A DNA stretch of 48,388 nt, from assembly GCA_049423385.1 (NCBI GenBank), contig JBMSQQ010000014.1, positions 1 through 48,388 on the forward strand, written 5' to 3'. The position numbers and the translations under genes were made by a program. Origin of the DNA: Silvanigrellaceae bacterium. GTDB taxonomy: Bacteria > Bdellovibrionota_B > Oligoflexia > Silvanigrellales > Silvanigrellaceae. Numbering within the stretch: position 1 is the first letter of the stretch; each line of letters opens with the position of its first letter. Under the pieces are notes generated by a model. That model searched no databases, was not told the origin of the DNA, and was given only the letters and a program-made list of their open reading frames with translations. Positions 1 through 48,388 of this stretch are shown piece by piece.

Positions 1-2
1 CC

Positions 3-28
3 AAAAAAAAGGCGGCCCGAAGGCCGCC
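3..28 (-). terminator. Rho-independent terminator of the 72..1652 gene
   Basis: Minus strand reads GGCGGCC-TTCG-GGCCGCC-TTTTTTTT: perfect 7-bp GC stem, C(UUCG)G tetraloop and U8 tail, about 45 nt after the stop codon. Confidence 0.92.
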
Positions 29-71
29 GTCTCCTGCGAGACTGATTCCGCCCGGATTCGGGCGAGGAGAA

Positions 72-1652
72 TCAGAACTTGTAGAAGAGTTTGAGGGTAG
101 CAACGTGGGCATCAAAGGCACTATCAACACTACGACCACGAGCAGCCATCACGTAGTCATAATCAAGCTGCACGGGCAGCTTCATTTTCAGACCGTCGAA
201 GCTGACACCAACTTGCGCAGAGCGACCCACGCTTCCGACAGTTTCCTCGTCACCCAATTTTGAGGTTGAGTCGTTGTTCCAGCTATAACGAGCATTAAGC
301 ATGAGGAAATCCACAGCCGGAATCCACGTACCTGGAGCCACCATCAGTTTGCTGTATCCCACTTGACGCGCACCCTTGCGCTCAAGATCCTTTTCCTCGC
401 CTTTGTCCGCTTCAGACGCCGTCCATGCCTTGCCTTTGGAGAGCATAATCTCAGTTTGGTTCTCCAACTGAAGTTGCACGCCGTTGATCGCTTCGTAGTC
501 TGCATTCAAGCGGATTGCACCATCCAGGGTTCCACGACCCACTGGAATTTCGTCTTTTTTAGTTGCTTCGCTGAAATTGCTCGAATTCAGGCGAATCCCT
601 GCCGCAACGGAAGTGTAGAACGGAACGCCATCAAACCAAGGTTCTTTCACAGTCGAAAGAGCATATTTCGCTCCCATCTCAACGTCGCCAAGTCCCTTTT
701 GAAATTTGGTTTCTTCAACAGACTTCTTGGCGTCATCGTAGGCTGCCGCAACTCTTGTGTCTGCAATTGCACCACGGAGTTTGTTGTCGATGAAATCTTT
801 GACATTGGCACCCGCAGGAATGGAAACTCCAGCAAGCAAAAGTGGAAGTCCCTGCGCTGCTGTATTGGTAGGATTTGCCGCAGCATATTGTGTGGCCAGA
901 GCTCCAAGGTCAATTGCTTGAGGCGCATTCTGATTTGCTGCATACAACGCACTCAATCCAGGAACCTGATTGAGCGCCACAAGCCCTTTGATTGAAGTTG
1001 CAGCTAGGTTCGTTGCCGCTCCGTAATTTGCTTCAAAACCAGGACGAATAACGGTTGAAGAGAACTTATCCTTGTCCGAGACACTTGCCTTTCCGTCCAA
1101 ACGATACGGAATGAGGAGCTGCGCTGAAATCTTTTCTGTAATTCCATATTCAAAAACTGCTGTCGTCACGTTTGCGGTGATCTTCAAACCAGTTTCGACC
1201 TTGTTTGCTGCGCCATCATAGCCTTTTGCCGAGCTTGCAGCAGCATAAACGGCGCGGAAACGGAGCACGTTCTCGGGAAGAACGGCCGATTCTGGAATGA
1301 TCAAGCTTTTGCGCGCGCCAGCGAGTTCAGACTTGTCTTCTGGCTGCGATGCCATCGCTTCTTTCGCAGCTTCTTTCACTTCGCTCGCAGGAGTCGCAGC
1401 TGGCTGTGCTGCTGGCTGAGATGCATTCGCTTGTTTTGTAGAGTCCTTGGCAGCGTCGGTCGCGGTTGCCTTCACTTCGGTAGCCTGGGTCTGTGCGCCC
1501 TTGGCAACATCAGCGGCCTTTGCTTTTGCATCTTCAACTGTAGCGTTCGCACCCTTTTTGGCTGCAGAGACGGCAGACTTGGCATCTGCACCGTAAGCAA
1601 CAGCGGCGTTTGCAAGAACCATGGTGGCAACAACTTGGAATACGGATCTCAT
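72..1652 (-). CDS. Putative outer-membrane beta-barrel protein with signal peptide and Ala/Lys/Thr-rich N-terminal region (transporter/SphA-like)
   Basis: Signal peptide (..ANAAVAYG-A). Alternating beta-strand patterns, a GLGDVEMGAKY motif and C-terminal ..LKLFYKF (terminal Phe). Strong RBS AAGGAGA and its own terminator. Confidence 0.7.
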   Translation of the reverse strand: MRSVFQVVATMVLANAAVAYGADAKSAVSAAKKGANATVEDAKAKAADVAKGAQTQATEVKATATDAAKDSTKQANASQPAAQPAATPASEVKEAAKEAMASQPEDKSELAGARKSLIIPESAVLPENVLRFRAVYAAASSAKGYDGAANKVETGLKITANVTTAVFEYGITEKISAQLLIPYRLDGKASVSDKDKFSSTVIRPGFEANYGAATNLAATSIKGLVALNQVPGLSALYAANQNAPQAIDLGALATQYAAANPTNTAAQGLPLLLAGVSIPAGANVKDFIDNKLRGAIADTRVAAAYDDAKKSVEETKFQKGLGDVEMGAKYALSTVKEPWFDGVPFYTSVAAGIRLNSSNFSEATKKDEIPVGRGTLDGAIRLNADYEAINGVQLQLENQTEIMLSKGKAWTASEADKGEEKDLERKGARQVGYSKLMVAPGTWIPAVDFLMLNARYSWNNDSTSKLGDEETVGSVGRSAQVGVSFDGLKMKLPVQLDYDYVMAARGRSVDSAFDAHVATLKLFYKF

Positions 1653-1696
1653 AGCGTCTCCTTAAGAAAAAATCCTTTTTTTCCGAAAGCCTATTA

Positions 1697-1731
1697 ACGC
1701 TATCATAGGACCTTGGGGTGTCAATTTGACA
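1697..1731 (-). promoter_or_regulatory. Candidate sigma70 promoter of the OMP gene, with an overlapping palindrome
   Basis: Minus strand TTGACA-N16-TAGCGT with TG at the extended -10 position. The -35 is half of the palindrome TGTCAA-T-TTGACA (1719-1731). Confidence 0.45.
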
Positions 1732-1902
1732 ACACACGGCAAAATGACACCTGAAATTCTTCGAATACCGCCATAATTTTAGCCATATTTTTGTCTGACT
1801 TGCCGATGTTTGGCGTGCCTATGAATGGTATTTTATGAGCAAGTCGTGCCTGAACCGAGGCCACTTCCAAAATTGCATCAAGTTGACCTTCCGGGGGACC
1901 GC

Positions 1903-3924
1903 ATGAGTCGTCATTCGCTCAGTCGCAAATCACAGTTCACGAGCCTCACACTGCTGATTGTTGCGGTCGCATGCAAAAAATCAAACACCCCGCCATCGGT
2001 TGCAGAATCGGAATCACAACAGGCAGCTTCGGCGAGCATCGTCGGATGCGATGTAATTATCCTTGGCGGTACCACTGCTGCCTACGCTGCGGCCATCACT
2101 GCCGCCGACAACATGAAAGCGGGTGAAGTCGTTTGTCTCACCGAGCCAACCGACTGGCTCGGAGGGCAGCTGACGAGCAGTGGAGTCCCGGCAGTCGATT
2201 TTGCTCATCATGAATCCGAGGTTCCAGGATTTGGCAAAGTGAAGTTGTCCGACGCCAGTCGAGACACCGCATCGATGCCAAAGTTCTTTGCTCAATGGAT
2301 GACCAACCTTGGTCCTGTCAGTGGACGCCGGGTTTCGTTTGCTTCGCCACCCGTTTGCTGGGTGTCGGTGCGTTGCTTTCCGCCCACAAAACTTCTTCCG
2401 AACATCAACTCCCTCGCGGCCACGTATGAATCTTCAGGACGTCTACGGGTTTTCAAAAATACAGTGGTGAAGGCCATCAAAACTTCGGGCAAGCGAATCG
2501 TTTCGGTGACGGTCATTCAGCACATCAGCAAGGGTTCAGACCCCGTGCGCCTGTCTGAACAGATCCGGGATTGGTACAGTCCAAATTCCTCTGCCGCATT
2601 CGACAAGAAAACATTCCGGCTGGCTGCTCCTTCCAAATCCTCGAATTCGGGTTCCAACTATTTTCCTGTTGTGATTGATGCCACCGAATGGGGAGAAGGG
2701 CTTGTCCTCAGCGGTGCCAACTATCTTCAGGGAATCGAGCGCAACGACAGCGCTCCTGTTGGACAAGGCTCGCAAGAAACCTGCGGACAAGCGATTGTTT
2801 ATCCGATGACGCTGCGCATCAACGAAACTCCCCAACCGGATTCTGCTTTGGCGCGTGGCCGTTGGACCTCGGAAATTCAACCGCAGATTGCTGCATACAA
2901 AGAGAGCCTCGTGAACCGAGGATTGCTCGCTCCGGGAAGCTCGCTTTACAGCATTGCCACGGCAAAGCCTTTCACCTTCGACGACGTGTGGTCGTATCGC
3001 CGGATTGTTCTGGGACCCGTTACTCGCACAAAAGAAAAAGTCTCCGGATTTTTCCCGACGGCACAGATTGGCGACATTTCAAACCAGAACTGGGAACTCG
3101 GCAACGACTATCCCTACCGTTATCTGTTTCTCCCCATCAAGGACGCCAAGTCCCAGGCCGCCTCGGGCGACTGGACAGGCGGAATCGACGTTCAAGCTCT
3201 GGCAGAGGCTGAACTGCAAGCCTGGGGCTGGGTCGACCACCTCAGAAAAAACGCAACCGTTTATTGGAATGGCGAAAAGCGCGACATCGGCCCGCACGTG
3301 GTTTTGTCTGAGGCATTGGGAACTCCGTATGGTCTGAGCAAAGTCCCATACATTCGAGACACGCGCCGCAGTATTGGTTTTGGCGGAGACGGAAACCCTT
3401 TCGTATTGAAGTACGGTGAAATTCACTCGGGTACGCGCTTTGAAGACAGCATTGCCATTGGTGCTTATGCATCGGATCGCCATCCCAGCCGCAATCCGAA
3501 CGTTGATGGACAAAGATGTGCCTCGAGCGTGAATCCACCCGGATACAATCCCTATCCGCAACCATTCACATTGCCGCTGCGTTCACACACAAACGAAAGC
3601 ATTGAAAATCTTCTTGTCGCTGGCAAGACAATCGCGCAAACATTTCACACAAACTCGGCAACCCGATTGCACCCGATCGAGTTCTCGTCCGGAACCGGCG
3701 CGGGCGCAATGGCGAGCTTCATGGCTCAAGCACAAATCAGCGCACACTTTATTGTGAAGAGTCCGAAGCACATTGCACTGGTTCAGGAAAGAACGAGGAA
3801 GTATCAACCGATCGAGTGGAGTGCAGACGTCTTGATGGCTGCATCCAACCTTCCAAAACCGACACCAACGCCGTCACCGAAGACAGACAAGACGACAACC
3901 GACGACCCATCCACGCAAAAGTGA
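1903..3924 (+). CDS. FAD-dependent oxidoreductase (FAD_oxidored-type), predicted lipoprotein
   Basis: DVIILGGTTAAYAAA dinucleotide-binding start, TEPTDWLGGQLTSSGV, IDATEWG, PYIRDTRR, ENLLVAGK and ATRLHP motifs. Lipobox LIVAVA-C. Start taken at ATG 1903 after GGGGGA; the ORF is open from 1825. Confidence 0.75.
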   Translation: MSRHSLSRKSQFTSLTLLIVAVACKKSNTPPSVAESESQQAASASIVGCDVIILGGTTAAYAAAITAADNMKAGEVVCLTEPTDWLGGQLTSSGVPAVDFAHHESEVPGFGKVKLSDASRDTASMPKFFAQWMTNLGPVSGRRVSFASPPVCWVSVRCFPPTKLLPNINSLAATYESSGRLRVFKNTVVKAIKTSGKRIVSVTVIQHISKGSDPVRLSEQIRDWYSPNSSAAFDKKTFRLAAPSKSSNSGSNYFPVVIDATEWGEGLVLSGANYLQGIERNDSAPVGQGSQETCGQAIVYPMTLRINETPQPDSALARGRWTSEIQPQIAAYKESLVNRGLLAPGSSLYSIATAKPFTFDDVWSYRRIVLGPVTRTKEKVSGFFPTAQIGDISNQNWELGNDYPYRYLFLPIKDAKSQAASGDWTGGIDVQALAEAELQAWGWVDHLRKNATVYWNGEKRDIGPHVVLSEALGTPYGLSKVPYIRDTRRSIGFGGDGNPFVLKYGEIHSGTRFEDSIAIGAYASDRHPSRNPNVDGQRCASSVNPPGYNPYPQPFTLPLRSHTNESIENLLVAGKTIAQTFHTNSATRLHPIEFSSGTGAGAMASFMAQAQISAHFIVKSPKHIALVQERTRKYQPIEWSADVLMAASNLPKPTPTPSPKTDKTTTDDPSTQK

Positions 3925-3928
3925 CTTC

Positions 3929-4576
3929 TCACGGAGAGCCGCCATCGGCGCCGTGAGCCAACTGAACTCCCAAACGCAGTTTGTATGACTTGGGCTTGGG
4001 CGCTCTCAGTCGGCCGAAGTCTGCAATTTGCAGGCTGTTGATTTTGTCGCGCAAGCAGGTTGCCGCGACAGCTTCGGTCTCATGCCCGCCCAAAAGCCCG
4101 GATACCTCGAATCCCGGTTTGCTGACGTCAATTTTAACATCGAAGCTGAAAGTCATGTTCCCGTGAGGATTGTTGGACTGCAATTGGGCCCGGCAATTCT
4201 GCAGATGAGGAGCAAGAGCCTCTGATGCCCGTGAAATCAAATCGAGACCGCCCCAGCCAAACATATCTTTCATTTTACTGTCTGAAAGGTCTTCAACATC
4301 CTTCAGAAACGAGACAAATCCGAGTCCATCCGGATTTTCCAAAGAGGCAGCTTTGAACTTCAACTCGGGATTGGCAAATGGGCCCACAAGAAAGGGTAAA
4401 AATCCGGATGCCGCCACACAGACTGTCGACAAGGCCAACAACCGATCTGACGTATCTGACGTGAAACGCATATAGCGCTTCGTGCTGGCCCTAAATTCCA
4501 GAGGCAGGTGTTGAAAATCATCTTCGTCCTGGCGAGTGGAACGCTCGACGGCGAAAACCTTGCTCTCCAACTCCAT
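3929..4576 (-). CDS. Hypothetical single-TM protein with an AgmX/PglI (TonB-C-like) C-terminal domain
   Basis: One hydrophobic segment, then LAPHLQNC..NPHG.MTFSFDV...ATCLRDKINSLQ with the Cys pair typical of AgmX/PglI-like domains. RBS GGAG. Confidence 0.5.
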   Translation of the reverse strand: MELESKVFAVERSTRQDEDDFQHLPLEFRASTKRYMRFTSDTSDRLLALSTVCVAASGFLPFLVGPFANPELKFKAASLENPDGLGFVSFLKDVEDLSDSKMKDMFGWGGLDLISRASEALAPHLQNCRAQLQSNNPHGNMTFSFDVKIDVSKPGFEVSGLLGGHETEAVAATCLRDKINSLQIADFGRLRAPKPKSYKLRLGVQLAHGADGGSP

Positions 4577-4633
4577 CTTTCACATCTCCTCGCTGACGAT
4601 CACATTCACAGCGAGGAGATGCCACCCACTCTG

Positions 4634-7600
4634 TCAGTTGATCGGATCCTCGCTGTTGAAGGTATCGTCGATTTTGAACTTTGGAATAGGGAAATCATGA
4701 TGCAAATTGTCCTTGCCAGGTGTCGGCGTTGCAGCCGGAACTGCATTTTTTGCCATGTCTCCAGGAGGTGGTGGCAGCGAATTCCCCATTGGTCCCGCAA
4801 GGTCATCCTTTTTCTCTCCAGGCGCCACTGCATCGGAGGTTGGGGGTTGCAACAACTGTTCTTTTGTCTCGTGGTTTTTCACCCGAACACTCAGTGGAGA
4901 AACACGCCGCGTCGGGACAAACAATCCATCACTGTATCGACCTGCAAGTGCCACTCGCAACAAGGAATTCCGGCTCGTTGCATAGTCATCAATCAGAGCA
5001 TTCAGGTCTGCACGGGAATTGTCGGAATCATCACTGTCACTGTCCGAGTTGGCAATCGATGCACCGTAAACGGGTACGGTGATTCTTTGCACGTCTGAAC
5101 CAAATTCAAATGGAATCTCGCTGAATTTCTTTTCAACCATCGGTTTCCAATTCAGCTTTTCCGAAAATTTCTGCTCACGGATCAGAGTCTGGGCGATCTC
5201 AATCCAGGCCGGCAAGGCACCCGTACCACCCGCAACCTTGAATCCGCGCCTGCGCATCGGCTCGTTTGTGTCGTAACCAACATATGCAGCGATGGTATAC
5301 GCACTCTTGGCCGACAAGGAACTTGAACCTGAATCCTCGGGATAGGGAAGAAATCCAACATAAGTGGCATTGACGTAGTCGTTTGTCGTACCCGTCTTTC
5401 CAAACGTGGGAATTCTCAAGCCTGCTTTTTCGAGCACAGCATCATCAACAGTATTTTTGGAGCGCAGGACAACCGTTCGATTGGCCGCACGTGCCGTGCC
5501 ATTCGTGACTGTCCCGCGCAAAACACTCATCATTTGGCTTGTGAAGAATTCATCAACAAGCTGGTGTTCTTGCTGGTCCGCTTCCCAGAGAAGATTTCCC
5601 TGCTCATCCTCAATACGCTTTATCAACAAAAGCTGGTTTTCCTGCTCAGTGTTGAAATATCGATAAGTCTTTCCTTCAAGAATCGACTGATAAGAAAGTG
5701 CCAACTCGGCAAGGCTGACAACATTCGCACCCAGCGGAAACGAAGGGACCCACTGCACATCACTTTCAATTCCCATTTGTCGGGTCATGAATTGGGCATA
5801 AATCATGCCAAGAGAGTAACGAAAATCGTCATGCCAAAACAATTTCTCCATGGGCCCTGAATCAGCAATGGACTTGTACTTGACCTCAACCTGCTCCTTG
5901 AGTTCAGCGATGAGACTCATGGGAACCAAACCGTCCAGGAGAACATTCTCCTCAGAGAACAGGGAAATGTTTGATTCCGCCAAACTCACAACTTCCTCGG
6001 CCTTGAGTACTCGGGGTTTTGGAGTTTCCAAAAGCGGCGTCACAACGCCCAAATCAAAAGGATCTGACGACTGAAATACAATACTTCTATCGACAGCATA
6101 AAATGGAGCAAGTGCAACAAGATCTTCCTTTGTCAGCAGCGCTTTGTTCTGTGCCAGAGACTTGACCTTCTCGATGGCCGCGCGCGCCTGGTCGCGCATC
6201 GCATCCCAGCGAAGAAAATTGTTTTTAAGAATTTGAAGCCGAATCAACTTTTCCTTCTCGGGCATCGATTTGGGCTTTGCAGCAGCAACACGGGCTGTTT
6301 CCGCCTCAAACCCGGTACCGAAATTCATGGACCTCAAAATGGTTCGAAGCATTTTGTCCTGGGCCAGGGTAACATCTTCGAGCAGCTCGTTCTTCACGCC
6401 ACCAAACAAACCTGCCCTGAGATTCGGTTCCACCAATCTTGCGTTGTATTTTGCCGCAAGTCTGTTTGCCACGTCCGATTCATTTTCTCCGGACTTTGCC
6501 ATCTCGAGCGTGACGAGCAAATCCTTGAATTGCGAAAACGTGAGACGATCCAACAAATGCGCCAGCAGCCAAACGCTTGCGAGGTTTTCCGATTTGGCAC
6601 CTGCGCCGGCAAAAGTGGTTTCCAGCGTTTCAGGTGAGTGGTCTGGTCTGGGATAATAGAATTGCCCTTGCCATGTATACACGTTTCGGGTGTTGAGAAG
6701 AGGCTCAAGAATGTGCCAGCCCAACTGTAGTGCAGGATAATAGGTCAGTGTCTTGAATGTCGAACCCGGTTGCCGCTTTGCGAAAACCGCTCGATTGTAT
6801 TCGTGAGGCGCATAGCCGCCCACCATGGCAACCACCTGCCCCTTGTCCAACACAATCGCAGCACCCTGGATACGTGGTTGGCGCTCCAGGTCGCAGACAA
6901 GTCGACCATCGGGACGTTGTTCGCGCACGCTGACCAAAACAAAGTCACCAACATTCAACTGCGACAAAAGTGCTGCCTTCGACTTGTCCAACCCCCGATA
7001 AAGCGCCTGATCGGTGATTTTGGCAACGCGCTCAATGGCATCCGAAGGAACAAAACATTCCGGCACGCCGAGACTCACGGTTGCCGACTCCTTGGTCTTC
7101 TCCTTGGAAATCTGCAACAGTTTGCCAACGTAAAAGCTGTGCACATCCGGACGCTGAATCGAAACGAATTGGGCCGCGTTGGACTTTTCAAATCCAGTCA
7201 GAATCATTTCAAGACGGCTCAGGTTTTGCCGCACACCATACAAAGCCCCCTGCTGAACAGCTTGATCCAGAGTCGTTGTGATGCGCAGCCCCATGGAACC
7301 AACTTCTTCTGCGTTCTCCGCTCCCAATGCAGTCAGGACTTCTTTTCTGGCAAGTTGGCGCTGAACAAGTTCTGTGATGAAAAGTTCATTGAACTGAAAC
7401 TTGCCTTGCTTGAACGGCACCTCTTCCTTCGATGCCTCCTCGAATTCCTTTGCAGTGATGAACTTGTTGTCCAGCATGCGCTTCAAGACATAATTCTTGC
7501 GAATTTTTGCGTCCAGCTTTGCCTTGGTTTGAGCTGCTGCGGCACGCTTGGTGAATGGATTGTAGCGCTCAGGACCCTTGACGCTTCCGGCAATGAAGGC

Positions 7601-8200
7601 AGCTTCCGTCAGGGTCAACTCTTGCGCATCCTTGTCGAAATAATATTTCGCCGCAACACCAACGCCACGTCCATTGCCCGTGACGTGAAATTGATTCAGG
7701 TAAAATTCGAGAATTTCGTCTTTGCTGAATCGACGTTCCATCTTGAATGCATTGATGGCCTCTTCGAATTTTGCCCGCAAGTTGGTGACGGGACGGCCGT
7801 AGAGATTCTTCACCGTCTGCTGCGTGATTGTCGAAGCACCTTCGCGCTTGCCCATGACAATGTTTCGAAAAGCAGCACGGGCAGTGCTTAAAACATTGAT
7901 GCCTCTGTGTTTGTAGAATTCGTCATCCTCGGCAGCAACAACACCCTGTTGAAGCAACTTCGGAATCTCCTTGAGCCGCATGTATTGGCGATGCTCAGAG
8001 CCGAAAAGACTTCCCAATTGTGTTGTTCCGTCGCTGTAGTACAGCATTGTTTCCTTGGAGAGAATTTCAAGGATTCGCTCTTTCTTGAGGTGGTCGTAGT
8101 TGCCGCCAACGACCTCGAAAAATGCAAAACCACCCAAGGCAATGGGCGGCGCGACCAACAAACTGCCAGCTGCAACGAGCCCGACAACCATTTTATTCAT
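4634..8200 (-). CDS. mrcA: Class A penicillin-binding protein (PBP1A-type transglycosylase/transpeptidase) with large insertions
   Basis: GT51 motifs EDDEFYKHRG and GASTITQQ. Transpeptidase motifs STFK, SEN and KTG. N-terminal membrane anchor. Confidence 0.88.
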   Translation of the reverse strand: MNKMVVGLVAAGSLLVAPPIALGGFAFFEVVGGNYDHLKKERILEILSKETMLYYSDGTTQLGSLFGSEHRQYMRLKEIPKLLQQGVVAAEDDEFYKHRGINVLSTARAAFRNIVMGKREGASTITQQTVKNLYGRPVTNLRAKFEEAINAFKMERRFSKDEILEFYLNQFHVTGNGRGVGVAAKYYFDKDAQELTLTEAAFIAGSVKGPERYNPFTKRAAAAQTKAKLDAKIRKNYVLKRMLDNKFITAKEFEEASKEEVPFKQGKFQFNELFITELVQRQLARKEVLTALGAENAEEVGSMGLRITTTLDQAVQQGALYGVRQNLSRLEMILTGFEKSNAAQFVSIQRPDVHSFYVGKLLQISKEKTKESATVSLGVPECFVPSDAIERVAKITDQALYRGLDKSKAALLSQLNVGDFVLVSVREQRPDGRLVCDLERQPRIQGAAIVLDKGQVVAMVGGYAPHEYNRAVFAKRQPGSTFKTLTYYPALQLGWHILEPLLNTRNVYTWQGQFYYPRPDHSPETLETTFAGAGAKSENLASVWLLAHLLDRLTFSQFKDLLVTLEMAKSGENESDVANRLAAKYNARLVEPNLRAGLFGGVKNELLEDVTLAQDKMLRTILRSMNFGTGFEAETARVAAAKPKSMPEKEKLIRLQILKNNFLRWDAMRDQARAAIEKVKSLAQNKALLTKEDLVALAPFYAVDRSIVFQSSDPFDLGVVTPLLETPKPRVLKAEEVVSLAESNISLFSEENVLLDGLVPMSLIAELKEQVEVKYKSIADSGPMEKLFWHDDFRYSLGMIYAQFMTRQMGIESDVQWVPSFPLGANVVSLAELALSYQSILEGKTYRYFNTEQENQLLLIKRIEDEQGNLLWEADQQEHQLVDEFFTSQMMSVLRGTVTNGTARAANRTVVLRSKNTVDDAVLEKAGLRIPTFGKTGTTNDYVNATYVGFLPYPEDSGSSSLSAKSAYTIAAYVGYDTNEPMRRRGFKVAGGTGALPAWIEIAQTLIREQKFSEKLNWKPMVEKKFSEIPFEFGSDVQRITVPVYGASIANSDSDSDDSDNSRADLNALIDDYATSRNSLLRVALAGRYSDGLFVPTRRVSPLSVRVKNHETKEQLLQPPTSDAVAPGEKKDDLAGPMGNSLPPPPGDMAKNAVPAATPTPGKDNLHHDFPIPKFKIDDTFNSEDPIN

Positions 8201-8988
8201 GGAACTTTCAACTCCAGGGAAATCGGACAGTGATCAGAGCCTTTGACCTCGGCATGGATGCCTGCTGCCAAGACGTTCTTCACAAGGCCCGGCGTAATAA
8301 AATGATAATCCAGACGCCATCCAATGTTTCTTTCCCGAATGCCAGGGCGTTGACTCCACCAGGTGTAGTGACCACCCCCCGCTTGAAACATGCGGAATGT
8401 GTCGACGTAACCATGTCCGATGAACTCGCTCATCCAGGATCGCTCTTCGGGCAGATATCCAGCGTTTTTTTCATTTTGTTTGGGATTCGCCAAATCAAGC
8501 GGAGTGTGGGCAATGTTGAAATCTCCGCCCACCACGACTTCAAATCCCTGCTTGCGCTTCGCTTCGAGAAATTCAAAGAATTTCCTGCAAAAATCGATTT
8601 TGTAGGGAAGCCTCAACGTGTCTCGCTGGGAATTCGGAAAATAGGCCGATGCGATGAACAGATTTCCAAGCTCAATTCCCAAAAACCGACCTTCAGAGTC
8701 GAATTCGTTCGCTCCCAAACCATATACAACGGACTGTCGCTCCACAGGCAAGCGAGAGTAAATGGCCACGCCGCTGTAGCCTTTCTTTTCTGCCGGCATC
8801 CAGAAGGAATTGTAGTCGAGGGGCGAAATCCACTCACCTTGCAGATCTTCCTTTGCACAACGCACTTCTTGCAGGAGAAGAACATCTGGCCTGGTTTCCT
8901 CGAGCCAGTTCATGAAGCCGTTCTTCACTGCCGCACGGATTCCATTCAAGTTCCAGGAAAAAATTCTCACCTTTTTTGTCACAATCAT
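8197..8988 (-). CDS. xth: Exodeoxyribonuclease III / AP endonuclease
   Basis: SWNLNGIRA, LLQEV, GYSGVA, GDFNIAH, YTWWS, GWRLDY and GSDHCP motifs. Confidence 0.96.
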   Translation of the reverse strand: MIVTKKVRIFSWNLNGIRAAVKNGFMNWLEETRPDVLLLQEVRCAKEDLQGEWISPLDYNSFWMPAEKKGYSGVAIYSRLPVERQSVVYGLGANEFDSEGRFLGIELGNLFIASAYFPNSQRDTLRLPYKIDFCRKFFEFLEAKRKQGFEVVVGGDFNIAHTPLDLANPKQNEKNAGYLPEERSWMSEFIGHGYVDTFRMFQAGGGHYTWWSQRPGIRERNIGWRLDYHFITPGLVKNVLAAGIHAEVKGSDHCPISLELKVP

Positions 8989-10385
8989 TCCTCAAAAGTC
9001 TGCGCCAATTCCTTGCTCACGCAACTCAGCGCCCGGGTGTACATGGCAGGTGCCCAAAGATTGAACTGACGGGCAACCGGGCCAACCCGGGTGCTCTTGT
9101 CCGTCAGGGCGTGAAAGAAATTTCCACGCAACGTCAGGCTTGTTGAATACTTCAATTTGCCTCGTTCAAAGACCTTTGCACCATCTGCATCCAGAGCGAA
9201 TTGCCCGGTCAGCGGATCGAGTGACATTCCCGTCAAGTTCTGGATTTGAATGTATGACTCAGTGCTCAATTCACCCATGGGTGGTGCGTTCAAACGAAAC
9301 AAAACGTTGGTGAAGGAGGTCGAATTGACTCCCTCGGCATGGCCCGTCAATTCGAACCGCCCCTTCCAATCGGGATGAATTTCCAGGATTTCATCCAGCA
9401 GGGCAGAAGTCATCAGGGGATGAACGAGATTCCCTTCGGAGAGAATTGTCACCGGTTTCGTGGCGGTCCCCTCGAAATCAAAATAGGAAGAAAACGGTGA
9501 GCCTTCAATGTGAGGATTATCCTCAATCGACAGATTTCCAATGACCACCTGGCCGACCTGATCCAGTTCCCATGCACCGGTTTTGTCCAGCAACGACCGG
9601 GTTTCCAAATTCGGCATGACGAGCTGATCAAGCAAATCAATGACTGCCTTGTGGGTGAGAAAAACAGGTAGGCCTGCATCTGGACCCAGCGGCATCACTG
9701 CTGAACGGGATATATTCTTTGATGCAACCTCAACAACTGAAGAAAGCTCATCATCGGAAGGAATACTTCCAAACACATCATAATGGCTCTCAACAGTGTC
9801 TTCGAGCGAAAATGAACAGGATGCACTGCAAGAAGCAGATATTTCCTGAGCAAAGTTCTCCACGGAATCAAAGTACAACTTGTCGCATCTGGAAAAGGTC
9901 ACCGACAATTCACGATTCATCAAGCGTGGATGTGAGATTTTTCCGGCGTGAATTTCGAGGCGTTGCAAAATATCGAGAAGCGCATTCGACACAGATCCGC
10001 CATCAAAAAGAGCGATCAACTCATCCGAAGCAAGCTTGAAATTTGGATATTGAGCCTGCTTGCGCAAGTCCACCCGGTGTTCGAGTTCAACCGACTGTGA
10101 CAATGCAAATTCAAACTGATGCACAAACAATGCCATCGAAACCGCTTCAAGACTGAAACCCACACTCCGCCCTGCAGGAAGCAGCAACGTCACCTGAAGG
10201 TCAAATGGCGAATTTGTCTGGAGCGGCGCCTTGCTGTGCCGTTCACCATTGAACAACGATGCCGTGTGAATCTCTTTTCGCCAGAGGGTGCAGGAAAATC
10301 CATCCAGGATGCCGAGCCGCAAATTCGACTCAAGATGCTCCTTTATCGACTTTACAAACTGCATTGGCAGATGACTTTTCTTCAT
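8985..10385 (-). CDS. TldE/PmbA-family protein (divergent)
   Basis: C-terminal PmbA-type motifs (IEDNP..SSYFDFEG, TGHA, TGQFAL, LRGNF) and no HExxH. Directly downstream of a TldD-containing gene. Confidence 0.75.
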   Translation of the reverse strand: MKKSHLPMQFVKSIKEHLESNLRLGILDGFSCTLWRKEIHTASLFNGERHSKAPLQTNSPFDLQVTLLLPAGRSVGFSLEAVSMALFVHQFEFALSQSVELEHRVDLRKQAQYPNFKLASDELIALFDGGSVSNALLDILQRLEIHAGKISHPRLMNRELSVTFSRCDKLYFDSVENFAQEISASCSASCSFSLEDTVESHYDVFGSIPSDDELSSVVEVASKNISRSAVMPLGPDAGLPVFLTHKAVIDLLDQLVMPNLETRSLLDKTGAWELDQVGQVVIGNLSIEDNPHIEGSPFSSYFDFEGTATKPVTILSEGNLVHPLMTSALLDEILEIHPDWKGRFELTGHAEGVNSTSFTNVLFRLNAPPMGELSTESYIQIQNLTGMSLDPLTGQFALDADGAKVFERGKLKYSTSLTLRGNFFHALTDKSTRVGPVARQFNLWAPAMYTRALSCVSKELAQTFEE

Positions 10386-10391
10386 TTGGCT

Positions 10392-13004
10392 TTATTCCTC
10401 AACACCGTTTTCACCCGTTCCAATCACGCGGACTTTGGAATTCGGACTGAAAACCATAAATGCAGGACCACCATCGGACGTCAGGACTCCCTGTCCGTCT
10501 TTCCCGCAGGTACCAATGCTCCGGCAAAGTGTCGGCCCAAAAGCATCGACGGCCGAACGAAAACATTCTGTCGCAATTCCTGTAAAATTGGCTTCGCGCA
10601 TGAGAACCGGAGTTTGACCCTTTTTGAGATGTAGCACCCGGGCAACGTCCGCGCGAAATTCCAGGTTTGAGCAGCTGGCCGTGCCACCTTTCCAACCGCT
10701 CAAAAGAAGAACGCCCTTCGAACCGTCAAGATATCCATTTGCTTCCAAAGATTTTTGAACAACCTCGGGAGGAATATCGTCCCAAGCAATGGAGTCTTCG
10801 CCAACCCCGATGGTTTTCGATTTGGAAGGACAAACCCAAATACTGGTCATGCGGTTTAAAGACGGGTGCTGCAATGACTCGATGCGTGCACAACCATCGG
10901 GAGTACTGCCTGCCGTTCTGGCGGTGTGTCGTGTGTGAATGGCATCAATGAGCTTGCCATTGCGCACCAACAATTTTCGACGAGGCAAAACTCCCTCTGC
11001 GTCCACAGGAAGATATCCACAATTGTCGAGGGTGCCATCGATCAAGATATCAAGCCATTCCGGACCCACCTCAAGCTCCCGCATCCGGCCCGCCTCACCA
11101 AATCCCGAGGCGCAGGTTTGAATCAAGTCACCCTCCGCAGCGTGGCCAATGGCTTCATGCAGAATCAATCCCAACAAGTCTGCATCCACAGCGAGAAAAT
11201 CATACTCGGGTGCCTCCGGCACAAGTGCAGCAGGGAGCAGTGCCAGCGACTGTTGCGTCACCTTGGCAAAGTGTCGCAACAGGTCGGTCTTCAACTTTTC
11301 AGTCGAAGGAAAATGATTCTGCAAATATCGTCCATATGCAGTTCGCTTCTCACCATCTTCCGAACAGGTTGCATTTGTTGCCACACGACACACCTGGGTG
11401 ACAAAGGTCTGTTGTGAACTGTCGAGAAAATACTGCCAGCGATATTCCACTGCCATGTTGAGTCGACTTTTTACCGAATGAAGTCGTTCATCACGCTTGA
11501 GGTCATGATTCTGCTTGATGAGTCCACTGACCGTGCGAAAATCTTCGGCAAACCGAACCGAACTCCAGGGATGTTGACCCACGTGCGAAATCAGTTGTTC
11601 GCGGGATGCAAGCAGCCTTTCGCTTTTTTCTCCGGGGTCAGTTCCAATTTGCGCAAAGGCCAACGTTATGGCCTTGTAGATTTTTTCGCATGGATCAAAT
11701 CCAATCCCGGGCGTGCCCGTCTCCAAACCGGTCATACCTGCAACGACAGCCCGGATATGATAGGTCGTTGCTGCATGCACTTCAGGTGGACCCTCATCAC
11801 GTCCATTTGAGAAGGCTCGCGAGGCTGATTCACGTGTGCCTGCGAGAATGGATACGTCTTCCACCTCGTGATTCGGATGCTCAGAGGCAAATCGAGCTAC
11901 AGCTGTTTCAAGCGCGCGTGCCCACAATTTTGCGGGACTTCCGTTTGCATTCGATTCAAAGGCAAGATCAAACGTCGGACGAAAATTCTCCGGCAACAGG
12001 GGTTCCGCAAATGATCCTGAGAACGACCGGAAAACATCTGTCGTCGATAACAAATGACTCCTGTAGAGATCGAAAAACTGATCCAGAAGTTGTCGCGATG
12101 CAGAGGCAACAACGCTGCCCATCCTGAAGCGAGAATCACCCCGATGACCGTGGAGTGTGGTGAAAACGGCACCAGGCGTTTCGTCGAACAAGACCTGCAA
12201 TGCTGCAACATCGTATGGAGCCACCAGAGGATCAATCATCAGGTCCACAGCACCCATCAGTATACGCGTGTATCCGTACGCATCGCTGTGGGTTCGACAT
12301 TCACGGGAAACTTCGTTCAGCAGCGGCAAAAACGATTCAATTCCCCTGTATGCAAAAGTTTTTGGCGTCGAATAGGAAATCAAGGATTTCCGGAGAGCAT
12401 GCACATCGTTGGTTTTGCAAAATTTCCAGGATGCCTCCTGCTCGACAAAAAGTTCCGAGTATCGCGCTCCATTTCCTGAACTCGCAACGAAGACCTCGTT
12501 CAAGGCAGGAAGTGCGACGACTCCCAACACCGGCTTTCCCTTGTGAATCAAAGCCAGCAAAGTGGACCAGAGCGGAGTTTTGGAGAGAAAATTGATGGTC
12601 CCGTCGATCGGATCCAACAGCCAATAGGTGTCTTCATCGAGATTGAGCCTTCGCAAAGGCCGCTCGGAAAGTGCGTGCTCGTATGCATGCAGACCCGGCT
12701 CTGTTTTTTCCTTGTCCATGCTGTCGACCCGAGCCTGCTGATTTTCCGATGTCTCAAGGCTGCATTGAGCTCCGAATTCTTCGCCCACAAATCCGAAGCT
12801 GGGAGTCAGGTGAGCAAGTCGTTCGCGAGCAAGAAGTTCGATGGCCCTGTCTGCTTCGCTCACAAGACTTCCGTCAGCTTTTTGCTCAACCGCGAGTGCT
12901 TTTTTAAAAAATGACAAACCCAACAAACCAAGTTCTTGAACGACAGCCAAAGCACTCCGCTCGAGATCTGGCAATTGCCTACTGATTGAGCTTTTGGCTG
13001 ACAT
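10392..13004 (-). CDS. Fusion protein: inositol monophosphatase/HisN-like domain plus TldD metalloprotease
   Basis: N-half has KADGSLVSEAD, GEE, WLLDPIDGTINF and PYDVAA. C-half has HEAIGHAAEGD, DAEG, RMT and GTCGKDGQ. One uninterrupted ORF. Start set at ATG 13004 after GGAGG; the ORF is open from 13040. Confidence 0.85.
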   Translation of the reverse strand: MSAKSSISRQLPDLERSALAVVQELGLLGLSFFKKALAVEQKADGSLVSEADRAIELLARERLAHLTPSFGFVGEEFGAQCSLETSENQQARVDSMDKEKTEPGLHAYEHALSERPLRRLNLDEDTYWLLDPIDGTINFLSKTPLWSTLLALIHKGKPVLGVVALPALNEVFVASSGNGARYSELFVEQEASWKFCKTNDVHALRKSLISYSTPKTFAYRGIESFLPLLNEVSRECRTHSDAYGYTRILMGAVDLMIDPLVAPYDVAALQVLFDETPGAVFTTLHGHRGDSRFRMGSVVASASRQLLDQFFDLYRSHLLSTTDVFRSFSGSFAEPLLPENFRPTFDLAFESNANGSPAKLWARALETAVARFASEHPNHEVEDVSILAGTRESASRAFSNGRDEGPPEVHAATTYHIRAVVAGMTGLETGTPGIGFDPCEKIYKAITLAFAQIGTDPGEKSERLLASREQLISHVGQHPWSSVRFAEDFRTVSGLIKQNHDLKRDERLHSVKSRLNMAVEYRWQYFLDSSQQTFVTQVCRVATNATCSEDGEKRTAYGRYLQNHFPSTEKLKTDLLRHFAKVTQQSLALLPAALVPEAPEYDFLAVDADLLGLILHEAIGHAAEGDLIQTCASGFGEAGRMRELEVGPEWLDILIDGTLDNCGYLPVDAEGVLPRRKLLVRNGKLIDAIHTRHTARTAGSTPDGCARIESLQHPSLNRMTSIWVCPSKSKTIGVGEDSIAWDDIPPEVVQKSLEANGYLDGSKGVLLLSGWKGGTASCSNLEFRADVARVLHLKKGQTPVLMREANFTGIATECFRSAVDAFGPTLCRSIGTCGKDGQGVLTSDGGPAFMVFSPNSKVRVIGTGENGVEE

Positions 13005-13158
13005 GTTCCTGGCCTCCATCGGAAAATTGACAAGTGACATGATATATAATTCCCGCGGATATTAAAGTTTTCAGGTGACTTTGAACAGGTTCAACCGGGA
13101 ATCGTTTTGAGTTACGTTATTACAGCTGCGACCGATCGTTGAATGAGGAGAATCGGGC

Positions 13159-14367
13159 TTGAAACTGCGCATGTTTGGAGCAACTGATAAAGGCCTGGTT
13201 CGCGCCATAAATCAGGATGCCTACACGTGCGATGCAAACCAGGGCCTTGTCATTCTTTCCGATGGCATGGGAGGTCATGCCGCGGGAGAAGTTGCCAGCC
13301 ACATGGTCGTCGAGGGACTTTCCGAAGCTCTCGCAACCCTCGGCAAATTCGCGGTCGAGGAGCTGCCTGCACGCATCGATGAGACGATCCAGAGAGTCAA
13401 CACAAAGTTGATTATGAAGAGTCAGGAAGACCAAAGCTGCAGGGGAATGGGCGCCACGGTCAATGTCCTTTGCTTTGTTCATGGATTCGTAACCATCGGC
13501 CACGTAGGCGATTCGCGCACATATTTGATTCGGGCCTTCAAAACAGGGGATCAGAAACCGCGATTCGGAATCTGGCCTTTGACGATTGACCACAATCTGG
13601 GAACTTTCATCGACCGAGGGATCTTGTCGATCAGTTCGCAAACCACCGAACAACAGCTGACTCAACGCGAGCGAGCCAAACTCACACGCGGAATGGGTGT
13701 CATGCCGGACCCAAAGCCCGACATTTACACGCGCCGGATTGAAGTGGGTGATGTTTTTCTCACCTGTTCCGATGGTCTGCACGGATTTGTGTCAGACAAG
13801 GATGTTCTCAAATCGATTGTGACTGGCAATCTGGCCGAGGCCCCGCAAAGACTTGTGGAACTCGCCAAGGCAGTCGGTGCGCCCGACAACGTTACGGTCG
13901 TCTTGTCGATTGTCAGCGACCTCGAAGAGCCTTTCAGGGAATTCAACGAACCAGTTTATCAATCGAGACCTTATCTTCTCAGGCTCCCAAATGGCGACAT
14001 TCAAGGCCCCTATACCTGTGCAAAAATAATTGAGATGTGGATCAAGCGCGAATTCCCTGGAGAGACGGAACTTGCGGCCGCGCTCGGACCATGGATCATG
14101 TTGCGCAACAAAGATCAAATCGTAAAACTGTATACCGAATTCAACAACGACGTTTTCAACAATTATTTTTATCATGATCCCAGTTACAGCAGCGAATACG
14201 ATGCTCCTCAAACGGACCACTCAAGACCCATTGAAAGCCTGAACAAAAAAACCGAAGAACGAAAATCCAGGCTCTTGCTCGCAGCACTTACTGCACTTCT
14301 GATTGCATTATGTCTTTGGTACTTTGTCGCGCGCGAGATAGACATGGTTCTGTTGCCAGCATACTGA
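13159..14367 (+). CDS. PP2C-family Ser/Thr protein phosphatase with GYF-like domain and C-terminal TM helix
   Basis: TDKGLVRAINQD, SDGMGGH, GHVGDSR, LTIDH, CSDGL and PDNVT motifs. TTG start after GAGGAG. Hydrophobic C-terminal helix. Confidence 0.9.
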   Translation: MKLRMFGATDKGLVRAINQDAYTCDANQGLVILSDGMGGHAAGEVASHMVVEGLSEALATLGKFAVEELPARIDETIQRVNTKLIMKSQEDQSCRGMGATVNVLCFVHGFVTIGHVGDSRTYLIRAFKTGDQKPRFGIWPLTIDHNLGTFIDRGILSISSQTTEQQLTQRERAKLTRGMGVMPDPKPDIYTRRIEVGDVFLTCSDGLHGFVSDKDVLKSIVTGNLAEAPQRLVELAKAVGAPDNVTVVLSIVSDLEEPFREFNEPVYQSRPYLLRLPNGDIQGPYTCAKIIEMWIKREFPGETELAAALGPWIMLRNKDQIVKLYTEFNNDVFNNYFYHDPSYSSEYDAPQTDHSRPIESLNKKTEERKSRLLLAALTALLIALCLWYFVAREIDMVLLPAY

Positions 14368-14424
14368 CGGAATGCACTCTCAACCGTCCAGCTGCTCCAC
14401 ATTCTTCCGATATGGCTGAAGGAA

Positions 14425-15879
14425 GTGGAGAGTTTTGCTGTGAAAGGTAAAACAAACTCAATAATTGTACTCGTGTTTGTGGGAGTTTTTTTGAAACTTC
14501 CAGCAGCATTTGCTGTGCAAAATTTACCTGTCCGCAAGAGCCAAGCCAGTCGCCAGGTGACCGGCGCAGCTCTCGACAGACTCACTCTCTCGCTCGTCGA
14601 TCGCCTGCCCACTGAATTCGAACGTGAATTCGCACGCACGCGGGGAAATCATGGAGCCTTCGAGCTTGCAAATCATCTTGTCAAATCAAGGGAATTTTTT
14701 GACCGCCTGAGTCTCTACTGGTCGACTCAACTCAATCAAACACCAGCGTGGCTCTGGGAAAAACAAGACAACTCGACCTGGGGAAAATATTTTCAGGTAC
14801 CGGCGCCTGGGAACTTGAAACCACTTTACTTTGTTTCTCCGAAAAGCGGACAACCCACGGAAACGTTGTGTTCAGGAGTCTGGACAATAGTTGATAATGA
14901 TAAACCAATGCAATGCGGTTGCGACGACACCGTCGATGTTCTTCCGCATTGGGACACCTCCGCTTCGATGAGAGTTTGTCCAAGCGTACGCAGTGAAGAT
15001 CAGTGCGGATCCAACCTCGAAAAATGCCTCCCCTTTGACGCAAGACTTCAAGCCAGGACAAACGGACTGCTGATTGACAACGAATCGGCCGGCGGACGCG
15101 CACTTTCGCGCCTGCTCACGGATCTGTCCATGACTCATGGGCGTGGTATTGCCCTTGCCGTCGTGACAGACGAAAAATGGAGCCAAATACCGGCACTGAC
15201 AAAGACCGCAATTTCACGCAGCAGTATTGAACTCCTGCAAAAGTGGAGCGTCGGAAACCCCGAGGGACCAGCCAGTCAATTGTATTCGCTCCTCAAGATT
15301 CATGAGGCGAAGCAACCCGCGAAGTCTGTTTTGCTGCCAAACCTCACGCCTGCGCGCGGGAGAATCGGAGCAAGGACACTTTCCGAAACACCCGCAGAAG
15401 AACTTATTATTCTGCAAAACCTTGAAAAAGACACTCTCACAAAACCTCTGCGAAGCACCAAGCTGGGCTCGAATGTGTGGGCCTGGAATTCAGCACTGTT
15501 GATGAACTGCAAGATTCCACATTTGGCTCCCCAAACTTTCACCCTGCCGCTGCCTCATCCCCAAAAAGCCCGGGATGGATCGTATTTTTGCTCGAGTTGT
15601 CATCTGTCTCTGGATAAAGTGACAGAACTGATGCGCGAAAAGAAAAGCAAACAACCAAATGATTTGCTGTATGCAGCAGCCTACAGCTCCGAAGTTTCGA
15701 ATCGAAACTGTGCGGTCGATCATGCGATGCAGTTTCTCTTTGGTTATCGACCCACCGGAGAGGAAATGGCCGCTCTCCGCAAAAGCGGACAAATCTCCTA
15801 TCAGCAAAACAGGGAAAGCTTGGCTGCGGTAATCCGAGATGTGGCAATCGAGGCAGCCAGACAGGAGCCGGGTCAATGA
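14425..15879 (+). CDS. Exported Cys-rich protein with one CxxCH motif (DUF1549/1585/1588-like)
   Basis: Signal-like N-terminus, LDRLTLSLVDRLPT, FCSSCHLSLD and C-terminal CAVDHAMQFLFGYRPT..; exact start uncertain. Confidence 0.55.
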   Translation: MESFAVKGKTNSIIVLVFVGVFLKLPAAFAVQNLPVRKSQASRQVTGAALDRLTLSLVDRLPTEFEREFARTRGNHGAFELANHLVKSREFFDRLSLYWSTQLNQTPAWLWEKQDNSTWGKYFQVPAPGNLKPLYFVSPKSGQPTETLCSGVWTIVDNDKPMQCGCDDTVDVLPHWDTSASMRVCPSVRSEDQCGSNLEKCLPFDARLQARTNGLLIDNESAGGRALSRLLTDLSMTHGRGIALAVVTDEKWSQIPALTKTAISRSSIELLQKWSVGNPEGPASQLYSLLKIHEAKQPAKSVLLPNLTPARGRIGARTLSETPAEELIILQNLEKDTLTKPLRSTKLGSNVWAWNSALLMNCKIPHLAPQTFTLPLPHPQKARDGSYFCSSCHLSLDKVTELMREKKSKQPNDLLYAAAYSSEVSNRNCAVDHAMQFLFGYRPTGEEMAALRKSGQISYQQNRESLAAVIRDVAIEAARQEPGQ

Positions 15880-16790
15880 TCCCACCCTTTTGGCTCAGAA
15901 CAGACAAGATTTCCAGAACCATCACTGCAGCACTTGCAGTTGTTGGCCTGCTTGCAATTGTCGTTGTTGCCATTGGAATCAAGGCATCCGCAGAAAACAG
16001 ATCCCAAAAACAAATCCGCGACTCGGCAGATGTTCAAAATATCAAACAAACGAAAAATGCGTCTGCTCTGGTTGAAAAAGAAAAGCGCTACGAAGGCAGC
16101 GCGGTCATCAGTGAATGGCAGGCGTTTGTTGTTTATCATCCTTCATCGGAAATAACCGAGGATTCGCTGTTTCTGGATTCGAAATACAGACCTTCTGGCG
16201 GCGACTCTTCAGACAAAACAAAAGCCGGCACGGACCATCCGCAAGGTATTGTTCAGGTGCTTGGAGCCCGCTCACTGCTTCCAATACTGCGCATGGCATT
16301 TGGCGACCAGGCCAGAGGAGCCGCAGCAGCAGAACGCGACCCATGGTTTTTCACCCATCCAACTTCATTTTTCAATCCACAACAGACGAAGAGTTTGTGC
16401 GGAAGAGACATTGATATTGAAGCGGATGAAGGATCGGATATCTGCTGGAAACCAAAACTTACGAACGAATATCTCGAGACTCTTACCGACTTTGCCGGAG
16501 ACGCCTGTCCTCAACTTGTCTTGAAGGAATCCAAACAGGACAATCGCTTCATGAACAAACTTATGCGTTCATCGACTTTCTCTCCGCAAGCACTCAGACA
16601 TTTCGCAATTCAGGCTCTACACATTCCGCAAGACAGGGCCAGCGATGAATGGATCAACCACATCATGAGCGAAAGCAAAAGGTCAATTGAAGCAGAATTG
16701 GAGAGTCAGAATCAGGAGGCAAGTGCGGAAGAATTGTACGCTCTCGCTTGTCAGGAGATGCTTTTGTCCAAAGAATTCTACTCCAGATAG
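15876..16790 (+). CDS. Hypothetical membrane-anchored protein, translationally coupled to the CxxCH gene
   Basis: ATGA overlap, N-terminal TM helix, C-terminal ACQEMLLSKEFY resembling the ends of DUF1553/1595-type domains. Confidence 0.55.
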   Translation: MIPPFWLRTDKISRTITAALAVVGLLAIVVVAIGIKASAENRSQKQIRDSADVQNIKQTKNASALVEKEKRYEGSAVISEWQAFVVYHPSSEITEDSLFLDSKYRPSGGDSSDKTKAGTDHPQGIVQVLGARSLLPILRMAFGDQARGAAAAERDPWFFTHPTSFFNPQQTKSLCGRDIDIEADEGSDICWKPKLTNEYLETLTDFAGDACPQLVLKESKQDNRFMNKLMRSSTFSPQALRHFAIQALHIPQDRASDEWINHIMSESKRSIEAELESQNQEASAEELYALACQEMLLSKEFYSR

Positions 16791-17476
16791 GGTTCCATCC
16801 TGTTTTTCAATTCTGCGATCGACAAAATATCATAATCAATGTTCAACTCATCCCTACGAAAAAAGAACACGGCATCCCGTTTATTGGCCGCATCCACTTC
16901 AAGGATCTGGGATGATCCTTGATTACAGGTGCTTTTCCACAAGCTGCCCAAGGACCACTCGCCGGCCGACTCCACCACTGCGGCCTGCTTGTGCTCAATG
17001 AGAGACATCAACGAAAAACCTTTGTCATGCGAAAGTTGTGCAAGGTCGTGTCGAAAAGGCGCGCAGCGAAGGCGCCATACGGTCATTCCACAGCGCATCA
17101 AACACTCAAGTTGTGAAACAGAAGGGTGTTCTCTTTTTCCGGAAAGTGAATCAATGAACTGAAGAGCCGCGCTTTCCGCATCACGACACGTGGTCTTTGA
17201 ATTCTCAAGAAAATCGAGAGCCAGCCTTGCCAACTCCCGAACACCAATCCAACGGGCAGCATTCGCGAAAAAGTTTTCAAGCCAGTAAAGAACGATATGG
17301 TACTGCGAATGCTGGTGATGATACGCAATTTTCGAAATCTGTTCATGCGCAGCAACGTGAATCAATCCGTCTGCCCAGTGATTTTTTCCTTCATTCCTCT
17401 GCTTGAATGCTTCAAAAATCAACTGCTCAAAAGCCAGATGCGATGATGTTTCTGCGATATTTTCCTGTTTTGTCAT
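16778..17476 (-). CDS. DUF2063-like (HvfC/BufC-type) partner of a DUF692 protein, divergent
   Basis: LENFFANAARWIGVRELARLALDFL...QFIDSL..LECLMR resembles the DUF2063 pattern L..FP.....G...F..LA..Y....F..FL. It starts 1 nt after the DUF692 stop. Confidence 0.5.
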   Translation of the reverse strand: MTKQENIAETSSHLAFEQLIFEAFKQRNEGKNHWADGLIHVAAHEQISKIAYHHQHSQYHIVLYWLENFFANAARWIGVRELARLALDFLENSKTTCRDAESAALQFIDSLSGKREHPSVSQLECLMRCGMTVWRLRCAPFRHDLAQLSHDKGFSLMSLIEHKQAAVVESAGEWSLGSLWKSTCNQGSSQILEVDAANKRDAVFFFRRDELNIDYDILSIAELKNRMEPYLE

Positions 17477-17477
17477 T

Positions 17478-18368
17478 TCAAAGCTCTCCCAATCTTTTCA
17501 GGGTGCTTTGCCCATTGATGATTTCGTTGACAAGAGATTCCTGCGAAACCAGGGGTTCAAACCACTTGAGGAAAATCGCCTTGTGTTCTCCGACAGGAAG
17601 TGCACGCAGCACATCCTCAAGAAGACCCCAGTGGGTCACAGACAAACGGCCGCACTCGGCATCAATCGCTCCATGATTTGAAACAGCCAGTGCACCAACA
17701 CGCACACTCACCACATGATCGAGTGGGAATTTTGCCAATTCGCTCTCGAAGTCCAAATCCTGATGAAAAAGGCTCACGTAATACGCCGGGATATCGAGGA
17801 GAACTTTAGACTGGGTTGCATCAACCAACCGTGCCCAGAATTCGGTTTCCGACAGGGTATCGAAGGAATATCGAAACATTGAAGACACGTTGGTCAAGGC
17901 AATTTCTCGGCCGAGCCAATCCTGCATCCGCCTCACATGATTCGCCACATGATTGACAAGCTCGAGCGTTCGCGGAACAGGCATGGGCACGTGCAAGGCG
18001 TGTCCGGGCTGGGAATCAAAACCCACAGCAAAGGTAACCCACCGCGGTGAAATTTCTGCGACACATTCCTTGATGCTCGTCAGGTACATTTCTGAAGGTT
18101 GAATCTTGGCTGCAAGGTTGGAGAGGCGAGAGAACAGAGAGACGTCGGTTTTCTGCGCAAAGTGTCTGGCCCAGGAGCGATCCACAGAACCTTTCCCCTG
18201 GCCAAGCAGGCGATCGAGGCACACTTCCAGTGCCGGCAGGTGACCAGCATTGGCAAAGGACTCACACAAGTGCGGCAGCAAGGGCAATCCCCATTTGTAG
18301 GACGCGGCATCGAAAGGTGTTCCCTTCAACGACCAGTCCATTCGTGGTGCAGCTCCAAAGTCGCTCAT
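17478..18368 (-). CDS. DUF692 / MNIO-fold protein with degenerate metal ligands
   Basis: Scaffold matches DUF692 (PRWV.., PMPVPRT, VRRMQDWLGREIAL.N, SETEFW, LLD, FPLDHV). Start at ATG 18368 after GGAGAGG; the ORF is open from 18383. Confidence 0.75.
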   Translation of the reverse strand: MSDFGAAPRMDWSLKGTPFDAASYKWGLPLLPHLCESFANAGHLPALEVCLDRLLGQGKGSVDRSWARHFAQKTDVSLFSRLSNLAAKIQPSEMYLTSIKECVAEISPRWVTFAVGFDSQPGHALHVPMPVPRTLELVNHVANHVRRMQDWLGREIALTNVSSMFRYSFDTLSETEFWARLVDATQSKVLLDIPAYYVSLFHQDLDFESELAKFPLDHVVSVRVGALAVSNHGAIDAECGRLSVTHWGLLEDVLRALPVGEHKAIFLKWFEPLVSQESLVNEIINGQSTLKRLGEL

Positions 18369-18510
18369 GTCCCTCTCCCGCATGGCACAAACTACATTTA
18401 TTCAATAATAGCCTGATGACCTTTCGATTTCCGACCCCACCATTTTGCACACAAGTGCACCCACCTGCGAACGCAAGTGCCAATTCTGCGGCAATAGTGA
18501 TTACTTTGAT

Positions 18511-18597
18511 TGGTGCTCTCAGCCGGAATCGAACCGGCACGGCCTTGCGGCCAACGGATTTTAAGTCCGTTGCGTCTACCAATTTCGCCATGAGAGC
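18511..18597 (-). tRNA. tRNA-Leu (anticodon TAA), CCA encoded
   Basis: GCTCTCA..TGAGAGC acceptor stem, D-loop TGGTAGA, anticodon arm ACGGA-CTTAAAA-TCCGT, long variable arm GGCC-GCAA-GGCC, GGTTCGATTCC and 3' ACCA; 87 nt. Confidence 0.97.
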
Positions 18598-18743
18598 CAA
18601 GGCTGATGGGAACGCCGCCGGTATAACCCAACCCCGCTCTCCCCTCAAGCCGGGGTCCACCTCCGGATTTGGAAATTTCCGCAAAAATCGCGTATGTCGT
18701 TCGGGTCCAGGTTCCAAAGCCACGTTTTTTGGAGGAGTTCCCG

Positions 18744-19559
18744 ATGACCACGACCCAAGACGTTCTCAATCCTCAGCAAGTCGCCGAGCAGATCCGCAAG
18801 ACCTACAACCCCTCGATACTGGCCGGAAAGGTCGCGCTTGTGACGGGCGGTTCGCGCGGCATCGGGCGTTCGATTGCCGTCGCTTTGGGTTCCTGCGGCG
18901 CGCGTGTGGTTGTGAACTATGCCGGCAACGCCAGTGCCGCCCAAGAGACTGTTGCAGCCATCGAAGCTGTCGGCGGACAAGCCCGGGCCGTGCAATTCGA
19001 CGTTTCCAACAGCACTCAGGCAGCCGAAGCCATCAAGGCGCTCGAAAAGGAATTCGGCGGATTCGACATCCTGGTCAACAACGCTGGAGTTTCCAAAGAC
19101 AACCTCTTCATCAAAATGAAGGATGAAGAATGGGATGCGAACATCAACACCAACCTCAAAGGTTCATTTGTGTGTGCCCGCGCAGTGACCATGGGCATGA
19201 TGCGCAAGCGTGCAGGCAAGATCATCAACATCTCTTCGGTGATTGGCCTCACAGGCAACGTGGGTCAAGCAGCATATGCTGCGAGCAAGGCAGGCTTGCT
19301 GGGCCTCACCAAAAGTCTTGCCAAGGAACTCGCTTCGCGCAACATCCAGGTCAACACCATTTGCCCTGGCTACATTACAACCGACATGACCAGCGCCCAC
19401 GGCGACAAGTTGATTGAAAATGTGCTCAAGCAGATTCCCATGGAACGATTGGGTGACCCCATAGAGATTGCCCGCATGGCGGTGTTCTTTGCGAGCGACG
19501 CTTCCAACTACATCACCGGCCAGACCGTCGCTGTCGACGGTGGCATGACGATGATGTGA
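18744..19559 (+). CDS. fabG: 3-oxoacyl-ACP reductase
   Basis: [21 protein letters not shown] and VDGG motifs. Start ATG 18744 after GGAGGAG. Confidence 0.93.
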
Positions 19560-19565
19560 GTTGAT

Positions 19566-20411
19566 TCAAACCAACTCATTTTTTCTTCTGAAAAACAGAA
19601 CAACAAATCCCAACAGCAGAAGCACGATGGGAGGCAAAATTCTCTTTCCAGGAGGAACTTTGCTGCTTGCTGAAATCGTCTTGCTGTTTTGAGCAAGACG
19701 CCCGCCCGACTGCAAACCGCCCAAATGCGCAATGCTCCCGCAAGGCGCAAAAGTCCTGGTTTTCTCGCCGGCCACGGGCGGATACAAACTCAAGACGCCC
19801 GCCATATCATCCAGCCCCAGTGCAATGTCATCCCGTGGCTGCCAATAGCCCATAATCGCGCCCGGGTCGGAATGGTTGTGTCCCAGTCCCAAACAATGCC
19901 CCAGCTCATGCACCATCACAAAAACAAATGACGGAATCGAACTGATGTCCGTGCCCACCTGGATATCGCAATCACGCAGCCTGGACGTGTTCTTCTCGTC
20001 CACAACAGGAAAAGCGAGTCCGCTGGCAACTGTGGTTATCTTGGCAATTCCGATGGAAAACAGGTTGTCTTCCGAATCGATGATTCCCTTCCGTTCCTTG
20101 GCAACCTTCAGCTGAATCGACAGACCTGGAATATCGTTCCAATACGACATCGAACGTTGCACAAGGCTTTCAAAAACGGCGTCATCGGTGTCGTTTGCGT
20201 AGATGCCTTCCTCAAAAGAATCCTTGTCTGCAAAGACGGGTGCATCGGAGGTCAAGTAAAAATATTGTGTTCGTTCTTCAGCCGGATCCAAACGTGGTTT
20301 TTGGGGTGCCAAATAAACATAAGCAGACGCCGGAACCGGCGTCGCAAGCATCAAAAAAACAGCGGCCGTGAATGCCAAAAAGAATTTCACTGCACCCAAC
20401 CCGAATAACAT
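19566..20411 (-). CDS. Matrixin (M10-like metzincin) metalloprotease with C-terminal membrane anchor/sorting signal
   Basis: HELGHCLGLGH zinc motif and AIMG Met-turn. Signal peptide. C-terminal PCG, hydrophobic helix and RRK. Confidence 0.85.
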   Translation of the reverse strand: MLFGLGAVKFFLAFTAAVFLMLATPVPASAYVYLAPQKPRLDPAEERTQYFYLTSDAPVFADKDSFEEGIYANDTDDAVFESLVQRSMSYWNDIPGLSIQLKVAKERKGIIDSEDNLFSIGIAKITTVASGLAFPVVDEKNTSRLRDCDIQVGTDISSIPSFVFVMVHELGHCLGLGHNHSDPGAIMGYWQPRDDIALGLDDMAGVLSLYPPVAGEKTRTFAPCGSIAHLGGLQSGGRLAQNSKTISASSKVPPGKRILPPIVLLLLGFVVLFFRRKNELV

Positions 20412-20426
20412 TCAATGAGCTCAATA

Positions 20427-21629
20427 TTAGAACTGCCAACTTGCGGTCGAGCGTATCAGATTTTTGAGCCCACGCCGCGCCAAAACCCGCCCGGTTGACG
20501 TTTTCGCCCAATGACCCTCCACTCCGATGCGCGAACTTTCAAAGATTTTTATGTCAATCTTGGCAAATCCCCAGGATTCCGCCCCATCGGGTGCAGACAA
20601 ATATCCCGCGGAGGGTTCGAGCCTGCCATCCCAGAAAGGTCTTTGCAGTCGGACTCCAATAAGGGTTGATTCCCCGCGAAAGCGTTCGCTCGATTTCTCG
20701 CTCCACCACTCGCTCCAGAGCTCAAATGTCACCAAGGTATTCTTGGACACGGTTGCATCCATCGTTCCGTGAAAGACTGCCTGGCTGGCAAGCCCGCGTT
20801 CGGTGGCACCCTGGTCGGGAACAGCACGATTGGCGTGATGAGCAAACTCACCACGAAACACAAAATCACCAATCGATTGCGTCGCCGTCAGACCCAATGT
20901 GAACACCCGCGGCTCGTGGAGCTGAAGCTCAAAATCAGTGAGGGATTTTGGAACCAGAACAAATTGCGGAACGCGCTCCAGATGGGAGAGGATATATCCG
21001 TTCAAATCCCAACCGCTCTTCAGCAGACCACCTGCCTTGCCACCCACCTCGACATCCGAGAGCCAGACTCGCTCTCCCGGGGCCCTGATTGGGATTCCGT
21101 TGTAATCTTTTGCAACAGGAGTGCGCTCTGATTTGAAAGTCACAACCGTCTGAAAGATGGTGTTGTTGCCAAGGTACTGAAAATTTGCAGAGGGCACTGG
21201 AATTTTGATTGAATCGTCATCGGCGTAAAGAGGCTCACTCAAATCGCGCGGATTGAGAAAATCGACACCATCAAAAAAGGCGGAGTCGCCCCATGTGTAT
21301 TTTTGCCAACCCAATGCCGCGCTGGCACGATTTCCTTGCCACTGCAGATATGCCGCTTCGGTTTTGAATTCATAACGGCTCTGCGTCGAAACGAAATCGG
21401 CCTGGGTATCACTTCTGAAACGTGCCTGCGCATCGAACGAAAACTCATCACTCTTCCAAAGAGAATCTTTCCATTTGAACCCGAGCCCTGGTCGCAAATT
21501 CCACAACACGCGATCGGAAACAGAGCCTACAGTCTCGACCTCAGGCGTCAGCGACCACGATTTCAGGTCTGCCCGTGAAACGGAGGAAAAGCTCGTGCAC
21601 AACAGAATGGCTGCCTGATATCGACGCAA
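20427..21629 (-). CDS. Outer-membrane beta-barrel protein (DUF1302-like)
   Basis: Signal peptide, EAAYLQW..LGWQKYTWG..DFLNPRDL motif, alternating strands and C-terminal WQF. Next to a LolA-like gene. Confidence 0.7.
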   Translation of the reverse strand: MRRYQAAILLCTSFSSVSRADLKSWSLTPEVETVGSVSDRVLWNLRPGLGFKWKDSLWKSDEFSFDAQARFRSDTQADFVSTQSRYEFKTEAAYLQWQGNRASAALGWQKYTWGDSAFFDGVDFLNPRDLSEPLYADDDSIKIPVPSANFQYLGNNTIFQTVVTFKSERTPVAKDYNGIPIRAPGERVWLSDVEVGGKAGGLLKSGWDLNGYILSHLERVPQFVLVPKSLTDFELQLHEPRVFTLGLTATQSIGDFVFRGEFAHHANRAVPDQGATERGLASQAVFHGTMDATVSKNTLVTFELWSEWWSEKSSERFRGESTLIGVRLQRPFWDGRLEPSAGYLSAPDGAESWGFAKIDIKIFESSRIGVEGHWAKTSTGRVLARRGLKNLIRSTASWQF

Positions 21630-21641
21630 GAAATCACCCTG

Positions 21642-22394
21642 TCAGTTGAGCGAATTTTGATTGAATATTGCATCGGATGACTCTTTGGGTTCAAGCTTGA
21701 GAATGCGTATGACCGATGAATCTTCCTGCTTGTTCGCATCCTGGATGAGAATCTCGGTGGGTCGCACTGCACCGGCAATTTTTTTGTACTGACCAAACTG
21801 GCTCCTCTTGAGGACCATTCCTCCCAGGCTCAGATGCTCGGCCCTCAAGGGGCGAAACGAGTTCTTTTCAACCCAAACCCGAAGTTTGTCGTAAGTGAGT
21901 CCCTTCTTTTTTGCGGTCAGCAACAACTTCCATGACTTGCCGTCTTCAGACTCTTTTTTGGCCGAATAATCTCCCCACCACCGCATCCGGCTTACGTCTC
22001 CATTGGCGGCCTGGCCCGTGAGTTTTTGATTCAAGGCAACTCGAACCGAACGCTTGAGATTTGGAACATAGGCCCACATGTCTTCACCAACCATGACCAT
22101 GTTTCGACCCTTGTCGCGCGCAGGAGCAAGGGTATTGACCCTCGTCTTGTTGCGGCCCTTTGTGAAGACTTCGAGCTTTACCGGATCGCCCTGATCCGAG
22201 GAAACAACTTCCACTTCCATGAAATACGATTCCGCAGGACACCGCACATCATCTGCACGCCGAATAATGTCGTCGTCGGAAACACCAACCGCAAAGGAGG
22301 GAGTTGAAACACTGGAAACGGAAGCGCAGAGAACGCCTGATATGATTCTCCTCACCGTCAAGAACATCGCCGCTCTCCTCCGCCTCTGCGTCAT
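21642..22394 (-). CDS. Outer-membrane lipoprotein-sorting protein (LolA-like)
   Basis: APARDKGR..MWAYVPNLKRSVRV, YDKLRVWV and C-terminal SDAIFN, typical of LolA_like proteins. Signal peptide. Confidence 0.82.
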   Translation of the reverse strand: MTQRRRRAAMFLTVRRIISGVLCASVSSVSTPSFAVGVSDDDIIRRADDVRCPAESYFMEVEVVSSDQGDPVKLEVFTKGRNKTRVNTLAPARDKGRNMVMVGEDMWAYVPNLKRSVRVALNQKLTGQAANGDVSRMRWWGDYSAKKESEDGKSWKLLLTAKKKGLTYDKLRVWVEKNSFRPLRAEHLSLGGMVLKRSQFGQYKKIAGAVRPTEILIQDANKQEDSSVIRILKLEPKESSDAIFNQNSLN

Positions 22395-23479
22395 CTCTTT
22401 TGATAGACCTCAACATGGTACATCTGTGTTTTTTCGGCATCAATCAATGACCCGAATTTTTCCGTGACCCGCTCGAATCCAGCCATTTCCGTCTCATGGA
22501 TGACCCGCAAATAATATCGAACCACCACAAGTGCTTCGCGACTCAGGCCACTGCCCAGGCGCTTGAGGAACTCTCGGGCCAGAGTCTCGTCGAAATAGGA
22601 GGGCACATCGGAAATGGACACAAAATCAACAGGATCATCGGACAATCCGCTCACATGCTCGACAACGTTTGCTGCTTGATAAACAATCTCGCACTGGCGA
22701 ATTCCGGATTGAATCTTTTCATAGACACCTGCCTGGCATTCCACCGGATTGCCTTCATGAAACTGAATTGCCCCAAGAAGAGTCAGCTGAAGAAAAAAAT
22801 TCTCCCGTGGAAGTCCGATGGAAAAAATCCTGTCATAGGCTTCCTTGTAGAATTGCCGATGACTTCCAGGTGTGTTCTTTTTGGGGAAGTGTCCCTTGTA
22901 GAGAAGTGCATTGAAAAAAGATGAATTGCCAATCAAAAAAACCAGCAGATTCCAGCGCAGCGTCGGAAAGTCCTTGAGCATGAAATCATCGTGCTCGGCC
23001 TTCGTGGTTGAATTGAAAATGTCATGCGCTGCACTTCCAAGAACCAACCTGCAGGCTTGTGAAATCTTCGAAAATGTCTTCTCCCAACGGCCAATATAGA
23101 GAATTTTATTCCAATCCTGCGACTCAAACAGGCGGCTGAAAAAATCCATGCACTCAGCACTCACGTTCAGCCCTGAGAGAATCTGCTTGCGTTCCCCCGC
23201 TTGCATTTCAACTGGAGGATATCCCCAAAACCCTATAAATTGTTCACGCGGCAGATTGCGCGCACTTTCAATTCTCAATTCGGCGAGGAGCAACTGCTCC
23301 TTCGACAAATCAACACAGGTGAGCCGACGAGGATTTTTTGCGAAGAGCGGCAAAACACGTGCACCGCTACCGGCAACACAAAGCACATGCCTGCGTCCGT
23401 CCGGAAGAATTCCAAGTTCAAGTGAAGAATCCTCATTCGCCAATGAATAATTGAGCGTGTTGAAATAGGAATTGCTCAT
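22391..23479 (-). CDS. DUF3419 / BtaA-like SAM-dependent 3-amino-3-carboxypropyltransferase family protein
   Basis: LNYSLANED, CVAGSG, VDLSKEQL, GRWEK and SISDVPSY motifs. Confidence 0.75.
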   Translation of the reverse strand: MSNSYFNTLNYSLANEDSSLELGILPDGRRHVLCVAGSGARVLPLFAKNPRRLTCVDLSKEQLLLAELRIESARNLPREQFIGFWGYPPVEMQAGERKQILSGLNVSAECMDFFSRLFESQDWNKILYIGRWEKTFSKISQACRLVLGSAAHDIFNSTTKAEHDDFMLKDFPTLRWNLLVFLIGNSSFFNALLYKGHFPKKNTPGSHRQFYKEAYDRIFSIGLPRENFFLQLTLLGAIQFHEGNPVECQAGVYEKIQSGIRQCEIVYQAANVVEHVSGLSDDPVDFVSISDVPSYFDETLAREFLKRLGSGLSREALVVVRYYLRVIHETEMAGFERVTEKFGSLIDAEKTQMYHVEVYQKR

Positions 23480-25590
23480 ACCAATCTCAGCTTTCTACTC
23501 GATTTTGTGATTGGTGTTTTCCACTCCTTCAGCCTTTCGCGAGCCAACTCGCGGCAGCGTTCCAGCATTTCGTCGGTCAGGAATCCCTCATGTGTGCGAA
23601 TGCTCGACAAGCGCGCACCGTGTTTCAATCCAATTTGATATATTTCCTTGACCCGCTCCAACTGCAGCTGTCGAGACAGGGAGAAACTTTCATACCTGCC
23701 ATCCATGGTCAGCAGAACCGTCTCTGCAAGACATGCGTAAACCGTTGGCTTCTTCAATCCAATGTCGACATCCATCCTCACCGGGCCTGGAAGATCGATT
23801 TCACCACTTTCTATCACCAGCACGTCAGGCCTGCGTTTGGCTTCTTCGGGCCTGATGTCCAGAGGTCGTGAACAGTCGCAGATCACCGCTCCCGGCTTGA
23901 CCTTCATGATGTCGAGAACCTGCCCGCGCTGACTTGAGGTGGCAGTCACAATCAGGTCGGTGTCGGGCAAATCCTCATTGGGATCTGTTCTCACGATGAT
24001 TTCCGCTTGAGGAGCAAGTTCACTCAACTCATCCCTCAGCTCCAGCAGCTTGTCGGGGCGCGGCGCAACAATCACAACCGTGCTCGCAACCATGGCCAAA
24101 AGCTGCGCTGAAACGCGGCCGATGCTTCCCGTGGCGCCGACAACCATCACCTTCATGGGAACAATTCCATTCTTTCCAGGCTTCGCTATGAATCCCATTT
24201 TTTCGACCATTTCACGCGCTGCCCAAAGGGTTGCAGAAGCCGAATAGGAGTTGCCGGTTGTTACGGGAATCGGCGAACGCCGGGCGACAGTCACACCGGA
24301 ATCGCCAATGACTTTTGTGTAAGCACCAAGGCCTATCATCAGAGCACCACGTTTATGTGCATCTTCGGCAGCAGCCACAAGCTGGTTGTAAATGAAATTT
24401 TCATCCATGTTCAAAAGTGCTCGCGGAGTTGCACAAAGAGCATAGATGTCACAGATCACTTCCTGCCCGGTGCTCTCACTGCGGGCGCGGGTCAGTTGTC
24501 CGTATCGAAACACAGGGACGCGAGCCAGCATTTGCTCAGCACTTTTGACAACAGCTCGAGGCGAGTGCGACAACCACGACATTCCGGGTGTCAGAGCCAG
24601 GTGCTTCACGCTCAAGGGGTGAATGATGAAAGCACAGCGTCTCGGAACCCCCGAGGAAACAGTCTTTCGCCTGGGCTCGAGTCGCATGCCTTCGATCATT
24701 TCAAGCGCGTATTCAGAAAGGCTTGCGGCACTCTGCCGATTGACACGAATCTGATCAATCACGGCCATCAACAAGCCAAACGACCACAGCTGACTTGTGA
24801 TTTTCATCGAAGTGACGTTTGGAGCAAATTCGATAATCTGGGCTGGATTGAATCTCTCAATTTTTTCGCGCTGGCTCGGAGTCAGATAATCCGTGAAAAT
24901 CACCTTGCCCTCGAAAATCTCGGGAGAATCGACATTGGCCAGCAATGCCGAATATGTCACCAGGACGTCGCACTGCAGTATCCATTTCCGCAGCCAGGCA
25001 CGTGAGTTGTTTTTCATCCAACGTGAGAACACGTGCCGACCAGCAACAAAACGGGACGCCAGCATTGGCGAAATGGCGCGCATGAAGCCCTTGATTTGCC
25101 CCGGACCAGACAAGAGGCGCGGAATGCCCAGGAGGAACAGGGGATCTCCGGATTGGAGGATGGCGCCGAATTCAGTGAAGGTTTCAGCAAAGGGCGTATA
25201 AAGTGCAGTATGGAACAAAACCTTTTTGCCCTTGAAAAAATGCGGCTCGTCGCGGAGAAATTTGCGCAGGGCCCAATTCGCAAACAAGGTGCTGATCTCT
25301 ATTCCGGTGTACACCGGCGTTTTGTCTGCGGAACGGATCAGATCTCGTGTTGGATGATGCAGAACTTCCCTGCTTCCGAAAGAAGCTTTGTCGCGCACTC
25401 CGCTGAGAACGAAGGCATCAACCTCTCCGTCGAATTCGTGAATCAGGAAGTGTGCGGTTGAAAAATCCCAGCCAATTCTTTTTTCGGTCACTTCAAAACG
25501 AATCTCGTCGAGATCGAATTCTCCGCGTATGTCACTGCCGACATCGAGGAAATTGATGACGAGAATCCTGCGAATCTTGCGCATGCTCAT
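23476..25590 (-). CDS. Two-domain protein: N-terminal domain of unknown function plus acyl-ACP-reductase-like (COG5322) Rossmann domain
   Basis: AFIIHPL, GLGAYTK, TTGNSYS, GATGSIG, DCSRP and YACLAE (the Cys matches the catalytic Cys of fatty-aldehyde-generating acyl-ACP reductases). Confidence 0.72.
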   Translation of the reverse strand: MSMRKIRRILVINFLDVGSDIRGEFDLDEIRFEVTEKRIGWDFSTAHFLIHEFDGEVDAFVLSGVRDKASFGSREVLHHPTRDLIRSADKTPVYTGIEISTLFANWALRKFLRDEPHFFKGKKVLFHTALYTPFAETFTEFGAILQSGDPLFLLGIPRLLSGPGQIKGFMRAISPMLASRFVAGRHVFSRWMKNNSRAWLRKWILQCDVLVTYSALLANVDSPEIFEGKVIFTDYLTPSQREKIERFNPAQIIEFAPNVTSMKITSQLWSFGLLMAVIDQIRVNRQSAASLSEYALEMIEGMRLEPRRKTVSSGVPRRCAFIIHPLSVKHLALTPGMSWLSHSPRAVVKSAEQMLARVPVFRYGQLTRARSESTGQEVICDIYALCATPRALLNMDENFIYNQLVAAAEDAHKRGALMIGLGAYTKVIGDSGVTVARRSPIPVTTGNSYSASATLWAAREMVEKMGFIAKPGKNGIVPMKVMVVGATGSIGRVSAQLLAMVASTVVIVAPRPDKLLELRDELSELAPQAEIIVRTDPNEDLPDTDLIVTATSSQRGQVLDIMKVKPGAVICDCSRPLDIRPEEAKRRPDVLVIESGEIDLPGPVRMDVDIGLKKPTVYACLAETVLLTMDGRYESFSLSRQLQLERVKEIYQIGLKHGARLSSIRTHEGFLTDEMLERCRELARERLKEWKTPITKSSRKLRLV

Positions 25591-26537
25591 GCCACAAAAT
25601 CTCCTGCAGTGAGAATATGGAGTGCCTGATGATGCACCTTGAACCTCAACTCGCTTTCCAGCTCGAATGATTCACCATCCGCGAAAAGCAGGTTGCCCAT
25701 TCCATCCAGAGCCCTAATCACCATCTCACTCGATTTGACACGCTCCGACAGCATGGGTTCGCCCTTCATGCGCATTTTGGCCAGCGATGCGAGCAACTCA
25801 TAGGGGGTCTTGCCCTTCAACAGCAACACGTCGAAACGACCATCCATCGACCTTGCCTGGGGAGCCACAAGGAGATCTCCACCCAGTCTTGGCTGATTGC
25901 AAATGAACACATTGCTATAGAGACCAGAACGCTGTCCTTCATCTGTTTCGATTTCATATTTGCGCAGATAGGCCCTTCGTCCAACGATGGTTGCGGCGGC
26001 GAGTCCGGTGTAAATATTTGTTCCTGCGACGTGCGAGGCTTTCTTGAACATCGGTGAAATCCTGCGCATCGCGTTGAAGTCGCGGGTCAGGTATGAACCG
26101 ACACCCAACCCGCCAACCGTGGCAAAGTAAACATCGTTGCACTGAATGACGTCTGCACGACGCAGGACACGGCGGTTCAGACAGTGATAAATCGACAGCA
26201 AATCCGGTGTGAAACCCCAATGTGTTGCGAAATCGTTTGCAGTTCCAAGCGGCAAAACCACGAAGGGCCTCTGCGTTTCCACCAAGGTTGGCAAAGCACA
26301 TTGCAGCGTTCCATCACCTCCGGCGATGACCAAATCTTCACCTGTCGGCAGCGATCGAATCAGTTTTTGCAATTGAAAAACTGTCGCCGGCTCGTGAACC
26401 TTGGGCTCCAATTGCGGCAGGCCAATTTTGAGAGCTGCAAAGACGCGTTCACGATGAACACTCCCAGCAGAGCCGTTCACCACGAGATGGAATTCTCGTG
26501 GGCCCGATGTCTTGCCACCTTCCGATACCCCGGACAT
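25587..26537 (-). CDS. Diacylglycerol/lipid kinase family protein (YegS/DgkB-like)
   Basis: VNGSAG, GGDGT, PLGTANDFA, DGRFDV and ADGE motifs. Start ATG 26537 after GGAAGGA; the ORF is open from 26555. Confidence 0.88.
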   Translation of the reverse strand: MSGVSEGGKTSGPREFHLVVNGSAGSVHRERVFAALKIGLPQLEPKVHEPATVFQLQKLIRSLPTGEDLVIAGGDGTLQCALPTLVETQRPFVVLPLGTANDFATHWGFTPDLLSIYHCLNRRVLRRADVIQCNDVYFATVGGLGVGSYLTRDFNAMRRISPMFKKASHVAGTNIYTGLAAATIVGRRAYLRKYEIETDEGQRSGLYSNVFICNQPRLGGDLLVAPQARSMDGRFDVLLLKGKTPYELLASLAKMRMKGEPMLSERVKSSEMVIRALDGMGNLLFADGESFELESELRFKVHHQALHILTAGDFVA

Positions 26538-26650
26538 GAAACATCCTTCCGGCATTCGAGTAACGGAGGATTTTCGGAAAGAGGCTCTGAATTCTTTAAG
26601 GAAATTTATGGAATCAGACGGAAATTCCCAAGACCTTTATCAATTTTGAA

Positions 26651-28015
26651 TCAAGGCTCATTGGCCAGAAGCAAAGTTCCTGAAAACATTGTGTCGGAGT
26701 CCATTTGAGGGCTTCCGTGCAATGTCATCTTCAGCCCATCCACCCGCAATTTCGTGTTTGCTTCCGCCACACCCAGAAAAACGTCCTCGTTTTCCTCAAC
26801 ACACCAGCTGCAGGTGCCATAGACAAGCCGTCCTCCCGGACGAACGAGCGCGAGTGCATTGATTAAAAGTTGTTTCTGCAACTCCCAGAGACTCTTTCGA
26901 TCCGCTTCGCTTGCAATCCTCAGTCGTGCATCAGGATTTCTTCGCCAGGTACCCGAAGATGTACAGGGCGCATCCACCAATACCGCATCAAAACCCGATT
27001 GAATTGCTATCTCCTTGCCGAAGGCAGGAGCTTGTTTCCCGTCCCAAGCCAAGGTCCGAACGTTATGAAAGCCTGCACGCAGGCAGCGCCGGCGAACTTC
27101 GACGAGTTTATGCTCGCGAATATCGGATGCGTAGAGTGCACCCTTCCCTTTCAGGTCCGCAGCGATTGCAACCGATTTGCCACCACCTCCGGCACACGCG
27201 TCCCAAACTTTCTGACCCGGGCGCGCATCCACGGCGATTGAAATCTGCTGACTCGCCCAATCTTGAACCTCAAACAAGCCATCACGAAACGAACTCGCCT
27301 GGTAGACACCGAACGTTCCCGAGACCTTTGCACTGCGCCCATCGTCCTGCCAGTGAACCAACAGGTCATGAGATTTCAGGTCCTGATCCACTTTTTCCCT
27401 GGCAGCCACATTGTTCAACCGTATCCAGAGTGGTGGCCGCTCGTTTTGAAGGCGTAAAAAATCCAACAATTGCGCACAAGACCAATGGCTTTTCTCGACT
27501 CGCCTTTTCAGCGATGCAGACCAGACGGGAGGAATGCCATGTGCAATCAGCAAAAGTTGGTAATCAGTATCGTCCAGGTTTTCTTTCGCGAGATATTTTT
27601 TGAAAACAACATCATTCGACACGGAATGGGATGTGAATTGTTCCAAAAAGCTGTTCGAAGCTTGCATCAGGTGCACGGGCGAGAGATTGCGAACCATTGC
27701 CCATAGTTTTGTTTCAGTTGCCGCCTCGGAAGCAAACCTGTCCAGCAAATTTCTCTGATCGGATTCGGGCTTCTGAAGGAAAAGCTCGAAATCACTTGCG
27801 GCGAACGACTGAAAGGCAACCTTGGTCGCAAGTCTCGCCGAACAGAATAAAATGTTGCTGTAAAACCGTCTGTCCTGGCTCCCAAAACGCTTTTCGGCCC
27901 GCATGGCCTCGGCGAGCCACTTGTCCAGCTGCCGAGGCGCAACAGAATCGGTGTACTTCTCCCACAAACCCGCAGCTGTTTTGAGGCGATTCGCAAGGCG
28001 CGCATCAACGGTCAT
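26651..28015 (-). CDS. RsmB/NOP2-family RNA m5C methyltransferase
   Basis: FEVQD, DACAGGGGKS, DAPCTSSGTWRRNPD and YGTCS..EENE motifs. Confidence 0.92.
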   Translation of the reverse strand: MTVDARLANRLKTAAGLWEKYTDSVAPRQLDKWLAEAMRAEKRFGSQDRRFYSNILFCSARLATKVAFQSFAASDFELFLQKPESDQRNLLDRFASEAATETKLWAMVRNLSPVHLMQASNSFLEQFTSHSVSNDVVFKKYLAKENLDDTDYQLLLIAHGIPPVWSASLKRRVEKSHWSCAQLLDFLRLQNERPPLWIRLNNVAAREKVDQDLKSHDLLVHWQDDGRSAKVSGTFGVYQASSFRDGLFEVQDWASQQISIAVDARPGQKVWDACAGGGGKSVAIAADLKGKGALYASDIREHKLVEVRRRCLRAGFHNVRTLAWDGKQAPAFGKEIAIQSGFDAVLVDAPCTSSGTWRRNPDARLRIASEADRKSLWELQKQLLINALALVRPGGRLVYGTCSWCVEENEDVFLGVAEANTKLRVDGLKMTLHGSPQMDSDTMFSGTLLLANEP

Positions 28016-28017
28016 GC

Positions 28018-29505
28018 TCAGGCATCGACCTCATCGTCGTAAACAATTTCGGCTTCATCCAGGGCTGTTGGGTCGAAATTATCTTCCACTTCTTCATCCC
28101 AATCCAGGTCGAAACGGGTCTTTGGCATTTCGAGCAAATCCTCTTCCGGCTTTGCGCCATGCACCTTTCGTGATCGTTCACGAAGGAAAATACTGATCGG
28201 GATGTGCTGAAAACCGAACGCTTCCCTGAATTCATTCTCAAGGAACCGCTTGTAGCTGAAGTGCACGTCTTTTGGATCCGAGCAAAAAATCACGAACCTT
28301 GGCGGCGCACTGGCAACCTGCGTCGCGTAGAAGAACTTGATCCTGCGGGACCTATTCTTCGTCAATGGCGGAGTATGCTTTTCAAGAATGTTGCGCAGCG
28401 TCTTGTTCAATTCCGAGGTCGAAACACGACGGCGGCTTTCGTTGAACATATCGATGCACGTAGGAAGAATCTTGCTGATTCTCTGATTCTCATGGGCGCT
28501 CGTGAAAAGTGTGGGAGCATAGCGGATGTAACGCAATGAAACGTGCAATTCTTCTTGATACCGGTTGATGGTGTTGGAGGTTTTCTCCTCCACCAAATCC
28601 CACTTGTTCACCACAACCAGAATGGGCTTGCGCATTTCAAACGCATAGCCAGCAACGCGGGCATCACCTTCAGTGGGACCTTCATCGGCATTGATGACCA
28701 GCACTGCGACGTCGCACTCTTCAAGACACGCAACAGAACGCAGGGCCGAATATTTCTCGAGCCTGTCGGTCATGCGGCTTTTGCGACGAATCCCCGCGGT
28801 GTCGAGAATTCTGAACTCCTTGCCGAATGCCCGCACGCTGATGTCGACAACATCGCGGGTCGTTCCTGGCCTGGAGTCGACAATACTGCGTGTCTCGCCT
28901 GCAATCCTGTTCAAGATTGAGGATTTGCCAACGTTCGGACGGCCAATGATGGCAAGCTTGATTTGCTCTTCGGCCTCGGATGGAATTTGCGGTTTGGCCT
29001 TGATGACGTCGGTCACCGTCTCGAGCAATTCGCCAACTCCGCGACTGTGTTCTGCGCTGATCGGAAAGAGATGCTCGACCCCCAACTTGCGAAAATCTTC
29101 AGCGAGATGATCGTCTTTTGGAAGGTCGCACTTGTTGGCCGCAACCACGAAAAACTTGTCCGCCCTGCGCAATCGGCGAATCAAGTCTGAGTCGACGGGA
29201 TGCAGCCCTTCGCGCGCGTCCGTCACGAAAATCACGACGTCGGCTTCTTCAATTGCAAGTTCAGCCTGCTCAACCAACTGGCGCTTGATATTGTCGCGCG
29301 AAGTTGGCTCGAAGCCACCGGTGTCGCAAAGGTAAAAACTCGTTCCGGAAAATTCGGCGCGCGAGAAGATGCGGTCGCGCGTCACGCCAGGCTCATCGTG
29401 CACCAGGCTTTTTCGTTGTTTGACAATGCGATTGAAAAGAGTGCTTTTCCCCACGTTGGGTCGACCAACAATGGCAATCAATCGCGTATAGGTGCGCACC
29501 GGCAT
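28018..29505 (-). CDS. der: Ribosome biogenesis GTPase Der (EngA)
   Basis: Two GRPNVGKS P-loops, DTGG/DTAG, NKCD/NKWD and a KH-like C-terminal domain. Confidence 0.97.
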   Translation of the reverse strand: MPVRTYTRLIAIVGRPNVGKSTLFNRIVKQRKSLVHDEPGVTRDRIFSRAEFSGTSFYLCDTGGFEPTSRDNIKRQLVEQAELAIEEADVVIFVTDAREGLHPVDSDLIRRLRRADKFFVVAANKCDLPKDDHLAEDFRKLGVEHLFPISAEHSRGVGELLETVTDVIKAKPQIPSEAEEQIKLAIIGRPNVGKSSILNRIAGETRSIVDSRPGTTRDVVDISVRAFGKEFRILDTAGIRRKSRMTDRLEKYSALRSVACLEECDVAVLVINADEGPTEGDARVAGYAFEMRKPILVVVNKWDLVEEKTSNTINRYQEELHVSLRYIRYAPTLFTSAHENQRISKILPTCIDMFNESRRRVSTSELNKTLRNILEKHTPPLTKNRSRRIKFFYATQVASAPPRFVIFCSDPKDVHFSYKRFLENEFREAFGFQHIPISIFLRERSRKVHGAKPEEDLLEMPKTRFDLDWDEEVEDNFDPTALDEAEIVYDDEVDA

Positions 29506-29529
29506 ATCAAAAAACCTCTGCTTTGTTCA

Positions 29530-30639
29530 CTATTGGGCTTTCACGTCGCGCTGGCCTTCAACCGGCAGCGGAGTCGGATTTGACGCTGTTGGCGAGGTTG
29601 CAACTGTCGGTACAGCCTGCATCCACAATGCGGCAAAATCCTGTTCAACTTCTTCGGGATTGCCATTCCAGACGGTCGAATGTGCTCCACGGTTAAAAAC
29701 CTTCACGCGAAACATTTTTCCACCCGGGATTGCATCGACAATCTGTTTTGAAACCTCGGGGGCAACAATGTCATCGTTCGTCGAGTTGTACACGTAAGTC
29801 GGGACCGTCACCTTTGTCGCCGCCTGCACAGGTTCGCATGCTGAGAAATTTACGCCAGCGCGCTTCTCTGCCAACCAGACTCCCAAAGTGATGAATCCCT
29901 GCGGTACATTCGGCTTCTTTGGTGTGCTCAGGACGAGTTCCTTGACCGAAGGAATCGGATTTTCCAGAGCCAGGGCAAGAACAGTCTTGTCTCCTTCGTT
30001 CGCTTCAGCCGGAAAAACCTGAGCGCCAGCGTTCAAGGCCGCCATGGAACCCATGGACGTTCCGTGAAGAAGAATTTTGCGCCCAGGAAACTGGGCTTTG
30101 AGGGCTTCCAGAACCGACACAACATCATGCTGTTCACGACAGCCATAACTTGCCCCTCGGCCGTTGTGATCCGACAAGCCATGATTCGAGAGATCCATTG
30201 CAACGAGCTGAAAACCCAATCTTGCCGCCATTTTAAAATAGCGTGCGCCATGCATGTGGGTGCCCGAAACACCATGCACGTGAAAAAACAGTGGCGGCAA
30301 AACAGGAGATTTTCGCTGAGCTTCGGTGAGATTGTCATAGACCTTGTAATGAATGCGATCACCCAAAGTACTGCGGGTGTAAAAACTCTGGCCGGGGAGA
30401 TTCAACGATTCATCGCACGACATATCGAGAGGTTTGTCGGACGGAGCCCCGTTCCTGAGGTCGGCAAATGCATACTCCCGCATCCACTTTGTGCAGTCGA
30501 TCGTTTCAACGGACGTCCATTTTTCTCTTTCCTTGAAAGGAAAGAGCAGCAGGTCACTCAGGTAGAACAAGGCGCCAACAAATACCGCACCCAGGAATGC
30601 GATCAACGCAGCTCCCACGAGAATCAATTTTGACTTCAT
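29530..30639 (-). CDS. Membrane-anchored alpha/beta hydrolase
   Basis: N-terminal TM helix, VHG, GTSMG nucleophile elbow, DDIV and GAH. Confidence 0.85.
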   Translation of the reverse strand: MKSKLILVGAALIAFLGAVFVGALFYLSDLLLFPFKEREKWTSVETIDCTKWMREYAFADLRNGAPSDKPLDMSCDESLNLPGQSFYTRSTLGDRIHYKVYDNLTEAQRKSPVLPPLFFHVHGVSGTHMHGARYFKMAARLGFQLVAMDLSNHGLSDHNGRGASYGCREQHDVVSVLEALKAQFPGRKILLHGTSMGSMAALNAGAQVFPAEANEGDKTVLALALENPIPSVKELVLSTPKKPNVPQGFITLGVWLAEKRAGVNFSACEPVQAATKVTVPTYVYNSTNDDIVAPEVSKQIVDAIPGGKMFRVKVFNRGAHSTVWNGNPEEVEQDFAALWMQAVPTVATSPTASNPTPLPVEGQRDVKAQ

Positions 30640-32792
30640 TATGGCTTCCTTTCGGCTTCATTCGGCAGCGGCAATCCCTGCGTCTGCTTGACCTCAGATT
30701 CAACAAATCGGCCTGCACTGGCCACTTTTTCAACGCCATCCAAAGCAGAAACGGATTCGAAAAATCGTCCCGGCATCCGATTCTCGAGGTACAAAACGTC
30801 GGTCGTTCCATACCCCAATTCCCCGGGAGTGCTACGCAGTTCCCTCGGATAGGGCCGACTCGTCAAGAAATATTCGAGAATTTCTGAGAAAGTTGGATTT
30901 GGCTGGGGAACCCACCAATGACGCAAGGGAATTCGGTATACGTCGAACATCGGGAAAGTCTTGCGGGCATGGTCGGCATCACCACCATCCAGAAAAAATG
31001 CGTCAAATGCCTCGGCAGCCTTGGCGTCTGCCGGCTTGATGAAGTCATGACCAGGGAAATCATGGACGTACCAGGCCATCGGCCAGGTCGCATCGCCGTA
31101 CATGGTCACCTTCGGTGTTTTTCCCTGCCTGGCAGCCTCGCTGAGCCAACGCTGCCTTATTTCACGCACTTTTGGAGTGGTCTGGGTGAAGACGAGTCGC
31201 TCTTCCGGGTTGGCGGATTCCGGAAAAGAGAGACGAATCGACTTCCAGCCGGACAAGCACAAAGAGGCGAGCGTAAGCCCAGCAAGCCAGCGACCAGCCT
31301 TTCGTCTCCAGGCGGACTCCCAATCGTCAACGGACTTTCGCAGATCAGCATCTCGAAGCGTGCACAACGAATCCACCCACAAGGGTGCAGCTTGCAGACT
31401 CCTCCCCATCTCAAGTCCCGCGAGAACCACCAGGGGCATGAGAATGTAAATCAACAGCCAAGGAACCTTTTCACCAACATAGGAATAAATTCCGATAGCC
31501 CCGGTGGACCACCACCACAAAAACGCATCGAGCCGCCTCCCCAACGAGACCGACGAGACAACCGCAACCGCCCCCAGCAATGCAACCGCCAGAATCTGCA
31601 AAAAATGACGCGTGTGCGTGAAGTGAAGCAAATGTGCGAGCTTGTCGAACGAGTCACTCAGTGAACCCGGCATCACCCGGCTCAAACAGAATTCAGAGAT
31701 CGAGCACCCATCCGTCGTCAATCCGAGACGCGGCAGAAACAAAACCGAAAAAACCAATGCAAGGGCAAAAACGATGACATTGCGCGACCTCCTGAACATG
31801 GTGAACGGGAATCGCATGCTTCGGTTTGCAATTCCGAGAGCCGCCAAACTGACCGACCGGTACCAAGCAACGAGGAGAGCTGGAATCAATGCAAATTCAT
31901 AATTGAAAAACAACGGGGAATGATAATCGAACGGGCCATCAATTCGCCGCTTCTGGTTTTGATCCCACCAGTAAAGCAAACTTTCACGATAAAGTCCGTC
32001 GAGTACTCCATGCATGGCACCCTTGGAGTGCCGAAAGAAAGACGAATAGAAAAGAATGTAGACAACAGCAAAAACCACGATGCAGTTAAGTCTGAGGGCA
32101 ATCCGCTCGTTGGCGGGAAGATTCCCGGGCACCTGACCTGCTTGCAACACTTCACCTTTTCTTGAGAGCAATCGGGTCAAAATCTCTATGGCACCTGCAG
32201 CACTCAACCAGATGAAGACGTGCAAATATGAATTTTCCTTGTTGCAGAAATGCAGCGCAAGGAATGTGCTGCTGGCAACAGCCATCCATGGACTCCGCGT
32301 CCAGCGATAACCAAAGAATCCGGCAAGCGAACAAGCCATCCACAGCGCGTTGAACGAATCCTCGCGCAGGAACCGGCCGAAATACATGAACGTCGGGCTC
32401 AAGAGCAAAAAGATCGAAATGAAGCCGGATGTCACCAGGCCAATCCTTTTCCTCCAAAAAAGCGGCAGAAGAACAAGAAAGACTCCACAAATTGCAGCCG
32501 GCAATCTCGCAGAGATGTCCCCAACCCCAAAAAAGGTCATAAAAGCGCCGACGAAATAGTAAAGCACGGGGCCATGCAGCAAAGCTGAATATTCATGCGG
32601 AAAGCCCTGCGAAACTCGATGAGAGTAATACGCATGCAGACTTTCATCGTGATGAAACGGCTTGTCCGACAAATAGAGAAAGCGACTCACAGCCTCAACA
32701 ACTGCAACACCTGCCGCAAACCAAATCCAAAGATTACTGCTGTTGCGTGAAGACGTGCTAACATCCTGATTGGGTGACTCACCTGCAGACAA
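30639..32792 (-). CDS. TIGR03663/Agl23-like polytopic membrane glycosyltransferase (PMT-like)
   Basis: HHDESLH, LLHGP, ARLPAA, FGRFLRED, KENSY, EKVPWL and WPMAWY motifs; many TM helices. Start set at TTG 32792 after GGAGG, which avoids overlap with the divergent gene. Confidence 0.75.
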   Translation of the reverse strand: MSAGESPNQDVSTSSRNSSNLWIWFAAGVAVVEAVSRFLYLSDKPFHHDESLHAYYSHRVSQGFPHEYSALLHGPVLYYFVGAFMTFFGVGDISARLPAAICGVFLVLLPLFWRKRIGLVTSGFISIFLLLSPTFMYFGRFLREDSFNALWMACSLAGFFGYRWTRSPWMAVASSTFLALHFCNKENSYLHVFIWLSAAGAIEILTRLLSRKGEVLQAGQVPGNLPANERIALRLNCIVVFAVVYILFYSSFFRHSKGAMHGVLDGLYRESLLYWWDQNQKRRIDGPFDYHSPLFFNYEFALIPALLVAWYRSVSLAALGIANRSMRFPFTMFRRSRNVIVFALALVFSVLFLPRLGLTTDGCSISEFCLSRVMPGSLSDSFDKLAHLLHFTHTRHFLQILAVALLGAVAVVSSVSLGRRLDAFLWWWSTGAIGIYSYVGEKVPWLLIYILMPLVVLAGLEMGRSLQAAPLWVDSLCTLRDADLRKSVDDWESAWRRKAGRWLAGLTLASLCLSGWKSIRLSFPESANPEERLVFTQTTPKVREIRQRWLSEAARQGKTPKVTMYGDATWPMAWYVHDFPGHDFIKPADAKAAEAFDAFFLDGGDADHARKTFPMFDVYRIPLRHWWVPQPNPTFSEILEYFLTSRPYPRELRSTPGELGYGTTDVLYLENRMPGRFFESVSALDGVEKVASAGRFVESEVKQTQGLPLPNEAERKP

Positions 32793-32829
32793 GATCGCGT
32801 TCCCTCCAACTATCCTCGGAGCTGTTTCG

Positions 32830-34245
32830 TTGAAGAAAACAATACCATACAAATTGGCTCCCGAAGTGTCGAAACATCCACGCATCGTCGCGGGCATCTC
32901 GGTTTGTCAAAAATTGCGCTCCGCCGGTTGGGCCGCATACTGGGTGGGAGGGGCGGTGCGCGATCTTCTCATCAATCCCCAAAAAGTGCCGGGCGACATC
33001 GATATTTCAACCGACGCTCCGTTCGACGAAATCTGCAAGACGCTTCCCGACACGCGCGCCATCGGAAAAGCATTTGGCGTCGGACTCGTCGGCGAAGGCA
33101 AACACTCCTTCGAAGTTGCAACCTTTCGAAAGGAAGCAGACTACGCAGACAGGCGGCATCCCAGTCTCGTTGGGCCCGGGACGATGGAGGAAGACAGCGC
33201 GCGTCGTGATTTCACCTTGAACGCGATGTATTTTGATCCGCAGGCCGGAATAATCGTGGATTTCCACGAGGGGCTGCAGGATCTCAAAAAGAAAACCATA
33301 AGCTGCGTTGGCGATGCGCATGTGCGGCTGCACGAGGATCCCCTGCGGATACTGCGATTGTTCAGATTTTCTGCGAATTTTGCATTCAAGATCGAAGCAA
33401 ACACCGGGAAAGCCGCCGAACAGCTCGGCAGCGAGCTGCTTCACGTCAGCAAGGAACGCGTCCTGCTTGAAATATCAAAGCTCAAATCCGCGGCCGTTCC
33501 CCTGTTTGCACAGCTGTTCAAACAGGTTCAGAACCACCTTGTCGGCTGCAACACGCCTGCAGGCGCCTCACCAAAGTTTCCCTGGACATCATTTTCAATT
33601 CCAGCTTCAGTGCCCGCTTCCTCACCTGGCATGCTTTTCGCTGCAATCTGCGCAGCCAATGAATTTCCTCTTCAATCCGACTGGCTTAAAATATTTCAAG
33701 ACTGGCCTTTCTCCCTCGAGGAAAAAGCTCAGCTCGAACTTTTTCAAAGACTGCAAAACTCTCAATTCAGACTTCCAACAAATACCGAAGTGGTTGCTGA
33801 CTGGCGCAGTTTCCTGGAGTCGATGAGATGGCTTCAAAGACAAAGCCGCATCACCGCAGAAGCTGCACTTTGGATTTTGAATTGGCCTGGCATGGATGAT
33901 TCCAAAAACTCGCAGTTCATCAACTTCTTGAGCTTGGCATTGAATAAAACCGTTTCGGAATCGGAAGAACTGCAACACCAGCCTATCGGATCGATCCTCG
34001 AGTCATGGCTGCGCGGAGAAGCACAATCTTTGCGCGAAAAAGCAAACAAAAGTCTGGACGGACAAAAAGAAAAAAGCGCCCTGGGCTGGGCGCGCTTGCT
34101 GATCGACACAAACATCCTGTTGAAAAAAATCAGCTGCACGCCTGCGTCCGGACCATCTGTACTGATGCTGAATGCTGAATCAGAACTGGAAGAAATCTGC
34201 AACACTGCAATTCAATTGGCCGGGCTGGCCCGACGGCCGCAATGA
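32830..34245 (+). CDS. Class II tRNA nucleotidyltransferase (CCA-adding / poly(A) polymerase family)
   Basis: VGGAVRD, DIDI, EVATFR, EDSARRDFTLNAM and EDPLRILR motifs. Start set at TTG 32830 after GGAG. Confidence 0.85.
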   Translation: MKKTIPYKLAPEVSKHPRIVAGISVCQKLRSAGWAAYWVGGAVRDLLINPQKVPGDIDISTDAPFDEICKTLPDTRAIGKAFGVGLVGEGKHSFEVATFRKEADYADRRHPSLVGPGTMEEDSARRDFTLNAMYFDPQAGIIVDFHEGLQDLKKKTISCVGDAHVRLHEDPLRILRLFRFSANFAFKIEANTGKAAEQLGSELLHVSKERVLLEISKLKSAAVPLFAQLFKQVQNHLVGCNTPAGASPKFPWTSFSIPASVPASSPGMLFAAICAANEFPLQSDWLKIFQDWPFSLEEKAQLELFQRLQNSQFRLPTNTEVVADWRSFLESMRWLQRQSRITAEAALWILNWPGMDDSKNSQFINFLSLALNKTVSESEELQHQPIGSILESWLRGEAQSLREKANKSLDGQKEKSALGWARLLIDTNILLKKISCTPASGPSVLMLNAESELEEICNTAIQLAGLARRPQ

Positions 34246-34285
34246 TTTGAATATCACGGCCGGCGGGTCACCAAAATCCAAGACA

Positions 34286-35920
34286 TCACTGCCGCGGCAA
34301 AGAGTTCTTGAGGGCTGTATATGCCGAGGGCGTCGTGCTGCGGGTGTGTCTGCGGGTGATTGATCCTTGCGACACAAAATTCAAAACGTACCACTTGCCA
34401 CCAGCCTTGGCGTTTGTTCCGCTCGCTCCATCGCCACCAAACGGCTGTTGATTCACAACAGCGCCGGTTGTTTTGCGATTGACGTAAAAATTGCCCGCAA
34501 GTTGCGAAAGAACCGGAATTGCCGTCTCAAGGAAAGTTTCATTTCGGCTGATCACGGCACCCGTCAGGCGATACGGATGTTGTTCGATGATTCGCGCTGC
34601 ATCCTCAAGAGTCTTGTACGTGCGGATGGCAGTCACGGGGCCGAAAATTTCGACACTCAAAAGGTCATGCTTGTCGGTTGCGACCTCAATCAACGTAGGT
34701 TCGATATAGAATCCTTTGCTGTCGTCAGTTTTGCCACCAGCAATGACTGTGCAGCTTGAATCTGTCTTGGCTTTTTCAATCGCCGATTTGATCTTTTCAA
34801 ATGCCCGCTGGTTGATGACAGGTCCGAGATCGGCCTTGCGTTCAACCGGGTTGATCATTTGTAGTGCCTGAGTTTGCTTCACCAGCTCGCTTTTCAGCGA
34901 AGGCCAAATTTTCTCATCAACAAGCACGACGCTGTTGGCAGAGCACTTTTGACCACTGCGGCCAAAGGCTCCCTGAACAATCGCCTGTGCGGTGTCGACA
35001 ACATCGATATCACGATCGGCAACAAGAAAATCCTTGCCTCCCGTTTCGGCGATGAATCGTGGAAAGTTTGTCCTTGGGAAATCGGTGTTGAACAGATAAT
35101 TTCCAAAAATCCGTGCCGTGTTGAAGCTTCCGGTGAAATTGAGGCAACTCAATTCGGGATGCTTGAGAACTGGCGGAAGGCAATTGGGCCCTTCACCCGT
35201 GATGAAATTGATGACACCCGGCGGAAATCCTGCTTCCTCAAGAGCGAGCATCAACAAATAACTGGTCAGCACTGCATCGCTGCTCGGCTTCCATACAACA
35301 GTGTTGCCCGTCAGAGCCATCACCAGTGGCAGGTTGAATCCAATCGCAATCGGGAAATTGAACGGCGTCACTGCGAGAGTGAATCCCTTCAACGGACGCA
35401 ATTGCAGCTGATTGGTTTCCATCGGGCCATCGCCCATTCTCTCTGCAAGCAATTCGGAATAGAACCAGCTGTTGAACCGGACAAAATCCATCAGCTCGGC
35501 CCAGCTCGCAGAACATTCGTTTGCGGTGTATCCGCACTCAACCGCGGCTGTTGCACAGGTCTGGTATTTCCACTTGGCCAACACGACTTCGAGATCGCGA
35601 AACTTTTGCAGACGGGTCGACGGAGAAAGCGCGGCCCATGCAGGCTTGGCAGCAAGCGCAGCGTCGATCGCCTTTTGAGCATGCGAAAAATCCGCCTCTT
35701 GAAACGAGCAAACCAGTTGTTTGGTTGCAGGGTTCAAGCTTTTGCCTTTTTGGTTTGAAAAGATCTTTTGCCCCCCGATGATCATCGGGACTTCGAGACC
35801 CAAGGGAATCTCTTTTGTTGCAGTCTCGAACTGCAACCATGCGTTTTCCGTGTCGCGGATATTTTCAATAGGTTCATTGGCCGGTTCGACCATCGACAAG
35901 ACGTTCATGCGAAACCCCAA
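34286..35920 (-). CDS. pruA: L-glutamate gamma-semialdehyde (P5C) dehydrogenase
   Basis: TPFNF, WKPS, FTGS, ETGGK, GQKCSA, EIFGPV and TGAVVNQQPFGG motifs. Confidence 0.88.
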   Translation of the reverse strand: MGFRMNVLSMVEPANEPIENIRDTENAWLQFETATKEIPLGLEVPMIIGGQKIFSNQKGKSLNPATKQLVCSFQEADFSHAQKAIDAALAAKPAWAALSPSTRLQKFRDLEVVLAKWKYQTCATAAVECGYTANECSASWAELMDFVRFNSWFYSELLAERMGDGPMETNQLQLRPLKGFTLAVTPFNFPIAIGFNLPLVMALTGNTVVWKPSSDAVLTSYLLMLALEEAGFPPGVINFITGEGPNCLPPVLKHPELSCLNFTGSFNTARIFGNYLFNTDFPRTNFPRFIAETGGKDFLVADRDIDVVDTAQAIVQGAFGRSGQKCSANSVVLVDEKIWPSLKSELVKQTQALQMINPVERKADLGPVINQRAFEKIKSAIEKAKTDSSCTVIAGGKTDDSKGFYIEPTLIEVATDKHDLLSVEIFGPVTAIRTYKTLEDAARIIEQHPYRLTGAVISRNETFLETAIPVLSQLAGNFYVNRKTTGAVVNQQPFGGDGASGTNAKAGGKWYVLNFVSQGSITRRHTRSTTPSAYTALKNSLPRQ

Positions 35921-35934
35921 AATGGACTGTATCC

Positions 35935-37278
35935 TCAGTTGACGATACGTCCTTCTTTAGAGGCTTGTGGGCCTGCCTGCAACCATTCCGACAAGGTTCG
36001 AACCTGGTTTTCCGCCGGGATGTAAAACTCAAGCTCCGACGGAAAATAACCTTTTTTCAAGTATTCACCCGCAAATGGCAGAAATTCGCTCAAAACCATG
36101 GGTCGGGAACGATATCCCGTGACGCGGTTGTAGGTCGTCAATGGAGTGAAAACCAGCCGATAGTGATGGGTTGATCCCGTCTCATCGGCCACATCCGACC
36201 GGCAAAACTCTGCATGCGCCCCAAGGGCGAATTTCGCATCCCGCGAGAGCGAGCTGAAAATGAAATTCCCGACTCCATAGACGATCATTTCATCGTTCCG
36301 GGTTGTTTCAATCTTCTGGGCCAGATGCGCATGATGTCCAACAACAAAATCAGCACCAGCTTTCAATGCCAACTGGGCATATTCCGTTTGATGTGATTTT
36401 ACGGTTGGCTTGAGCTCTTCTCCCCAGTGAAATCCAACGACAATAAAGTCTGCTTCAGCGCGAGCCTTTTCGATTGCCACACGCATTGCGTTGGCGGCAG
36501 GATAAGCAACACCAGCCCGCTTTTCGCCCGCCCAAGCTTCTGCTGGATAGGTTGTTGTTATTGAAAAGACAGCGATCTTGATTCCATTCTTTTCCAACCA
36601 CATGGGTTTCAGTGCTGCATGGATATCGCCACCAATGCCGGCATATGAAACCTTCGCCTTGACCATTTGAGAATTGGTGTCCTGTGCACCCACCCAACCA
36701 AAATCCATGGCGTGATTGTTTGCTCGGAAGAAATGCTTGACCCCCGCGGCCGAAAGCCATTCAAGACTTTCTGGCGCTTGTTTCAGTGCAAACGGGAATT
36801 TTGGAAATGCCCGCTTGGTTTGATTGGTGATGCTCCCTTCAAAATTGGCAACATTGAAATCACCCCAGTTCAAGAGCGGAATCAAATTGTCAAAAAGGCT
36901 GTTTTTCAATTGGGCAGCAGGACCATGCGGTGGAACCCAGTAATCACCAAAAAAACTGACTCGAACCGGATCAACACAATGCGGCTCCCACGAAGCCGCG
37001 TTCGCTGACTTTTGTCGGTTTTCAAAGGACGATGTCTTCGATGTCCCGGACTCGTGTGGCGGTTGATGTCTGGGCGGTGTTTGTTGTTTGAGCACTGTGT
37101 TCTTCGCTGCCTGACTCAAGGGCTTTGCGTTCAATTTTACACCAGGAATCAGGTGATAACGCACATTGACATCAGCAAGCGCAGTGGACGGCTGGAAAGG
37201 TACAGACGACGAAAAAACGAGTGCCGCGGAACAAATCATGGTCAGCATGCCGAGGTAGACGTGCACCTTCGACCACAT
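35935..37278 (-). CDS. CapA / PGA_cap-family exported metallophosphoesterase
   Basis: GD, NFEG, ANNHAMDFG, HWGEE, GHHAH and GNF motifs; signal peptide. Confidence 0.88.
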   Translation of the reverse strand: MWSKVHVYLGMLTMICSAALVFSSSVPFQPSTALADVNVRYHLIPGVKLNAKPLSQAAKNTVLKQQTPPRHQPPHESGTSKTSSFENRQKSANAASWEPHCVDPVRVSFFGDYWVPPHGPAAQLKNSLFDNLIPLLNWGDFNVANFEGSITNQTKRAFPKFPFALKQAPESLEWLSAAGVKHFFRANNHAMDFGWVGAQDTNSQMVKAKVSYAGIGGDIHAALKPMWLEKNGIKIAVFSITTTYPAEAWAGEKRAGVAYPAANAMRVAIEKARAEADFIVVGFHWGEELKPTVKSHQTEYAQLALKAGADFVVGHHAHLAQKIETTRNDEMIVYGVGNFIFSSLSRDAKFALGAHAEFCRSDVADETGSTHHYRLVFTPLTTYNRVTGYRSRPMVLSEFLPFAGEYLKKGYFPSELEFYIPAENQVRTLSEWLQAGPQASKEGRIVN

Positions 37279-37448
37279 GACTTGGTCCCCCTTTCCAATT
37301 CCTTCGTTTTAATAATTTGGCTCATTGGCAGATTAACACGATGCAACCGGGCGATTGCGGCACGACGATGCAGTCCGACACCAATTTGGCGCGTCCAGTG
37401 TATGATTCTGTTGCTGGAACAAGTTTTTTTTTTAAAGAACCGAGTTTC

Positions 37449-38093
37449 TCAGCCTTCTTCGCCGGGTGGCCGCTCGGCTGCTTCAAGCGCGTCAAGGCTG
37501 ATAAGGTGGCGCATTTTTTGAATTTTTGTCTTCAAATAACGACTGTTCTCGTTTTGCACCGAGGGAACGATGGCAATACGATCGATGACCTTGATGCCAG
37601 CTTGTTCAAGCGACTCTATTTTCGCCGGGTTGTTGGTCATCAGCCGGATGGATTCAACGCCTGAGGTCTTCAACAACTCGGCCGCCACTGAAAAGTCGCG
37701 CTCATCCGCCCCAAATCCCAGGGCAATATTTGCCTCCACAGTATCCATGCCCTGATCCTGAAGACCATAAGCCTTCAACTTGGCGGAAAGCCCAATTCCT
37801 CGACCCTCTTGCCTGAGATACAGGATAGCACCGCAGCCCTCGCGGCTGATGAGCCGCATCGCATCCTGGAGCTGCTGGCCACAGTCGCAACGGAGTGAGC
37901 CAAACACATCGCCCGTCAAACATTCCGAGTGGATACGGACTAGAGGACTCTGCCCGGGTCTGTTCCAGTCGCCCATCCACAGGACAAGATGCTCCCGAGC
38001 CGACTTCGATTCTCTGTACAAAGACAACTCGAACGGCCCCCAGAGGGTCGGCAGACGTGTGGTTGAAATGTGCTCAAGCATTGCCATTTGCAA
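37449..38093 (-). CDS. ribA: GTP cyclohydrolase II
   Basis: VRIHSECLTGD, CDCG, YLRQEGRGIGL and TNNP motifs. Confidence 0.96.
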   Translation of the reverse strand: MQMAMLEHISTTRLPTLWGPFELSLYRESKSAREHLVLWMGDWNRPGQSPLVRIHSECLTGDVFGSLRCDCGQQLQDAMRLISREGCGAILYLRQEGRGIGLSAKLKAYGLQDQGMDTVEANIALGFGADERDFSVAAELLKTSGVESIRLMTNNPAKIESLEQAGIKVIDRIAIVPSVQNENSRYLKTKIQKMRHLISLDALEAAERPPGEEG

Positions 38094-38261
38094 ATAACTC
38101 GTTCAAAGAAGCGATCCTTATCAACGCATGTCCGTTAGTTCACAATCAATTTTCGGACAAGTGTAATTCTGGACAAAAAAGGCCTGGCCTACAGTCCTTG
38201 TCTTTGCTAGCCCCTCCTCAATCTGGAAGAAAAGTGCAGAAGCGCCTGGGGCTTTGAAAAA

Positions 38262-39350
38262 ATGATGACAAGAACATCAAAAAATGGGGCCATGCAATCG
38301 TCGGCAAAAAGCAGCTCGCTGCTTTTGGGCCTCGCGTTGACCGTTTCAATTTGCCAATCGTCATTGCTCTGCCAGACAGGTGCGTTGAGCGGATTCGGTT
38401 GGGCGCTCCTCGCAAGCCTCTCGGGTTGCTTTTACGCGACCATCAGTCAATGGAACGAATTGATTCAAACCCTGACACCCGAGCAGGCGACTTGGAAACG
38501 CGCCATCTTGGCAGGATTCTTTCTCGCATTGGGACTCTTCCTCTTCGGCCATGCAATGACTGCCAAGCAATGGACCCCTATTGTCATTCTTTCCATCTGC
38601 TTCATTCCCTGGAGCCGCTCGGTCTGGCGCAAGCTGTTTGTCGGGGACACCTTCCTCGAAACCACCGAGAGGGTGAGTGGGATCGTCACAATGATTGCAG
38701 CGGGAATCTATCTTTACCCTGAAATCGCAGCATTGCTGGTCAGCATTCGTCCAAACGAAGCGGACAATCTTTTCACGATTCCCTGGGAGCAAATTCAAGG
38801 CGCACAACTGCCCCGTTTCGAGGCATTCCTGTCTGCGATACTCTTCGGGGCTGCTTCAAGCCTGCAACGCCCGCAGGACAGGGCAATTTCGAGTCGGACC
38901 TTCTGGACGATTCCAACAGCGATATCTGCCATCCTCATGAGCACCTCAGGATGGATCGCCCTACACGTGGCGGGTTCGCGGGATGTCATCGTCGGCGAGT
39001 TCCAGAATCTACCTGTGCACAAACTTCTGGCCATCATTCCTGCGATGGTCTCTGGCGCCGTTCTCCTGGCACTCAGACCTCAGCTTCATATCCGCAACTC
39101 GCTTCGCATCGGCAGACAGGCCACCCATTGGTGGCAGGCCCTGGGTTCGTTCACAGGTATCGTGATTTCGTTGGCTCTGCTGAACGAAAGCGTGATCAGC
39201 GGAATCGACTTTATCGCATTCACAAGCCTGATGCTGGGCCAATACATTGGTTTGCGTCAACGGCCCACGAACGTGCAATTTGCGCCGCCGCTTGCATCCG
39301 TGCCAATGTTGGAAGCTGAGAAATCGCTTCTCAGTAGCCAAAACAGCTGA
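38262..39350 (+). CDS. Polytopic membrane protein, possibly DMT/EamA-like
   Basis: About 10 hydrophobic segments in two halves; no diagnostic motif. Confidence 0.5.
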   Translation: MMTRTSKNGAMQSSAKSSSLLLGLALTVSICQSSLLCQTGALSGFGWALLASLSGCFYATISQWNELIQTLTPEQATWKRAILAGFFLALGLFLFGHAMTAKQWTPIVILSICFIPWSRSVWRKLFVGDTFLETTERVSGIVTMIAAGIYLYPEIAALLVSIRPNEADNLFTIPWEQIQGAQLPRFEAFLSAILFGAASSLQRPQDRAISSRTFWTIPTAISAILMSTSGWIALHVAGSRDVIVGEFQNLPVHKLLAIIPAMVSGAVLLALRPQLHIRNSLRIGRQATHWWQALGSFTGIVISLALLNESVISGIDFIAFTSLMLGQYIGLRQRPTNVQFAPPLASVPMLEAEKSLLSSQNS

Positions 39351-39368
39351 CAGACGGGTTTGCACATC

Positions 39369-39911
39369 ATGAAATTTTCGGTCCGCTCGGCATGCCTCTT
39401 CTGCGGAGCTCAGCAGGGAAATGAGACTTTCTACCGCGAAGTCGCCTTTGAGGTTGGTAAAATTCTAGGGCAAAAACAGATTCGGCTTGTTTATGGCGGA
39501 AGCAAGGATGGCCTCATGGGCGCCGCTGCCAATGGCACTCTTGCGGCCGGTGGAGAAGTCCTGGGGGTTCTGCCGGAAAAACTGGCCAACAGGGAGCTGG
39601 CCCATCCTTCCATTCAGAAAATGGTCAAAGTCGACACGATGGCGCGACGCAAGGACGTTTTGATGTCCGAATCCGACATCTTTGTCGTGCTCCCGGGCGG
39701 ACTCGGCACGTTGGATGAACTCTTTGAGGTGCTGACCGCAAACACGCTCGGATTCACAAACAAACCAGTCGTTGTGCTGAATATCAACAACTATTACACC
39801 GGCCTTATCGAGTGGCTCGAACAAATTGCGGCAACCGGACTCAGCAAGAGCCCCTCCGAATTGTTCACCGTGGTTTCGGACGTTCCATCATTGGCCGGCC
39901 TGTTGGCATAG
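39369..39911 (+). CDS. LOG-family nucleotide phosphoribohydrolase (TIGR00730)
   Basis: LVYGG, GLMG, MARRK and PGGLGTLDE motifs. Confidence 0.92.
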   Translation: MKFSVRSACLFCGAQQGNETFYREVAFEVGKILGQKQIRLVYGGSKDGLMGAAANGTLAAGGEVLGVLPEKLANRELAHPSIQKMVKVDTMARRKDVLMSESDIFVVLPGGLGTLDELFEVLTANTLGFTNKPVVVLNINNYYTGLIEWLEQIAATGLSKSPSELFTVVSDVPSLAGLLA

Positions 39912-39990
39912 AAGTTTTATCCTGGGCTTGCAGCTGTCGAACATCTCAGGCAAGTTTGCACCAAGACTTGCAAATTGCCCGGAGCCCAAA

Positions 39991-40737
39991 ATGGTGAATT
40001 CTGCCGACACATGGATGCCAATTCGAAGTGCTGGCCTCTGCCAATCGGCAAGTGTTCTTCTTTCCATCACTGCCGTTGTGGCTGCGGGTTTGGTTCAAAT
40101 ATCAGCTTCAGCTGATGAAGCGGAAAAAAAATCAAATCCAAAAATTGCCGCGGAACTGAAACAACTTCAGTTGAAAGCGGGCAAGCATGAATCATTCAAA
40201 GTGAAATTCGATCAAACGGTTTTCAGCGCCCTGCGCAAAAAGACGACCCGCAGTGAAGGCGAATTGGTTTTTTCACTGCCGCGAAAATTCCGATGGGAAA
40301 TCAAATCTCCAAACCGTGAACTCTACGTCAACAATGGCGAATGGTTCTGGAAATACGTTGAAAACACGAAACATGCGGTACGCCTGCCTGCCAACTCGGG
40401 CGACCTTGAATTCCTCGACGTTATTTTCCAGCTAGACAAACTGTCCGGCAAATATCAACTCGAAAAGTTGAACAAGCTCTCGGACACCGAAGGCAAGCAA
40501 AACAGGAACTGTCCCGACGGCCACACCTGCGTGGGTCTTGAACCGGTGCAGAAAAGTCCGCAGTCAAAAGTTGAATTGGCAATCGACCAGTCCAATGGAT
40601 TCGTGAGTGTCGTCAGAATCGATTTCAGAAACGGCAACCGAACTCTCATCAATTTCAATTCGTTCAAGGGTGGCAAAGTCGCCACTGAATCATTTGAATT
40701 CACGCCGCCTCCGGGCACAGCAGTCGACAAGAGGTAG
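39991..40737 (+). CDS. lolA: Outer-membrane lipoprotein carrier protein LolA
   Basis: Signal peptide, FDQ, PRKFRWE, NGEWFWKY and FEFTPPPGTAV. Start ATG 39991 after GGAG (uncertain). Confidence 0.8.
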   Translation: MVNSADTWMPIRSAGLCQSASVLLSITAVVAAGLVQISASADEAEKKSNPKIAAELKQLQLKAGKHESFKVKFDQTVFSALRKKTTRSEGELVFSLPRKFRWEIKSPNRELYVNNGEWFWKYVENTKHAVRLPANSGDLEFLDVIFQLDKLSGKYQLEKLNKLSDTEGKQNRNCPDGHTCVGLEPVQKSPQSKVELAIDQSNGFVSVVRIDFRNGNRTLINFNSFKGGKVATESFEFTPPPGTAVDKR

Positions 40738-40745
40738 GCGCACCC

Positions 40746-42074
40746 ATGTTCTTCGCCGACAACCTTCAACAAATGAACTGGCGGGTCGTGCTGGACATCG
40801 TGTTGGTGTCTTTCATTTGCTACCAAATCATGAGCATGCTCAAAGGGACTCGGGCGGTTCAAGTCATCATTGGAATGATTGTCATCTTTGTTGCATATGC
40901 CTTGAGTGGCTTTCTGGAACTCAACACACTCAATTGGATCATTTCTAAATTCTATTCATCCATCATTGTCGTCGTGATTGTCCTTTTCCAGGATGACCTT
41001 CGCCGATTGCTGACACGGGTTGGCCGAGGTCCCTTCATCCAGGGAATGGACGAAGACATCGGTGTGCGAGCCATTGAAGAGGTCATCAACGCTGCTCGTA
41101 CCTTGAGCCACGAACGGGCAGGCGCAATCATTGTTTTTGAACGAGGAATTGGCCTCGATCGCCTTTATGATCACAGCGTCAAGCTCGATGCCCTTGTCAA
41201 CGAACAGCTCCTCCTGTCCATCTTCCAATCGTTTTCTCCTCTGCATGACGGTGCTGTCATTGTCCAAAAAGGACGCCTGACGTGCGCCTCGGCACAATTG
41301 CCTTTGTCCAAGAATCCAAGCTTCAGCAAAAAAATGGGAACACGCCACAGTGCTGCCGTGGGTATCGCGGAAGAGACTGACGCGGTGGTTTTGGTTGTAT
41401 CCGAGGAAACGGGCAATATTTCGGTTGCCTGGGACGGGCAACTCCAGCGCCAGCCAAACGCCGATACAACACGACGCTTGCTGTTGACTCTACTGATTCC
41501 GCAAACCCGCGAATCACAAGCCGGCATCATGAGTTCAGTGAACGTCTTCACGAGATTCTGGCGCAAGATTTTCAGCGCTCCAGCGCCTGCGCCTGTAGCA
41601 GATTCAGGACGTGCCGAATTCGCCACGGGTGCCCGAAGACCCGCGTGGGGAGACGCGAAATCAACCGAAACTTCGACACGAAGTGTCAGCAGACAAAATT
41701 TGCTCTCAGCCGTTGGGACAATTTCAACACCCGGTGATGAACCACAGCGTTGGTCCATGAGCTTGCGCTTGCCAAGGCACCAGACACAACGCAAATCCAC
41801 GACGGTGCCGGCTGTGGAAACTCCTCCGGAAAACATCATTGAAGAGGCAATGGACCCATTGTTTGATGACGGTTCGCCCGAAGAAGAGGTGTCCAGGAAC
41901 GATCACCGTTTTGTTCCCCCATCGCCGCCTGAACCACCTCCAAGGGATGTGACAGTCGGCGGAATTTCACTCAATCCGCCCATCGATCACAGCGAACCAC
42001 CATCAAAAAGCCAAATGCCTGCATCAACGGAATCCGAGGAAAACCGGGACAAAGACGAAGGGGAAAAGAAATGA
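40746..42074 (+). CDS. cdaA: Diadenylate cyclase CdaA (DacA) with long disordered C-terminal tail
   Basis: Three N-terminal TMs, LFQDDLRR, PLHDGA, GTRHSAA and VSEETG. Upstream of cdaR and glmM. Confidence 0.92.
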   Translation: MFFADNLQQMNWRVVLDIVLVSFICYQIMSMLKGTRAVQVIIGMIVIFVAYALSGFLELNTLNWIISKFYSSIIVVVIVLFQDDLRRLLTRVGRGPFIQGMDEDIGVRAIEEVINAARTLSHERAGAIIVFERGIGLDRLYDHSVKLDALVNEQLLLSIFQSFSPLHDGAVIVQKGRLTCASAQLPLSKNPSFSKKMGTRHSAAVGIAEETDAVVLVVSEETGNISVAWDGQLQRQPNADTTRRLLLTLLIPQTRESQAGIMSSVNVFTRFWRKIFSAPAPAPVADSGRAEFATGARRPAWGDAKSTETSTRSVSRQNLLSAVGTISTPGDEPQRWSMSLRLPRHQTQRKSTTVPAVETPPENIIEEAMDPLFDDGSPEEEVSRNDHRFVPPSPPEPPPRDVTVGGISLNPPIDHSEPPSKSQMPASTESEENRDKDEGEKK

Positions 42075-42763
42075 ATCCTCCAGTCTCGATTCTCAAGCGG
42101 GTCCTCAATTTCGTCGTGCACAATTTCGGCCTCAAACTGCTTTCACTTGGGTTTGCGGTTGCCCTGTTCTTGATCGTACGGAGCCAGCAGGTGCGTGAAT
42201 TCAACCGGGCCGTGCGGGTTCGTCTTCATACCGAAAATGGTGTCATCGTCATGGGGCCGCAAGAACGCGTTGCAAACATCACGCTCCGAATGCCGGACAC
42301 ACTATTCAGCCGCTTGCCAACAGACGAAGAGCTGACGGGCGAAGTGGATCTGCGGAGCGAGAATACGGGCAAGATTCGCGTGAGTTTGTCGGGGGAAAAT
42401 TTTCCGAACCTGGACAGGCGCTATTCTGTTATCGTGCACGAACCGTGGCTCGATATTGAACTCGACAGAATCATCCAGAAAAAAGTGCAGGTCAAAGTCG
42501 TTCTTCAAGGCGCACCTCGAGCCGGATTTGAAATTCACCGTGTGGCAATCGATCCGCCTGAAATCGAATTGGTGGGAGCCCGCCAGGATTTGGCAAAACT
42601 CGAGTCAATTTCCACGATCCCGGTCGACGTCTCCAATCTTGGCCCCAAGGACTACACTGCACAAGCCGGACTCGCTCTCGATCTGGGTGCTTCCATAAAG
42701 CCTTCCACCATCGACAAAGTGAATGTCAAAGTGAGTTTCGCCGAAAAACCGGCTGCACCTTGA
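42071..42763 (+). CDS. cdaR: CdaR/YbbR-like regulator
   Basis: NFGLKLLSLGFAVALF anchor and YbbR-type repeats (..PPEIELVG..). Sits between cdaA and glmM. Confidence 0.8.
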   Translation: MNPPVSILKRVLNFVVHNFGLKLLSLGFAVALFLIVRSQQVREFNRAVRVRLHTENGVIVMGPQERVANITLRMPDTLFSRLPTDEELTGEVDLRSENTGKIRVSLSGENFPNLDRRYSVIVHEPWLDIELDRIIQKKVQVKVVLQGAPRAGFEIHRVAIDPPEIELVGARQDLAKLESISTIPVDVSNLGPKDYTAQAGLALDLGASIKPSTIDKVNVKVSFAEKPAAP

Positions 42764-42804
42764 CTTGAAATCAAATAAAACCGTTTTCAGGGACTAAGCT
42801 AATC

Positions 42805-44166
42805 ATGGGCAAATATTTTGGAACAGATGGTATCCGCGGCGAAGCCAATGTTGGCGTGATGACCCCTTCCATGGTTCTGCGCGTTGGACAAGCTTTTGGA
42901 CTCGCATTGCGCGAGAAATCCGAAAGACCGCGCGTCATCATCGGCAAAGACACTCGCGTGAGTGGATACATGCTCGAGGGTATTCTCTCGGCAGGACTCT
43001 GCTCGGTGGGCGCCGATGTCCTTTTTGTCGGTCCCCTTCCAACGCCTGGAGTTGCCTATTTGACCAGAGGCATGCGGGCTTCTGCCGGAATCATGATTTC
43101 AGCAAGCCACAATCCGTTTCATGACAATGGAATCAAATTTTTCGACAAGAATGGATTCAAGCTTCCGGATGCTGATGAAGATTTCATCGAACGGATGATC
43201 GATGATCCACAACTGGAAAACCGCGTGGTCAATGCACAGAAAATTGGACGCGCAAAAAGAATCGACGATGCGATTGGTCAGTATGCAGTCTTCTTGAAGG
43301 AACGCTTTCCAAAAGCCCTCAAGCTGGATGGAATGCGGATTGTCGTCGACTGTGCGCACGGCGCTGGATACAGGGTCGGGCCAAAAGTTCTCCGTGAACT
43401 CGGAGCCGAAGTTTTTGAAATCAACAACGAACCCAATGGATTCAACATCAACCTTGAAGCCGGCGCACTGCATCCCGATCGCCTGCGGGAGGAAGTCCTC
43501 CGATACCGTGCGGATGTTGGACTTGCGTTGGACGGAGATGCCGACAGACTCGTTGTGGTCGACGAAAAAGGCAATATTCTCGATGGTGATCAAATCATCG
43601 CCATGTGTGCCCTCGAAATGCAGGCAACCAACCAGCTGGCAAACAACAGCGTCGTGGTGACTGTGATGAGCAACAAAGGGCTCGATGTTGCACTGACCAA
43701 GGCTGGAATTGAAGTCTTCCGCACCCCTGTCGGCGACCGATACGTTGTCGAGGAAATGCGGAAAAGAAACATCGTTTTGGGTGGCGAGCAAAGTGGCCAC
43801 CTGCTTTTCCTGGATTCGAGCACAACCGGAGACTCCATCATTGCCGGACTCAAGGTCCTGGAAATGATGTGCAGAAGAAATCGGCCACTTTCCATGCTTG
43901 CAGAGGTCATGCACAAGCTTCCGCAGATCACGCGCAACGTTAAAGTTCCCCGCAAGGTTCCGCTCGAACGCCTGCCTGAGTTCGCAGCCAGACTGTCGGA
44001 AATTGAAAAGGAATTGGGGAATGCAGGGAGAATTTTGTTCAGGTATAGTGGAACGGAGACCCTGGCACGCATCACGATTGAAGGCCCCGATTTGGTGATG
44101 ATTCGCACCTACGCCCAGGAACTCGAGCAGATTCTCAATCGGGAGATTGGCCAATCCCGCGAATAA
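42805..44166 (+). CDS. glmM: Phosphoglucosamine mutase
   Basis: YFGTDGIRG, ISASHNP, DGDADR, GGEQSGH and RYSGTE motifs. Confidence 0.96.
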   Translation: MGKYFGTDGIRGEANVGVMTPSMVLRVGQAFGLALREKSERPRVIIGKDTRVSGYMLEGILSAGLCSVGADVLFVGPLPTPGVAYLTRGMRASAGIMISASHNPFHDNGIKFFDKNGFKLPDADEDFIERMIDDPQLENRVVNAQKIGRAKRIDDAIGQYAVFLKERFPKALKLDGMRIVVDCAHGAGYRVGPKVLRELGAEVFEINNEPNGFNINLEAGALHPDRLREEVLRYRADVGLALDGDADRLVVVDEKGNILDGDQIIAMCALEMQATNQLANNSVVVTVMSNKGLDVALTKAGIEVFRTPVGDRYVVEEMRKRNIVLGGEQSGHLLFLDSSTTGDSIIAGLKVLEMMCRRNRPLSMLAEVMHKLPQITRNVKVPRKVPLERLPEFAARLSEIEKELGNAGRILFRYSGTETLARITIEGPDLVMIRTYAQELEQILNREIGQSRE

Positions 44167-44175
44167 GAGATTTAT

Positions 44176-45291
44176 ATGGAGCCGGCTTTCAAACCCAAGA
44201 GAAAACTTCTCGTCGATATGAAAGAATCCGTGTTGGGTGCATTGCCCGACTCAGGCGAATTGAGCCGAAAAGTCAGGCTTGGCTTCCTCAACACGATTGT
44301 CCGGCCAGCGCGCCGGCTTTCAAACTCCGATGCTGTGGGATTTGCCGAAAAGCATATTGACTTGACACTCGCGCGTGCATTCCGCGAGGCGCTTCAAAAA
44401 GCCGGCCTGAAATCCTGCGTGAGCGACAATCCATACGGACAATTGCATTACTACGACACCCATCCGGGTTCGACTGAACAACCGCTTGTCATGATTCATG
44501 GCATCGGCAGCAGTGGTCAGTGCTTCGCGCTGTTGGCACTGATGCTCAAAAACAAAAGGCGGGTTGTGCTGCCCGACTTGTTCCACTTTTCAGGTTTTAG
44601 CGATCCAAACAACCCGGTCATGACTCGCCGGGATCACACCCGCTCGTTGATTGAATTCATGGGTGGAATATCAGCCGCAGGAGCTGACGTTGTTGGGCTC
44701 AGCCTGGGAGGATGGCTGGCCATGTCTTTGGCCATTGAAGCGCCAAAACTGGTCAAGAGCCTCACTCTTTTGAACCCAAGCGGACTGGGTTTTCGCCCCT
44801 ACGCGCTTCGCGACACACTGGTTTATTTGAGCTGGAGCAAATTCCATAGCCTTTATCCTGGAATCATGAGTGCCTTCCCGTATTCAGGAGTGCCAATTTT
44901 AAGCTCGGTGCTCAAAAGAGGAGTTTATCGGGTACTGAAGGACGACAGTGTCAGGGACTTCGTCAAAACCGTCGGCTCGGAAGATTTTCTCGACAAGGAC
45001 CTCGCCAAGATCGCTTGCCCGACTCTTCTGATGTGGGGCATGCAGGACAAACTCTTGTCGCCGGAAACACCGTTGGCCCTTATCAGGGGAATTCCAAACT
45101 GCCAGGGCTACTGGGTGCGCGATGCCGCTCATATTTTGTGCCTTGAAGCCCCGCTGAATGTGTTCGATTGCCTTGTCAGGTTCCTTGACCTCGACAAAAT
45201 TGAAGACAACAATTTTGTATCCTTGGTGCGGAGCACGCATCGGCTCTATCCGATGCAGGCCATCAGCCAGCAGGAAAACGAAGACAATTGA
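44176..45291 (+). CDS. Alpha/beta hydrolase
   Basis: IHGIG, GLSLGG, WGMQD and AAH motifs. Confidence 0.85.
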   Translation: MEPAFKPKRKLLVDMKESVLGALPDSGELSRKVRLGFLNTIVRPARRLSNSDAVGFAEKHIDLTLARAFREALQKAGLKSCVSDNPYGQLHYYDTHPGSTEQPLVMIHGIGSSGQCFALLALMLKNKRRVVLPDLFHFSGFSDPNNPVMTRRDHTRSLIEFMGGISAAGADVVGLSLGGWLAMSLAIEAPKLVKSLTLLNPSGLGFRPYALRDTLVYLSWSKFHSLYPGIMSAFPYSGVPILSSVLKRGVYRVLKDDSVRDFVKTVGSEDFLDKDLAKIACPTLLMWGMQDKLLSPETPLALIRGIPNCQGYWVRDAAHILCLEAPLNVFDCLVRFLDLDKIEDNNFVSLVRSTHRLYPMQAISQQENEDN

Positions 45292-45300
45292 GGTGAGAGC

Positions 45301-46392
45301 ATGTCTGCGCAGGATTCGGCATTTACTCAATTCATGGAACATTTGTTTGCAGGGGCCAAGTTGCGTCGACAGGAGGTACGGACCTTCATGGATGCAATTC
45401 TGCTTTCCAATCTGTCCGACGTTCGCATTGCCTCTCTGCTCACGGCCATGCGCCTCACGCCCCTCTCACAGGAAATCGTTCTGGGAGCGCTGGAAAGTCT
45501 GACCCAAATGGGAATGAAGCCGCCCACGAGTCATCACGGCAAGGCACAAACCAAGACGACAACTTTGGAATTCAAGCGTCACAAAAACCTTGTCGACAAT
45601 TCCGGAACGGGTGGAGACGGATCAAACACCTTTAATATTTCGACGATGGCTGCAGTCGTGGCAGCTGCTTGCGGAGCCAAAATCGCAAAATTCGGCACCC
45701 GTTCGATTTCCAGCCGCTGCGGCAGCGCAGACGTTCTTGAAGCTCTTGGAATCAATCTGACCCGCAGTGTCGATGCCATGCAGACACAGGTCGATTCAAT
45801 GGGATTCAGTTATCTTTATGCCCCTGCATTGTTTCCCGCTCTGCAACACCTGGGTGTTGTGCGAAAGAGTCTAGGATTTCACACCATCTTCGATATTCTC
45901 GTCCCGCTTGCCAATCCCGCACCTTTGGCGGGCCAACTCGTTGGCGTTTACTCGCCTGATATTCAAATTCTCGTGGCGCGCTGTCTGCAGGATTTGGGAC
46001 GCGACCGTGCGATTGTCGTACACAGCGAAGATGGGCTCGACGAAATATCCGTTTGCGGACCCAGCAGAATCATTCAACTGGAAGATGGACAGCAAACCGC
46101 GGAGACCTGGACTCCCGGCGACTTCGGAATTCCCACATACAGAAAGGATGCACTGCGTGGAGCGGGCATTGAAGAAAACGCACAGTGCTTCGTGAATACC
46201 CTCAATGGCCATAATCCTGGTGCCGTGGAGGATGCCGTTGTCATCAACGCTGCGGCCACACTCTGGTGCGCGTCTGTTGTCAATTCAATCAAATCGGGAA
46301 TCGATGTTGCCCGTGAAGCGGTCCGCAACGGAAAAGCCTCTCATGCCCTCGACACCTGGCGAAAGAAATCACTTGAATCACCGAGTCATTGA
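45301..46392 (+). CDS. trpD: Anthranilate phosphoribosyltransferase family protein (divergent acceptor site)
   Basis: GTGGDGSNTFNIST, GSADVLE, NPA and DGLDEIS motifs. Confidence 0.85.
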   Translation: MSAQDSAFTQFMEHLFAGAKLRRQEVRTFMDAILLSNLSDVRIASLLTAMRLTPLSQEIVLGALESLTQMGMKPPTSHHGKAQTKTTTLEFKRHKNLVDNSGTGGDGSNTFNISTMAAVVAAACGAKIAKFGTRSISSRCGSADVLEALGINLTRSVDAMQTQVDSMGFSYLYAPALFPALQHLGVVRKSLGFHTIFDILVPLANPAPLAGQLVGVYSPDIQILVARCLQDLGRDRAIVVHSEDGLDEISVCGPSRIIQLEDGQQTAETWTPGDFGIPTYRKDALRGAGIEENAQCFVNTLNGHNPGAVEDAVVINAAATLWCASVVNSIKSGIDVAREAVRNGKASHALDTWRKKSLESPSH

Positions 46393-47152
46393 CACTCTCG
46401 TTGAACTCGAACGCAGCGCCGCCCGCGTCTGGTGGGAAAGCGAAGATCGCACGGCGTGGCGAGATGATCTCTTGCGCCGCCTGGACACTCATTCCACTCT
46501 GCAGTTCAAGGCATTTCTCAATCAGGCCTGTGGACGTCCCGAGATTTTCGCTTGGGACGACGACCTCTTGCAATGTTTTTCGCCTGCCACGCAAATCACG
46601 GAAACCAGAACATTTGATGACTTGATTTCAAAAATTCACATGCTCAAAAGTAATCAAGTGCTGGGTCTGATTCCAAGACCAGGATTCTGGCTGACCGAAT
46701 CGTGGCACGAAGAAGAAGACCTCTTGCGACAAGCACTGGCTGGAGCAAAGGAAAAACAGTCTCTGGTGGTGCGTTGCGGCTTTCTGACCCAACAGAGCGA
46801 TGTTCTCATGGCCGCAGACCTTGGTTTTTCAGGGGTCCAGATTCATGCGGATGGATTGGATCTCTTTGAATTGCAGCTTCTGATCGAGCTGGCCCGCGAC
46901 TGTCGAATCAGCCCAATTGTGTCGATTTCCAACAGGTCACAGGTTGAGACCGTTCTGCAAACGGATGCTCCACACATTGCCCTCTGCTGCCTCGCTGGAG
47001 AAAGCTACGAAGAGTCGATTCGATTTGTTCAGGAAGCGCTGCCAGGAATACCCGCGAACTGCACCAAAATACTCATCGCAAGCGCTTTTGAAGAGAGAGA
47101 AATTGCAAACCTTGGCCGACTGGGTTTCCAAAGTGTCATGACAATTCTTTAA
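46373..47152 (+). CDS. TrpC (indole-3-glycerol-phosphate synthase)-fold protein lacking catalytic residues
   Basis: Follows trpD. VVRCGFLT..DV..AADLGFSGVQIHADGLD..LQLLIELARD...PIVSI..QVETVL parallels the IGPS scaffold. Start (TTG 46373) is uncertain. Confidence 0.6.
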   Translation: MNHRVIDTLVELERSAARVWWESEDRTAWRDDLLRRLDTHSTLQFKAFLNQACGRPEIFAWDDDLLQCFSPATQITETRTFDDLISKIHMLKSNQVLGLIPRPGFWLTESWHEEEDLLRQALAGAKEKQSLVVRCGFLTQQSDVLMAADLGFSGVQIHADGLDLFELQLLIELARDCRISPIVSISNRSQVETVLQTDAPHIALCCLAGESYEESIRFVQEALPGIPANCTKILIASAFEEREIANLGRLGFQSVMTIL

Positions 47153-48225
47153 ACCGACTCTTCCTTGCTGCGTCGCTCAAGAAATGAATCCAATCGGCTA
47201 CGCCATTGGTCAGATCCAACCTTGACGTTTGAACGCGTGTAGACAAACACACCCACGCCACACAACATTGTGACGATACAAAGAATTTGTCCCATGGTGA
47301 GCGTATTGTTGAAATAGTATTTCAACTGTTCATCCGCCTCGCGGAAGTACTCCATGAAAAATCTGTAAAACCCGTAAAAGAAAACGAACGCAGCGCCAAT
47401 TGTGCCCTCGTTGCTCTTGAAGCGCCTGACAATCACCAGCGTCAGGAACAGCAGCCAACCTTCGCCAAGGCTCTGATAAATTTGGCTGGGGTGGCGAGGC
47501 AAGTCTCCTCCGCCTGGAAAAATCATCGCCCACGGAACGTGATCCGATATCACGCGTCCATAAAGTTCACCGTTCATGAAGTTGCCGATTCGGCCAAGGC
47601 CAATTCCCACAGGAACTGTAAAGGCGAGTTGATCAGAAAGATGCCAAAAATTGATTCCATGCCGCCTGCAGAACAAGATGATCGCAGTGATCACACCAAC
47701 GATGCCACCATGAAATGAAAGGCCACCTTCCCAAACTTTCAAAGCATCCATCGGAGCGCGTGCATAGGCATCCCAATTGTAAATAAAAACATAGGCTGTA
47801 CGGGCGCCAATGATCATTCCCAACATGAGGTACGCAATCAGGGAATCCAGCAGGATGGGAGTCAACATGATGGTACGTCGCTTAATCCAATAACGACAGC
47901 TCATGTATGTGACCATATACGCCAACAGATACATCGTGGAGTACCAGCGAAGACCCCAATTTATTCCAGCCTTGTGCAGACCAAAAAGCACGCTCAACAG
48001 GACCGAAGCCAACACAAAGAGAGGTCTCAGGGTCGCGATTTTATCCAGCTGCTCAGAACTCAACTGGCGCATGCGCGGCCAGCCCCAGAGAACGGCGAGT
48101 CCAGCAACAAACAAGACAAGCAGTCCGGCAATTCCACCCGCAGTCGACATCCAACCCAACTTGAGACTTTCAACAGTGAAGATAAAAGGACTCAAATCGT
48201 GCTTGTAATAGTTACCCGTTGCCAT
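47149..48225 (-). CDS. lgt: Prolipoprotein diacylglyceryl transferase
   Basis: LRWY, GARTAY, GGLSFHGG, GRIGNFMNGELYGR, RHPSQIY and EYFRE motifs. Confidence 0.95.
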   Translation of the reverse strand: MATGNYYKHDLSPFIFTVESLKLGWMSTAGGIAGLLVLFVAGLAVLWGWPRMRQLSSEQLDKIATLRPLFVLASVLLSVLFGLHKAGINWGLRWYSTMYLLAYMVTYMSCRYWIKRRTIMLTPILLDSLIAYLMLGMIIGARTAYVFIYNWDAYARAPMDALKVWEGGLSFHGGIVGVITAIILFCRRHGINFWHLSDQLAFTVPVGIGLGRIGNFMNGELYGRVISDHVPWAMIFPGGGDLPRHPSQIYQSLGEGWLLFLTLVIVRRFKSNEGTIGAAFVFFYGFYRFFMEYFREADEQLKYYFNNTLTMGQILCIVTMLCGVGVFVYTRSNVKVGSDQWRSRLDSFLERRSKEESV

Positions 48226-48388
48226 TCAAATTCCCCAATCCGGATTGCAACTTCAAAACGACGAACAGAAAATATTTTCTACGAGGATACACCCCGCAGC
48301 TTGATTTGCCAAAATCCATCCGCTAGAGTATCGTTATACACATCCGTGTTCAAAATCAAACGATTAGAAATGGCCAACAATACTGATT

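Follow-up and report, generated by a model that had tools for sequence, protein, structure and literature searches.

A ligand-depleted MNIO-family protein and its probable BufC-type partner are conserved core genes of a Silvanigrellaceae-like lineage

The DNA analyzed here is a 48,388-nucleotide stretch from a Silvanigrellaceae bacterium (contig JBMSQQ010000014.1), called the window below, and the study concerns two adjacent genes, ORF1 and ORF2, that follow a tRNA-Leu(UAA) gene on the same strand (Table 1). ORF2 is the downstream member of the pair and a single nucleotide separates the two, the TGA stop codon of ORF1 being followed by one A and then by the ATG of ORF2. An earlier sequence-only reading of this DNA had described both frames as intact and coupled with a 1-nt gap, and the two minus-strand frames agree with that description. 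The real start of ORF1 is most likely the second ATG of its longest frame, because the protein is 296 aa long in 22 of the 27 relatives listed, because full-length aligned relatives begin at or contain MSDFGAA and because the purine run GGGAGAGGG sits just upstream of this codon. Residues 2 to 12 of the 296-aa form make up an N-terminal tail that is invariant.

Table 1. Features of the ORF1-ORF2 locus (positions in the window)
Feature	Position	Strand	Remarks
ORF2, divergent DUF2063/BufC-type partner (probable), PME-type-2-like	16778..17476	minus	232 aa
ORF1, ligand-depleted MNIO, PF05114 TIM-barrel protein	17478..18368	minus	296 aa from likely start M6
ORF1, longest reading frame	17478..18383	minus	301 aa
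tRNA-to-ORF1 spacer	18369..18510	minus	ribosome-binding site GGGAGAGGG; rest not conserved
Small spacer ORF	18402..18494		30 aa; open reading frame only
tRNA-Leu(UAA)	18511..18597	minus	ARAGORN and Rfam tRNA (63.1 bits); directly upstream of ORF1

ORF1 is a member of the DUF692/MNIO family, as had been proposed from the letters alone. It matches the Pfam profile PF05114 (MbnB_TglH_ChrH) over profile positions 3 to 254 of 263 with 106.5 bits (E = 1.8e-30), above the gathering cut-off of 25 bits. Its top NCBIfam match was MNIO_BufB, followed by HvfB, but its 100.6 bits fall short of the curated cut-off of 310 bits for the BufB equivalog NF050167. The nearest canonical relatives are of the BufB type (P0027, 370.8 bits; P0061, 342.5 bits), and such relatives score between 318 and 371 bits, above the BufB cut-off. 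The structural model of ORF1 has a moderate pLDDT of 72.3, with the lowest values (below 50) located precisely in the DAECG loop. In a Foldseek search with this model, TglH (E = 5.9e-16), 3bww (1.1e-14) and MbnB (about 1e-10) led the matches with TM scores of 0.64 to 0.71, ahead of sugar epimerases; the model is a xylose-isomerase-like TIM barrel, nearest to the solved MNIOs. An atlas search with ORF1 from which the MNIO clusters were left out gave matches at chance level only (0.80).

In MbnB, Fe1 is held by His54, His90 and Glu133, Fe2 by Glu133, Asp163, His192 and Glu239, and Fe3 by Asn166, Asp208 and His210, and single substitution of His54, His90, Glu133, Asp163, His192 or Glu239 lowered iron content and activity, as described in PMC9060507. 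The nine ligand columns (His, His, Glu, Asp, Asn, His, Asp, His and Glu) were scored in 23 aligned members of the ORF1 clade and in 147 canonical relatives (at least 200 aa), the latter being 146 of the 149 non-clade matches listed, with three shorter ones dropped, plus P0027. At each column the ligand residue is present in 133 to 146 of the 147 canonical relatives. In the clade it is absent from all 23 members at six columns (the SDH His, the Glu, the Asn, two further His and the last Glu), it is retained in 4 of the 23 at the LHG His column, the protein of the window not among them, and both Asp columns are retained in 23 of 23. ORF1 has thus replaced seven of the nine MbnB-type ligand positions and is left with Asp197 and Asp241. 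The two His and the bridging Glu of Fe1 have become Phe84, Ala119 and Thr164; the His and Glu of Fe2 are now Arg228 and Lys273, both invariant in the clade; and the Asn and His of Fe3 are Ala200 and Glu243. Every motif substitution listed in the earlier reading, loss of the N-terminal HG included, is present in ORF1: SDH corresponds to RWVTFA, EN to ALTN, DVNN to LDIPA, HLAGH to SVRVGAL, IDxH to IDAE, EWD to LKWF and LHG to SLFS. Alignment to the MbnB and TglH structures had been suggested as a check, and in HMMER alignments with 3bww, TglH (8hci) and MbnB (7dz9) the His of SDH, the Glu of EN and the Asn of D-x-x-N are again found replaced. The change extends to the rest of the protein: of 42 columns with a conservation of 80% or more among canonical relatives, the clade retains only 13. 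ORF1 lacks the ligand set of a multinuclear non-haem iron site and, since only two Asp ligands are kept, it is an MNIO homologue by descent but probably not an iron-dependent oxidative MNIO in the functional sense. The invariant His38 that follows strand 1 was considered as the equivalent of MbnB His54 and was rejected by motif spacing and by an unbiased column analysis. MbnB His54 corresponds to the LHG motif, lost in ORF1 (F84), and His38 is a residue specific to the clade.

ORF2 gave no match in Pfam, even at E values up to 1, in NCBIfam or in a sequence search of the PDB, and PF09836 (DUF2063, PME-type 1) was therefore not among its hits. In a Foldseek search, the top three matches of its model were the TglI entries 8hi7_A and 8hci_A and NGO1945 (3dee), with weak E-values of 0.04 to 0.14; for TglI the TM score was 0.49 to 0.53 and the probability 0.99. 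By atlas features, ORF2 was nearest to DUF2063 clusters named 'HvfC/BufC family peptide modification chaperone' (0.92). An hhalign comparison with those halves of 35 MNIO fusions that correspond to the partner gave a probability of 95.7% (E = 9.4e-9), and PF09836 was found in six of the eight MNIO fusions tested, in five of them above the cut-off. The name 'DUF2063-like' in the sequence-only reading is therefore right in substance, by Foldseek, atlas and hhalign, though Pfam and NCBIfam give no match. PME-type 2 proteins are described in PMC12452194 as encoded after the MNIO gene, without the Pfam DUF2063 signature, and structurally similar to NGO1945 (3dee) and TglI (8hi7); their N-terminal domain is helical, and a domain of the RRE type is often present as well. 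ORF2 lies directly after the MNIO gene, is missed by PF09836 and has 3dee and 8hi7 among its three best fold matches, at weak E-values. Residues 53 to 60 of ORF2 form the invariant motif HHQH-x-QYH, so that the Y-R...R of canonical partners reads H-H-x-H...H here, at the predicted interface with ORF1; at these four positions canonical partners carry Tyr (32/35), Arg (14/35), a variable residue and Arg (25/35).

Modelling of the complex, also suggested earlier as a check, gave ORF1 and ORF2 a median score of 0.89 against 0.02 for the best of three controls, a mark that 116 of 157 solved complexes and 2 of 215 mismatched pairs attain, and one that resemblance to MbnBC and TglHI, whose complexes are solved, may partly explain. 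At least 90% of the contacts are shared between runs, and the partner has a pLDDT of 79 or more. The two proteins are thus predicted to form a heterodimer, in which the His helix of ORF2 would meet the barrel-mouth loops 122-130, 164-168, 230-235 and 270-273 of ORF1. The contacts with the least error use ORF1 residues 125 to 129. Clade members differ in this loop, and hence its His123 and His126 are not conserved. Based on the fold search, the atlas features, the profile comparison and the predicted complex, ORF2 appears to be a divergent partner of the DUF2063/BufC type.

Relatives of ORF1 (26, at 51-81% identity) and of ORF2 (21, at 44-75%) were found, and all of 11 related MAG loci contain ORF1, ORF2, the tRNA-Leu gene and the genes on either side; in one of them (L005) the contig end cuts ORF2. 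These loci come from a contig scan with two clade-specific peptide patterns, which says nothing on absence from cultured Silvanigrella genomes. For ORF1, the comparison of L004 and L005 gave a dS of 0.65, a dN of 0.035 and a dN/dS ratio of 0.053, and since dS is saturated in most pairs the estimate rests mainly on this one. Control genes gave 0.014 to 0.020 (fabG), 0.045 (LolA-like) and 0.07 to 0.09 (hyp400). The value for ORF2 (0.031) comes from one pair only, in which dS exceeds 3, and is unreliable; its dN is low. The dN/dS check that had been called for, with about 0.05 for the only pair whose dS is not saturated, and the presence of both genes at 11 of 11 loci bear out the claim that the pair is maintained. 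Among 1.84 billion representative proteins, there was a single representative of the clade (530 bits) and the next match scored 123.5 bits. The clade is monophyletic (support 1.0), and no branch of the tree is longer than its stem (2.05). P0099 was considered as a sister lineage and not accepted: it shares about 44% identity with ordinary MNIOs and 24% with the clade, so that its tree position is probably due to long-branch attraction. In a freshwater lineage of Silvanigrellaceae-like bacteria, the two genes are inherited vertically as a core pair, on which purifying selection is strong. Taken together, the loss of the ligands, the maintenance of the pair and the identity of the partner are very probable.

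At the 11 loci the pair always lies in housekeeping DNA just downstream of the tRNA-Leu(UAA) gene. In L008 to L010 only about 24 to 26 nt separate this gene from the ORF1 ATG, and the tRNA appears to be co-transcribed with ORF1 and ORF2 in several genomes. No sigma-70-like site was identified on the minus strand of the spacer, where the promoter and terminator scan was unproductive, and no riboswitch or other Rfam element was found there beside the tRNA. On the other side, a convergent gene overlaps the end of ORF2. No precursor, DoxX, DUF2282 or second MNIO was found by Pfam among the 41 ORFs of the window. The pair is therefore not part of a recognizable bufferin cluster, with a signal-peptide Cys precursor (DUF2282 or Buf_6/12Cys) and often DoxX, and by synteny the same holds for all 11 loci. 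No candidate precursor was found beside the pair either, which has the tRNA gene upstream and the convergent gene downstream, in agreement with what the first reading had noted. The 30-aa spacer ORF was discarded as a precursor since the spacer is not conserved and leaves no room for it where it measures about 25 nt. An extra 1.3 kb between tRNA-Leu and ORF1 in L003, L007 and L011 was also examined as a possible precursor or accessory gene and was ruled out by its content: it holds a gene for a 418-aa protein that resembles class I aminoacyl-tRNA synthetases and has the HMGH and KMSKS motifs, a putative TyrRS. Synteny cannot nominate a client because the 16-kb neighborhood is collinear in all 11 loci. 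A defence-system reading was dropped as well, PADLOC giving no match for ORF1, ORF2 or the two convergent neighbors.

Among known systems, BufB/BufC and HvfB/HvfC resemble the pair in the MNIO-then-partner gene order, the tight coupling and the predicted heterodimer, as well as in the profile and atlas matches of both proteins. Unlike BufB, ORF1 scores far under the family cut-off and has lost seven of the nine iron ligands, and unlike BufC, ORF2 is missed by PF09836 and carries the His motif in place of Y-R...R. Core bufferin-related clusters combine RiPP, MNIO, DUF2063 and DoxX genes (PMC12452194), whereas there is neither a bufA-type signal-peptide Cys precursor nor a doxX gene by the pair. 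The solved MNIO-partner complexes TglH/TglI (8hi7 and 8hci) and MbnB/MbnC (7tcr, 7dz9 and 7fc0) provide the best structural matches, ORF1 to TglH (TM 0.71) and MbnB (0.64-0.69) and ORF2 to TglI, yet sequence identity is merely 13 to 21%. The TglA and MbnA precursors are encoded alongside TglHI and MbnBC. According to PMC9060507, TglH and MbnB use the ligand set absent from ORF1 to hold two or three Fe. ORF2 fits the description of PME-type 2 in PMC12452194, but the MNIOs that the proteins described there accompany sit in RiPP clusters and are presumed to be active, and here there is no iron site and no cluster. A precedent for an MNIO without a neighboring precursor is given in the same paper by the adjamnio-II and -III groups, whose MNIO genes lack a recognizable adjacent precursor. 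Their upstream enzymes (peptidyl-tRNA hydrolase-like proteins, HExxH proteins and nitroreductase fusions) are different from what is seen here, and the account of these groups in PMC12452194 does not mention a loss of iron ligands.

The pocket left by the iron site has been remodelled. There are 44 clade-specific invariant positions, which concentrate in the block A-E-C-G...T-H-W and where the iron ligands used to be, and R228, E243, C244, H251 and K273 are identical in 23 of 23 clade members. The replacements are fixed at the Fe2 and Fe3 positions, and the Fe1 positions vary (A/S/T, V/T/A and L/F/H/Y). A network of Arg, Lys, Asp and Glu probably stands in for the metal cluster, either structurally or as a ligand-binding pocket, and the two Asp ligands with Glu243, Cys244 and the partner histidines could still hold one metal ion. 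Since seven of nine iron-binding residues are replaced and yet selection is strong, the pair probably does something other than the known chemistry of the family. We propose that the heterodimer descends from a bufferin-type maturase pair, that is, a BufB/HvfB-like MNIO with its BufC/DUF2063 partner, whose multinuclear iron site was dismantled, which would make the O2-dependent di- or tri-iron oxidation of MNIOs impossible. Most likely it would now be an iron-independent complex in which the conserved barrel mouth and the partner interface still bind a client, peptide or protein, whose gene lies elsewhere, in a chaperone, adaptor or sensor-like role. To this reading, a BufB/BufC-derived heterodimer that acts as an iron-independent binding module without canonical iron oxidation, we assign a probability of roughly 0.45.

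A somewhat less probable explanation is that the barrel retains a working active site with a different chemistry and a substrate encoded elsewhere. Such a site could hold a mononuclear or inter-subunit metal through Asp197, Asp241, Glu243, Cys244 and His251 of ORF1 and H53, H54, H56 and H60 of ORF2, or it could do without a metal and act as an acid/base or thiol site. A passive pocket accounts for the invariant pocket residues, the 44 clade-specific positions and the His motif of the partner no better than a new catalytic or metal site does. The fixed Fe2 and Fe3 replacements beside variable Fe1 positions, the position of the His helix at the barrel-mouth loops in the predicted interface and the strong selection point the same way. 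However, Arg228 and Lys273 speak against a metal at Fe2, the least-error contacts fall in the variable loop 125-129, and we know of no family with such a site. The specific form in which ORF2 H53, H54, H56 and H60 and ORF1 Asp241, Glu243, Cys244 and His251 would make a composite inter-subunit site of a two-subunit metalloprotein or enzyme, with a chemistry or sensing role unrelated to di-iron oxidation and constitutive expression with tRNA-Leu as a housekeeping function of the lineage, seems rather unlikely. Compared with the binding module, it is improbable that the inactive pair is a decoy or regulator that sequesters a component, either precursor or partner, of a canonical bufferin-type system elsewhere in the genome. 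The BufB/BufC ancestry, the predicted retention of the partner interface and the absence of a precursor nearby agree with such a role, which needs an active paralogue; none was seen in the 48-kb window. Moreover, ORF1 is not an orphan subunit but has its own cognate, co-diverged partner, and a stem branch of 2.05 fits poorly with continued recognition of canonical components. That ORF1 is still a canonical MNIO oxidase, with its iron ligands shifted or supplied by other residues, is very improbable in spite of the two Asp kept, the LHG His of four clade members and the invariant His38: the bridging Glu is Thr or Val and the second Fe2 carboxylate is Lys, none of the four His ligands is left in the protein of the window, Arg and Lys place positive charges at the Fe2 positions in 23 of 23 sequences, and each of the six single ligand substitutions reported for MbnB in PMC9060507 was enough to cut iron content and activity. 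Finally, a decaying remnant of a bufferin cluster, suggested by the missing ligands, precursor and DoxX, is hardly credible given frames intact at every locus bar the one contig-end cut of ORF2, the low dN/dS, a length constant at 296 aa across 51-81% identity and a mean column identity of 68%.

MNIOs are defined by their multi-iron cofactor, and genome mining assumes that each of them marks a RiPP cluster. The clade, well conserved and under strong selection, has kept fold and partner and discarded cofactor ligands and cluster context, which indicates that the MNIO-partner scaffold can be reused for other ends. The clade also offers a natural cofactor-free comparison for the structure and mechanism of MbnBC, TglHI and BufBC, and it is a caution for genome miners that a match to PF05114 is by itself no proof of an oxidase. 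In literature searches on MNIOs, also as pseudoenzymes, we found no paper that describes such proteins. A second small ligand-less lineage was observed in Myxococcales MAGs, together with other scattered ligand-poor sequences, which suggests that ligand loss in the MNIO family happened more than once.

The minus-strand pair comprises two open reading frames with a 1-nt gap, the TGA of ORF1 being followed by one A and the ATG of ORF2, in agreement with the intact, coupled pair described in the sequence-only reading. The true start of ORF1 is most likely at 18368 (M6 of the long ORF), because 22 of the 27 listed relatives are 296 aa long, MSDFGAA stands at the start of, or within, the full-length aligned relatives and a GGGAGAGGG run lies immediately 5' of the second ATG. 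ORF1 residues are numbered by the 301-aa ORF throughout, except in the interface loops, which are numbered by the 296-aa form. Downstream, a convergent 304-aa gene overlaps the end of ORF2, and fabG lies beyond the tRNA gene in divergent orientation.

Coordinates of the gene pair and surrounding features in the window and in related loci (L-numbers)
Feature	Sequence	Position	Strand	Remark
ORF1	window	17478..18383	minus	long ORF, 301 aa
ORF2	window	16778..17476	minus	
tRNA-Leu(UAA)	window	18511..18597	minus	directly upstream of ORF1
tRNA-Leu(UAA) with spacer to ORF1	window	18369-18597		
Hypothetical, 304 aa	window	15876-16790	plus	no Pfam match; N-terminal transmembrane-like segment
Hypothetical, 484 aa	window	14425-15879	plus	no Pfam match; N-terminal hydrophobic segment, many Cys
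Fusion, 882 aa	window	10392-13040	minus	
PmbA/TldD-like	window	8985-10385		adjoins the fusion gene
Synthetase-like	L003	3581-4837		HMGH and KMSKS motifs
Synthetase-like	L007	6547-7923		HMGH and KMSKS motifs
Synthetase-like	L011	2031-3287		HMGH and KMSKS motifs
tRNA-to-ORF1 spacer	L008-L010	around 7974-8001 and 5577-5604		

The pair is homologous to the multinuclear non-haem iron enzymes (MNIOs) that act on RiPP precursors and to their DUF2063-type partners. ORF1 matched nearly the whole PF05114 (MbnB_TglH_ChrH) profile with 106.5 bits; its best NCBIfam equivalog was BufB, with a score of 100.6 bits that falls well short of the cut-off of 310. The structures closest to its AlphaFold model (pLDDT 72.3) were TglH, 3bww and MbnB (TM 0.64-0.71), with generic sugar-epimerase barrels ranking behind. 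According to PMC9060507, MbnB binds Fe1 through His54, His90 and the bridging Glu133, Fe2 through Glu133, Asp163, His192 and Glu239, and Fe3 through Asn166, Asp208 and His210. These ligands were mapped onto ORF1 by motif order and spacing via P0027, which at 370.8 bits is a bona fide BufB and has all motifs. The columns were compared between 23 members of the ligand-depleted clade of ORF1 and 147 canonical relatives, namely P0027 plus 146 of the 149 listed non-clade matches of an exhaustive search (three shorter than 200 aa were left out).

Iron-ligand columns in canonical MNIOs and in the ORF1 clade
Ligand	Canonical	Clade	Window
LHG His	139/147	H 4/23, L12, F6, Y1	F84
SDH His	143/147	0/23; A14, S8, T1	A119
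EN Glu	144/147	0/23; V14, T8, A1	T164
Asp of DxNN	146/147	23/23	D197
Asn at +3	140/147	0/23; Ala 23	A200
His of HLAGH	139/147	0/23; Arg 23	R228
Asp of DxH	135/147	23/23	D241
His of DxH	133/147	0/23; Glu 23	E243
Glu of EWD	136/147	0/23; Lys 23	K273

Seven of the nine ligands are absent from the window's protein, and the aligned columns show this loss to be clade-wide. The HMMER alignments to 3bww, 8hci (TglH) and 7dz9 (MbnB) gave the same SDH, EN and DxxN replacements. All seven motif substitutions listed in the sequence-only reading are borne out, the missing N-terminal HG among them by an unbiased column analysis.

Among 1.84 billion representatives, the clade profile matched 2085 proteins with E-values up to 0.001; P0007 was the lone high-scoring clade representative (530 bits), the next match reaching 123.5 bits. 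In a FastTree phylogeny of 169 sequences the clade was monophyletic (support 1.0), its stem of 2.05 substitutions per site being the longest branch of the tree (median 0.23). Of the 42 columns whose conservation among canonical relatives is 80% or more, it keeps 13, and 44 positions have become fixed in it with residues that are rare in canonical enzymes. These include an N-terminal tail (SDFGAA...DW) that canonical proteins lack and that is disordered in the model, Arg86, Arg228 and Lys273, which in the model lie at the ends of strands 3, 7 and 8 or close to them, and the block Ala242-Glu243-Cys244...Thr250-His251. At the Fe1 positions there is drift, with small or hydrophobic residues, whereas those of Fe2 and Fe3 are fixed and carry charged residues, apart from the Ala in the Asn +3 column. 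The former metal pocket would now be filled by seven charged side chains, three of them basic and four acidic (Asp57, Asp197, Asp241 and Glu243).

ORF2 had no match in Pfam, NCBIfam or PDB sequences. In its model (pLDDT 80.9) a helical domain at the N-terminus precedes a small beta/alpha domain, and the top three structural matches were TglI (8hi7_A, 8hci_A) and NGO1945 (3dee), with weak E-values (0.04-0.14), probability of at least 0.99 and TM about 0.5. By atlas features it lay nearest to HvfC/BufC DUF2063 clusters (0.92; 191 of 256 features in common), and hhalign aligned its family with the C-terminal halves of 35 natural MNIO fusions over 150 columns (probability 95.7%, E 9.4e-9); PF09836 was found in six of eight fusions tested, five above cut-off. 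Because of these three lines of evidence ORF2 fits the description of PME-type 2 partners in the part of PMC12452194 that deals with them, and the proposal of a DUF2063-like partner is supported. In the joint alignment, canonical partners conserve Y-R-x-x-Y-x-x-R (Tyr in 32/35, last Arg in 25/35), where clade partners have an invariant H53-H54-Q-H56-S/A-Q-Y59-H60.

Heterodimer modelling, suggested along with the original claim, gave a median score over three runs of 0.89 versus 0.02 for the best control; 116 of 157 solved complexes attain that mark, as do 2 of 215 mismatched pairs. Contacts agree to at least 90% between runs, with partner pLDDT of at least 79. Since MbnBC and TglHI have already been solved, the score may partly reflect likeness to them and not be independent evidence. 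In the predicted interface, residues 40-75 of ORF2, the His motif among them, face ORF1 loops 122-130, 164-168, 230-235 and 270-273, on what would be the C-terminal face of the barrel, site of the former metal centre.

We found 26 relatives of ORF1 (51-81% identity, mostly 296 aa) and 21 of ORF2 (44-75%). The ORF2 alignment leaves out P0031, annotated as a 340-aa alpha/beta hydrolase, with 75% identity over 79% of ORF2, on a short contig of 3960 bases; gene fusion or a wrong gene call is the probable explanation. One genome scan gave 11 loci, all from MAGs labelled Silvanigrella, Silvanigrellaceae or Oligoflexia, or more vaguely Pseudomonadota, Proteobacteria, Betaproteobacteria or 'bacterium'. 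In all 11, tRNA-Leu(UAA) precedes ORF1 and ORF2 follows it (truncated in L005, where the contig stops), and the neighbourhood is collinear as far as contigs reach: DUF3419, LolA-like, hyp400, M10 protease, fabG, tRNA, ORF1, ORF2, hyp304, hyp484, PP2C, IMPase/TldD. ORF1 is under purifying selection: by Nei-Gojobori estimates, the sole clearly unsaturated pair (L004/L005) gave dN 0.035, dS 0.65 and a ratio of 0.053, and two dS-saturated pairs about 0.05. Neighbouring control genes gave 0.014-0.020 (fabG), 0.045 (LolA-like) and 0.07-0.09 (hyp400). All ORF2 pairs are dS-saturated, the only finite ratio being 0.031 at dS 3.3 and the lowest dN 0.098. These comparisons argue that the genes are maintained and not decaying, as had been proposed.

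Single substitutions of six of the ligands already cripple MbnB (PMC9060507), so ORF1 would be incapable of the di- or tri-iron O2 chemistry that is canonical for MNIOs. We infer from the modelling that the complex still forms, and it would act on something encoded elsewhere. The presence of Arg and Lys at the Fe2 position is the main reason why we lean slightly, at a probability of roughly 0.45, towards a passive binding module and away from an active or metal site put to new use. Such a repurposed site is nevertheless a strong rival, only somewhat less probable, to which the invariant Cys244, Glu243 and His251 and the new histidines of the partner point. A decoy role is doubtful, retained canonical activity very improbable given the missing ligands, and decay scarcely credible for genes so maintained.

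A literature search covering sources other than the main MNIO review (PMC11806912) found no paper on ligand-less MNIOs. In the portion of PMC12452194 covered, MNIO clusters without precursors are mentioned and ligand loss is not; its supplement has at least 17 Bdellovibrionota rows, with no Silvanigrella or Oligoflexia entry among those listed. For Bdellovibrio bacteriovorus the rows listed (supplement file 2) hold one DUF692, one DUF2063 and three DoxX genes and no recognised bufferin precursor, apparently a further case, within this phylum, of an MNIO pair that lacks a precursor. Most iron ligands are also gone from P0099 and P0199 (a Myxococcales MAG per NCBI), which by sequence appear to form a second, independent small ligand-poor lineage (55% identity to each other, about 44% to ordinary MNIOs), with SDH replaced by CDA or VDD, EN by RN, DVNN by DVSA or DLSA and HLAG by RVGA or RISR. 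Scattered ligand-poor sequences among the 147 relatives are P0097, P0159, P0187 and P0140.

Neither the window nor the related loci show a RiPP context. Ordinary core genes make up the 41 long ORFs of the window (PBP1-type transglycosylase, Der-type GTPase, RsmB-type methyltransferase, DAC-domain (CdaA-like) cyclase, phosphoglucosamine-mutase-like, Lgt and others), with no second MNIO, DoxX or bufferin-type precursor among them, consistent with the earlier remark that no precursor is adjacent; PADLOC gave no match for ORF1, ORF2 or the two genes converging on them, and Rfam no element besides the tRNA. The two hypothetical genes converging on the pair are syntenic in all loci reaching them, like all else here. 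In the 882-aa fusion protein, kept in related loci, residues about 32-320 form an inositol-monophosphatase/HisN-like domain, which is joined to a C-terminal domain of the TldD/PmbA metallopeptidase type.

A scan of the tRNA-to-ORF1 spacer identified no promoter. In L008-L010 this spacer is about 24-26 nt long, its sole content being the ribosome-binding site, and transcription of the pair would therefore have to run through the tRNA gene or start upstream of it; with the tRNA ending so close to the start codon, tRNA and ORF1 mRNA may share a transcript in some genomes. The tRNA is nearly identical in the window and seven aligned loci, with one base differing in L004. A same-strand gene for a 418-aa class I aminoacyl-tRNA-synthetase-like protein, which we take to be probably TyrRS, is absent between tRNA-Leu and ORF1 in the window and present there in 3 of the 11 loci.

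Follow-up and report, generated by a model that had tools for sequence, protein, structure and literature searches.

The six-gene operon and its products

The analysed window, a stretch of 48,388 nucleotides from a Silvanigrellaceae bacterium, presented six co-oriented ORFs on the minus strand between 19566 and 26555, with the following features.

26556-26650, minus strand: 95-nt spacer upstream of the kinase gene, presumed operon promoter region
25587-26555, minus strand: soluble lipid kinase gene of the DgkB/YegS/BmrU type, 322 aa
23476-25590, minus strand: AAR/PigE-like fusion gene, 704 aa
24646-25590, minus strand: fusion N-half (residues 1-315), degenerate AAR-like two-lobed alpha/beta fold as modelled
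23476-24633, minus strand: fusion C-half (residues 320-704), predicted AAR/PigE-N-type thioester reductase domain
24118-24138, minus strand: Rossmann motif GATGSIG in the fusion C-half
23731-23733, minus strand: codon of the putative catalytic Cys620, within YACLAET in the fusion C-half
22391-23479, minus strand: DUF3419 (BtaA-family) gene, 362 aa
21642-22394, minus strand: LolA_like carrier gene, 250 aa
20427-21629, minus strand: porin-like barrel gene, 400 aa, TTG start
19566-20411, minus strand: M10 protease gene, 281 aa

The reading of the junctions by script revealed three ATGA start/stop overlaps (25587-90, 23476-79 and 22391-94) and two gaps of 12 nt (21630-21641) and 15 nt (20412-20426), confirming the strand, coordinates, overlaps and gaps given in the original prediction. 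The six genes form one real operon, bounded upstream by an rsmB-like gene, whose stop at 26651 is separated from the kinase gene by the 95-nt spacer, and on the other side by a convergent fabG gene ending at 19559. A consensus scan found no σ70-like site in the spacer, and no promoter or terminator signal rose above shuffles across the region. The domains formerly proposed for the products (lipid kinase, AAR/PigE-N-like, DUF3419, LolA_like, barrel and anchored M10 protease) were all recovered by means of Pfam and NCBIfam searches, the barrel being recognized through its structural model.

The kinase matched the Pfam families DAGK_cat (52.3 bits, cut-off 23.6) and YegS_C (37.9 bits, cut-off 27), preserved a GGDGT motif (26307-26321, residues 79-83), and had BmrU and DgkB as PDB relatives (E 3.5e-6). 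Every NCBIfam lipid-kinase model scored below its cut-off, such as TIGR00147 (63.2 vs 118.65) and PRK13057 (99.3 vs 274), and these subfamily or equivalog scores point to no particular substrate.

The C-half of the fusion protein was related to the N-domain of PigE (4ppm, E 3e-32) and to AAR (6jzq, E 3e-13) in profile searches against the PDB. Residues 320-688 aligned with positions 3-362 of the 837 in the NCBIfam PigE model (NF053554), with 158 bits against a cut-off of 850, so that the full reductase-aminotransferase architecture was not found, and neither Pfam nor NCBIfam detected an aminotransferase domain. The AAR equivalog level of TIGR04058 was likewise not reached (56.5 bits, cut-off 449.7). 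Cys294 of AAR, reported as the catalytic cysteine that forms the acyl-enzyme (10.1101/2024.10.28.620694), aligned with C620, a residue that did not vary among the 12 relatives aligned; in the Rossmann motif G485, A486, G488, I490 and G491 were invariant and T487 and S489 nearly so. The conserved cysteine and GATGSIG motif, together with the placement of actinobacterial copies next to FAR-type reductases and a wax-ester synthase (WS/DGAT), strengthened the earlier assignment of this protein as a reductase.

The AlphaFold model of the N-half (pLDDT 88.9) had AAR 6jzq_A as its best structural match among 48,161 chains compared with VIA-align, with the same overall fold (Z 12.2, 252 residues aligned, 9% identity), followed by the carmabin TAD (Z 11.1) and by further matches at 9.8 or below. 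This half lacked a GxGxxG/A motif, its single cysteine was unconserved, and its sequence similarity to the C-half was not significant (hhalign probability 0.6%). Judged by its model, the N-half is a second AAR-like fold rather than a different enzyme, and might act as a non-catalytic AAR-like scaffold. The C-half belongs to the same fold family as AAR, the PigE N-domain and the carmabin TAD (9e4s), with which it also shares the Rossmann motif and the catalytic cysteine. Unlike them, the fusion carries two AAR-like units in one 704-aa chain, the first having lost its cysteine and nucleotide motif, and it occurs without an ADO partner, an aminotransferase domain or an NRPS context, its TIGR04058 and PigE scores being far below the cut-offs.

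The DUF3419 protein matched PF11899 with 98.8 bits (cut-off 28.2), residues 4-342 covering positions 4-359 of the 385 in the model, and a glycine-rich SAM-type motif, VAGSGA (23360-23377, residues 35-40), could be read by eye in the sequence, with an acidic residue after it in CVDLS. No NCBIfam match or PDB relative was found, and all of its 560 relatives were named automatically only. It is considered a putative SAM-dependent 3-amino-3-carboxypropyl transferase, although this divergent member could instead be a methyltransferase-like enzyme.

The periplasmic carrier had a signal peptide and scored 121 bits with PF17131 (cut-off 30) and 19 bits with the canonical LolA model TIGR00547 (cut-off 112), and it is therefore a LolA-fold carrier and not LolA itself. 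The 400-aa protein, encoded by the next gene, fell into no Pfam or NCBIfam family. Its all-beta model, of moderate confidence (pLDDT 68.6), matched the porins OmpU, OmpF and OccD in Foldseek (probability 1.0, TM 0.45-0.55), and the sequence had an N-terminal signal-like stretch and ended in SWQF, all of which points to a predicted porin-like outer-membrane beta-barrel. The structure prediction of the barrel with the carrier weakly suggested a complex, with a score of 0.37 (best of three controls 0.00), on a scale whose mark 116 of 157 solved complexes attained, as did 2 of 215 mismatches, just 18 of the 157 scoring 0.60 or less; runs agreed in at least 9% of contacts, with partner pLDDT of at least 82. 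The last gene encodes a matrixin-type M10 protease (PF00413, 34.2 bits, cut-off 24, over the C-terminal 56 model positions only) with the zinc motif HELGHCLGLGH, of the form HExxHxxGxxH (19878-19910, residues 168-178). It has a signal peptide and, at the C-terminus, a hydrophobic anchor with RRK after it.

Conservation of the neighbourhood and its counterpart on contig C4

The synteny of the fusion gene was assessed in 80 genome loci holding a relative of it, many of them cut by contig ends. Among the 11 genus-like loci, the kinase gene adjoined the fusion in nine, and DUF3419 was present in 11, LolA_like in ten, the barrel in nine and the M10 gene in eight. In the 51 loci from other Bdellovibrionota, the corresponding counts were 42 for the adjoining kinase, 39 for DUF3419 and 24 for LolA_like, and additional neighbours were a FAR-type SDR (43), a PigC-like gene (28), AMP-binding/UbiA (25), ABC (25) and FtsX (26) genes. 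Since gene order was kept in genus-level relatives and the kinase-fusion-DUF3419-LolA core across Bdellovibrionota, the arrangement goes beyond chance. The M10 gene was found in only one of the 51 loci outside the genus, and this protease, formerly counted as a member of the pathway, is probably a genus-specific passenger outside the lipid system.

Pfam annotation of Bdellovibrio bacteriovorus s4 (L045) and of a Bdellovibrionales MAG (L024) revealed single-locus versions of the system. This Bdellovibrionota form comprises the kinase, a FAR-type reductase, the fusion and DUF3419, along with five further elements, namely an AMP-binding(-UbiA) enzyme, a PigC/PEP-synthase-like enzyme, either a formyltransferase or a GNAT, an exporter of the ABC/FtsX type and a LolA-like protein paired with a barrel. 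Similarly, locus L094 carried the contiguous set DUF3419-ABC-FtsX-LolA_like-barrel-GNAT-PigC-like-AMP/UbiA, in which the carrier was 55% identical to that of the window and the barrel was homologous to the window's (hhalign 98.1%, E 8e-14); the Bdellovibrio equivalent of the barrel was only weakly similar (47%, E 2e-4).

On another contig of the same genome, C4 (46613-55883), lay the elements absent from the operon, namely a GNAT, an AMP-binding-UbiA fusion and a PigC/PEP-synthase-like enzyme and, for export, an ABC ATPase together with an FtsX/LolCE-like permease. The operon holds only part of the pathway. The pairing of the window's carrier, one of six LolA_like genes in a genome with several FtsX sets, with the C4 exporter is suggested by the synteny of relatives. 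The PigC-like enzyme had PigC and RedH as nearest named relatives (E 4.5e-89 and 9.8e-99), and its best NCBIfam model was PRK06241.2-2 (848 bits vs a cut-off of 883). The condensing enzymes PigC and RedH and rifampicin phosphotransferase are PEP-synthase-like ATP-dependent phosphotransferases; the three-part architecture (PPDK_N, a central part and a PEP-utilizers swivel domain) is shared with them, but the gene considered here has no pyrrole or rifamycin context and is linked to DUF3419 and AMP-binding-UbiA.

The AMP-binding enzyme resembled OleC-type beta-lactone synthetases (E 4e-69). In its UbiA domain, scoring just over the Pfam cut-off with 42 bits, reading by eye recognized a first Asp-rich motif, D-x3-D-x3-D, and RPLPRG, while a second Asp-rich motif was not evident. 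The UbiA family includes archaeal DGGGP synthase and decaprenyl-phosphate phosphoribosyltransferase. The membrane domain, both motifs and the lipid context are common to these transferases, and enzymes encoded nearby could supply a phosphorylated lipid as donor or acceptor; unlike these transferases, the C4 protein is fused to an adenylating domain, and no prenyl-diphosphate synthase was present in the loci.

The FAR-type SDR was the most constant neighbour of the fusion, being found, besides the Bdellovibrionota loci, in 8 of 18 actinobacterial ones, where the fusion lay beside a Male-sterility FAR (E 1e-49) and WS/DGAT. FAR-type reductases (Male sterility, NAD_binding_4) serve fatty-alcohol, wax-ester (WS/DGAT) and ether-lipid routes, as in the case of myxobacterial ElbD. 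The system resembles these routes in the FAR-type SDR adjoining the fusion and in the WS/DGAT beside it in L070, but differs from them in that a lipid kinase follows instead of an acyltransferase, and in that the source genome has no FAR-type gene. In fact, tblastn and PF07993 searches of this 90.6% complete genome retrieved a sugar-nucleotide dehydratase only, and the aldehyde-to-alcohol step is therefore without a candidate here. In the fusion-less variant L091, a fusion of HMG-CoA reductase and kinase occupied the place of the AAR-like protein. The logic of reduction followed by phosphorylation thus recurs in other forms, in Actinobacteria and in L091.

Co-occurrence was counted in 104 genomes, each at least 85% complete, with the fusion in 24, the PigC-like gene in 40 and DUF3419 in 36; DUF3419 and the PigC-like gene were found together in 35 genomes, DUF3419 alone in one and the PigC-like gene alone in five, figures that overstate independence because the counted genomes are kin. 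All 24 fusion-positive genomes had both DUF3419 and the PigC-like gene, and the source genome has all three. Moreover, eleven genomes carried the latter two without the fusion, indicating that the kinase/reductase module is accessory and that an alcohol-phosphate is not the core chemistry. The genes do recur together in other genomes, so the objection of non-co-occurrence falls, and the proposal of an undescribed lipid-type synthesis and export unit is supported.

A proposed lipid pathway and its alternatives

It is reasonably probable that a larger, conserved and so far undescribed Bdellovibrionota system for lipid synthesis and export is divided in this genome, the operon contributing its reduction/phosphorylation module, its head-group transferase and the leg from periplasm to outer membrane, and C4 the remaining parts. 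This system probably builds an unusual lipid that is then shipped to the outer membrane. Fatty-acyl reduction and phosphorylation would most likely feed a lipid with a SAM-derived, N-capped amino-acid head group. Cys620 in the C-half would take up a fatty acyl thioester, and reduction at the expense of NAD(P)H would give the aldehyde, which in relatives would be converted to the alcohol by the FAR-type SDR, and the resulting lipid hydroxyl could be phosphorylated by the DgkB/YegS-type kinase. Joining this unit to the remaining lipid might fall to the UbiA-type membrane enzyme together with the PigC-like ATP-dependent phosphotransferase, and the DUF3419 enzyme would add the 3-amino-3-carboxypropyl (homoserine-type) head group from SAM. 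The free amine would be capped, by the GNAT in this genome and by a formyltransferase in other lineages. Finally, the ABC/FtsX exporter would draw the product out of the inner membrane, and the LolA_like carrier would ferry it through the periplasm to the porin-like barrel as acceptor. The loci showed no acyl carrier protein, no glycerol-backbone enzyme and no acyltransferase. What stands of the original prediction is the undescribed lipid synthesis/export unit, of which the operon holds only a part; nothing speaks for the option of a sphingoid lipid, and no annotated locus carried a serine-palmitoyltransferase-like gene.

An alternative product, with a modest share of the probability, is a hydrophobic specialised metabolite released from the cell, for instance a surfactant, a signal or an antibiotic against prey or competitors, instead of a structural envelope lipid, the Lol-like set being its outward efflux route. 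Prodigiosin biosynthesis supplies the nearest named relatives of two enzymes (the N-part of PigE, 4ppm, and PigC/RedH), the AMP-binding enzyme is OleC-like, the L091 variant also carries a P450, and the system is patchy, its genes occurring in 24 to 40 of the 104 genomes and the fusion in none of 12 genomes of a genus (g5) of the same family. However, the Pig-like scores are far below the cut-offs (158 vs 850, about 300 vs 1300 and, for RedH, 331.5 vs 1350), the PigE aminotransferase domain is missing, and genes for pyrrole building, PKS or NRPS are absent from the annotated loci. Membrane-lipid handling is the better fit for the dedicated pair of LolA_like carrier and barrel, and also for the lipid-flippase-type LPG_synthase_TM gene (MprF-type flippase domain) beside the core in L095. 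The metabolite and envelope-lipid readings partly coincide, since a lipid that is secreted would fit either.

The export genes could also be taken as protein or lipoprotein trafficking that might serve the M10 protease, the enzymes modifying a protein and not a free lipid. This reading draws on the best NCBIfam model of the FtsX permease, lolCE (105 bits), on the sorting-signal-like C-terminus of the protease that ends the operon, and on the joint presence of paralogous M10, LolA_like and ABC genes on contig C55. It is nevertheless very improbable, considering that the equivalog cut-offs are far missed (lolCE 105 vs 362, LolA 19 vs 112), that a better lolCE-like gene (224.9 bits) lies on C7, that M10 is missing from 50 of the 51 non-genus loci keeping the rest, and that lipids are the substrates of the fatty-acyl reductase, FAR and lipid-kinase families. 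LolA-like carriers occur in aryl-polyene and flexirubin clusters, and the lipid-export reading is in line with these and with LolCDE-LolA-LolB in the encoding of an ABC ATPase, an FtsX/MacB-type permease, a LolA-fold carrier and an outer-membrane acceptor with biosynthetic genes. Unlike LolCDE-LolA-LolB, the system falls short of the canonical LolA and LolCE models and has a porin-like 400-aa barrel as acceptor in place of LolB, and the genome has six such carriers.

The nature of the head group bears on ordinary DGTS synthesis, in which DUF3419 would act as BtaA on diacylglycerol, with BtaB elsewhere in the genome and unrelated neighbours. The BtaA/BtaB pathway makes the betaine lipid DGTS in Rhodobacter, Agrobacterium and algae, and it shares with the operon the DUF3419/PF11899 protein, the glycine-rich SAM-type motif and the lipid context; the transfer of an aminocarboxypropyl group from SAM to a lipid hydroxyl is the sole amine-introducing step proposable for the operon, and no aminotransferase was seen in the annotated loci. 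DGTS synthesis would agree with DUF3419 being the BtaA family in Pfam and with the automatic JGI name of the relatives, S-adenosylmethionine-diacylglycerol 3-amino-3-carboxypropyl transferase. Even so, there is little likelihood of it, for no methyltransferase gene adjoined DUF3419 in eight annotated loci (the window, L024, L045 and L091-L095), the upstream rsmB-like gene being of the rRNA methyltransferase type. DUF3419 tracked the PigC-like gene in 35 of 36 genomes, often adjacently, and was tightly linked to AMP-binding-UbiA, the reductases, the kinase and the export set. In place of a BtaB-type enzyme, a formyltransferase (13 of the 51 other Bdellovibrionota loci) or a GNAT (7) was present, never both (0 of 51), which suggests capping rather than methylation of a free amine, and gives indirect support to the aminocarboxypropyl group suggested originally. 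Lastly, that the six genes are chance neighbours of unrelated functions, as the silence of the promoter and terminator searches could permit, has a negligible probability in view of the three 4-nt start/stop overlaps and of the synteny counts, in which the same neighbours recur over Bdellovibrionota in rearranged orders.

No published description of this lipid synthesis and export system was found. It represents an undescribed pathway that is widely conserved and common to the predator Bdellovibrio, including B. bacteriovorus.

Operon layout and conservation

ORF calling placed six minus-strand ORFs exactly where six co-oriented genes had been claimed, and a script reading of the junctions recovered ATGA at 25587-90, 23476-79 and 22391-94, the last two junctions being gaps of 12 and 15 nt, in agreement with the original prediction.

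25587-26555, minus strand: lipid kinase, 322 aa
23476-25590, minus strand: acyl-ACP reductase (AAR)-like fusion protein, 704 aa
22391-23479, minus strand: DUF3419 (BtaA-family) protein, 362 aa
21642-22394, minus strand: LolA_like carrier, 250 aa
20427-21629, minus strand: porin-like barrel, 400 aa, TTG start
19566-20411, minus strand: M10 protease, 281 aa

A 95-nt spacer separates the upstream end of the operon from an rsmB-like gene, and the convergent fabG terminates 6 nt from the final stop codon. The consensus scan of 19300-26900 returned 2 promoter-like sites (shuffle mean 4.3) and 14 terminator-like sites (shuffle mean 8.9), none of them at the operon ends; since neither kind of signal exceeded the shuffled background, the operon boundaries are drawn from gene spacing. 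Among 10 sequencing runs containing this stretch, none was listed as RNA. The upstream RsmB/F-type methyltransferase gene (26651-28015, minus strand, 454 aa), whose product missed all NCBIfam RsmB equivalog cut-offs (best 158.8 versus 319), shares conserved synteny with der and with the operon inside the genus. An MNIO RiPP-maturase gene of the MbnB/TglH/ChrH family was also observed at 17478-18383 (minus strand; BufB-like, 100.6 bits versus a cut-off of 310), followed by a 232-aa ORF, the pair spanning 16778-18383 on the minus strand. No Pfam family was found in this ORF or in the small ORFs near the MNIO gene, nor was a recognisable precursor ORF found upstream of it; the pair is syntenic in the genus, and the MNIO gene occurs in 7 of the 11 genus-like loci.

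The genome scan gave 318 stretches encoding relatives of the fusion, from which 80 loci were kept and sorted by record title into three groups: 11 genus-like (also with identity of 71% or more), 51 from other Bdellovibrionota (Oligoflexia and Bacteriovoracaceae together with Bdellovibrio, complete B. bacteriovorus genomes among them) and 18 from Actinomycetota.

Table. Genes found at the fusion loci (tblastn, E 1e-6 or better; contig ends cut many of the 80 loci)
Gene: genus-like; other Bdellovibrionota; Actinomycetota
Kinase: 9/11; 42/51; 0/18
FAR-type SDR: 0/11; 43/51; 8/18
DUF3419: 11/11; 39/51; 0/18
LolA_like: 10/11; 24/51; 0/18
Window-type barrel: 9/11; 1/51; 0/18
Bdellovibrio-type barrel: 0/11; 22/51; 0/18
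M10: 8/11; 1/51; 0/18

Within the genus the whole neighbourhood is syntenic, from an alpha/beta hydrolase gene through the MNIO gene. The neighbourhood is also conserved among the other Bdellovibrionota, as the original prediction required, where the kinase, DUF3419 and LolA_like genes recur beside the fusion gene (42/51, 39/51 and 24/51 loci, respectively). The window barrel and orf353 of Bdellovibrio were related by hhalign at only 47% probability, so their equivalence is argued mainly from position.

A larger system and its core

The six genes account for half of a larger system. In the B. bacteriovorus s4 locus, Pfam searches gave the order ABC, FtsX/MacB_PCD, kinase, NAD_binding_4 SDR, fusion, LolA_like, a 353-aa protein of no family and DUF3419, and in a locus from a Bdellovibrionales MAG the order was kinase, SDR, fusion, DUF3419, Formyl_trans_N, hydrolase, AMP-binding, UbiA, PPDK_N with PEP-utilizers, ABC and FtsX. 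Among the 51 other Bdellovibrionota loci, tblastn detected PEP-synthase-like genes in 28, AMP-binding/UbiA in 25, ABC in 25 and FtsX in 26. The complementary genes of the genome studied here lie on another contig, C4 (46613-56585, equal to 6613-16585 of the compared stretch L090), where the genes for a GNAT and an AurF-like protein diverge from that for an 841-aa AMP-binding-UbiA fusion, which is followed by genes for a 930-aa PEP-synthase-like protein, an ABC protein and an FtsX permease. The closest NCBIfam model to the 930-aa protein was PRK06241.2-2 (848 bits versus a cut-off of 883), and it also has PigC, RedH and rifamycin phosphotransferase as relatives, at scores far under their cut-offs. 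The AurF-like di-iron protein (326 aa) was present in 0/80 related loci, and a Bd3614-like deaminase gene stands immediately after the FtsX gene. The fusion and PEP-synthase-like genes were on separate contigs in 10/10 genus genomes searched, and both lie with DUF3419 within ~12 kb in several genomes of other families (for example, G038:C30, G046:C45 and G064:C149). The lipid synthesis and export reading of the original prediction holds in that this is a real, conserved, uncharacterised lipid-type pathway, and falls short in that the operon is not the whole of it, further genes being on C4.

Co-occurrence was assessed in 104 genomes, all from the same GTDB phylum sample and with a completeness of 85% or more; they are kin, so that the figures overstate independence. 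With limits of E 1e-20, 1e-80 and 1e-10 or better, the fusion, the PEP-synthase-like gene and DUF3419 were found in 24, 40 and 36 genomes, respectively; the latter two were together in 35, DUF3419 was alone in 1, the PEP-synthase-like gene was alone in 5 and neither was present in 63. Both were present in 24/24 fusion-positive genomes. Since 11 genomes carry the pair without the fusion, the kinase and reductase of the window constitute an accessory module to a core composed of AMP-binding(-UbiA), PEP-synthase-like and DUF3419 proteins, a putative N-capping enzyme and a four-part export set. Four such fusion-less loci were annotated. For example, L094 presents in one block DUF3419, ABC, FtsX, LolA_like, a 406-aa protein, GNAT, PEP-synthase-like and AMP-binding genes; the 406-aa protein and the window barrel are homologues (hhalign 98.1%, E 8e-14), and the L094 carrier shares 55% identity with that of the window. 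A core variant in L091 (G084:C24, 8218-19437) includes a cytochrome P450, DUF3419, a PigC-like enzyme and an AMP-binding protein without UbiA.

Every part of the system can be assigned to a known superfamily (BtaA, AAR/PigE-N, DgkB/YegS, PigC/PEP synthase, UbiA, LolCDE/LolA, porins), and none of the parts reaches a family-defining equivalog score. To our knowledge, the gene combination matches no known pathway. No description of the gene set was found in full-text searches on DUF3419, COG5322, Bdellovibrio/Silvanigrella lipids, BtaA, UbiA, PigC or LolA; the DUF3419 papers listed there deal with algae, with fungi or with a lactylate cluster of cyanobacteria.

Candidate chemistry of the enzymes

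Residues 320-688 of the fusion protein match positions 3-362 of NF053554 (PigE) in NCBIfam with 158 bits, and its C-terminal half scored 56.5 bits with the cyanobacterial AAR model, both far below the equivalog cut-offs. A profile from 12 fusion relatives retrieved PigE (4ppm, E 3e-32) and AAR (6jzq, E 3e-13) from the PDB. The Rossmann motif GATGSIG is kept in this half, and C620, in the invariant YACLAET, aligns in the profile with Cys294 of AAR, the acyl-enzyme nucleophile according to 10.1101/2024.10.28.620694. The N-terminal half matched no Pfam family, and neither a conserved Cys nor a glycine-rich motif was found in residues 1-315. Its structure, predicted from 43 sequences (pLDDT 88.9) and compared with 48,161 chains, had AAR as the top match (Z 12.2, with 9% identity over 252 aligned residues at rmsd 5.4) and the AAR-like carmabin TAD as the second (Z 11.1), with periplasmic binding proteins and glutamate dehydrogenases in later rows (Z 9.8 or less); in Foldseek, glutamate dehydrogenase, DpaA and malic enzyme were matched only weakly (TM 0.44 or less). 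From this model we read the fusion as probably two tandem AAR-like units, the first one degenerate. Because the halves share no significant sequence similarity (hhalign probability 0.6%, the sole aligned piece being TPVYTG versus PVTTG), the duplication is argued from the fold. Among 8,000 candidates scored, 779 were relatives of the fusion at E 0.001 or lower, and those listed were nearly all of ~700 aa. As a lead only, look-alikes of the N-terminal half (window 24646-25590) in the ESM Atlas include free-standing proteins of ~300 aa (score 0.92) from Deinococcota, Chloroflexota and Armatimonadota, which carry the automatic name putative quinate 5-dehydrogenase, and the degenerate unit may also exist as a free protein.

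The kinase scored above the Pfam cut-offs for DAGK_cat and YegS_C, carries the GGDGT motif and has BmrU and DgkB (E 3.5e-6) as PDB relatives; since it missed every NCBIfam lipid-kinase equivalog, its substrate is unreadable from sequence. The partners of the fusion in Actinomycetota, where ORFs in the high-GC loci were called with a third-position GC filter, tie it to fatty-acyl reduction: a strong Male-sterility FAR gene (E 1e-49) precedes that of the fusion, and in Nostocoides L070 the fusion gene lies between one for a WS/DGAT wax-ester synthase, upstream, and one for a Zn-alcohol dehydrogenase, downstream. The Nostocoides and Nocardioides loci (L070, 7271-12936; L071 and L081, ~7650-11000) encode the double AAR-like fusion without kinase or DUF3419, and a PAP2_3 phosphatase is a further actinobacterial neighbour; they look like a possible fatty-alcohol or wax module. 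Moreover, in the place of the fusion, L091 encodes a 908-aa protein with an HMG-CoA-reductase domain and an EcKL/APH-type kinase, a further pairing of a thioester reductase with a kinase. From these two lines we infer that the module would reduce an acyl thioester and phosphorylate the resulting hydroxyl. In the genome studied here (90.6% complete), tblastn found no FAR-type gene, and the PF07993 search hit only a gene of the GDP-mannose-dehydratase type, next to rmlD; the step would then fall to another reductase, or the aldehyde would be used as such.

The DUF3419 protein scored 98.8 bits and carries a VAGSGA SAM-type motif; it matched no NCBIfam family and no solved relative. No fused (Rosetta-stone) forms, a weak type of evidence, were found among longer proteins, a 664-aa ORF in L095 being rejected as an upstream-start artefact overlapping the AMP-UbiA gene. 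Formyl_trans_N enzymes formylate primary amines and GNATs acylate amines. Among the 51 loci of other Bdellovibrionota, a formyltransferase was found in 13, a GNAT in 7 and both in 0, and the L091 variant has a CN_hydrolase-domain protein in their place. Because the two enzymes are mutually exclusive and no aminotransferase was found in the annotated loci, DUF3419 is the sole candidate amine source, and a BtaA-type reaction, in which SAM gives up its 3-amino-3-carboxypropyl group, would fit. In L095 (G014:C260), an LPG_synthase_TM gene of the MprF flippase type (6843-7904, minus strand) adjoins the AMP-UbiA, DUF3419 and PigC-like core, followed by a sigma-54 two-component pair, and would agree with an amino-acid-headed lipid. 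The sphingoid lipid that the original prediction had admitted was rejected, no serine-palmitoyltransferase-like gene being found in any annotated locus.

Proposed export route and product

The carrier is of the LolA_like type (121 bits; canonical LolA, 19 versus a cut-off of 112). The 400-aa barrel protein, with a signal-like N-terminus and a C-terminal SWQF, matched no sequence family; its model, of moderate pLDDT (68.6), is all-beta and matches the porins OmpU, OmpF and OccD (probability 1.0, TM 0.45-0.55). The prediction of a barrel and carrier complex scored 0.37 (best of 3 controls, 0.00), with contacts agreeing in at least 9% across runs and partner pLDDT of at least 82; the mark used was reached by 116/157 solved complexes and 2/215 mismatches, and just 18 of the 157 scored 0.60 or under, so that the result weakly suggests a pairing. 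The permease on C4 is LolCE-like (105 bits versus a cut-off of 362), and by score a stronger LolCE-like gene on contig C7 (224.9 bits) more likely represents the housekeeping Lol system. The genome carries an expanded family of these Lol-like export sets. Since it holds six LolA_like genes, several adjoining FtsX permeases, the window carrier is paired with the C4 exporter through the synteny of relatives; the five further genes are on C55, C3, C119, C108 and C143, several beside ABC/FtsX permeases, and C55 also has an M10 protease paralogue (37% identity). The M10 protease itself has a signal peptide, the HELGHCLGLGH motif and, towards its C-terminus, a hydrophobic stretch with RRK after it. 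Its C-terminus (window 19566-19650), ...KRILPPIVLLLLGFVVLFFRRKNELV, with a proline pair, a hydrophobic helix and a basic cluster, resembles exosortase or myxosortase-type sorting signals, and its sole NCBIfam match, a weak one, was to a myxosortase-dependent metalloprotease family (E 0.0028).

Silvanigrella species are red. A pigment product was rejected given the G+C content of ~51% here versus 29-32% in the cultured Silvanigrella genomes, as stated in PMC7386786, and the occurrence of the fusion in 0/12 genomes of g5, a genus of the same family. That G+C gap also places the present lineage outside Silvanigrella proper. PMC7386786 describes one unidentified aminolipid in S. paludirubra; because the g5 genomes are without the fusion, no link is drawn from it to this system.

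A bolder reading, which we consider improbable, is that Bdellovibrionota, including B. bacteriovorus, make a new class of outer-membrane lipid from a fatty alcohol phosphate and an N-formyl or N-acyl homoserine head, with its own Lol-like route. The AAR-like reductase, the FAR and the DgkB-type kinase would produce the fatty alcohol phosphate, which the PEP-synthase-like enzyme would activate further; the UbiA-type enzyme would join the hydrophobic part through an ether or phospho link, as a saturated-alkyl counterpart of archaeal prenyl-ether chemistry. SAM would be the donor of the head group, and the dedicated Lol-like ABC, carrier and barrel would bring the lipid to the outer membrane.

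Should the envelope-lipid reading hold, the predatory and free-living bacteria of an entire phylum would have a dedicated envelope-lipid pathway with its own outer-membrane route, which would be a second example, beside Lol, of hydrophobic cargo crossing the periplasm. It would also give a role to several little-understood families: bacterial DUF3419 proteins outside DGTS synthesis, the tandem AAR-like reductase, AMP-binding-UbiA fusions and PigC-like enzymes outside pigment pathways. The system occurs in the cultivable B. bacteriovorus and is therefore directly testable, and the outer-membrane composition of a predator bears on the avoidance of self-attack and on fusion with prey envelopes.
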